Positions 1 through 34,992 of a stretch of DNA of 34,992 nt are shown one piece after another. The position numbers and the translations under genes were made by a program. The notes below the pieces were generated by a model, which saw only the letters and a program-made list of their open reading frames with translations, was not told the origin of the DNA and ran no database searches. How positions within the stretch are numbered: the first letter of the stretch is position 1; every line of letters starts with the position of its first letter. The DNA is from Bdellovibrionota bacterium (GTDB lineage Bacteria; Bdellovibrionota_C; UBA2361; OMII01), in NCBI GenBank assembly GCA_044345405.1, contig JBIJBE010000038.1, positions 1-34,992 on the forward strand, in the 5' to 3' direction.

Positions 1-2
1 AC

Positions 3-521
3 GAAACGCACGCGTATCACGCGGTGAAGCTCTCCCTTCAGATCTTTGACCAGCTCAAGAGCGTTCATAAGCTGGGAGGAGAGGAACGTGCCCTCTTAGA
101 GGTCGCGGCGCTTCTCCACGATGTTGGGTACTTTGTAAATTCGAACGATCATCATAAACATTCCGAGTACATCCTTCGCTCAAGCCATTTCCCGGGGCTC
201 TCCGATTCGCAACGTGAACTTGTGGCGTTGATCGCCCGCTATCACCGAGGTGATCTCCCTTCCAATCGTGAAGACACCTTCGCGGCGCTCTCGAAGTCCG
301 GAAAAAGAGCCGTGACCGTGTTGGCCGCTATCATTCGGCTTGTCGAGGAGCTCGATCGAGAGCACCTTAAACGAATTGGCACGCTCAAACTCCGAAGAAG
401 GGGTGCCACGGTAACCCTCAAGCTACCCAGTCGCTCACCGCTCCTTGTTGAGCGGATTGGAGCCGAGTCACGAAAGACCGCTCTTGAGGAGTGTTTGGGG
501 TTATCGATCTCGATCGAATAG
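3..521 (+). CDS. ppx: Ppx/GppA exopolyphosphatase, C-terminal HD domain (5' truncated by window edge)
   Basis: AALLHDVG, HHKHSEY, IARYHR and IIRL motifs typical of the Ppx C-terminal domain; frame open to window start; next to ppk1. Confidence 0.85.
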   Translation, partial: ETHAYHAVKLSLQIFDQLKSVHKLGGEERALLEVAALLHDVGYFVNSNDHHKHSEYILRSSHFPGLSDSQRELVALIARYHRGDLPSNREDTFAALSKSGKRAVTVLAAIIRLVEELDREHLKRIGTLKLRRRGATVTLKLPSRSPLLVERIGAESRKTALEECLGLSISIE

Positions 522-562
522 GGACGATTCTTCGCTTGGGGAGCGCTCCGGGTCGTCACATC

Positions 563-2722
563 CTAGGAGACACCCCGAGAGCTGGAGCGCGCCCTATCTT
601 TCGAGATCTTCATGAGTAAATCCTGAGAACTCAGGGCGACCGTTTGCTCTTCTGGTTTGCGGGGAAGGTACGAGCCGTTTGGCTGAAGGTCCCATCCCGA
701 CACGGAATCATAAAGGCACGCCGTGAGTATCTCCCAACAACGTAGGCGGGCTTGAATGTCGATGATCGGCACAGCTACCTCTACCCGGCGATGAAGGTTT
801 CGATACATCGGGTCCGCCGAGCTCATAAACATCGCCCCACCGAGAGGATCCGACGACCCGTTTCGGAAGTAGTATAACCTGGAATGCTCAAGAAATCGGC
901 CGACGATGGAGGTCACCCGCGGATTCATGACGCCATTGGTGACCGTCGGTTTGAGACAACAGATCCCACGTATTATCAGATCTACGGGAACTCCCGCCTG
1001 CGCCGCTCGTGAGAGCTCTCTGCACGTTGCGGTATCCTCAAGACTGTTGGCCTTGATGAGGATATGAGCCGGTAGTCCCTTCTTATGATTTTCAACCTCT
1101 CTCTCGATCAGGGTGTGGAGCTTATCTTTCAGGGCAACCGGCGCCACGAGAAGAGCGTTGTAATCCCGTTTCAATGAGCGTCCGGTGAGAAAGTGGAAGA
1201 GCTCAACCATGTCATCGCATATCGTTTTGTCACACGTGAAGAGACCGAGATCTGTGTAGAAGCGAGCGGTGGTCGAATTATAATTACCGGTTCCAAGGTG
1301 CCCATAGCACCGAATAGAGTCGTTCTCTTGTCGGGCGACAAGAATAAGTTTCGCGTGTGTTTTGAGTCCCACCACTCCGTACATCACATGTACTCCCGCG
1401 TTCTCCAATAATTGCGCGTGTCTAATATTGCGAGCCTCATCGAAGCTCGCTTTCACCTCAATCAAGCACACGACGTGCTTGTCGTTCTCGGCGGCTTTTA
1501 TCAGGAGGGGGATGAGAGAGCTATTGTCGCCGGCGCGATAGAGGGTCATTTTAATGGAGAGTACCTTTGGGTCCTCGACCGCCGCGCGAAGAAAGCGTTC
1601 GACGCTCCCGTTGAACGATTCATAGGGATGATGGACCAGAATGTCACCGGCTCGAATGACAGAGAAGATGTTCGCGTCTTCATCGACCAATTGGGCCGGC
1701 GCGACGGGGGTCCAGTTCTCAAATTTGAGGTGTTGAATTCCCACATCCGCGACCTCCTTCAAAGTGGCGAACTCCATCGCGCTCACCGAGAGATAGACAT
1801 CGTCATCGGATATTCCTACCTCCTCCATGAGATATCGCAGGATCGGGGCGCTTGGGGACGGGCCGTGTTCAAGTCGCACGACCTGGGCGAATTTTCTCTC
1901 CTTCAAACCCTCGGCGATCGACTCAACGAGGTCGTCAGCTTCATATTCATCGACATCGAGCTCCGAGTTTCGGGTGATTCGGAAAGGTAGGACGTCCTGG
2001 ATTATCATTCCCGGGAAGAGGGCGCTTAAGTTATTGCGGATGATCTCGGTAGTTGAGATCGCGCGAAAATGTTCACCAGCTTTTGGATCCAGTCGAAATA
2101 ATTGCGGAAGGACGGTAGGTATCTTCACTCGAGCGAACAGCTTCTCATCCCTATCTGGGTGGTTGAGGAGGATTCCGAGCGAGAGTGAAAGGTTCGAGAT
2201 AGCGGGGAACGGGTGTCCGGGATCTATCGCTTGAGGAGTTAGTACGGGAAAGATGTTTGTTTGAAAATAGGTAGTAGCCGCTTCCCGCTCGGCGCTTGAT
2301 AGATCCTTCCATCCTACGAGACGAAGCCCGTTTTGCGCGAGACTTGGCTTTAGTTCGTGTTCCAGGATGTGGTCTTGCGTGTTGATCAGGTCGGTCACGG
2401 ATGTTCGGATCTGTTTTAGTAATTTTTCTGAGTCCGCGCTGAGCCCCGCCAGCCCCTGTCCTTTGATGGCGTCTATCTTCTGTTGCAATCCACCAACTCG
2501 GTTCATGAAGAACTCGTCGAGGTTGGATGTGCAGATCGTGACAAATCGAACTCGCTCAAGGAGTGGACATGACGCGTTGTGCGCTTGAGCAAGTACCCGG
2601 CGATTAAATTCTATCCAGCTCAATTCCCGGTTGAAAAATTCGTCAGATGTGACAAAGGCGATCGGAGACTGTGAACGTCTCGCTTTTATCTTTCGCCGCC
2701 TTTTTGTCGAAGACTGGACCAT
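563..2722 (-). CDS. ppk1: polyphosphate kinase 1
   Basis: FNRELSWIEFNRRVL, SNLDEFFM, HHPYESF, IKMTLYR, LKTHAK, GTGNYN and SIVGRFLEHSR motifs. Confidence 0.97.
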   Translation of the reverse strand: MVQSSTKRRRKIKARRSQSPIAFVTSDEFFNRELSWIEFNRRVLAQAHNASCPLLERVRFVTICTSNLDEFFMNRVGGLQQKIDAIKGQGLAGLSADSEKLLKQIRTSVTDLINTQDHILEHELKPSLAQNGLRLVGWKDLSSAEREAATTYFQTNIFPVLTPQAIDPGHPFPAISNLSLSLGILLNHPDRDEKLFARVKIPTVLPQLFRLDPKAGEHFRAISTTEIIRNNLSALFPGMIIQDVLPFRITRNSELDVDEYEADDLVESIAEGLKERKFAQVVRLEHGPSPSAPILRYLMEEVGISDDDVYLSVSAMEFATLKEVADVGIQHLKFENWTPVAPAQLVDEDANIFSVIRAGDILVHHPYESFNGSVERFLRAAVEDPKVLSIKMTLYRAGDNSSLIPLLIKAAENDKHVVCLIEVKASFDEARNIRHAQLLENAGVHVMYGVVGLKTHAKLILVARQENDSIRCYGHLGTGNYNSTTARFYTDLGLFTCDKTICDDMVELFHFLTGRSLKRDYNALLVAPVALKDKLHTLIEREVENHKKGLPAHILIKANSLEDTATCRELSRAAQAGVPVDLIIRGICCLKPTVTNGVMNPRVTSIVGRFLEHSRLYYFRNGSSDPLGGAMFMSSADPMYRNLHRRVEVAVPIIDIQARLRCWEILTACLYDSVSGWDLQPNGSYLPRKPEEQTVALSSQDLLMKISKDRARSSSRGVS

Positions 2723-2859
2723 GTGAAGATGTCGCTATCCTCTCAATCGCTGAGGTAAAGAGCCACTACCAAGTAAGCGCCGATGCGTGCGGCCGCTGCC
2801 CGCACCATACCATGGTATAGTATCGGTATAGGTGTTGGGGGTCTAAATAGCTTAAAAAT

Positions 2860-4218
2860 CTATTGGTTTGAGGTGTTTGAGTGCTGTTTCAGGACGTGTT
2901 GAATCTCCGCTGCCACCTCCTGTGCCTGCTGGCGGATCTCTCGGACCGCGGTTATCTCCCATAGATCCTCACGTTGGAGAGGTCCAAGGAGCCACAATGA
3001 GGCGGCCGCTTCACGTGTCGCACGAGGGCTCACGCCAAGAGGTCCGGGCGAAATGAGGCCATGGGCGCGCAAACTCTGCAGCACGGGCACGTTTGTTTTG
3101 GTGATGTCAGCCTCCGGTCCCGTACACCGAAACGCCGCGTCGAAGAGGAGTCGTGGAGTGGTCTCGTTACGGTCGCCTTTTTTTCTGATAGCGACAGCTA
3201 TTCGCGAGGACTCGAGATCGCAGCTTATGAGTCTCCCCGCCATGAGGTTAAGCCTGCCTGAGCTTCGAAGCTCCTCGATCATGGTCCCGTGTTCAGAGGG
3301 GATTCGATGTCGATGGATATCCCATACCGGTCTTACATGGCGAAGAAATCGCTTTCGTTCAGAGAGGGAGAGGTGCCGCCACATCGATTGAATCTTAGGA
3401 CGCATCGCGTCGAATACCGGTTGCGAGGAACCAAGACGACGACTCTCGGCTCGAATAGTGGAAACGAGGGCCCGAGCGGAACCGCGGGTGTCCCAGTCCT
3501 GTGGGAGATGCGCGATCGCGGAGGAGGGGAGCGACTCGTGCGGCCTCGGAAAACGTCCGTGACGAGAGAGAACCGTGTAGGTGCCATGGAAGCCTCTCGC
3601 CTCACACTCAAGGATCGTATCGACGGCGGTGAGCCCGCTTCCAAGGATGAAGAGCGTCTGGAATGTCGAGACATCGTCGTAGCTTTTGGGATTATACGGT
3701 TCGCGAAACCGAGTGGTGGATTGCGCTGAAGTGGTCGAGGCACTCATGAGGTTTCCGATTGCGATAACGCATCCGTCAACGCTGAGCGCGTCGCCGCTCT
3801 TGAGTGAGATCGCCCATTTTCCAGACGTGGGGTTTCGACTGACGCCTACGACCTCATCGGTGAGTCGGTGAAGGGTATTGCCGTGAGCTTGCGCCGCTGC
3901 TTCGTTGAGTAGCTCGGAGAGGTACTCACCGTAGTGGAGTCGTGGGGAGAAGTCGTCGGGGGATGTGTAGGGATACCGATTCTTCGCCCATCGATAGAAT
4001 CCCTCGACGTCATCGGGGAACGCTCCCATGGCTTGCGCTCGCACGTTCAGCTTGAACCGTTCGCTGGGAGGGGAGTAGGCGAGACCAGGCCCGAACGAGC
4101 CGCGGGGATCGATAAGGTAGATGTCGATTGGGGCGTCGTTCGCTGGCGTGCGAGCGAGGTGGATTGCGGTAAGGGTGCCGCTGAACCCAGCGCCGATGAT
4201 GGCAAGGGAGGTACGCAT
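2860..4218 (-). CDS. FAD/NAD(P)-binding protein (COG4529/YdhS-like)
   Basis: N-terminal IIGAGFSG, GPGLAY, LNV, second GSGLTAVD, WDIHRHR and C-terminal WEITAVREIR motifs. Confidence 0.85.
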   Translation of the reverse strand: MRTSLAIIGAGFSGTLTAIHLARTPANDAPIDIYLIDPRGSFGPGLAYSPPSERFKLNVRAQAMGAFPDDVEGFYRWAKNRYPYTSPDDFSPRLHYGEYLSELLNEAAAQAHGNTLHRLTDEVVGVSRNPTSGKWAISLKSGDALSVDGCVIAIGNLMSASTTSAQSTTRFREPYNPKSYDDVSTFQTLFILGSGLTAVDTILECEARGFHGTYTVLSRHGRFPRPHESLPSSAIAHLPQDWDTRGSARALVSTIRAESRRLGSSQPVFDAMRPKIQSMWRHLSLSERKRFLRHVRPVWDIHRHRIPSEHGTMIEELRSSGRLNLMAGRLISCDLESSRIAVAIRKKGDRNETTPRLLFDAAFRCTGPEADITKTNVPVLQSLRAHGLISPGPLGVSPRATREAAASLWLLGPLQREDLWEITAVREIRQQAQEVAAEIQHVLKQHSNTSNQ

Positions 4219-4242
4219 GGTAGGAGGAAGTCTACCGTTGTT

Positions 4243-4307
4243 CTCTTTCCTCGAGCAAGGAGCGTAGGCGGTGATGGGTGCCTAACGCTCTGCTCGAGGG
4301 AAAGGGG
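4243..4307. repeat. long imperfect intergenic hairpin (REP-like or mRNA-structure element)
   Basis: cctcgagca/tgctcgagg, gagcgt/acgctc and aggc/gcct nested stems. Confidence 0.55.
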
Positions 4308-4332
4308 TAAGTCGTGACTGACAGGACTTTAT

Positions 4333-5418
4333 CTATCCCAAAAGGGGAATCGATGAGAGTTGCTTGGCGTTGATGTCCGATGGGGTGAAGCCAACGGAGA
4401 GAATGCCTGGGTTTTCAAACGATCGAATTTTGTAGGTCTTCGACTTCATGTTCGCGACCACAACCCATTCCGTGTACTCATACGAATTCACTCCTCCGCC
4501 ATATCCACTTGAGCTATCAAGATGAATCGCTCCGAAGGGGATGTCGAAGTTATTCATGATGTGCCATGCCCGCTGCTCCTGCACGTCGGTGGTAGCCGCA
4601 GGAGTGTTCAAAACGAAGAGGGATGCTCGGATGAATCGATCGGGGCTTAGGAAGCTTCCAGGCATGCCGTGAAGGCCGTTCCCGGAGCTGGCAGCATAAA
4701 AAGTTTTTCCGTTAACGGTCATCGGCTTCTTGTCGGTGCCGCTTAGGTTTGTGTAGTTGCCGATATTTTGAAGGTGCCACGAAAAAACAGGATCGTTAGT
4801 CATAGTGCCGATGGTGTTGTCAGTCATCACCAGCGCTCCATTAACATACTCAACTACCAAGCTTGCGCCCGAGGCATCGTGCAGAGTCATCCTCGACTTA
4901 GCTACGCCACCCCACTCCTTCAAGGGAGAGCTATTCACAAACATAGCGGGCAACGCGGCCTTAACTTCAGCGACCGTGGCGAAGTTGGTGAGGGCATAGA
5001 GCAGCAATTGTTGGGGGGCGATGCTGTTTGAGGACTGAGCCTGGGTGGGGCTTTGGTATTGCGCTGTGTTGGGCGCGTTCAACAAGCCTCCAGCGAGGCC
5101 GACCTCATTGATGCCATCCACATAGAGGGGCATCCCAAACGCGTTGGCGCCAATCACGGCGTATTTTGACACCCAGTTTTTGCCTGACCCCGCGACGCCA
5201 TCAATTCCTACCCCTTGAAACGCGTAGCCTCGGGGAGTTTTCAGGATGGCCGATTTAAGGGGAATGCCGAATTCCATGGTTCGGGCATAGACATGTCCGT
5301 TGTCGGTACCGTCGAGGACAAGTGACGTGCATGCGCGCGCTTGATCGGCTACAAGAAAAGAGATCAGCCCGGCGCAAACGCTGAGACGAAGATACGTGGA
5401 AATGGAGTTCAGTCGCAT
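4333..5418 (-). CDS. exported linear amide C-N hydrolase (choloylglycine hydrolase/penicillin V acylase family, Ntn hydrolase)
   Basis: signal peptide ending ARA then catalytic CTS; YARTMEF, DGINEVGL, MTNDP, PG.F.SPDRF and NNFDIP motifs; start moved to ATG at 5418. Confidence 0.9.
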   Translation of the reverse strand: MRLNSISTYLRLSVCAGLISFLVADQARACTSLVLDGTDNGHVYARTMEFGIPLKSAILKTPRGYAFQGVGIDGVAGSGKNWVSKYAVIGANAFGMPLYVDGINEVGLAGGLLNAPNTAQYQSPTQAQSSNSIAPQQLLLYALTNFATVAEVKAALPAMFVNSSPLKEWGGVAKSRMTLHDASGASLVVEYVNGALVMTDNTIGTMTNDPVFSWHLQNIGNYTNLSGTDKKPMTVNGKTFYAASSGNGLHGMPGSFLSPDRFIRASLFVLNTPAATTDVQEQRAWHIMNNFDIPFGAIHLDSSSGYGGGVNSYEYTEWVVVANMKSKTYKIRSFENPGILSVGFTPSDINAKQLSSIPLLG

Positions 5419-5464
5419 AATCAATAATCCTAAGGGGAGACATTGGTAACGAGGACGACGGCTC

Positions 5465-5495
5465 TTTATAGCAAGTCGAGGGTCTGAATTGTCAA
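5465..5495 (-). promoter_or_regulatory. possible sigma70 promoter for the C-N hydrolase
   Basis: TTGACA-19 bp-TATAAA with TGn extension on the minus strand; spacer is long. Confidence 0.35.
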
Positions 5496-5582
5496 ATAAT
5501 TTGTAGCGGAGCGGGTGCGTATGATAGCGCTCTCTGTTTGAACTCGCGTTCTGCGCCGCGCGCGATTTAGCCGATGAATGCT

Positions 5583-6206
5583 TCAAGGAAGTGTGACAGT
5601 CGTGACTGACAGGACTCTCTCCAGTACCGCCTTCTCCAACTGTTGCAACCGTTGCTCCCTTGATCCCCATAGTTCGATCAATAGTGGGCCACTAGTAGCC
5701 GGAAGTACGTTGAAACGCCCCTCCCGGTATATCTGTTTAAAGATCGCGTCTACCTCATCCCGGTAGGCGTGATCCACCGGCCTTATGCCGTCGGCCTCCA
5801 TCTCCACTGGCCACGCCTCAGATTTTGGCACAAACGCCAGGATGTCGAGGTGGTCGAGCGATTCCCTGACAACGGGAACCATCGACTCCACAAAGGCATC
5901 GTCGATATCTGTGCTGCCCTGGTTAGCGGTGTATTGGGAGTATGCGATGTAGTCTACCGGGGCCCTATCAAAAATGACGTCGTTCGTGCTCTGGGGATAC
6001 CGATACAGGCGACTAATGTTGTAATACATCTGAAGGCCGTTGTGCAGCTTGGTAGAGGCCTCGCGAAAATGAATCTCGTACGGCCCGAATAACCCCAACG
6101 CGCGGTACGGCTCCTCCTCGCGAATGAACTCAGGGTGCTTCGCTACCCAATCGTTGACCACTGTTGATTTGCCTAAAGAGTGAGAGCCTGATATCGCGAT
6201 ACGCAT
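5583..6206 (-). CDS. P-loop ATPase/kinase (AAA_28/NadR-type nucleotide kinase-like)
   Basis: N-terminal GSHSLGKST Walker A; IFDRAPVDYIAY; EADGIRP. Confidence 0.75.
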   Translation of the reverse strand: MRIAISGSHSLGKSTVVNDWVAKHPEFIREEEPYRALGLFGPYEIHFREASTKLHNGLQMYYNISRLYRYPQSTNDVIFDRAPVDYIAYSQYTANQGSTDIDDAFVESMVPVVRESLDHLDILAFVPKSEAWPVEMEADGIRPVDHAYRDEVDAIFKQIYREGRFNVLPATSGPLLIELWGSREQRLQQLEKAVLERVLSVTTVTLP

Positions 6207-6317
6207 CGTTCCGTTCTGCTCCTTTTCTGGGAGTTTGAACAGCCCTACAATGTATCGGTGCCGCTACGATTCAACTAGTTGCAACCCTCCCCTGGTAGAC
6301 CCCACTTACGGGTCTGT

Positions 6318-8003
6318 CTACAGAGCATGTATCATCGCTTGGTAACGCTCGGCGCGCAGCTTTGCAAGCAGGGGAAAGACGCGAGTCTCTTCCATGCCGA
6401 GCGAAAGAAGGGATTGCCGTACCATCTCAAGACCAACCTCCAGTTGAGGTTGCACGATCTCATCGAAGGTAAGGGATGAGAGGGTATCGATGTCCTCCAC
6501 CTCTTCGACCCGTACGACGACCGGGACATCACGACGCACGTCCCTAATTTCACCAACCATCGACGGAAGTATCCTGTCGTTTGTGGTCGTAACGACGACA
6601 AGCTGGGCGCCCTTGAGTCCCGCCGCTTCGAGGATCGTGGGTCGAGAGGCGTCACCAAATACCACGGCCACGTTTCTGTCTCGCATCTGTGTGACCGTTT
6701 TATAATCGGCCTCTATGACTGTGTAAGGGATCTCAAAGGTCTTGAGTACTCGCGCGACATACTGACCAACAACTCCTCCACCGATAATAATCACGTGGTC
6801 CCGGAGTGGCGCCGGGGCTTCGATAACGTGGGAGATCTCTGTTGGGCCTTCGCTCTGAGCGCCGCGCGCGAGCACCTCTCCAAGCCAGAAAAACGCGGGG
6901 GTCGCTACCATCGATACTACGGTAACGGCGATCATGAGGGAGAAGGACTCAGCGGAGAGGTTTTGAGAATGCTGGCCGGCCTTGGCGATCACGAACGCGA
7001 ACTCTCCGACCTGCGCAAGCCCGAGTCCGACCGTCCATGAGAACGCTCGATTGTAGCGAAAGACCCTCATGGTAGACGAGATAACTACTGCTTTGGAGGC
7101 GACGATCGCGGCAGTCAAAAGCAGTATCGTCCAGACGTGATCGACGAAGAAGAGGGGATCGAAGAGCATTCCCACCGAGGCGAAGAAGATGAGCGCAAAG
7201 AGGTCTCGAAGCGTTGAGACATCGCTCAGCGCTTGGTGGTTAAAATCGGTATCGCTCAGGAGCATTCCCGCGACGAACGCGCCGAGGGCGAAGGAGAGCC
7301 CGAGCTCATGAGAGAGATATCCCGTGCCAAACGCGACCGTGAGGGTTGAGAGGAGGAAGAGCTCCCGAGAGCCCTGTCTGGCGATGAGGTTGAAGAGTCG
7401 CGGAAAGACGTATACCCCAGCGAAGTACATGATCGTAAGAAAAAGCGCCGACTTTCCTATTGCCGTCGCTATAGGAATAATGGAAATGGTTTCGGCGGTG
7501 AGCTGCGGAAGGAGGAGCATCATCGGCACGATCGCCACGTCTTGCGCGATGAGGATGGCGAGCATGACGCGCCCCGCGGTTGATTCGAGCGCATCGCGGG
7601 CGGAGAGGGTTTTCAAAACGATCATCGTGCTTGAGAGCGATATCGCCGCGCCGATCCAGATGCCGTCACTCGTGCTTAGTCCGAGCGCGATGGATATGAG
7701 GTATCCCATAACCGCGCACAGAAGAAGTTGTAGTGGGGTAGCGAGGAACGCTATGCGCCACACTCGGCGGAGTTCGCCGAATGAGAATTCAAGGCCGAGG
7801 GTAAAGAGCAGGAGCGCGACGCCGATCTCAGCGAGCATCTCTATGTCGTGAATGTTCTGAACGGTAATGCCCCCCGTGTAGGGCCCGACCGCGACGCCGG
7901 CAAGGATATACCCGAAGATTAACGGTTGGCGACAGAGGTGAGCGATCAAGCCACCAATGAGGGCGGCGATAATAATAAAGACGATGTCAGAGGCTATTCC
8001 CAT
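6318..8003 (-). CDS. CPA2-family cation:proton antiporter with C-terminal TrkA-N (KTN) domain (KefB/YbaL-like)
   Basis: AEIGVALLLFTLGLEF, SLSST, QD, LGAFVAG, FFASVGM, AQVGEFAFV motifs; GGGVVG and FGDA in KTN domain; start taken at ATG 8003. Confidence 0.92.
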   Translation of the reverse strand: MGIASDIVFIIIAALIGGLIAHLCRQPLIFGYILAGVAVGPYTGGITVQNIHDIEMLAEIGVALLLFTLGLEFSFGELRRVWRIAFLATPLQLLLCAVMGYLISIALGLSTSDGIWIGAAISLSSTMIVLKTLSARDALESTAGRVMLAILIAQDVAIVPMMLLLPQLTAETISIIPIATAIGKSALFLTIMYFAGVYVFPRLFNLIARQGSRELFLLSTLTVAFGTGYLSHELGLSFALGAFVAGMLLSDTDFNHQALSDVSTLRDLFALIFFASVGMLFDPLFFVDHVWTILLLTAAIVASKAVVISSTMRVFRYNRAFSWTVGLGLAQVGEFAFVIAKAGQHSQNLSAESFSLMIAVTVVSMVATPAFFWLGEVLARGAQSEGPTEISHVIEAPAPLRDHVIIIGGGVVGQYVARVLKTFEIPYTVIEADYKTVTQMRDRNVAVVFGDASRPTILEAAGLKGAQLVVVTTTNDRILPSMVGEIRDVRRDVPVVVRVEEVEDIDTLSSLTFDEIVQPQLEVGLEMVRQSLLSLGMEETRVFPLLAKLRAERYQAMIHAL

Positions 8004-8168
8004 AGCTCTATGACTTAGCAGGGGGTGAGGGTATTCGATAGGGGGGAGGTGAGGGTGCGTGTGCGACACTTTTGAGGTGGCTACGGGTGGTGCTTGCGAG
8101 ATAACGTGAATACGATTCAGGGGATTTAACGCCCCACATCGGTGTAACCTTTTTCGGGTATAGGTAAG

Positions 8169-9164
8169 ATGTCCTCTACGGTTCTAGCCGCTCAAAAACA
8201 TCCCTTGAAAGTTGCCGTGATAGGGTGCGGCCATATTGGCTCGCTTCACGCGAAAGCGGTCGATGAATCGTCGTTGGCTGAGCTTGTCGGGCTGTGTGAC
8301 ATCTCTCTAGAGTCACGGCAACACCTGAGCTCCCTGTACGGTGGGATCCCCACCTTTTCGAACGTTGAGGAGTTGCTCTCCCGTTCTCGGCCCGATGTTG
8401 TGTCTATCGCTACGCCAGATCACGTACACGCTGAGCCCGCGATCACGGCCGCGCGCGCCGGATGTCACGCATTCGTGGAAAAGCCGATGGCGATGACCCT
8501 CGATGAGGCGCGCGCCATGGCGGCTGTCGCTCACGACGCAGGACGCCACATGGCGATAGATTATAATCGTCGATACGGGTTCGCGTACCGTAAGGCGCTC
8601 TCGTTGATTCAGGAGGGAGCAATCGGCACCGTGAAGCAGATTACCCTTACCGTCACTGATGGGATCCCCGCCTCCGCGAAGGACCGAGGGCCCCATGCGA
8701 TACTCTATCTGTTGCTCTCCCATCACATCGACCTGCTGCGCATGGTAGGAGGCGAGATTAAGGATGTTCATGCCGCCATGCGTGAGAACGAGAGCGGGCA
8801 GGTCGATACGGTAAGCGCCTCGTTCCGGCATGAGAACGGAGCGCTCTCGCAGCTCTCGGGAGCGTGGATAGCGGGGCAGGGGAGAACGGAAGAACAGATG
8901 ATACTCACCGGCACCTCCGGTGTACTTACCGTGGATGATGTGTTGCGAGGTGTTCGCCTCCGAAAGCTCAATCCCGACATCGTCGAGAGCTACTCCAATA
9001 GCGTCTTCAGTTCAGAGGCGACCTTCTACGATACCGTTCGGATTCATCTGCATAGTTTCTTAAGCGCGGTGGCGGAAGGGCGGACCCCTGAGGTAACGGC
9101 TCATGATGGGGTTCGGGGGTTGGAGATTATTGAGGGGATGATTGGGAGCGCGGCTCGGAGGTAG
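8169..9164 (+). CDS. Gfo/Idh/MocA-family NAD(P)-dependent oxidoreductase
   Basis: GCGHIG Rossmann motif, IATPDHVH, VEKPMA, YNRRY, HHID. Confidence 0.92.
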   Translation: MSSTVLAAQKHPLKVAVIGCGHIGSLHAKAVDESSLAELVGLCDISLESRQHLSSLYGGIPTFSNVEELLSRSRPDVVSIATPDHVHAEPAITAARAGCHAFVEKPMAMTLDEARAMAAVAHDAGRHMAIDYNRRYGFAYRKALSLIQEGAIGTVKQITLTVTDGIPASAKDRGPHAILYLLLSHHIDLLRMVGGEIKDVHAAMRENESGQVDTVSASFRHENGALSQLSGAWIAGQGRTEEQMILTGTSGVLTVDDVLRGVRLRKLNPDIVESYSNSVFSSEATFYDTVRIHLHSFLSAVAEGRTPEVTAHDGVRGLEIIEGMIGSAARR

Positions 9165-9322
9165 GGGCCGCGACCTGGCGTGGGTGCGGATGACTCCGCG
9201 ACATTGCCCTTGTAGTAATGAGGCGAATCACGTTGCTTCATCACTAGAGGGGCCTCTTTTTTAATGGCACAGGCACTCTAATCCATCGCTATTTCGTGAT
9301 CACCTGAATACCTGGGTATCTC

Positions 9323-9946
9323 TTAGTTGATTTGTGGCGATACCTCAGGGACCGCCCCGACCTTTTCCACTATGAGTTCCCATCCCTCTCGAGGTCCCTG
9401 AATTCCCCTTATAGTGGCGTTTCTAGGGGAGGTCGTGACGCAGCCTCTTCGGTACGAGGCGAGTCCTCGGTCTCCAAGATAGGTCTCGTATCCAAGTATC
9501 TGTTTGCAGAGTCGATGGAGGAGTCTCCGCGCCATCTGTTGTTGTGCCCCTGTTCTTGGTTCATAAAAAGATGGAAGATCGTGTGGCTTAAAAACAGGAC
9601 TAGAGTCAAATCGTCCCTCGAATATGTGAGGGGCTCGTTGAAACCTCTTCAAACAGAGGGCCGTGGTGGCGTCAGCGATAACCATGCCGAATCCCCAAAG
9701 ATGCAGCGAGTACCTGGAGTCACAGGCCATAGCGTAGTGGGTGGAGCCGTGTGTTCCGGTAGGAGGGCGGGTTCGGGAAAATCCAAATTCAGTTAAAATA
9801 TTGCCTGATGCATTTCGAATGTCACATCCAAAGCACCACATTTGCAAATTGATTAGCCTCTCAAAGTTTTTGCCGAATTCCCCGTTGAATGACCACGAGG
9901 CAATCTTCGTTTGGTATCGAGGAAAGAGATTTTGCCGCTCAATCAT
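9323..9946 (-). CDS. hypothetical protein, translationally coupled to the upstream COG0523 gene
   Basis: 207-aa ORF with 4-bp ATGA overlap with the GTPase stop; WCFGCDI motif. Confidence 0.65.
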
Positions 9947-11145
9947 AGCTCCTCATGGGTTTCCTGTACCGACCATGGCGAGAACGGGTCGGTGAAATTC
10001 TTCCAGCCATCTTCGCCAAGCGCGAGCTCCTCGTCTGTGAGGAGACAGCAATCTAACATCGAGGTGAGCTTCTCTTGGCTCATGTCGAGACCGATCAGCA
10101 CGAGTTCCTGCTTGCCTTTCACAGGCGCCACTTCCGAGCTTATGAGCGAGCCGTCCTCCCCCCTTGCTGCCCAATAACCAGCCGGCTCGGACCGGCACGA
10201 TCCTCCCGCCTGTGACCACGATCCAGCGAGGCGAGAGCGCGACGCGAGCCAGAAAAAGCCCTTGGAGCGAACGACGCCTGGCCATTCAGATTGAATGCAC
10301 GCTGAGAATCGCTCGGGATGAAAGGGCCTATCACGGCGGTAGACGAAGCTCGTGATTCCGTACTCCTCTGTCTCTGGTGTGTGTTCGCCTGATAGCTCCT
10401 TAATCCAGCCAGGGCTCTGAGCTGCCTTCTCGTAGTCAAAAAGCTTTGTGTTGAGTACGTTTCTAGGATCAAGGTTCCCGAATTGGGCGTGAATCATCTG
10501 CGCGTCTGGGTTAAGCTTTTGAATCATAGCTTCAACAAGAGCAAGCTGCTTAGCGGGAAGGAGGTCTGTCTTATTAAGAACGATGATGTTAGCGAACTCG
10601 ACCTGATCAATAAGCAGATCCACTATCGTTCTGTCGTCTGAGTCGTCAGCGCCGATACCGAGCTTCCTAAGGTCGTCTGATGACTCCATCTGAGAAAAGA
10701 AATTAGCTGCGTCAACAACTGTCACCATCGTGTCGAGTCGAGCAACCTGTGACAGACTCCGTCCCTCTTCATCGGTGTGAGCAAATGTCGCTGCTACTGG
10801 CATTGGTTCCCCGATCCCAGTTGACTCTATGAGGAGATAATCGTATTTCCCCTCTCCGGCTAACTCTGCTACCTGCTCCAGGAGGTCCTCTCGCAGGGTG
10901 CAACAGATACAGCCGTTTGACATCTCCACGAGCCGCTCTTGGCTTCGGTCAAGGCGCGCATCGCCTCGCTCCACGAGCTGCACGTCGATATTCACCTCGC
11001 TCATATCATTGACGATTACGGCAACTTTCAGCCCGTCGCGATTCGTAAGGACGTGGTTCAGAAGGGTGGTCTTTCCAGCGCCTAAGAAACCAGAGAGTAC
11101 GGTTACGGGGAGTCGTTGTCGGCGCGGCAGTTTGTGTGGAGACAT
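9943..11145 (-). CDS. zigA: COG0523 zinc metallochaperone GTPase, ZigA/YciC type
   Basis: [64 protein letters not shown]; AAGGA RBS before ATG 11145. Confidence 0.92.
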
Positions 11146-11164
11146 ATGGGCATCCTTCTTGATA

Positions 11165-11181
11165 ATGCAACCTAGTTGCAC
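11165..11181. promoter_or_regulatory. putative Zur box 1 (ATGCAACCTAGTTGCAC) between divergent zigA and zur
   Basis: perfect TGCAAC-N3-GTTGCA palindrome; same motif recurs at 3 other promoters. Confidence 0.8.
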
Positions 11182-11204
11182 CTAGATCTCAGATGGGATA
11201 TAGT
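11176..11204 (+). promoter_or_regulatory. sigma70-like promoter of the Fur-family gene, -35 overlapping the box
   Basis: TTGCAC-17 bp-TATAGT. Confidence 0.55.
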
Positions 11205-11230
11205 CTTGTCAACAGTGTGGAGTCAAGAAA

Positions 11231-11596
11231 ATGAGAAAAACTCAGGCCAGGCAGGAGATCCTTGAACTTCTGACAAAGGCTGCGCGACCGGTATCAGCTC
11301 GGGAGATCGTGGAGGCTACAGCCCGCGCGCGACCGGATATTAACAAGTCGACGGTCTATCGCTTTATCAAGAGTCTACTAGAAGCTAAGCAGCTCGTTGG
11401 CATATCTCTCCCCGGGCGAGGGGCCCTCTATGAATTGCGCAACGAAAAGCAGCACTGTCACTTTACCTGCGAAGGTTGTCTCGAAGTTGTGTGTCTTCAT
11501 GGTACCGAGGTTGGGGTGGACCGGTTGGTTCCGGAAGGCTACACCGTTTTTCCCGACCATCTCGTGCTTTCTGGCCTCTGTCCGAAATGTTCCTGA
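11231..11596 (+). CDS. zur: Fur-family transcriptional repressor, probably Zur
   Basis: STVYR helix, HCHFTCEGC and C-terminal GLCPKC (two CxxC); divergent from zigA. Confidence 0.75.
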   Translation: MRKTQARQEILELLTKAARPVSAREIVEATARARPDINKSTVYRFIKSLLEAKQLVGISLPGRGALYELRNEKQHCHFTCEGCLEVVCLHGTEVGVDRLVPEGYTVFPDHLVLSGLCPKCS

Positions 11597-11623
11597 ACAC
11601 TAGACCTGTAGACGGAGGCTCCT

Positions 11624-12310
11624 TTGACATTACTTGAACCGCTTTCCTTTACCGCTTTTTCCTTGGGCCTTCTTCATGCCCTGGAGCCCGGGCATGGCAA
11701 AACCTTGATGGCGGGCACCTTGGTCGGTTCGTCCCGGAAATGGCTTGATCCGATCGCTATCGGTGTCTCAACAGCAGGCGGGCATGCGGTGGGAATTCTT
11801 GTTTTTGTTTCGGCGTCGTTCTTTCTCGCTCATGAGGTCGCGGCTGATGAGGTGCGGCATATGGTGGAGTTAACGATGGGCGCTGTTGTAGTTATTATAG
11901 CGCTCTCCTTACTCGTGCGCGTGCTTAAAGTGCGAAAACGAAAAGACACAGCGCTCGGGATAGTTCACGATTCGTGTGGGTCGTGCGGCTGTGGTGGGCA
12001 TAGCAGCAAGGTGCCATTATCCTTAGTTGGATTCTTAATCGGGATTGTGCCGTGCCCAAGTGCGTTAGCCATTTGCTTGTCTGCTACCAAGGCCGGATCG
12101 TATTGGGATGCGATGTTTCTAAGTTCATTGTTCGCGCTTGGGGTTGCGACGACGATCTCAGCTCTCGGAATGGCTATTACACATTCTTCGGGGCAAATTA
12201 CTCAGTATCTTATCGGGTCGGGTAGGGTCGCTCGTTTCATGGAGATCCTGAGTCCATTAATCGTTCTAGCGCTCGGCATTCTCATGATGTTTCACGCGGC
12301 TGCTCACTGA
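11624..12310 (+). CDS. RcnA/NicO-like Ni/Co transporter
   Basis: HALEPGHGK and GIVPCPSAL motifs; hydrophobic helices; GGAGG RBS before TTG. Confidence 0.8.
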   Translation: MTLLEPLSFTAFSLGLLHALEPGHGKTLMAGTLVGSSRKWLDPIAIGVSTAGGHAVGILVFVSASFFLAHEVAADEVRHMVELTMGAVVVIIALSLLVRVLKVRKRKDTALGIVHDSCGSCGCGGHSSKVPLSLVGFLIGIVPCPSALAICLSATKAGSYWDAMFLSSLFALGVATTISALGMAITHSSGQITQYLIGSGRVARFMEILSPLIVLALGILMMFHAAAH

Positions 12311-12536
12311 AGAGAGGACGCGGATGTCGGCAGTGGTGGTCACCTTGTTGGTCGAGCCTACTTTTCGCGCAAAGTAACGACAGGGAATCGTTTTTTTGCA
12401 AGATCGCTTCCCGGGGATCGTTTTCCGTTAAGATTATTCAGGGATGATACACTCGTAGATTAAGCAGCGGTTGGACTTTTTTGCTCTTTACGGCACCCTC
12501 GTCGTGAGGTGACACTAAGCATAAGCTCTAAGTTGG

Positions 12537-14210
12537 ATGGATAAAAAGCTTATGAAAATCTTGAGTCGGGTAGCCCTCATCTCTGCAGTTAGCCTCTCGT
12601 GTGCCCTTTCGCAGGTTTCAGAAAGTGCTGCCCAATCCTTAACTGTGGGCGGGGTTCTCTCAAAGGGAGCTGGCTATACGGTGTATCTCGTTGAGGGAAG
12701 TGGCAAGTCGACATCAGCTGTTGTGAGTTCTGGCGGGCAGTTCTCTTTTAAGAAAGTGACAAAGGCCCGTCTCAAAGGAGCGAGTCTTCAATTGAGCGAT
12801 GCCGATGGGCGCTATGCGGGTCCGATTGTTCTTGGCGGCACGAACAGCAAAGTTTCAACCACGTTCTCCGGCAAACTCGTAAGCCCAAAGCAAAAGAAGC
12901 TTGTCCTTGGTAAGGTCACTCTCAAGTCAGGATATGCACAGGTTGGCAAGGCAGCTACCAAATCCCTAGGAGTCGCAGTATCAAAGGCGACCACCAAAGC
13001 GCTTCAAGGTAAGCCGCTAGGTGCTGGACAGCTGGGGCTTGTAAGTACGGATTCAACAGCAAACGTTAGCGCCTTCGTAACGGGCGCGGCAAGCGCGTCT
13101 GGCTCAGATGAGGACCGAGATGGGATTCCAAATGCATTCGACGCGGATGATGATGGAGATCTGATCCTGGACCCTTCAGACCCAGATTCAGCTGGCAGTG
13201 ATATCCCCTACACGACGATCGTCTTAGAGTTTCGGAACTCTCTCAATGCCCACGTCCGCAGTGGACTCTCGGATACCGCGATTGATGCAGTGATTGGCGG
13301 CGAAAATCTCTTCGCGTTGTTGACGTTTATCTCGCTCCCTCAAAATCAAAGCAGCCTTGCAACCGGTGGCTATATCGTCTGCGATGACGCTCTCGTATAC
13401 TGCAGACGGAACACTCCGGTGGCGTTTTTTAGCGGAGTCTCTGAGAGCTCGAATGATTTCCGTAGGCCGTGGGCGGAGCTCCTTACTTCAGCCGGGTACC
13501 CTCGAATGGAGAAGATTAGCAGCTTGGGCGCGGTCGTAGCGGCTATTCAACCACGAGTTGGTCGAAGTCAATTTAGACCGGGGGATGTATTTGAAGCGGT
13601 CGTCACCTCAGATACCGGTGAGATAACAAGAAAAACCTTTACCCTTGCGCCATACTTTGTCTCTGTGCCGGCCCTAAAAAGCTACAACGCAGGGGCGGGC
13701 GAGGTAACAGTTGACTACAATTCGGTGAGTCCTACCTCGGGGTCGATTCCAGGAACGTCGTCATCAGACCCAATAGTGCTGCCTCCAAGTGGACAGCTCA
13801 CCATGACCTTCTGGCGACCACAACGTGCTGCCATTCGCACCGATGAGACCGGATACCAGGATTGGGGAACGTTAAACTATGGTGTTGGTGTGGGAGATGT
13901 TCAAGCTACATGCGCTGGACTCTATACCAACGAGTCAAATGAGCTTGTAGCCGACACCACACCATTTGGAACAGGAGATAGTATCTTCTTTAATCAAGGC
14001 GCTAACGGCACGCCGTATCGCGATTCGCTCGGAGACCGTGCGGCTTCAGTTGGGAATACTCTGACCTTTACCGTCGATCTCAAGACGTGCGCAACGCGTG
14101 GTGGTGGAACCGGAACGGGTACAGCCATGGTCTCGCTTGAGGCTCGCGGCGAGAGTGTTACGGGTGGACAAACTACTGCGCGACAGTCGTTCTACGTCCA
14201 GTTCCAATAA
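12537..14210 (+). CDS. secreted Gly/Ser/Thr-rich hypothetical protein with TSP3-like Ca-binding motif
   Basis: signal peptide (…SAA-Q); DEDRDGIPNAFDADDDGD motif; 557-aa ORF. Confidence 0.7.
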   Translation: MDKKLMKILSRVALISAVSLSCALSQVSESAAQSLTVGGVLSKGAGYTVYLVEGSGKSTSAVVSSGGQFSFKKVTKARLKGASLQLSDADGRYAGPIVLGGTNSKVSTTFSGKLVSPKQKKLVLGKVTLKSGYAQVGKAATKSLGVAVSKATTKALQGKPLGAGQLGLVSTDSTANVSAFVTGAASASGSDEDRDGIPNAFDADDDGDLILDPSDPDSAGSDIPYTTIVLEFRNSLNAHVRSGLSDTAIDAVIGGENLFALLTFISLPQNQSSLATGGYIVCDDALVYCRRNTPVAFFSGVSESSNDFRRPWAELLTSAGYPRMEKISSLGAVVAAIQPRVGRSQFRPGDVFEAVVTSDTGEITRKTFTLAPYFVSVPALKSYNAGAGEVTVDYNSVSPTSGSIPGTSSSDPIVLPPSGQLTMTFWRPQRAAIRTDETGYQDWGTLNYGVGVGDVQATCAGLYTNESNELVADTTPFGTGDSIFFNQGANGTPYRDSLGDRAASVGNTLTFTVDLKTCATRGGGTGTGTAMVSLEARGESVTGGQTTARQSFYVQFQ

Positions 14211-14297
14211 TAGAAGAAGGGAGAACTTCAGCGCGTGCCTACGGTTTCACCTGGGCCCCTAGTGGGGGGCGGGCTTACAAAGTGAATGCGGGAAACG

Positions 14298-14415
14298 CAC
14301 TATTCACCAAAGGTACGCGTCACCGTTCAGGAGATGACAAGAGAGAAACGGCCGCCAAGATGCTGGTTTTAGGCATAGCTCTGCGGCCCCTATCTCATTC
14401 ATCTGGTGAATAGTG
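14298..14415. mobile_element. 118-bp MITE-like element / internally deleted IS
   Basis: perfect 12-bp terminal inverted repeats CACTATTCACCA (14298-14309) / TGGTGAATAGTG (14404-14415), flanked by ACG on both sides (14295-14297, 14416-14418). Confidence 0.6.
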
Positions 14416-14575
14416 ACGAAGAACGCTTTTTATGCCCCTTGCTAGCGAGGGCGTGTCACGCCCTCCCTCACATGACGTGTTTGCATAGACGTAGTCGGTC
14501 CTCGCTGACTATTGCGCGTATTTTTTTGATTTGGCGTTCTTGTGCAGAGGTGAGTAAAATTATCCAAAACTCTAA

Positions 14576-14592
14576 TTGCAACCCGGTTGCGT
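14576..14592. promoter_or_regulatory. putative Zur box 2 (TTGCAACCCGGTTGCGT)
   Basis: TGCAAC-N3-GTTGCG, downstream of TAAAAT (14555-14560) and ~33 bp before ATG 14625. Confidence 0.75.
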
Positions 14593-14624
14593 GTGGGGTA
14601 GCCTCGTACCGCGAGGTAAGCCGT

Positions 14625-14894
14625 ATGCCCCTGTATGACTACAAAGTTTGTGAGACTGGCGAAGTGGTAGAGGTTATGCACAGTAGCTCTACGGAAATTT
14701 CGACCTGGGGAGAGCTGGCCCAGCTCATCGGCCGAGAGCTTGAGGGGCTCCAGAGTGACGGGCCCGTGATTCGTCAAATAACCGGAAGGGTTTTTGTCAA
14801 CGGGAACCTTGAAGACCTGTCAAAGGGGAAGGTTGTTCAAAAATCTCCAAATCGGCTTAGAGGGGGATGTTGTGGAGGGGGCTGTGGACACTGA
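14625..14894 (+). CDS. FmdB-like zinc-ribbon-family small protein with Cys-rich tail
   Basis: MPLYDY start, C-terminal GGCCGGGCGH; GAGG RBS; true start reassigned from 14406. Confidence 0.75.
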   Translation: MPLYDYKVCETGEVVEVMHSSSTEISTWGELAQLIGRELEGLQSDGPVIRQITGRVFVNGNLEDLSKGKVVQKSPNRLRGGCCGGGCGH

Positions 14895-15264
14895 CTCTTC
14901 TGCCGTTCATACCAAGCGAGAGGTTCTTGCGCAGGCGGCTGTTTGTCTCGGGTGTTGTTGTGGAAGAGAGGACCGCGGTAAGCCTGAGGTTCCCGTCGAT
15001 TTTCTGAAAAGTGAATGGAAACGCCTTAGGCTCAACACCGATGTTCAGCTCACGATCTCAGGTTGTCTAGGGCCGTGTGATTGCACGAATGTCGTGGCGA
15101 TCTTGGATTCTTCAGGATCTCGTTGGTTCGGCAATATTTCAGGCCGGCTCGTGTACCAGAAGCTCGTCGATTGGGCGAGGGCCGTTAAGGAGGCTGGGAA
15201 GGTACTGCCCCTAGATGCAGAACTTGAGAGGCACCACTTCAACAGGTGGGGTGAATCCCGATGA
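14884..15264 (+). CDS. thioredoxin-like (2Fe-2S) ferredoxin-domain protein
   Basis: VCLGCCCG and GCLGPC motifs; GGAGG RBS before GTG 14884; overlaps previous gene. Confidence 0.75.
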   Translation: MDTDSSAVHTKREVLAQAAVCLGCCCGREDRGKPEVPVDFLKSEWKRLRLNTDVQLTISGCLGPCDCTNVVAILDSSGSRWFGNISGRLVYQKLVDWARAVKEAGKVLPLDAELERHHFNRWGESR

Positions 15265-15350
15265 GTTGTAGCGGCAGAGCAGGGAACTACCGCACGCTTA
15301 GTCGTTCCGTGACTGCACTTTAGTAGTATTGAAAAGGATAGAGGTAGCAT

Positions 15351-16700
15351 ATGACAGATAAGAAAATACCAGTAACCGTACTCACAGGGTTTTTGGGGTC
15401 TGGTAAGACCACGCTTCTCAACCACATCCTTACGGCTAATCACGGGCGAAGAATCGCGGTGATCGAGAATGAGTTTGGCGAAGTCGGCATTGATCAAGAG
15501 CTCGTTGTTCGAGCGGAAGAGGAGATCTTTGAGATGAATAACGGGTGCATCTGCTGCACTGTTCGAGGTGACTTAATCCGAATCCTTGGGAACCTCATAA
15601 AACGCAAAGAGTCATTCGATCATATCCTCATCGAAACTACTGGAATGGCTGACCCAGGGCCTGTGGCTCAAACGTTTTTTGTTGATGAGGAGATGCAGCG
15701 GCATCTTTGTTTGGATGGGATTGTGACGATCGTTGACGCAAAGCACGTATGGGAACATCTTGACTCAAGCGAGGAGGTTCGAGAGCAGATAGCTTTTGCG
15801 GACCGCATCCTGATAAACAAGATAGATCTTGCGACGCCGTCCCAGATTGAGGACCTGCAGCATCGTATCAAGAAGATGAACGGAGTCGCGAAGCAGTACC
15901 TAACTCAGGATTCCATCATCGATATGGATCATATTCTGGGCCTCGGTGGGTTTAATATTCAACGAGCTCTTGATGTTGATCCGAAATTTCTGGAACCGGA
16001 GTACCCTTTTGAGTGGGGGGGCGTGTTCGAGCTTCCCACTTCGACCTGTTCGATTGAATGCAATCAAGGCCCAGATCCTTCTATGCGCATATTGCTGCTA
16101 CCGTGCGCAACCGAGGAGCATGACCGCCTGGAGGCGATCTTGAGGGATGCGGTAGTTCGCTTCTCCGATGATGCGAGAGAAGTAGCCTCTGGGGATGAGA
16201 TACGGAGTGTGGGGGACCCCATCGATCTTGTTTTCGCTGACAAGGTCTCAAGTTCGTACGAGGTGCTGTTTGGTAGTCCAGGAAGATACGCGCTCTTCAC
16301 TGAGCATCAACCAAGCGAGTTCGAGTTGGTTATTAAAGCCGCGGGCCATATCTGTAACCCTGTGCAAGAGCGATTTTTCAAGCCGGACCATGAGCATGAT
16401 GATGAGATCTCTTCTGCAGGATTTGAATTGGAAGAGGATATAGACGCAGAGAAGTTACAGCTTTGGCTCTCGGACTTACTCAGGGACAAGGGTAATGACA
16501 TCTTTAGGATGAAAGGTGTCTTTGCGATTGCTGGCGAAGATAGGCGGTTGGCGTTCCAGGGCGTGCACATGTTGCTCAAAGCAGAGCGACTAGATTCTTG
16601 GGGGTCTCGTCCACGGCGAAGTACACTTGTATTCATTGGGAGAAATCTCGATAGGGAAAGCTTGGAGGCCGGAGTGCGGGAGTGTGTGGCCGGTGACTGA
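15351..16700 (+). CDS. COG0523/CobW-family GTPase with internal insertion
   Basis: GFLGSGKTT, IENEFGE, GCICCTVRGDL, IETTGMADP, NKID; CobW_C with FRMKG, FQGVH, LVFIGR. Confidence 0.93.
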   Translation: MTDKKIPVTVLTGFLGSGKTTLLNHILTANHGRRIAVIENEFGEVGIDQELVVRAEEEIFEMNNGCICCTVRGDLIRILGNLIKRKESFDHILIETTGMADPGPVAQTFFVDEEMQRHLCLDGIVTIVDAKHVWEHLDSSEEVREQIAFADRILINKIDLATPSQIEDLQHRIKKMNGVAKQYLTQDSIIDMDHILGLGGFNIQRALDVDPKFLEPEYPFEWGGVFELPTSTCSIECNQGPDPSMRILLLPCATEEHDRLEAILRDAVVRFSDDAREVASGDEIRSVGDPIDLVFADKVSSSYEVLFGSPGRYALFTEHQPSEFELVIKAAGHICNPVQERFFKPDHEHDDEISSAGFELEEDIDAEKLQLWLSDLLRDKGNDIFRMKGVFAIAGEDRRLAFQGVHMLLKAERLDSWGSRPRRSTLVFIGRNLDRESLEAGVRECVAGD

Positions 16701-17730
16701 TACGCTGCCCTTTAAGAAACTGCGGTGTGATATTGCATCGCCCGTTGATGAATTTGTGTCCGTCATTAGAACGGCTAGCGACGACCTGTTTTTAGTTGGA
16801 GACCAGGCCGGCAAGCTGACTGCCCTAAGCTGTCAGGACGGTCGTAGCGTCTGGTCACGGCAAGTGCATACAGGGGGTATAAGGGGGCTTGATGTTAGCC
16901 ACGATAGCTTCATCTGCTACTCCGGCGGAGATGATGGATTTTTAGTCGCCACCGATATTTCAACCGGTGAGGAGCGCTACCGAGTATCTCTTAGGGCGGA
17001 CCCTCGTCTCTCCGATTGGGTGTCTCATCTTTGTTGGTCTGCCAACGAAAACGTTTTAGCGGCATCGTGTGGGAAGCGCTTGTTCTTTCTCTCCGATGAT
17101 TTACGACCTACCGCCGAACCGCGAGTTCATCCTAGTACGATCCAAGACATCACTTGGGACGAGAAGGGCAAACGTGTAGCGACGGTTTGTTGTGGAGGTG
17201 GAACGATCTGGTCACCAAACAGCGACGAAGCTCTAAGCACCTGGCATGACAAGGTGGTTATGTTATCTGTTCGCTGGGCATCGAGTGGAAAATATGTCGC
17301 GTGTGGCTGCCAAGATTCTTCCATACTGGTGTGGGATGTTAACCAGAAGCAAAATCTTCGAATGTGGGGATACCCGGGGAAAGTGAGCACCCTGGCTTGG
17401 GATCGCGCTGGCCGATACTTGGCCACGTCGGGACAAGGAGACCTTATCGTGTGGGACTTTAGCGGCGAGGGCCCCTCTGGAAAGGAGCCTATTCATAGAG
17501 GGATTCATCAAGGAATCATTTCGGCTATAGCGTTCAACCCCAAAGGCTCAATGTTGTGCACGACCGGGGATGACGGTTCGATCATAGTATGGAGAACAGG
17601 TTCATTTGAGCCTTGTCTGTATGGGGTGGGATCTGCGGGAATTTCCGCGCTTACCTGGAGTAGGGATGGTCGCCGGATCCTTGTTGGGCAACAGGATGGC
17701 GGAGTACGTATCTTTGCAGTTGACGCCTGA
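16693..17730 (+). CDS. WD40-repeat beta-propeller protein
   Basis: repeats such as ACGCQDSSILVWD, LATSGQGDLIVWD, TTGDDGSIIVW; GTG start overlaps the CobW 3' end. Confidence 0.88.
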   Translation: MTDTLPFKKLRCDIASPVDEFVSVIRTASDDLFLVGDQAGKLTALSCQDGRSVWSRQVHTGGIRGLDVSHDSFICYSGGDDGFLVATDISTGEERYRVSLRADPRLSDWVSHLCWSANENVLAASCGKRLFFLSDDLRPTAEPRVHPSTIQDITWDEKGKRVATVCCGGGTIWSPNSDEALSTWHDKVVMLSVRWASSGKYVACGCQDSSILVWDVNQKQNLRMWGYPGKVSTLAWDRAGRYLATSGQGDLIVWDFSGEGPSGKEPIHRGIHQGIISAIAFNPKGSMLCTTGDDGSIIVWRTGSFEPCLYGVGSAGISALTWSRDGRRILVGQQDGGVRIFAVDA

Positions 17731-17803
17731 GGCTCTGTTGTTGCGCAGTTAAAAAGCAGCTTTGTGGCACGGACCAGTTGTCGCTGATGCGAGGCATATT
17801 CCG

Positions 17804-18016
17804 CTAGGATTTCGAGTCAGGAGGCGAAGAGCGTTCAGGCGATGTCGGCTCCAGGAATTCCCTGAATTTAGTCACCAACTCTGAACACCATGATCTGTCT
17901 TGTCCAGGGACGGGCAGGGGCTGTGCCGTTCTTCTCTCTTCCTGACTTAATACACGACCATGTTGTCTCGCTTCTTGCATCAGGTAACCAGCATGAGTGG
18001 GTGAGAATGGCGTCAT
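17804..18016 (-). CDS. small hypothetical protein (70 aa)
   Basis: ATG 1 nt after the upstream TAG, preceded by GGAG; no recognisable motif. Confidence 0.45.
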   Translation of the reverse strand: MTPFSPTHAGYLMQEARQHGRVLSQEERRTAQPLPVPGQDRSWCSELVTKFREFLEPTSPERSSPPDSKS

Positions 18017-18017
18017 G

Positions 18018-19667
18018 CTATACTCCCTGACCTGCATTGATGGAGAGCCGGCTCGGGTCGCTCAGTAAGCTTAAAGCCCGATTCCATGACTTGTCGAGGC
18101 AGAGCCGCGCGCAGGTGCGTATCGCGTGGTTAGCAAGAGCGGGGGATGCGCCCTCATTTTCCAGCATCACTAAACGAGTCTTGAGATATGGTACGTCACC
18201 CTCTTTAAACGAACCTATGTGTCGTGCGTCTCGAGCGTTTTGAAGCCCGGTGAAATAGAGGGTAGCCGGCTTGGTTTCTCTAATGGTGGTGTCCAAGTTC
18301 CATTTAGCAAGTAGCCCGCCGCAATCGATGAGGAACCACGAGAGGTTGTATCCTACCTCGCGCTGGTAGTATGGCAGCGTCGGATGGGAATCGAACGCGC
18401 CTGATTTCAGAGCTTCGTATTGTTTGAGGTAAAATTCACACAGAGATCGTAGAAATGCCTCTTTGGTCTCTACTGGAAATCCGGGGAGAGAGACATACCG
18501 CCAAGCCTCCCCAGCGTCAGTCTCGGTGATAAGTCGACTATTTTCCACCACGTTGATCGGGATGCGAGACATAAGATCGTTCACTAACTGGACCGCTTTC
18601 TCGCGGACGAGAGGATCGCTCATATCTATCGATAATTCATCTCCTGTTGGTGTGGATGCGAGTTCTGGAAAGGACTCAGCTGTTAGAGGGAGTCTCCCGA
18701 TTAGGGTAATAAAGTTTCGTTCACTGCCAGCACGGCATTCAGAGATCTGCCAATCTCCCATAGTACAATCGAGGTCAAAGCGCCCGACCCGACCCTTAGC
18801 TCGGAGAAGGCCAGTCGGAGCCCCAGCTTTTACTGCGGATATGACGGTATCAGGACTCATACCTGAGGGGACGTTCAATGTGATGGTAAATTCTTGGTGC
18901 GCTTTGGGTAGGGGTTTGCTCGCAAATTGAACACCGCGGGTGAAAAGAGATATCTCCCTCAATGCGGGCAGTGGGGTGTCAGAATGCACTTGTGTTAAAG
19001 AAGCGACCGAAACGAGCGGGGAGGGCACGTTAAGGCACAGCTCACCGAGAGGTTTGCCCGATGGAGCGATCTCTATTTTCTGGGCGGTAGGATTGAACCT
19101 CTCGACCTCTGTCATCACTCTGTGGAGAGTCGCGTCATCGCGAATCCCAGCATCATTTTGAGTCCACGTGAGCGCAACTATGTCTGCGTGTGGAATCGTA
19201 TCGGCGGTACGTCCCAAGAGTGTGTTGTCATCAAAATGTTTTACATCGACAGTTACGATCACCATCGTTGGGATTTTAAGCTTATGAAGGAGGTTTTTCA
19301 CGGCGGACGGCTTCGCGATTCCCGTTGTTTCAATGAAGAGCGTCGTTATCTCAGGTTGCGCACGTAGCTGAGTGACGGCCGCCTGGAGTGAGTGTAGGTC
19401 GTTGCAGCAGATGCATCCCGCAGTAACTTCGAGCACGTTCTCTGGGCTGGTCCGCAAGCGGTTTTTGTCAGTATTGGTTGCGCCGATGTCGTTTTCAATA
19501 ACAACAAAAGAGCCAGGCTTGTTCGATGCCGCGGTCGTTTGCAGGAGATGGTTAAGGAGGGTTGTCTTTCCGCTGCCTAAGGTGCCTGAGATGACAATCG
19601 CTCTTGGGGGCAAGGAAAGGGGAGCTTCTGTGAAAGAGTGGAGCGGGACGTGGGCAGGGGATGACAT
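18018..19667 (-). CDS. divergent COG0523/CobW-like GTPase with C-terminal extension
   Basis: GTLGSGKTT, VIENDIG, GCICC, IETTGIAKP, LLRAKG; start reassigned to ATG 19667 downstream of the promoter. Confidence 0.8.
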   Translation of the reverse strand: MSSPAHVPLHSFTEAPLSLPPRAIVISGTLGSGKTTLLNHLLQTTAASNKPGSFVVIENDIGATNTDKNRLRTSPENVLEVTAGCICCNDLHSLQAAVTQLRAQPEITTLFIETTGIAKPSAVKNLLHKLKIPTMVIVTVDVKHFDDNTLLGRTADTIPHADIVALTWTQNDAGIRDDATLHRVMTEVERFNPTAQKIEIAPSGKPLGELCLNVPSPLVSVASLTQVHSDTPLPALREISLFTRGVQFASKPLPKAHQEFTITLNVPSGMSPDTVISAVKAGAPTGLLRAKGRVGRFDLDCTMGDWQISECRAGSERNFITLIGRLPLTAESFPELASTPTGDELSIDMSDPLVREKAVQLVNDLMSRIPINVVENSRLITETDAGEAWRYVSLPGFPVETKEAFLRSLCEFYLKQYEALKSGAFDSHPTLPYYQREVGYNLSWFLIDCGGLLAKWNLDTTIRETKPATLYFTGLQNARDARHIGSFKEGDVPYLKTRLVMLENEGASPALANHAIRTCARLCLDKSWNRALSLLSDPSRLSINAGQGV

Positions 19668-19712
19668 AACTACTAAGGCCTCGTAAAAACGCCGAACATC
19701 GGGCGAGGGGGG

Positions 19713-19741
19713 ACTATACGCAACTCGGTTGCATATGGCAA
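19713..19741 (-). promoter_or_regulatory. sigma70-like promoter with putative Zur box 3 (19718-19734) filling the -35/-10 spacer
   Basis: minus strand reads TTGCCA-tatgcaaccgagttgcg-TATAGT (17-bp spacer). Confidence 0.8.
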
Positions 19742-19763
19742 GGGCCCGTGGTACATCACGGGG

Positions 19764-21221
19764 ATGAATGTTGTAACAAACCACTCCACTCATGTAATTG
19801 TTGTCGGCTCCGGGATTATAGGGGGGAGCATCTCATTAGCTCTTCTGCGGAAGGGGGTTTCGGTCTGTCAGGTTCGACCCTTATCCGGTCGACGGGAGAG
19901 CGCTTCGCTCGCGGCTGGTGCGATGCTTGGGGCGTTCGCGGAGGTTACAGCGGATAAGAATTCTGCCCTCGATAAAGAGGAGACCGCTTTTCGCGTTCGG
20001 TCGAGTTCCCTCTATCCTGAATGGCTAGCTGAGCTGTCTGCTCTGAGTGGTAGCGCTATAGATAGTGGCATGGGCACGTTTATCGTAGCGAACACGTTCG
20101 GTCGACATGATCTAAGGAATATTCAGGCGATAGAGAGGGAGCTCGCACGATTTGGGAGCCCGTATGAAACGGTCGATGAGTGTGATGTTCCCGGCTATCA
20201 TCCAAACGAGCGGTATCTACCGCGCAAGATTCTCTGGCTCCCTCAAGAGGGATTTGTGGACACCGTTGCTCTCATGTCCGCGCTGGACGCCGCCACAGAG
20301 AGCCATCCTCGCTTCTCCCACGAGAATTGTTGGGTAGACCGCCTTATGCTCCGTGGCGGTAAGGTGTGTGGTGTTGTGCTCCCCGACGGTAGAGAGCTTG
20401 AGGGAGACCATGTGGTGTTGGCCGCAGGCGTTGGAACGCAGGCTCTTCTTGAGGCGCTTCCCGATGAAGCACGACTGTCATCTCCACGGCTCATGCCGGG
20501 CAAGGGCACTTCCCTTATTCTTGAGACCTCCGAACACTTTCCTCATGTGCTACGTTCTCCTAATCGTGATTTTGCTTGTGGAATTCACGTTGTCCCACGT
20601 GGCAAGGGAAGAATTTACGTGGGAGCAACCAATCGCACTGCCTCCTGTCCCGGGACATCAACGGGAGCATCTGTTGAGGAGGTTCACGACCTCCTGCATG
20701 AGGTTGTTCATGAATTTAATACCTCCCTCGATTCGGCAACCATTGAGTCTATTCGGGTGGGAAGCCGACCTATCTGCGTTGACGGATACCCTTTAGTTGG
20801 ATCGACCGAGTGTCCCGGACTTTCCTTAGCGACGGGTACCTATCGAAATGGCGTGCTCATGGCTCCTCTGATTGGCCGTATTATCGCGAGTGAGATAGTG
20901 GGGGACGCCATAAATGAAGCGAACCCTTTCTCTCCACGAGGGAGAAAACTTCGGGATGACACGCTCAGCTCCTCGGCTCTCTTCAAAAGTGGCGCCGAGG
21001 GGATCGTATCATTCTTGCCATCTCCTCACGGTGCGCTTCCCTATAAACGGTCGGAGGAGCTGAGCGGGTTCTTGCATACGCTCCTATCGATGGCGCTCAA
21101 GGATGGTGATGAGCTTGAATCGCTGCGACAAGAGGCTCGAAGGTTGCTGCAATCGCAGCCGATGAACGAGTCCTTTGCTCAGCTCTTCTTCATGCTCGGC
21201 GAACACCAGCCAGTCGGATAA
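19764..21221 (+). CDS. FAD-dependent oxidoreductase, glycine oxidase (ThiO)/DAAO-like
   Basis: GSGIIG, ASLAAGAML, VGAT, GSRP, ATGTYRNGVLMAP; extra ~100-aa C-terminal region. Confidence 0.85.
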   Translation: MNVVTNHSTHVIVVGSGIIGGSISLALLRKGVSVCQVRPLSGRRESASLAAGAMLGAFAEVTADKNSALDKEETAFRVRSSSLYPEWLAELSALSGSAIDSGMGTFIVANTFGRHDLRNIQAIERELARFGSPYETVDECDVPGYHPNERYLPRKILWLPQEGFVDTVALMSALDAATESHPRFSHENCWVDRLMLRGGKVCGVVLPDGRELEGDHVVLAAGVGTQALLEALPDEARLSSPRLMPGKGTSLILETSEHFPHVLRSPNRDFACGIHVVPRGKGRIYVGATNRTASCPGTSTGASVEEVHDLLHEVVHEFNTSLDSATIESIRVGSRPICVDGYPLVGSTECPGLSLATGTYRNGVLMAPLIGRIIASEIVGDAINEANPFSPRGRKLRDDTLSSSALFKSGAEGIVSFLPSPHGALPYKRSEELSGFLHTLLSMALKDGDELESLRQEARRLLQSQPMNESFAQLFFMLGEHQPVG

Positions 21222-21376
21222 AGGATTTTCTTTCCCCTTGAAAATGTTCGCCATAACCACCCATAAGATGGACGTCTGTCTGCGAGAAGCAAATTCTAGG
21301 GAGATATTCGAAAGCTAGTGTCCCTTTAAGAAAGCCGCACTAATTACAAAAGCCGCTTCTTGTGCTCGTGATGTCC

Positions 21377-22228
21377 TCACGAGAGAGCATTGAGCAATTC
21401 TCTCACCTCTGAGTATTTTCGGCGACTGACTGGCAACGTCCTGCCATTTGAAAGAACGCACTCGGTGTTTCCATCCTTTTTTGTGAGCTGTTTAACATGA
21501 TCTCGCGATACCCAGTGGGATCTGTGAACCTGCACTCCGGAGTTAGACGGAAGCTCCTCGATGGCGTCTTTTAGGTTGTAGAGAAACATGACCTCCGCGT
21601 CAGTGGTGGTCACACGGAGGTAATGCAGCTCCGAGCTGATCGAAATCAAATCACCTGAAGCTCGGTTCCTCAGCTCCTGAAGAAATCGCCCGGTTTGTTG
21701 TGTGTCCTCGGAAAGGTTCTTTTTACTATCGCCAGGCTGTTCAGGAGCCACTTCAGGTGGTTTTAGAGAAAAATCCAGCTGGAATATCCACGGGGCATTT
21801 AGAGCTATCCAGGTTATTGTCACAGGGACGAGCACGCCCGCGGCTTCGTCAATCAATCCAAGTAAGATACTGTCGGAAGATACATCGTCAGGGATCGCGA
21901 AAAGCAGATCAAGAGAGTAGGCAATAGGCACGAACAGTAGGGACGCCACCACTCCAGACAGCGCTGTTTGTATCCATGGGTTCTGGGGAGTTCTGAGATT
22001 AACGTACTGAGAGGCGATATGTTGGGTGGCAATCAAAAGGGGGATGAGGATGGATATTTGAATAGTCCAGAAAACAAGCCCCTTCCACCAACCGATACCG
22101 GCCGCCCCAGCAGGTTCCATCCATGCGAAGATTACAATGAGCGCCACTGAGCTGAAGAGGAAGTACCTCTCGACGGACACCGCGTTTGAGTTAAACAAAC
22201 TTACCGACTGTTTTTTCGTTCCGCTCAT
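21377..22228 (-). CDS. membrane-anchored LytTR-domain regulator
   Basis: four hydrophobic N-terminal helices; SELHYLRV, QVHRSHWV and LPVSRR LytTR motifs. Confidence 0.9.
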   Translation of the reverse strand: MSGTKKQSVSLFNSNAVSVERYFLFSSVALIVIFAWMEPAGAAGIGWWKGLVFWTIQISILIPLLIATQHIASQYVNLRTPQNPWIQTALSGVVASLLFVPIAYSLDLLFAIPDDVSSDSILLGLIDEAAGVLVPVTITWIALNAPWIFQLDFSLKPPEVAPEQPGDSKKNLSEDTQQTGRFLQELRNRASGDLISISSELHYLRVTTTDAEVMFLYNLKDAIEELPSNSGVQVHRSHWVSRDHVKQLTKKDGNTECVLSNGRTLPVSRRKYSEVRELLNALS

Positions 22229-22240
22229 GTGAGGAGCTTA

Positions 22241-22273
22241 CCACTCGTGCATTTTGCTCGCCACTGATGCATT
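22241..22273. promoter_or_regulatory. direct repeat, candidate LytTR binding site
   Basis: CCACTCGTGCATT (22241-22253) and CCACTGATGCATT (22261-22273), 20-bp period. Confidence 0.5.
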
Positions 22274-22358
22274 CCAAATACTTAGGGAGTTGAAGAAGGG
22301 CTACAGCTCAGTCTACAAGGGAATTTTAGGGCCTATTTTTTTTGGAGGTATGCGGAAC

Positions 22359-23039
22359 ATGGGAGCTCAAAATGGTTTGAACAGAGTTATGCGCATAGGC
22401 TGTGTGGCAGTGATGCTCATGATGTTTGGGGGATCCCAACAATCATTCGCGGACAATCCGGATTACCAGGGACCGTTTGTTAAACTCCATGGGGGCCTCA
22501 ATTTTGCGCTCGACTCGGACTTTGACGGGAGCGGTCCAAGCTTTCCCTCTGGTGACGCTAGCTTAGAGGCAGGAGCGATAGTGGGGATGGCTGGGGGGTA
22601 CCGCTTTAACAGGAGCTTCGCCGCCGATCTTGAATATTCGTACCGGCGGAACGACATCGACAAGATTGAGGGATCCGGAGGAATGATAATCGCTGATGGT
22701 GGTGACCTTGCGTCAGTGGCAATTATCGCAAATGGGTACTACTTCCTTGATTTTTCCGACACTTGGTCGCCGTACGTAGGATTAGGAGTTGGGCTTCTTC
22801 AAGAAATTGATTCTGACGTCGAATTGGTGGGGATATCGGACCAAAAAGATCTCGAGGACCAAGTCTTCGCATGGCAGGCAATACTGGGAGCTGAGGTTCC
22901 ACTGGACGAAAGCTGGCGCTTTTATGGGGAGGGGCGATTTATGTCCGCACCAGGAACAGACCTGAGCAACGGCAACGGCTCTTACAGAGTAGATTATAAC
23001 AATCTCTCCTTAATTGCCGGTATTGGATATCAGTTCTAA
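22359..23039 (+). CDS. 8-stranded outer-membrane beta-barrel protein (OmpA-TM/OmpW-like)
   Basis: signal peptide, ADLEYSYR, SPYVGLGVG, FAWQAILG and terminal GIGYQF; GGAGG RBS before ATG 22359. Confidence 0.88.
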   Translation: MGAQNGLNRVMRIGCVAVMLMMFGGSQQSFADNPDYQGPFVKLHGGLNFALDSDFDGSGPSFPSGDASLEAGAIVGMAGGYRFNRSFAADLEYSYRRNDIDKIEGSGGMIIADGGDLASVAIIANGYYFLDFSDTWSPYVGLGVGLLQEIDSDVELVGISDQKDLEDQVFAWQAILGAEVPLDESWRFYGEGRFMSAPGTDLSNGNGSYRVDYNNLSLIAGIGYQF

Positions 23040-23142
23040 GTAGGCAAGCCCTAAGCCGTATTTGGGCGTAAGAGCGGTCGAACCCTGTGGCGGGGAAAAA
23101 CCCCACCCAGGATCGAGAGCGCCCCAGAAATCTGGTCCACCC

Positions 23143-23170
23143 CAACTTCTCTCCCGCAACTTCTCTCCCG
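23143..23170. repeat. perfect 14-bp tandem duplication running into a hairpin
   Basis: CAACTTCTCTCCCG x2, overlapped by TCCCGAGG/CCTCGGGA stem. Confidence 0.75.
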
Positions 23171-23394
23171 AGGGGCCTCGGGGATAAGAGAGGGTGAGTC
23201 TCGTCAACGTGGCAAGCCCAATAGTGAAGTTCGTAAGGGTCGTGTGGTATCACTGGCTGGCTTTGGGTGGATATAAACTTAAGAAGGAATAGTATAAGCC
23301 AGCTTAAAGGTTGTCATCGAAAACACAAAGTCCGGCTTCTTGTTCGAGTTAAAGCTACTACGTTGATCGCTGCGTTAGAAAGAATTGCACAACC

Positions 23395-23426
23395 TACTCC
23401 CTGGTAGTTTTACTCCCTGGTAGTTT
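23395..23426. repeat. perfect 16-bp tandem duplication at the 3' end of the ATPase gene
   Basis: TACTCCCTGGTAGTTT x2. Confidence 0.8.
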
Positions 23427-24367
23427 TAGGTGGGTTTGCCATCTGACTCAAATGGTCCATCGAGACCGGTATGTAGGGTCTGATTGTAGTAGGCGTTGTA
23501 CCACCATTCGCAGTTCTTCTGATGAATCTCATGAAGGCGCGTTTGGAACGCTCCCCAGGAGCGTCGACGCCGACTACATTCACTCTTAAGGGTTCTCCAC
23601 ACGTTGTCGTGCTCGTCGACAAAGGCTCGAAACGCGGCAGGATCTCCCTGCTCACTGTGGCGAAGGTGTCCTGAGTGAGAGACGCTACCAACGATGCACG
23701 CGTCAGGAAGCGCCTTTCGAACAAAATCAAGGTCACTTTCTGATACTACCTTATTGATCAGTACGACCGTGCGCGTCGCTGACTCCGCGTCCGTAGCGAG
23801 GTAATCTTTGTAGACATTTATCGACTTAGTAGTCGGCTCAATCACAAAGACGTTCAGGTCGTATGCCGCAACGAGCGAAGTAGAGAGTGTGTCGACACCC
23901 GCAGTCGCGTCTACGACTACCCAATCATTTTCAGTATCTTTGAGATGGTTGAGGACTACGCACATAGAGTGCAGCTTGGTATGATAGCAGTTCGCGCCGA
24001 CATCATGTTCTTGAAAACCTCCGACCCGTAAGAAGGACAGCGAGCCACGTGTTGTCGCGTAGCGCGCAAGAAACGGATCCTCTTCGTCGCAAGTAATAAA
24101 CCGAGAATCTGGGGACGGAGGTGTTGTGGATAGTAGCGGACGCTCTCCAAGGTCTTTGCGTTCTCCGCGAACATAGCCAGCTATCTCATCGTACAATCTG
24201 CCGAGTTGAGGTGGAGCGGGCTCTATATCAAGAGCCTCTTGAAGATGCGTGTTAACATCACCGTCAATTGCTATGACTCGGGTTCCCATCCCCTCCAGCC
24301 AGCGAGTAAAAGCGGCGGTAATAGTCGTTTTACCGCTTCCCCCCTTGCCAAGAAATCCGATTCTCAT
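23426..24367 (-). CDS. CooC/MinD-like P-loop ATPase
   Basis: deviant Walker A GKGGSGKTT, IDGD, VVVDATAG, VIEPT, INKV; GAGG RBS. Confidence 0.85.
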   Translation of the reverse strand: MRIGFLGKGGSGKTTITAAFTRWLEGMGTRVIAIDGDVNTHLQEALDIEPAPPQLGRLYDEIAGYVRGERKDLGERPLLSTTPPSPDSRFITCDEEDPFLARYATTRGSLSFLRVGGFQEHDVGANCYHTKLHSMCVVLNHLKDTENDWVVVDATAGVDTLSTSLVAAYDLNVFVIEPTTKSINVYKDYLATDAESATRTVVLINKVVSESDLDFVRKALPDACIVGSVSHSGHLRHSEQGDPAAFRAFVDEHDNVWRTLKSECSRRRRSWGAFQTRLHEIHQKNCEWWYNAYYNQTLHTGLDGPFESDGKPT

Positions 24368-24393
24368 GATCTACCTCTTCGTTGTTGAAATAA

Positions 24394-25713
24394 TTATGTA
24401 TTCGCGACGAACTTTACAGCCTCAGGCGCGTTCAGCCACGCGCGGTATCCGCCCTCCAGCGAGAACGCCTCGAATCCCCGTTTCGCGAGGTACGCCGCGA
24501 CGGGACGAGTGAATACTCCATGTTGACACACAAAGACTATCGCGCGCTCCCTCGGGAAAGGAACGCTTGTTTGAAGAATACGTTGGAGATCCTCGAGTGG
24601 ATAATTAAGTGCCTCTGGCAGGTGCTCAAGGGAGTAGGCAACTGTTGAGCGAGTATCGATGATTAAGGGAGGCCTATCCCTTATAAGAGTTCGCAGTTGT
24701 AGCGCGTTTACGGCAGGTGCCTCAGATATCTCCTCCTCTTCGAGGTCGTGCCATAGTTTTCCACGGGACTCCAGTCCAAAGATATCAGGCCGTCGTTCCT
24801 TAACGTAGGAGATATAACTTTCCATACGATCACACGCGAAGAGCACGGCGGTATGTTGTCGTGTGAGCTCGCTGTCGATCGTGCGTAGGTATTCAACTGC
24901 TCCGTAAAAATTCGCGCCAGATGAGGGGCCCGCTGGTATTCCGCATCTTCGAATAAGGGTCACCATTCCCTCGATAGCGTCTCGTGAGCTGACTGACAGG
25001 AGTTGATGGTAGGCGTCACGGCGAAATACCCCATTCTCCCATAGCTCCTCGGCGCTCCTAATGCCTGGTATGAAATCATGCCTCCGAGCCGTTAAGCCTA
25101 TCAGCTTAAGCTCACTATTTGCGAGCCTAAGAGTATCTGCGGTGCCGCAGGAGCTTCCCGCTGTGCCAACACCTGCTATGAGAAAATCGACTCGGGGCAG
25201 ATCCGCGCCTATCTCAATTCCTGTCGTCTCGGCATGTGCTCGCGGGTTATCTCGATTGGTAAATTGCGATGTAAAGAAAACCTGATTAGGGGATTCGGCA
25301 GCTCGCCGCTCAAGCGCGTACTGAGGATCATTGGGGTCGTTCGGATCGAAACAGTCGCTGGCATTTGGGACCTCTTCAATTGAAGCTCCCATCAGTCGCA
25401 AAATATCCTTCTGTTCTTTTACTCTGGTCAGGCCACTGACGAGAGAGAAAGGAATGCCATCAATTGAGCATAGAGCCTGGAGAGCTTTCGCCGTATTTCC
25501 ACTGGAGTTCTCTACGACAACCGCGTTTTCCTGTTGTAGTCGTTCGCGATGGGGCGCAAGCATCGCTTTCGCGATGCGGTCCTTGATTGAGCCAAATGGA
25601 TTGAGGAGCTCAAGCTTGGCGTAGAGGCGGACGTTGCGTAATCCATGGACCGACGCTGGGATCTCAAGCAGAGGGGTATTTCCAATAAGCTCATGGATTG
25701 ATGAGGCTATCAT
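24394..25713 (-). CDS. PLP-dependent cysteine-synthase-family enzyme fused to a C-terminal rhodanese domain
   Basis: IGNTPL, KLELLNPFGSIKDR, SSGNT, GVGTAGS, GPSSG; rhodanese IIDTR…HLPEA…FVCQHG…LEGGY; AAGGAGGA RBS and 4-bp overlap with the upstream gene. Confidence 0.9.
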   Translation of the reverse strand: MIASSIHELIGNTPLLEIPASVHGLRNVRLYAKLELLNPFGSIKDRIAKAMLAPHRERLQQENAVVVENSSGNTAKALQALCSIDGIPFSLVSGLTRVKEQKDILRLMGASIEEVPNASDCFDPNDPNDPQYALERRAAESPNQVFFTSQFTNRDNPRAHAETTGIEIGADLPRVDFLIAGVGTAGSSCGTADTLRLANSELKLIGLTARRHDFIPGIRSAEELWENGVFRRDAYHQLLSVSSRDAIEGMVTLIRRCGIPAGPSSGANFYGAVEYLRTIDSELTRQHTAVLFACDRMESYISYVKERRPDIFGLESRGKLWHDLEEEEISEAPAVNALQLRTLIRDRPPLIIDTRSTVAYSLEHLPEALNYPLEDLQRILQTSVPFPRERAIVFVCQHGVFTRPVAAYLAKRGFEAFSLEGGYRAWLNAPEAVKFVANT

Positions 25714-27209
25714 AGCTCCTCCTTAAGGTAGGGACGGTACTCTTCATCTAAGGCCCACTTAGTCTCGTGTTCGCGAAACCATACCGCGACTTTGCGCGCG
25801 ACAGGTTGGTGAAGGGTCGGGGATTCAGCAAAATCCATGATGTAAGGAGCGGTATTCGCGAAAGCGATAAGATCTCCTGGTGCGACTCGTTGTCCGAAGT
25901 GAATCGAGCGGGGAGTTAAAAGCTCATTAGCGACGCAAAGGTTGCCCGTCAGAAAATACCCATGGTCGCACGGTTCGGCAGAAAACTTTCTAGGAAGTAA
26001 AATAGGATCGGTTAGGAGAGTGAGTTCAAAAGCATTGAGGTTTGAGCGATTCATCCGTAACACAACAAGCGGGTGCCCCTGTTCAGATCTTCGGACACTG
26101 AGTACCTCTGCCACGGTGAGGCCCACCTGATCGAGCAGGGCTCTTCCCGGTTCAATCCACAATTCCAATACAGACTCGCTCAATAGGCGTCCCGCTGGCA
26201 CGGCGGAAAATGAGGGTAATTCCTGACGAAGGAGAGCGCACAACTGATCCGCAGGTGGAAGTGGCTCGGCATGGTCCATGAATCGAGGCGAGCCTTTGAT
26301 GCGACCATTTTCGGTGCTGAAGCCCAGACCGGACCGGTTCCATGTGCAGGCCTTACCCTGTCCGGTGATAGAGCCTTTGAGGCGTACGATGAAGTTCTCC
26401 CATTCGTAGGTATTTTTCGCGTACCTGATGCGGAAACCACCACCAATGTTCACTACCCGAGGGGTGAAACCTCTTTGCTTGGCGGCGAAGAGAATTGAGA
26501 GGGTCTGCTCAAGCGCGAGAACCCGATATTCGATTGAATCGGTATTGAGGTGGTAGGAGAACCCGAGCAGCGATACTTCGTGGGTGTGAGCGTGAAGCTT
26601 CGGCCATAAATCGGGGATGCTGTCGATAGAGACACCAAAGGTGCCATCACTCACCGCAAAAGCGTTGCGCGGACTCTTGAATCCGGAGAGGCGAACGAGG
26701 ATTTGAGTTTTCTCCGCAATTCCGAGCTTTTTCTTGAGCGCGCAAATCAGATCGATCTCGGCGATGTCATCAACGTTGATGACGATCCCTTGCAGAAGTG
26801 CGAAGGAGAGGTATCCCTGATCTTTGGGACCGGTCGCCTCAATTCGTGAAGGAGGGACGCCAGCTGAGAGAGCCGCAGCGAGGGATCCTTCGGATGACAC
26901 GTCCACCCCGATGGTAGGAGAGCACGCGATTTCTCGAACGATGGAAGATGAGCGGTTGGGCTTGGTTGTAAGAAAAACTCTGCCGTCTATGCCATAGTGT
27001 TCGAACGTCTCATGAAATGGTCTTACGTTTTCGGATACGCGTTCGGGGAATAGAACGTTTAGAGGTGAGCTTAGTGATGCGACGAGGCGCTTCAGGAGTT
27101 CGCTTTCTAATAGGCGACCGGATTCAGAGCTAAGAAGGGCCTCTATTCTAGAGCCCTCCGGCGTATGGATCTTAGATGCGCCAGCTGTGGGGAGAACTGT
27201 ATATTCCAT
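25710..27209 (-). CDS. fold-type III PLP decarboxylase (diaminopimelate decarboxylase-like, Y4yA type)
   Basis: TTKPN (PLP Lys), DVSS, TGPK, YHL, NIGGGF, EPGRALLD, GNLC and NTAPY motifs. Confidence 0.85.
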   Translation of the reverse strand: MEYTVLPTAGASKIHTPEGSRIEALLSSESGRLLESELLKRLVASLSSPLNVLFPERVSENVRPFHETFEHYGIDGRVFLTTKPNRSSSIVREIACSPTIGVDVSSEGSLAAALSAGVPPSRIEATGPKDQGYLSFALLQGIVINVDDIAEIDLICALKKKLGIAEKTQILVRLSGFKSPRNAFAVSDGTFGVSIDSIPDLWPKLHAHTHEVSLLGFSYHLNTDSIEYRVLALEQTLSILFAAKQRGFTPRVVNIGGGFRIRYAKNTYEWENFIVRLKGSITGQGKACTWNRSGLGFSTENGRIKGSPRFMDHAEPLPPADQLCALLRQELPSFSAVPAGRLLSESVLELWIEPGRALLDQVGLTVAEVLSVRRSEQGHPLVVLRMNRSNLNAFELTLLTDPILLPRKFSAEPCDHGYFLTGNLCVANELLTPRSIHFGQRVAPGDLIAFANTAPYIMDFAESPTLHQPVARKVAVWFREHETKWALDEEYRPYLKEEL

Positions 27210-27234
27210 GGTTGAATACCGTTGGTCATCTTAT

Positions 27235-27251
27235 ATGCAACTGAGTTGCGA
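27235..27251. promoter_or_regulatory. putative Zur box 4 (ATGCAACTGAGTTGCGA) within the promoter of the PLP operon
   Basis: minus strand reads TTGCTT-18 bp containing the box-TAAGAT; ~26 bp upstream of ATG 27209. Confidence 0.78.
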
Positions 27252-27338
27252 AAGCAAGACCTCGCCCCAAGCGCTTTTCGGTCTGATGAACAGGGGAGCC
27301 GAATTTCACGTGTAATGAGCGACTTGAGCTGCCAATGA

Positions 27339-27354
27339 TGGCGGACCGCCCCCT
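27339..27354. repeat. 16-bp direct repeat copy 1 (copy 2 at 27624-27639), each leading into a CCCC/GGGG hairpin
   Basis: TGGCGGACCGCCCCCT identical in both copies. Confidence 0.75.
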
Positions 27355-27407
27355 GAAGGGGCCGATGTTAGCCAATCTCGTCCGTCTTCTAAAGAAGACG
27401 AGACGGA

Positions 27408-27463
27408 TGGCGGAGCCGACCCCCCTTCGCTAAAGCTTCGGGGGGCATGCGGGACTCGAACCC
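27408..27463 (-). repeat. duplicated 3' end of tRNA-Asp (att-like) interrupted by a 30-bp palindromic insert
   Basis: TGGCGGAGCCGAC + CCCCCTTCGCTAAAGCTTCGGGGGGCATGC + GGGACTCGAACCC; flanks equal 27706-27731. Confidence 0.8.
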
Positions 27464-27705
27464 TGCTATGAAAGAAACGCTGCGCTAGCTTTCCCCTTCG
27501 CACCTACGGCGCTACGTGGGACAAGCGCGTCTTATTATTGGGGGGATATGTTATCGGGGTGAAGCACGCTTCCCGCGTGCGGGAGGGGCGAAGCCCCTGC
27601 GCGACAGCGCGGAGCGGGAATAGTGGCGGACCGCCCCCTAAAGGGGGCGAGTCTCGCCAATCGCCCGTGAAGATATTTGAAGCTATGAAGATGTTTGAGG
27701 GCGAT

Positions 27706-27782
<77 letters not shown>

Positions 27783-28036
27783 GCATACTGTGTGAACAGT
27801 GGGTGGTTAAGTACCTAAAAATGAGATCGAAGTAAAGATTTCGGACGAGGTCTTTTGCATCAATATGATATCTCGGGAGGGATACGTCGAGAAACGAGGG
27901 GGTTAGGCACCTGATTTGAGGGGATCTGAATCCTCTACGCTTCGACAACTTCTCAAAGTTATTTTACACTTAGCTCGCTTTCGGTGGGTTGGACGGGTGT
28001 TTGACCCCCATCTTTTTGTAACGGACGAGGTTTCAC

Positions 28037-30733
28037 GTGGCCGAATATTCACCTTCAAGTATCGAACCCAAATGGCAGTCATATTGGGCGAAGAACACTA
28101 CCTTCAAGACGGGCGAGACGGGGAAGGAGAAGGTCTACGTTCTCGATATGTTCCCGTATCCATCCGGGTCGGGTCTCCACATCGGACATCCGCTCGGATA
28201 CACCGCTACCGATATCTACTCACGCTACAAGCGCATGAAGGGGTTCGATGTTCTTCACCCGATGGGGTGGGACGCGTTCGGTCTTCCCGCTGAGCAACAC
28301 GCCGTGAATACGGGAGAGCATCCCGCGATCATCACCGCGAAGAACTGCCAAACGTTCGCCCGGCAGATGAAGGAGCTTGGCTTCTCGTACGATTGGGATC
28401 GAGAGATCTCAACAACGAACGAGGACTACTATAAGTGGACGCAGTGGATCTTTGTTCTCCTCTATAATTCATATTTCGATGAGAAGGAGCAAAAGGCTCG
28501 CCCTATTGAGGAGCTTCCGATCCCAGCGGATATCGCGAAGCAGGGTGAGGTTGCGGTTCAGGCCTACCAAGCTGAACACCGCCTCGCGTACTACGCTGAC
28601 GCGATGGTGAACTGGTGTCCGGCGCTTGGAACGGTTCTCGCGAATGAAGAGGTTATTGACGGTAAATCTGAGCGTGGAAACCACGACGTTGTCCGTAAGC
28701 CGATGAAGCAGTGGATGATGCGGATTACGAAGTACTCTGAGCGTCTTCTCTCTGAGCTTGAGGAGGTTGATTGGCCCGAGGCGATTAAGGAGCAACAGCG
28801 AAACTGGATCGGCCGAAAGACCGGTGCGGAGATCAACTTCAACGTTGAGGGAACAGACAAGGAGCTCATCGCGTTTACGACCCGCGCGGATACCCTTTTC
28901 GGTGTGACCTTCTTCGTGATCGCCCCTGAGCATCCCCTTGTTGATGAGGTCACGACCGACGCCTGCCGCGATAGCGTTTCGGCGTATCGTGAGAAGGCCG
29001 CTCGCATGAGTGACTTCGATCGAACCTTTGAGAACCGCAAGAAGACCGGTGTCTTCACCGGTGGATATGTGAAGAACCCGATCACGGGTGAGAAGGTTCC
29101 GGTGTACGTTGGCGACTACGTCTTGGCAACGTTTGGAACGGGCGCGGTGATGGGCGTTCCGGCGCATGATGAGCGTGACTTTGAGTTCGCGCGCACCTTT
29201 AATCTTCCGATCGTCCCCGTTCTTGTTCCCACGCAGGCCGCCGAGAAGGTGATCGCGGCGGTTAAGGAAGGGGAGGTCTCCTGGACTGACGCCGGCGTGA
29301 TGCTTCCAAACGCGCACCCCGTAGCACTTGAGCTGAAACTTGAGGGGATTCCGAACGAGGAAGCGGCGGCGCGGATCGTCTCGTGGCTCGCCAAGAACTC
29401 ATTCGGTCGTAAGGTTGTTAATTACAAGCTTCGTGACTGGCTCTTCTCTCGTCAACGTTACTGGGGTGAGCCGATCCCGATCATCCACTGGGAAGATGGG
29501 ACATCTACATCGCTCTCTGCGAGCGAATTGCCCCTTCTTTTGCCGAAGGTTGAGGATTACAAGCCCTCAGATGGGGGCGAGTCCCCACTCGCGAAGGCGA
29601 CCGAGTGGCTGTACGTCACGGATCCGAAGACGGGCAAGAAGGGTAAGCGCGAGACGAACACGATGCCGCAGTGGGCCGGTTCGTGTTGGTACTACCTCCG
29701 CTTCATCGATCCAAAGAACCCGAACGCGGCGTGGGATCCTGCGCTTGAGAAGAAGTGGATGCCGGTTGATCTCTACGTCGGTGGAGCGGAGCACGCGGTG
29801 TTACACCTGCTCTACTCACGGTTCTGGCACAAGGTGCTCTACGATCTCGGAAAGGTCTCCACAAAGGAGCCGTTCAAGAAGCTCTTTAACCAGGGAATGA
29901 TTCAGTCGCACGCGTTTAAGGATAAGCGTGGGGCGCTCGTATCCGTTGACCTTGTGAAAGAGGAATCCGACGGTTCCTTCACGCATACGGAGACTGGCGA
30001 GAAGCTTGAGCGCATCGTGGCGAAGATGTCGAAGTCGCTCAAGAACGTTATTAACCCCGACGAGGTGGTGAAGCAGTTCGGCGCCGATACCCTTCGTACC
30101 TATCTCATGTTCATGGGGCCACTTGAGGCGTCACGGCCGTGGGATTCAAAGGCTATTAACGGTAATCACCGCTTCCTTCGACGCGCCTTCGCGTTTGTAA
30201 CGGGGGGCGCTGAGAGCGGTGTTCGTGAAACAGTAGCCGTGGACGTCGAGGCCGAAGAGATCCGTCGAGCCATCAACAAGGTGGTAAAGAAGATCGGCGA
30301 GGACCTGGAGGGCTTGCGCTTCAACACTCCGATCTCAACGATGATGGAGTTTCTCAACACCGTCGGTGACAAGCCGGTATCGAGGGATACCCTTGAGAAG
30401 TTTGTGGCGGTCTTGTGTCCGTTCGCGCCGCACCTCGCTGAGGAGTTGTGGGAGCGATTGGGGCATACAACAGCCGCGAGCCTCTCTCCGTGGCCGAGCT
30501 TTGATCCAGCGCTCGTGCAGGATGACGTGGTGACGGTGGTGATTCAGATCGGTGGTAAGAAGCGAGCGACGGTAGAGGTTCCGCCTTCTATCGCTGAAGC
30601 GGAACTCAAGGCCAAGGTGATTGAGGCGATGGCTGGTACCGCCTATAAGGTGGGCACCGGTGACCGATTTATCACGGTGTTTACTACGGGAACGAAGATT
30701 CCGAGGTTGGTCAACGTCCTGCCACAGGGCTAA
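28037..30733 (+). CDS. leuS: leucine--tRNA ligase
   Basis: MFPYPSG, HIGH, GWDAFGLPAE, RDWLFSRQRYWG, KMSKS; CP1 editing domain. Confidence 0.98.
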   Translation: MAEYSPSSIEPKWQSYWAKNTTFKTGETGKEKVYVLDMFPYPSGSGLHIGHPLGYTATDIYSRYKRMKGFDVLHPMGWDAFGLPAEQHAVNTGEHPAIITAKNCQTFARQMKELGFSYDWDREISTTNEDYYKWTQWIFVLLYNSYFDEKEQKARPIEELPIPADIAKQGEVAVQAYQAEHRLAYYADAMVNWCPALGTVLANEEVIDGKSERGNHDVVRKPMKQWMMRITKYSERLLSELEEVDWPEAIKEQQRNWIGRKTGAEINFNVEGTDKELIAFTTRADTLFGVTFFVIAPEHPLVDEVTTDACRDSVSAYREKAARMSDFDRTFENRKKTGVFTGGYVKNPITGEKVPVYVGDYVLATFGTGAVMGVPAHDERDFEFARTFNLPIVPVLVPTQAAEKVIAAVKEGEVSWTDAGVMLPNAHPVALELKLEGIPNEEAAARIVSWLAKNSFGRKVVNYKLRDWLFSRQRYWGEPIPIIHWEDGTSTSLSASELPLLLPKVEDYKPSDGGESPLAKATEWLYVTDPKTGKKGKRETNTMPQWAGSCWYYLRFIDPKNPNAAWDPALEKKWMPVDLYVGGAEHAVLHLLYSRFWHKVLYDLGKVSTKEPFKKLFNQGMIQSHAFKDKRGALVSVDLVKEESDGSFTHTETGEKLERIVAKMSKSLKNVINPDEVVKQFGADTLRTYLMFMGPLEASRPWDSKAINGNHRFLRRAFAFVTGGAESGVRETVAVDVEAEEIRRAINKVVKKIGEDLEGLRFNTPISTMMEFLNTVGDKPVSRDTLEKFVAVLCPFAPHLAEELWERLGHTTAASLSPWPSFDPALVQDDVVTVVIQIGGKKRATVEVPPSIAEAELKAKVIEAMAGTAYKVGTGDRFITVFTTGTKIPRLVNVLPQG

Positions 30734-30753
30734 GGCTCTTAGAACGAGAACTC

Positions 30754-30801
30754 AGAAACGCCGCATACGACCCGCTTTTCGGGCTCGCATGCGGCGTTTC
30801 T
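30754..30801 (+). terminator. long hairpin after leuS, probable terminator
   Basis: AGAAACGCCGCAT / ATGCGGCGTTTCT perfect arms with inner CCCG/CGGG stem. Confidence 0.6.
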
Positions 30802-30911
30802 CTATCCCGGGAGCCTGGCATGGACCATGGCTCGCCAGACCTTCCCTCAATTATTCTCTTGCCCTCTCAATAGGTCGTGCGATGCTCGGACCGTATCGAC
30901 GAGAGTGCGCT

Positions 30912-33419
30912 ATGTTTCCCTCGAACCAACCTCATTCGAATCAGGTCGGCGGGGTCCCTCGGGATCTCATCATTAGGGCGTGCATTCAGGGCAATGTGGG
31001 ATTCACTCCGGTTGTGGAGGCGTATGACGCCTGCGTCGCGAGACTTCCTCAGTCGGGGCTCTCCCGAGAGGAGCGAGACCGCTGCGCCCAAAGTCTAGGG
31101 ACGATATTCAATAATTTTATCGAGACCGGTAATTGGAAGGCGCTCCAGGAGGTGCAGTTCGATCGTGGTCTCGATGGGGTTGAGGTCGTGGACCGATTGG
31201 AGGTCGCGGAGCTGGTCAGTGAGCTTCTCGTGGTCCCTCGTATCTCAAGTCGGGATGAGAGTTTGCGGGAGCAGATCGCCTTTTCCTGTCTCAAGGATAT
31301 TTTTTCCGCTCCGCTCGCACCATCGGCAAGCGCGATGTCGGAGCTTCAAACCTTTTTGAAGAACGCTCCCGCGTTTATTGATCGGATCCTGGCTTTTGAG
31401 CGATCCCGTCAACAACTGCCGGAGAGTCGGGATCTTACGCCGACCGATATCCGCTTCCTGTATCGGGCCGACGAGGTTGTCGTGAGTAATCTCCGGTTGC
31501 TTATTGATAACTCAATGCCCGCCGATGTGTGCGCGAAGATCAGTGAGACCTTCATTCGTATCGAAAAGCAGTCTCTGCGTGATGAGGTCGTCGACATGTG
31601 GAAGTGGTTCGCGCACTCCTCGATGTGCTCCTCAGTGGTTGATGAACCCCGAGTTCCGGAGCCTGTGGGACGACCCGCGCTCCTTGGAGCGATTAAGGGA
31701 CACCAGTTTCCGGGGAGGAGGTTCAATTTAGGTGGCCCACAGATTGTGCATCAGTTTCCCGTATCCCTTCCGGACTCACCTCACCCGTGGCGCTACTTCG
31801 CGCAGCGGTTGACCGCGCTAGGATCGATCAAAGACACGCACGTGCGTGATAGTCGCGTCGCCGCCTTTGTTGTTTCCTTCCGCGAATACTTCGCGGCGCA
31901 GTCGTTCTACAAACAGGAGGAGGAATATTTTCGGGAGATTAATCTGCTTGGCAGGGGATCTAAAGAGGCGCGCTCCTTTTATTCTGAGGTGTATGGCATC
32001 GATAGCCCTCCCGGTCCCGAAAATTCTAGGATGATCGAGAAGCCCCTTCGAGAGGCCGCGCAGGCGTTCCGATTGATGGCGGCGGCTCGGTACGGACTCA
32101 ATGTACGGAAGGGGTATACCCGAAGCTTGAAAGAATCCAATAAGTGGCTTTTGGAGCACCTGGCGGATGAGCTCAAGGGGGAGTGTATTCGATATCGATA
32201 TAAAGATATCGAGGCCTATCCCGGATCGGGAGCGCGACTGCGGGGGCTGGATCCCCGCAACGCGATCGATCTCTCGACCCGTGAATCTCGACAGCGTTGG
32301 CTGAAGATGTGCCCGTGGCTCGCTGCCTCAATGCGAGTTGGAGGAGAGACCGAGTATCACTTCACGCGGGGCTTTAAGGCGATCGCTCGCTCCCTTGAGG
32401 CCGCGGCTCGTCCCCTCTCTCAGGAGTGGGCGCGCAAGGGATCGTATGATGGGGAGCCGTACGCCGCGCTTATCTTTAACGACCACTTTCACAACGATCT
32501 CTTGCCAGAAGTTCGGATGTGGCTCGTGCCTGAACGGGTTTTTCATCGAAAGATCGTGTGGGCTATCGAGAACGGTGTAGATATCAACACCCTCGATCTC
32601 ACACCGGAGGGGCTTGCTGAGGAGGCCGAGGCGCTGAAGCTCCCGATCTTTGATGTTGGTACCTCTTGTTGCCGATGGGCGAGTTTCGCGAACGCGTGGC
32701 CGCACGGAAAAGGGCCAGCGTTTCGGTGGGAGAACTATAACGAGTGGGCGTACTCGCGGTGGCAGTCCCCGCGACATATTCATCGGGGGCTCGCGGGAGA
32801 GCGATATTCGGAGTCCCTTACCCTTCCGGTAGTGGAGGCGATGGTCGCCGCACGGGTCGAGCACGATAAAATTAATCCCATGGTCAATTTCTTTCTCGAC
32901 CTGCACTCCTCCTTCTTGTCGATGGAGGAGGCGTGGGCGAAGGGATACGCCAACGTTGACGAGGCTCCAGCGCGAGAGGAGACTCCACCCTCTCGTGAGT
33001 CAGAGGGAGGCCCTCCGCAACGGCAGGAGGAGGGGACACAGGATAGTGGCGAGCCCTTCGACTTCGCGCCCCAGCGGCTTCGCAATCGGATGTTGGATCA
33101 CTTTCTTGAACTACGTAACCAACTCCTTGATTCTGGCGCGCATCGGAGGAAGCAAAGCAGCAAGGCGCTCGATATCCGCGTTGAGCTGCAGTACACCCGG
33201 CTCTTCGTTCGACAGGAGGGTACCCCGTATATCTCAGGGAGCGATATGATGTTGGTATTTCCCGATGACAAAAAGATCTCCTTGCTCGGTGGTCGCCACC
33301 AGCCAGGAGAGATCGTTACTCAGAGGGTCGAACGGAACGAGCGGATGGAGGCGTTGTGGGACCAACACATCGTGTCCCGCTTCGCGCCGAACAACTGTCC
33401 ACGTATTATCTATCCATAG
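30912..33419 (+). CDS. large hypothetical protein (~835 aa)
   Basis: long uninterrupted ORF; no motif recognised; start reassigned to after the leuS hairpin (uncertain). Confidence 0.65.
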   Translation: MFPSNQPHSNQVGGVPRDLIIRACIQGNVGFTPVVEAYDACVARLPQSGLSREERDRCAQSLGTIFNNFIETGNWKALQEVQFDRGLDGVEVVDRLEVAELVSELLVVPRISSRDESLREQIAFSCLKDIFSAPLAPSASAMSELQTFLKNAPAFIDRILAFERSRQQLPESRDLTPTDIRFLYRADEVVVSNLRLLIDNSMPADVCAKISETFIRIEKQSLRDEVVDMWKWFAHSSMCSSVVDEPRVPEPVGRPALLGAIKGHQFPGRRFNLGGPQIVHQFPVSLPDSPHPWRYFAQRLTALGSIKDTHVRDSRVAAFVVSFREYFAAQSFYKQEEEYFREINLLGRGSKEARSFYSEVYGIDSPPGPENSRMIEKPLREAAQAFRLMAAARYGLNVRKGYTRSLKESNKWLLEHLADELKGECIRYRYKDIEAYPGSGARLRGLDPRNAIDLSTRESRQRWLKMCPWLAASMRVGGETEYHFTRGFKAIARSLEAAARPLSQEWARKGSYDGEPYAALIFNDHFHNDLLPEVRMWLVPERVFHRKIVWAIENGVDINTLDLTPEGLAEEAEALKLPIFDVGTSCCRWASFANAWPHGKGPAFRWENYNEWAYSRWQSPRHIHRGLAGERYSESLTLPVVEAMVAARVEHDKINPMVNFFLDLHSSFLSMEEAWAKGYANVDEAPAREETPPSRESEGGPPQRQEEGTQDSGEPFDFAPQRLRNRMLDHFLELRNQLLDSGAHRRKQSSKALDIRVELQYTRLFVRQEGTPYISGSDMMLVFPDDKKISLLGGRHQPGEIVTQRVERNERMEALWDQHIVSRFAPNNCPRIIYP

Positions 33420-33428
33420 GAGGTGGGT

Positions 33429-33671
33429 ATGATCGTTACTCGAGGTAAAGAAGCGTGTCTACATGAGTTGAGTATGCCGAATCTTCGCGCGGCGCTCGTC
33501 GTGAACGGGGAGCCCGCGGTCGCTCCCACCAAAGATCCTGATGTCGTTCCGACCCGTCCTGATGTTGAGCCTGAACGAGAGCCGAATACCGTTCCTCAGC
33601 GCGATCCGGTGCCAGAGCCGCACGTTGATCCGTGTGAGCGGCCCGGCACGACCTGCCCAGTGCATGAGTAA
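33429..33671 (+). CDS. small Pro/acidic-rich protein (80 aa)
   Basis: GGAGG RBS at 33419-33423; repetitive P-x-x-x-P pattern; C-terminal CERPGTTC. Confidence 0.55.
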   Translation: MIVTRGKEACLHELSMPNLRAALVVNGEPAVAPTKDPDVVPTRPDVEPEREPNTVPQRDPVPEPHVDPCERPGTTCPVHE

Positions 33672-33955
33672 GTAGTTCATGTGTCATTTCGCACCGTATG
33701 GCGAGTAGACGTTACGGCTTGTTCGTTGTACTTCGACAGCGTAGGTCCCTAAAATCGATGGGTTAGGCGTTCCAGCCGCATGAAAGTTTCTTAGTCTTCC
33801 TTTCTTCGATATCCTGCATTTTCAGTGATTCCACGCCAATGGGGGGCTCCAGCGGCGCACGATCTCTTTGTGACAATTTCATACGGGTAGTTCGAGTCTT
33901 GTGCTGTACGAGGTTTTCTCTATCCCCGTTTCGCTTCTAGAAGAAGGAGTGTCAC

Positions 33956-34861
33956 ATGTTTGCGGTTTTTGTGGTTGTCAGCGTCATGGTCGTTACGATC
34001 GTCCTGCATGAGGCAGGGCATCTGGTCGCGGCCCGATTATTCGGGATGTCCGTGTCGACCTTCTCTATCGGCCTCGGGCCGAAGATCTTCGGATTTCGAA
34101 CCCGTCGTGGTCGGATGAGGGAGATCGAGTGGGTCGTGCGTGCCCTCCCACTGGGAGGATATGTGCGCATTCACGGTATGTTCGAAGGTATGCAGGGCCA
34201 AGAGCGCACGTTGCTTCTCTCTGAGGGACGAACCGAAGATGAGAGCGCGATGTTGCTCGCCGCCGATCGCTTGTATTGCAATCAACCTGGGTACAAGCAA
34301 GCGATAGTCATGTCAGCGGGCGTGTGTGTGAATCTGGCGTGCTCGATGGGCACGCTAATCCTCACTCTGTGGTTGCTTGGAGCTCCACAGCCTGTTGATA
34401 AGGTGGACACTGATTCCCCGACCTCTGTGGGAGTTCATCTCCCGAACGAGGGCACTAAGGCGGTGGGACAGCCCATCACGTTGTGGAAGGCTACTGGCCT
34501 GGCCTGCTCGATGGTGAAGGAGGCGAGCGTTGATATGCTCGTTGCTCTCCAGAGGCCGGTCGAAAATGTCAGCTCGCCCATACAGATGGTCGAGCAGACT
34601 AATCGGATCGTGCAGCGAAAGCTGCATCCGGGCTTCATTTGGGTCATGACCTTTGCGGCGTTGAATTGCGCAATCGCGCTCTTCAATATCTTGCCGATTC
34701 CCGCTCTTGACGGTGGGCACCTCGTGTGTGCCATCTTCAAGGGGATCGGCATGCCGGTGCCATTCGTCGTTCAGGTCGTAAGCTCGACAGCCTGCATTTT
34801 GCTGCTCTCGGGTTTGATGGGGTACGGATTGATTCGGGACGTGATTGCGCTGTTGTGGTAA
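33956..34861 (+). CDS. M50 site-2 intramembrane zinc metalloprotease (RseP-like, no obvious PDZ domain)
   Basis: HEAGH, FSIGLGP, LPLGGYV, NILPIPALDGG; AAGGAG RBS. Confidence 0.9.
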   Translation: MFAVFVVVSVMVVTIVLHEAGHLVAARLFGMSVSTFSIGLGPKIFGFRTRRGRMREIEWVVRALPLGGYVRIHGMFEGMQGQERTLLLSEGRTEDESAMLLAADRLYCNQPGYKQAIVMSAGVCVNLACSMGTLILTLWLLGAPQPVDKVDTDSPTSVGVHLPNEGTKAVGQPITLWKATGLACSMVKEASVDMLVALQRPVENVSSPIQMVEQTNRIVQRKLHPGFIWVMTFAALNCAIALFNILPIPALDGGHLVCAIFKGIGMPVPFVVQVVSSTACILLLSGLMGYGLIRDVIALLW

Positions 34862-34886
34862 ATGTACCAAGAAAGGATTAGCTATT

Positions 34887-34936
34887 AGGGGTTCGTTCCT
34901 CTCATGGCCTCATGAGACTCGAACCCCTTCCTTTTT
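34887..34936 (+). terminator. probable intrinsic terminator
   Basis: AGGGGTTCG/CGAACCCCT and TCTCATG/CATGAGA stems followed by TCCTTTTT. Confidence 0.6.
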
Positions 34937-34992
34937 GGGGCGCTACGCTCCAACTCCAAATAACTGCTGAGCGAGTGGCTTCATCGCCTCAA

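What the first reader, a model, noticed from the sequence alone, without database searches (positions are those of the whole stretch)
23426..27257. Zur-box-controlled PLP operon (decarboxylase + cysteine-synthase/rhodanese + CooC-like ATPase): candidate undescribed zincophore or zinc-starvation metabolite pathway
Seen: three co-directional genes (4-bp overlap, then 26-bp gap) whose promoter carries the same palindrome found at all three COG0523 loci. Established: a CysK-fold beta-replacement enzyme plus a DAP-decarboxylase-fold enzyme build aminocarboxylate metallophores (SbnA and SbnH in staphyloferrin B; from memory, the Zur-regulated EDDS aes genes use similar enzymes). Inference: this operon makes a diamine/aminocarboxylate or sulfur-containing zinc chelator. 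It has no NIS synthetase, lyase or exporter; a rhodanese and a metal-chaperone-like ATPase are present instead, an architecture I do not recognise.
Basis: partly seen in the sequence, partly recalled or inferred. Interest (0 to 1): 0.85.

Follow-up and report, generated by a model that had tools for sequence, protein, structure and literature searches.

The report
Zinc-regulated operon for a metal-binding metabolite
Three genes behind a zinc-regulator binding site look like the core of an undescribed pathway, found from tiny symbiotic bacteria to Streptomyces, that probably turns phosphoserine into a small zinc-binding molecule when zinc is scarce.

Summary
Three co-directional minus-strand genes sit 27 nt behind a GCAAC-N3-GTTGC palindrome: a fold-III PLP decarboxylase (DC), a PLP beta-replacement enzyme fused to rhodanese (CSR), and a CooC-like ATPase. 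The window has 4 exact copies of the palindrome (0.03 expected). The other three lie at the three COG0523 loci, one of them beside a fur-family gene.

DC and CSR are not housekeeping lysA or cysK; the genome has true copies elsewhere. The closest solved protein with CSR's two-domain build is fungal aspergillomarasmine A synthase, which makes a zinc chelator from O-phosphoserine and aspartate.

DC sits directly upstream of CSR in 79 of 79 loci from at least ten phyla. Frequent neighbours are a cysteine desulfurase (59 of 79) and the ATPase (28 of 79). The pair often lies beside zur-like genes, ZnuABC, AztD, ZrgA, COG0523 or zinc-independent L31/L33 genes.

Best reading (about 0.5): a Zur-repressed pathway for a small N- or N/S-donor zinc ligand. 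The product, the role of sulfur and the role of the ATPase are inferred. I found no paper describing this module. I rate it a new variant of a known kind.

The parts
27237..27249 (.). Palindromic operator GCAAC-N3-GTTGC, presumed binding site of the Fur-family (Zur-like) repressor
   Evidence: exact match, 4 in the window against 0.03 expected. The same box sits in the same place upstream of the orthologous decarboxylase gene in relatives L020 and L021.
27230..27257 (-). Promoter-like stretch TTGCTT - 16 nt - TATAAG, with the palindrome filling the spacer
   Evidence: My own reading of the sequence. The consensus scan did not list it (8 of 12 matches, below its threshold of 9). Inferred, not shown.
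25710..27209 (-). DC: fold-III PLP decarboxylase of the DAP-decarboxylase/SbnH/BtrK group, not LysA itself
   Evidence: lysA model scores 89 and 74.5 bits against a cut-off of 297.9; catalytic K83, GGG256-258, E353-P-G, C425 and Y456 are invariant in 13 of 13 sequences; H220 is nearly invariant (at least 90%); model pLDDT 84.8; Foldseek finds DAPDC, BtrK, D-Orn/Lys decarboxylase and SbnH, all at 14-20% identity.
24394..25713 (-). CSR: CysK-fold PLP beta-replacement domain fused to a rhodanese domain, with the same architecture as AMA synthase
   Evidence: every NCBIfam equivalog scores below its cut-off. K44, the SSGNTAKA loop, R219 and rhodanese C396 are invariant in 8 of 8; 8h4h/8h4q is the top two-domain match; a separate clade with 100/100 support.
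23426..24367 (-). CooC-like SIMIBI ATPase with a deviant Walker A (GKGGSGKT) and an invariant Cys127-x-His129 where CooC1 has its metal-binding CxC
   Evidence: alignment to 3kje; a C-x-H motif in 36 of 36 homologues, and C127 and H129 invariant in 31 of 31 aligned; no CODH (Prismane family) found in the genome, which is 99.4% complete.
11167..11179 (.). Same palindrome between the ZigA-like COG0523 gene and the fur-family gene
   Evidence: By my reading of the sequence, the in-frame ATG at 11145 with an AAGGA before it would put the box 21 nt upstream of the COG0523 start and 51 nt upstream of the fur ATG.
11231..11596 (+). Fur-family regulator, the presumed Zur of this regulon
   Evidence: PF01475. 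NCBIfam cannot subtype it (PerR, Irr, Fur and Zur all score weakly). The zinc assignment rests on context only.
9943..11181 (-). COG0523_1, a ZigA-like zinc metallochaperone GTPase
   Evidence: ZigA model 563.5 bits, E 2e-169, just under the cut-off of 600.
14578..14590 (.). Same palindrome upstream of the 156-aa Cys-rich ORF, COG0523_2 and WD40 array
15351..16700 (+). COG0523_2
19720..19732 (.). Same palindrome between divergent COG0523_3 and the FAD oxidase gene
18018..19793 (-). COG0523_3 (divergent; cobW domain only)
19764..21221 (+). DAO-family FAD oxidoreductase (ThiO-like), under the third box. It is a possible tailoring or C-N-cleaving enzyme of the pathway in this lineage
   Evidence: ThiO model 161.7 bits against a cut-off of 250.8. 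In relative L021 it abuts the trio. A DAO gene follows the desulfurase in L028 and an amine oxidase abuts DC in L032. Window-like DAO was found in 0 of the 79 wider loci.

Best explanation
The three genes are a Zur-type (zinc-starvation) operon whose conserved core is the DC-CSR pair.

Proposed mechanism:
1. When zinc is sufficient, the Fur-family repressor encoded at 11231-11596 sits on the palindrome in the promoter spacer. When zinc is short it leaves, and the operon is transcribed together with the three COG0523 GTPases and a TonB-dependent receptor.
2. CSR works like aspergillomarasmine A synthase, SbnA or Fda4. It forms the PLP-aminoacrylate from O-phosphoserine and adds a nucleophile. 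That nucleophile is an amino-acid or amine nitrogen, and in lineages with a dedicated cysteine desulfurase probably also, or instead, a persulfide sulfur delivered through the rhodanese cysteine.
3. DC then removes the alpha-carboxylate of the new 2-amino-2-carboxyethyl unit, as SbnH does. This leaves a 2-aminoethyl (ethylenediamine- or cysteamine-type) arm.
4. The product is a small N- or N/S-donor zinc ligand, used to capture or mobilise zinc.
5. The CooC-like ATPase, with a Cys-x-His site where CooC binds nickel, handles the metal by loading, unloading or hand-over.

Shown: gene layout, domains, catalytic residues, operator sharing, conservation, and linkage to zinc genes.
Inferred: repressor identity, O-phosphoserine as substrate, the nucleophile, the product, its use, and the ATPase role.
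For: Operator:
- 4 exact copies in the window against 0.03 expected, all at promoters of zinc-type genes.
- A fifth copy lies before a TonB-dependent receptor.
- The box is conserved before the orthologous operon in L020, L021 and L022, and beside it in L027.

Not housekeeping:
- A true lysA (310.2 bits against a cut-off of 297.9) and a true cysK/M (391.5 against 344.15) lie elsewhere in the genome.
- CSR forms a separate clade with 100/100 support.

Homology:
- AMA synthase 8h4h/8h4q is the best two-domain match: Foldseek E 7e-24, profile E 9e-43 over both domains.
- It is the top hit for the C-terminal half, and it shares the PGxRS motif and the rhodanese Cys.
- Passages I read in PMC12751119 and in preprint 10.1101/2025.10.30.685158 say that AMA synthase, SbnA, CmnB, Fda4 and Tln5 all join O-phosphoserine to an amino-acid amine.

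Conservation:
- DC is directly upstream of CSR in 79 of 79 loci and in 9 of 9 stretches from relatives.

Zinc linkage in other phyla:
- Patescibacteria L045: ATPase-DC-CSR-desulfurase-fur-znuACB.
- Woesearchaeota L053: COG0523 ... ATPase-DC-CSR ... znuACB.
- Streptomyces L096: znuA-aztD-...-DC-CSR-desulfurase next to a type-B L31 gene.
- Streptomyces L103: a perfect 7-1-7 palindrome, then rpmG, type-B rpmE, COG0523, DC, CSR and the desulfurase.
- A ZrgA-type importer is adjacent in L037, and similar ABC/FtsX genes in 5 loci.
- Perfect 7-1-7 palindromes run at 1.39 per kb in 19 module-upstream regions against 0.126 per kb in the rest of those loci.

Small-molecule signature: variable tailoring and transport genes lie next to the core. 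These are an NNMT/TEMT-like methyltransferase, a DAO or amine oxidase, a 2OG oxygenase, an extra Cys/Met-type PLP enzyme, and MFS or RND transporters.

Other support:
- No ZnuA-family gene was found in this genome, so another uptake route is needed.
- DC-CSR complex prediction gave weak support: score 0.36, best of 3 controls 0.01. The mark was reached by 58 of 80 solved complexes and 2 of 110 mismatched pairs, but at scores of 0.60 or under by only 7 of the 80 solved complexes and by both mismatches. The runs agree in at least 65% of contacts, and the partner's pLDDT is at least 82.
Against: - No product, substrate or zinc response has been observed.
- The fur-family protein of the window cannot be typed as Zur from its sequence.
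- Genome-wide, the box count equals that of the reversed control pattern.
- CSR's PALP domain scores about equally against CysK/M, SbnA and a lanthionine synthase, so C-N rather than C-S chemistry is not decided.
- The commonest partner, a cysteine desulfurase with its catalytic Cys kept (59 of 79 loci), has no role in any known aminocarboxylate pathway.
- No dedicated exporter or metallophore-type binding protein is consistently linked. ZnuA-type importers take free zinc.
- 54 of 79 loci show no zinc gene within 8 kb, and no Zur-like box turned up in the Nocardia-type loci scanned.
- A metallochaperone-like ATPase is not part of any known metallophore pathway.
- Minimal-genome Patescibacteria and DPANN archaea are unexpected producers of secreted chelators.
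Confidence: 0.5

Rival explanations
1. An intracellular sulfur route. The desulfurase passes persulfide to the rhodanese cysteine, CSR adds it to the aminoacrylate from O-phosphoserine, and DC decarboxylates the product. The result is a low-molecular-weight thiol or persulfide of the cysteamine type. It buffers or mobilises the cell's own zinc pool, or supplies sulfur where zinc-dependent sulfur carriers fail, and it is not secreted.
For: - The desulfurase is adjacent in 59 of 79 loci, and either IscS-type or SufS-type is recruited.
- The catalytic Cys loop is kept: 28 of 48 ORFs match the motif, and 14 more were checked by eye.
- The rhodanese Cys is invariant in 8 of 8, and the domain resembles catalytic single-domain rhodaneses such as GlpE.
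- An extra Cys/Met-metabolism PLP enzyme occurs in 5 loci.
- No exporter is consistently present.
- The module occurs in minimal genomes.
Against: - Taking sulfur from cysteine only to rebuild cysteine is futile, and direct decarboxylation of cysteine would need neither CSR nor the desulfurase.
- AMA synthase keeps the same rhodanese Cys without any known sulfur chemistry.
- Fold-III decarboxylases characteristically act on diamino substrates (recalled knowledge).
- The window's own operon and several relatives lack a dedicated desulfurase.
Confidence: 0.2
2. A metallocentre or zinc-trafficking machine. The CooC-like ATPase is the business end and inserts zinc, or a metal-sulfur unit, into a client protein during zinc shortage. 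The PLP enzymes and the desulfurase make an accessory ligand or sulfur donor for that step.
For: - CooC1 is the best solved relative over the full length, and the CxC nickel site is replaced by an invariant C-x-H.
- Some loci carry a second paralogue that lacks Walker A but keeps the C-x-H motif.
- Nocardia loci have, at the same place, a protein with a CopZ-like HMA domain instead of the ATPase.
- The operon is co-regulated with three COG0523 GTPases.
- No CODH was found in the genome.
Against: - The ATPase is dispensable to the module (28 of 79 loci), whereas DC-CSR is always present.
- No candidate client is conserved.
- A decarboxylase has no place in known metallocentre assembly.
Confidence: 0.12
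3. The operator and the neighbouring Fur-family genes answer to another metal (iron, nickel or cobalt) or to peroxide, and the pathway makes a siderophore-type or other metabolite unrelated to zinc.
For: - The window's regulator scores weakly and about equally for PerR, Irr, Fur and Zur.
- The in-cluster regulators of L045 and L084 score higher for Fur or PerR than for Zur.
- SbnA and SbnH belong to an iron siderophore pathway.
- A NicO-like membrane protein follows the regulator.
Against: - The boxes sit at a ZigA-like COG0523 (563.5 bits).
- Relatives lie with znuABC, aztD (490 bits, over its cut-off), zrgA, and type-B L31 and L33 genes.
- The Micavibrio in-cluster regulator scores best for Zur, 101.9 bits against 40.5 for Fur.
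Confidence: 0.06
4. Zinc-sparing spare copies of lysine and cysteine biosynthesis enzymes (LysA and CysK paralogues).
For: The best family-level hits are lysA and cysKM.
Against: - Both score far below the curated cut-offs, and true copies exist elsewhere in the genome.
- CSR forms a separate clade.
- Neither LysA nor CysK needs zinc (recalled knowledge).
- The module occurs in Patescibacteria and DPANN, groups that I recall largely lack amino-acid biosynthesis; I did not test this.
Confidence: 0.02

Closest known systems
Aspergillomarasmine A (AMA) synthase of Aspergillus oryzae (PDB 8H4H, 8H4Q)
   Same: It has the same two-domain build: a CysK-fold PLP domain plus a C-terminal rhodanese-like domain. 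It is the best two-domain match by fold and by profile. It shares the PGxRS motif, the CGPSSG motif and the rhodanese Cys. It makes a Zn2+ chelator from O-phosphoserine and aspartate (passages read; the abstracts listed call AMA a natural Zn2+ metallophore).
   Different: Identity is only 21-22%. AMA synthase is fungal and sits in a two-gene cluster without a decarboxylase, desulfurase or ATPase. It has no known Zur control. Its product keeps all its carboxylates.
SbnA and SbnH of staphyloferrin B biosynthesis (Staphylococcus aureus)
   Same: The same logic: a CysK-fold enzyme uses O-phosphoserine, and a DAP-decarboxylase-fold enzyme then turns a substituted 2,3-diaminopropionate into an ethylenediamine arm. 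SbnH structures are among the fold matches of DC, and SbnA is among the profile matches of CSR.
   Different: The SbnA model scores 146 bits against a cut-off of 349.95. SbnA has no rhodanese domain. The Sbn pathway needs SbnB and NIS synthetases, is iron-regulated, and has no desulfurase or ATPase.
[S,S]-EDDS (aes) genes of Amycolatopsis japonicum
   Same: A Zur-controlled small aminocarboxylate zinc ligand (the review passage read states Zur control). From memory, not checked here, the genes are an SbnA-like, an SbnB-like and a DAP-decarboxylase-like enzyme plus a transporter.
   Different: As far as I recall it has no rhodanese fusion, desulfurase or CooC-like ATPase. It is restricted to actinomycetes. 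I could not read the original paper (Spohn et al. 2016) in the library.
Fda4 and Fda3 of Fusarium poae (L-2,3-diaminopropionate for fusadapamides)
   Same: Fda4 is a PLP enzyme with a rhodanese-like domain that joins O-phosphoserine to L-alanine. An FAD oxidoreductase then cleaves the conjugate. The window's regulon likewise holds an FAD (DAO-family) oxidoreductase under the same box.
   Different: The system is fungal and feeds an NRPS. It has no decarboxylase and no link to zinc. The window-type DAO gene is not conserved with the module (0 of 79 loci).
CooC1, the nickel-insertion ATPase of CO dehydrogenase (PDB 3KJE)
   Same: Full-length similarity (E 3.4e-11), the deviant Walker A, and a metal-ligand motif at the same position.
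   Different: The motif is C-x-H, not C-x-C. No CODH was found in the genome. The genomic partners are PLP enzymes and zinc genes.
Opine-type zincophores (staphylopine, pseudopaline; cnt operons)
   Same: A functional analogy only: Zur-repressed operons that build a small N/O-donor chelator by adding an amino-acid-derived arm to an amino acid. The review passage names pseudopaline as Zur-controlled.
   Different: The enzymes are unrelated (a nicotianamine-synthase-like enzyme and an opine dehydrogenase, as recalled). Those operons carry dedicated exporters and importers.

Membership tests
Cysteine synthase CysK/CysM (NCBIfam TIGR01136, TIGR01139, TIGR01138) | Score above the curated cut-off of the family model | tested here: not met
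   cysKM 159.6 bits against 344.15; CysM 134.4 against 394.2; CysK 128.1 against 350.95. The genome's true copy scores 391.5.
Cysteine synthase CysK/CysM | Groups with bona fide CysK in a tree | tested here: not met
   22 CSR rows lie on one side of a branch with 100/100 support. The genome's own CysK, its CBS-like protein and three fusion proteins lie on the other side (27 rows). No SbnA, CysM or AMA synthase sequence was available to include.
Fold-type II PLP beta-replacement enzymes (PF00291) | PLP lysine, substrate-carboxylate loop and PLP phosphate loop present | tested here: met
   PF00291 E 2.5e-47. K44 and SSGNTAKA are invariant in 8 of 8; in the GTxGS loop, G183, T184, G186 and S187 are invariant but position 185 varies (A/S/T/C). 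Assigning these motifs to those roles is from memory.
SbnA family (TIGR03945) | Score above the curated cut-off | tested here: not met
   146.0 bits against 349.95.
AMA-synthase-like PALP+rhodanese enzymes | PLP domain and C-terminal rhodanese-like domain in one chain, alignable over both | tested here: met
   The A1 profile against 8h4q_N gives E 9.4e-43 over profile positions 14-431 of 441. Foldseek's top four hits are 8h4h/8h4q chains. The C-terminal-half profile has it as top hit at 6.8e-18.
AMA-synthase-like PALP+rhodanese enzymes | Uses O-phosphoserine and forms a C-N bond with an amino-acid amine | not testable with these tools
   Only an invariant Arg in the shared PGxRS motif (R219) hints at phosphate binding. 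That is my inference and needs an enzyme assay.
Diaminopimelate decarboxylase LysA (TIGR01048) | Score above the curated cut-off | tested here: not met
   89 bits and 74.5 bits against 297.9. The true lysA at C7:5209-6420 scores 310.2.
Fold-type III PLP decarboxylases | Catalytic set: PLP Lys, His, Gly-rich loop, EPG, Cys and Tyr | tested here: met
   K83, G256-258, E353-P354-G355, C425 and Y456 are invariant in 13 of 13; H220 is nearly invariant (at least 90%). The fold matches DAPDC, BtrK and SbnH. Residue roles are recalled by analogy.
CooC (CODH nickel-insertion ATPase) | Deviant Walker A and full-length similarity to CooC1 | tested here: met
   GKGGSGKT; 3kje aligned to residues 1-254, E 3.4e-11.
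CooC (CODH nickel-insertion ATPase) | CxC metal motif and a CODH partner | tested here: not met
   The motif is C127-Y-H129. No Prismane/CODH family match was found in the 99.4%-complete genome.
Rhodanese sulfurtransferase | Active-site cysteine in the catalytic loop | tested here: met
   PF00581 E 8.1e-14. C396 is invariant in 8 of 8 and aligns with the loop Cys of single-domain rhodaneses. Persulfide transfer itself was not tested.
Zur regulon | Shares an operator with recognised zinc-homeostasis genes | tested here: met
   The boxes lie at the ZigA-like COG0523 and fur pair, two further COG0523 loci and a TonB-dependent receptor.
Zur regulon | Zinc-dependent repression by Zur | not testable with these tools
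   Needs expression and binding experiments. Metatranscriptome contigs give only a weak hint that the genes are transcribed.

The most novel reading that the evidence does not exclude
The DC-CSR pair is a minimal, horizontally mobile pathway for a new class of zinc ligand. It runs on repeated O-phosphoserine-dependent 'aminoethylation': beta-replacement, then decarboxylation, possibly iterated as AMA synthase iterates. In most lineages a sulfur atom is relayed from cysteine desulfurase through the rhodanese cysteine, giving an N/S-donor chelator. The CooC-like Cys/His ATPase would be the first nucleotide-driven device that loads zinc onto, or strips it from, a metallophore. If so, even Patescibacteria and DPANN archaea make their own zincophore.
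Probability: 0.22. Interest if true: 0.9.

Novelty: new variant of a known kind. Interest (0 to 1): 0.72.

Why it matters
- Known zincophore pathways are few and lineage-bound: opine-type cnt, EDDS, coelibactin, kupyaphores.
- Here a two-to-four-gene module is tied to zinc genes in Bdellovibrionota, Micavibrio, Melainabacteria, cyanobacteria, Bacillota, Patescibacteria, Woesearchaeota, Methanosarcinales, Nocardia and Streptomyces. It could be one of the most widespread answers to zinc shortage, and no name or product is attached to it.
- It links the fungal AMA synthase, whose product is of interest as a metallo-beta-lactamase inhibitor, to a large bacterial and archaeal family. That family may be a source of new chelators and C-N or C-S bond-forming biocatalysts.
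- It offers a testable role for a CooC-like ATPase outside CO dehydrogenase.
- It gives a concrete client pathway to study beside the poorly understood COG0523 GTPases.

Tried and rejected
- Earlier findings of this scan were not open to the session.
- Ten literature searches and passages of seven papers turned up no description of a bacterial PALP-rhodanese + decarboxylase module or its link to Zur. Subscription papers were not readable, including Spohn et al. 2016 on EDDS, Guo et al. 2020 on AMA synthase and the paper behind 8H4H. Supplements were not consulted.
- A search for longer, fused forms of CSR found no DC-CSR or ATPase fusion. It found only ThiS-ThiF-PALP-rhodanese and CysRS-PALP fusions from other branches. 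The tool warns that finding none is weak evidence.
- The sigma-70 and terminator scan gave counts no higher than shuffles and did not flag the promoter I read by eye.
- Rfam found only the tRNA.
- A recalled actinobacterial Zur-box consensus, allowing up to 3 mismatches, hit none of the Nocardia loci except one site far from the module in L080. It did hit several Streptomyces loci (39 loci scanned).
- A protein-atlas look-up of the ATPase gave only generic 'ATP-binding protein / CO dehydrogenase maturation factor' clusters.
- Metatranscriptome contigs from three RNA runs cover short pieces of all three genes at depth 2-7. DNA carry-over cannot be excluded, and X16 duplicates X17, so this is only a hint of transcription.
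- I first read the ABC/FtsX genes beside some modules as MacB-type exporters. The neighbouring ZrgA and DUF3299 genes show they are Zrg-type zinc importers.
- I considered and dropped three other readings: lanthionine or thialysine formation as a DAP or lysine bypass, cyanide detoxification (cyanoalanine synthase plus rhodanese), and taurine or cysteate synthesis. None fits the zinc linkage or the presence in organisms without the relevant pathways.

Full report
**What is there**

The window is contig C62 of a 3.59-Mb, 85-contig genome that is 99.4% complete. Its nearest named relatives are Bdellovibrionota MAGs.

Three ORFs lie head to tail on the minus strand:
- 25710-27209, 499 aa (DC)
- 24394-25713, 439 aa (CSR)
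- 23426-24367, 313 aa (ATPase)

They have a 4-bp overlap and a 26-bp gap.

- DC carries the PLP-binding domain of fold-III decarboxylases (PF02784, E 1.3e-17). Its best family model is lysA, at 89 bits against a cut-off of 297.9.
- CSR is a CysK-fold PLP domain (PF00291, E 2.5e-47) fused to a rhodanese domain (PF00581, E 8.1e-14). All cysteine synthase, SbnA and cystathionine synthase models score far below their cut-offs.
- The ATPase has a deviant Walker A (GKGGSGKT). It aligns over residues 1-254 with the nickel-insertion ATPase CooC1, 3kje, at E 3.4e-11. Cys127-Tyr-His129 lies opposite CooC's Cys-x-Cys.

**The operator**

GCAACTGAGTTGC lies at 27237-27249, 27 nt from the DC start codon. 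By my reading it fills the 16-nt spacer between TTGCTT and TATAAG. The consensus scan did not list this promoter.

The exact pattern GCAACNNNGTTGC occurs four times in the window. The mean of 100 shuffles was 0.03 and none reached four. The other three copies are:
- between a COG0523 gene that nearly reaches the ZigA equivalog cut-off (563.5 of 600 bits) and a fur-family gene;
- upstream of a Cys-rich 156-aa ORF, COG0523_2 and WD40 array;
- between COG0523_3 and a ThiO-like FAD oxidoreductase.

The whole genome has seven copies, and the reversed control pattern also gives seven. The signal is therefore in placement, not number. Five of the seven are intergenic, and the fifth is 83 bp before a TonB-dependent receptor gene on C27. 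Two are inside ORFs and are probably chance.

The fur-family protein cannot be typed from its sequence. Calling it Zur rests on what it sits next to.

**Not housekeeping enzymes**

The genome has a lysA that passes its cut-off (C7:5209-6420, 310.2 bits) and a cysK/M that passes its own (C40:32216-33094, 391.5 bits). On the same scale DC scores 74.5 bits and CSR 160.6.

I built a tree of 27 PLP domains: 22 CSR relatives picked from 21 loci plus the window, the genome's CysK and CBS-like proteins, and three fusion proteins. One protein was dropped because it lacked the anchor motif. The CSR rows lie on one side of a branch with 100/100 support.

I had no SbnA, CysM or AMA synthase sequences to add, so the tree does not say which characterised enzyme is nearest.

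**The closest characterised relative**

A profile of eight CSR orthologues matches chain 8h4q_N ('rhodanese domain-containing protein') at E 9.4e-43 across both domains. An AlphaFold model of CSR (pLDDT 79.8) has the 8h4h and 8h4q chains as its four best Foldseek hits (E 7e-24 to 1e-22, 21-22% identity). Their titles name aspergillomarasmine A synthetase, apo and with O-phosphoserine.

A profile of the C-terminal half alone also has it as top hit (6.8e-18). That alignment shows a shared (I/V)PGxRS motif, CGPSSG, and the rhodanese loop cysteine.

According to passages I read:
- AMA synthase joins O-phosphoserine to L-aspartate, and then to the product again, giving a metal chelator.
- Fda4, another PLP enzyme with a rhodanese-like domain, joins O-phosphoserine to L-alanine. 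An FAD oxidoreductase then releases L-2,3-diaminopropionate.
- SbnA, CmnB and Tln5 do the same kind of C-N beta-replacement.

The PLP domain of CSR on its own is about equally distant from CysM, a lanthionine synthase and SbnA.

**DC**

Thirteen orthologues keep the full catalytic set of fold-III decarboxylases. The model (pLDDT 84.8) matches DAP decarboxylases, BtrK, D-ornithine/lysine decarboxylase and SbnH about equally, at E 1e-21 to 1e-25 and 14-20% identity.

**Conservation**

Full-length CSR orthologues are patchy. I found them in 7 of 25 genomes of the genus (the own genome included) and in 2 of 16 genomes from other families of the order.

In nine stretches fetched from those genomes, DC lies directly upstream of CSR in 9 of 9.

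Of the 79 best loci, all 79 have DC immediately upstream of CSR. They come from Bdellovibrionota, Micavibrio, other Pseudomonadota MAGs, a cyanobacterium, Melainabacteria, Bacillota, several Patescibacteria lineages, Woesearchaeota, Methanosarcinales, Nocardia, Streptomyces and others.

The gene tree cuts across phyla. Micavibrio, a cyanobacterium, a melainabacterium and a relative of the window's order sit on branches of 0.11-0.15. The module therefore moves horizontally.

**Partners**

phmmer at E 1e-6 or better over all ORFs of the 79 loci gave these counts:

| Neighbour | Loci (of 79) |
|---|---|
| Class-V cysteine desulfurase homologue | 59 |
| CooC-like ATPase | 28 |
| Fur-family gene | 20 |
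| COG0523 | 8 |
| ZnuA | 3 |
| ZnuB | 3 |
| Methyltransferase | 4 |
| ABC/FtsX permease | 5 |
| RND pump | 5 |
| Window-type DAO | 0 |

- The desulfurases are IscS-like in some lineages and SufS-like in others, all below the equivalog cut-offs. Of 48 ORFs, 28 carry RxGxHC. In 14 of the other 20 I saw a cysteine at the matching loop; 4 were not looked at and 2 are fragments.
- The ATPase C-x-H motif is present in 36 of 36 homologues, and Cys127 and His129 are invariant in 31 of 31 aligned.
- Four loci add a paralogue without Walker A.
- Nocardia loci have, in place of the ATPase, a 428-aa protein ending in a CopZ-like domain.
- Variable extras are an NNMT/TEMT-like methyltransferase, a Cys/Met-type PLP enzyme (with a second DC-CSR pair in L034 and L037), DAO or amine oxidases, a 2OG oxygenase, an MFS transporter, and an ATPase-HAD fusion.

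**Zinc linkage elsewhere**

- Patescibacteria L045 reads ATPase-DC-CSR-desulfurase-fur-znuA-znuC-znuB with overlapping or abutting genes.
- Woesearchaeota L053 reads COG0523-x-ATPase-DC-CSR-x-znuACB.
- Streptomyces L096 has znuA and aztD (490 bits, cut-off 400), then further ORFs, DC, CSR and the desulfurase, next to a type-B L31 gene.
- In Streptomyces L103 a perfect TGGAAATGATTTCCA lies 18 nt before rpmG (82 bits). Type-B rpmE (135 bits), COG0523, DC, CSR and the desulfurase follow.
- The ABC/FtsX genes beside five modules belong, at least in L037, with a ZrgA gene and DUF3299, which marks a Zrg-type zinc importer.
- The in-cluster regulator of Micavibrio scores 101.9 bits for Zur against 40.5 for Fur. 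Those of L045 and L084 score higher for Fur or PerR.

Counting Fur, COG0523, ZnuA and ZnuB only, 25 of 79 loci have a zinc-type neighbour and 54 do not. Of those 54, 34 are actinobacterial.

In 19 module-upstream regions, perfect 7-1-7 palindromes occur at 1.39 per kb, against 0.126 per kb in the rest of the same loci (5 in 3,588 bp against 37 in 294,048 bp). I chose those regions by eye, which weakens this test.

**Other observations**

- No ZnuA-family gene and no CODH were found in the own genome.
- A DC-CSR complex prediction gave weak support: score 0.36, best of three controls 0.01. The mark was reached by 58 of 80 solved complexes and 2 of 110 mismatched pairs, but at scores of 0.60 or under by only 7 of the 80 and by both mismatches. 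The runs agree in at least 65% of contacts, and the partner's pLDDT is at least 82.
- Lake-water metagenomes hold the stretch. Three metatranscriptome runs give short low-depth contigs on each of the three genes, which is only a hint of transcription.

**Reading**

The layout, the shared operator and the repeated, independent linkage to zinc uptake and zinc-sparing genes make membership of a zinc-starvation regulon likely. I put that at about 0.85.

The always-paired beta-replacement and decarboxylase enzymes, the AMA synthase kinship and the shifting set of tailoring genes point to a small molecule built from O-phosphoserine and carrying 2-aminoethyl arms. That is a plausible zinc ligand, at about 0.5.

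Two things do not fit any known aminocarboxylate pathway: the dedicated cysteine desulfurase with the invariant rhodanese cysteine, and the CooC-like Cys/His ATPase. They keep open an intracellular thiol route and a metallocentre-assembly role.

The ten literature searches found no description of this module.

Noticed in passing
window 27334-27463 and 27619-27782: Upstream of tRNA-Asp (27706-27782, minus strand) lies a degenerate copy of a ~285-nt unit. It includes a 13-nt exact repeat of the tRNA 3' end (27408-27420 = 27706-27718) and a tRNA-like fragment at 27437-27463. It may be a decayed tRNA duplication or an old integration scar between the operon and the tRNA.
   Followed up: partly
window 14794-15264 (+): A 156-aa ORF under the second box, just before COG0523_2. 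It has no Pfam hit but carries Cys clusters (CLGCCCG ... GCLGPCDC). A 29%-identical ORF follows CSR directly in locus L085. It may be a metal-binding partner of the COG0523 proteins. The overlapping 162-aa ORF at 14406-14894 contains the box, so the gene calls here are uncertain.
   Followed up: partly
window 16627-17730 (+): A WD40 beta-propeller protein overlaps the end of COG0523_2 and is apparently co-transcribed with it. This is an unusual partner for a zinc GTPase.
   Followed up: no
G000:C27:16708-16720 and 16791-18821: The only exact box outside the window that is intergenic lies 83 bp before a TonB-dependent receptor gene that is cut by the contig end. No ZnuA-family gene was found anywhere in the genome. 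This predator-like bacterium may depend on receptor-mediated zinc uptake.
   Followed up: partly
L034 11253-14034 and L037 8233-10651; also L028 5169-9681: Some Bdellovibrionota carry a second, divergent DC-CSR pair joined to a ~500-aa Cys/Met-metabolism-type PLP enzyme, next to COG0523 or fur genes. This is a sister module with three PLP enzymes.
   Followed up: partly
L030 3051-4277, L032 10-1077, L061 5460-6512, L063 5439-6467: A second ATPase paralogue beside the first lacks the Walker A lysine motif but keeps the C-x-H motif and gains Cys/His-rich C-terminal motifs. This suggests an active-inactive heterodimer.
   Followed up: no
L038, L027, L039, L043 (CSR genes): CSR genes of Micavibrio, a relative of the window's order, an Oculatellaceae cyanobacterium and a melainabacterium are near-identical in the tree (branch lengths 0.11-0.15). 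This points to recent transfer of the module across phyla.
   Followed up: partly
window 9323-9946 (-) and L022 4578-5762: A 207-aa ORF without family hits follows the ZigA-like COG0523 gene. In relative L022, two ~195-aa ORFs without hits bridge COG0523_1 and DC-CSR in what looks like one operon under the box.
   Followed up: no
window 11624-12310 (+) and 12537-14210 (+): A NicO/DsbD_2-like membrane protein follows the fur-family gene, and after it a 557-aa ORF with no family hit. It may be the inner-membrane metal transporter of this regulon.
   Followed up: no
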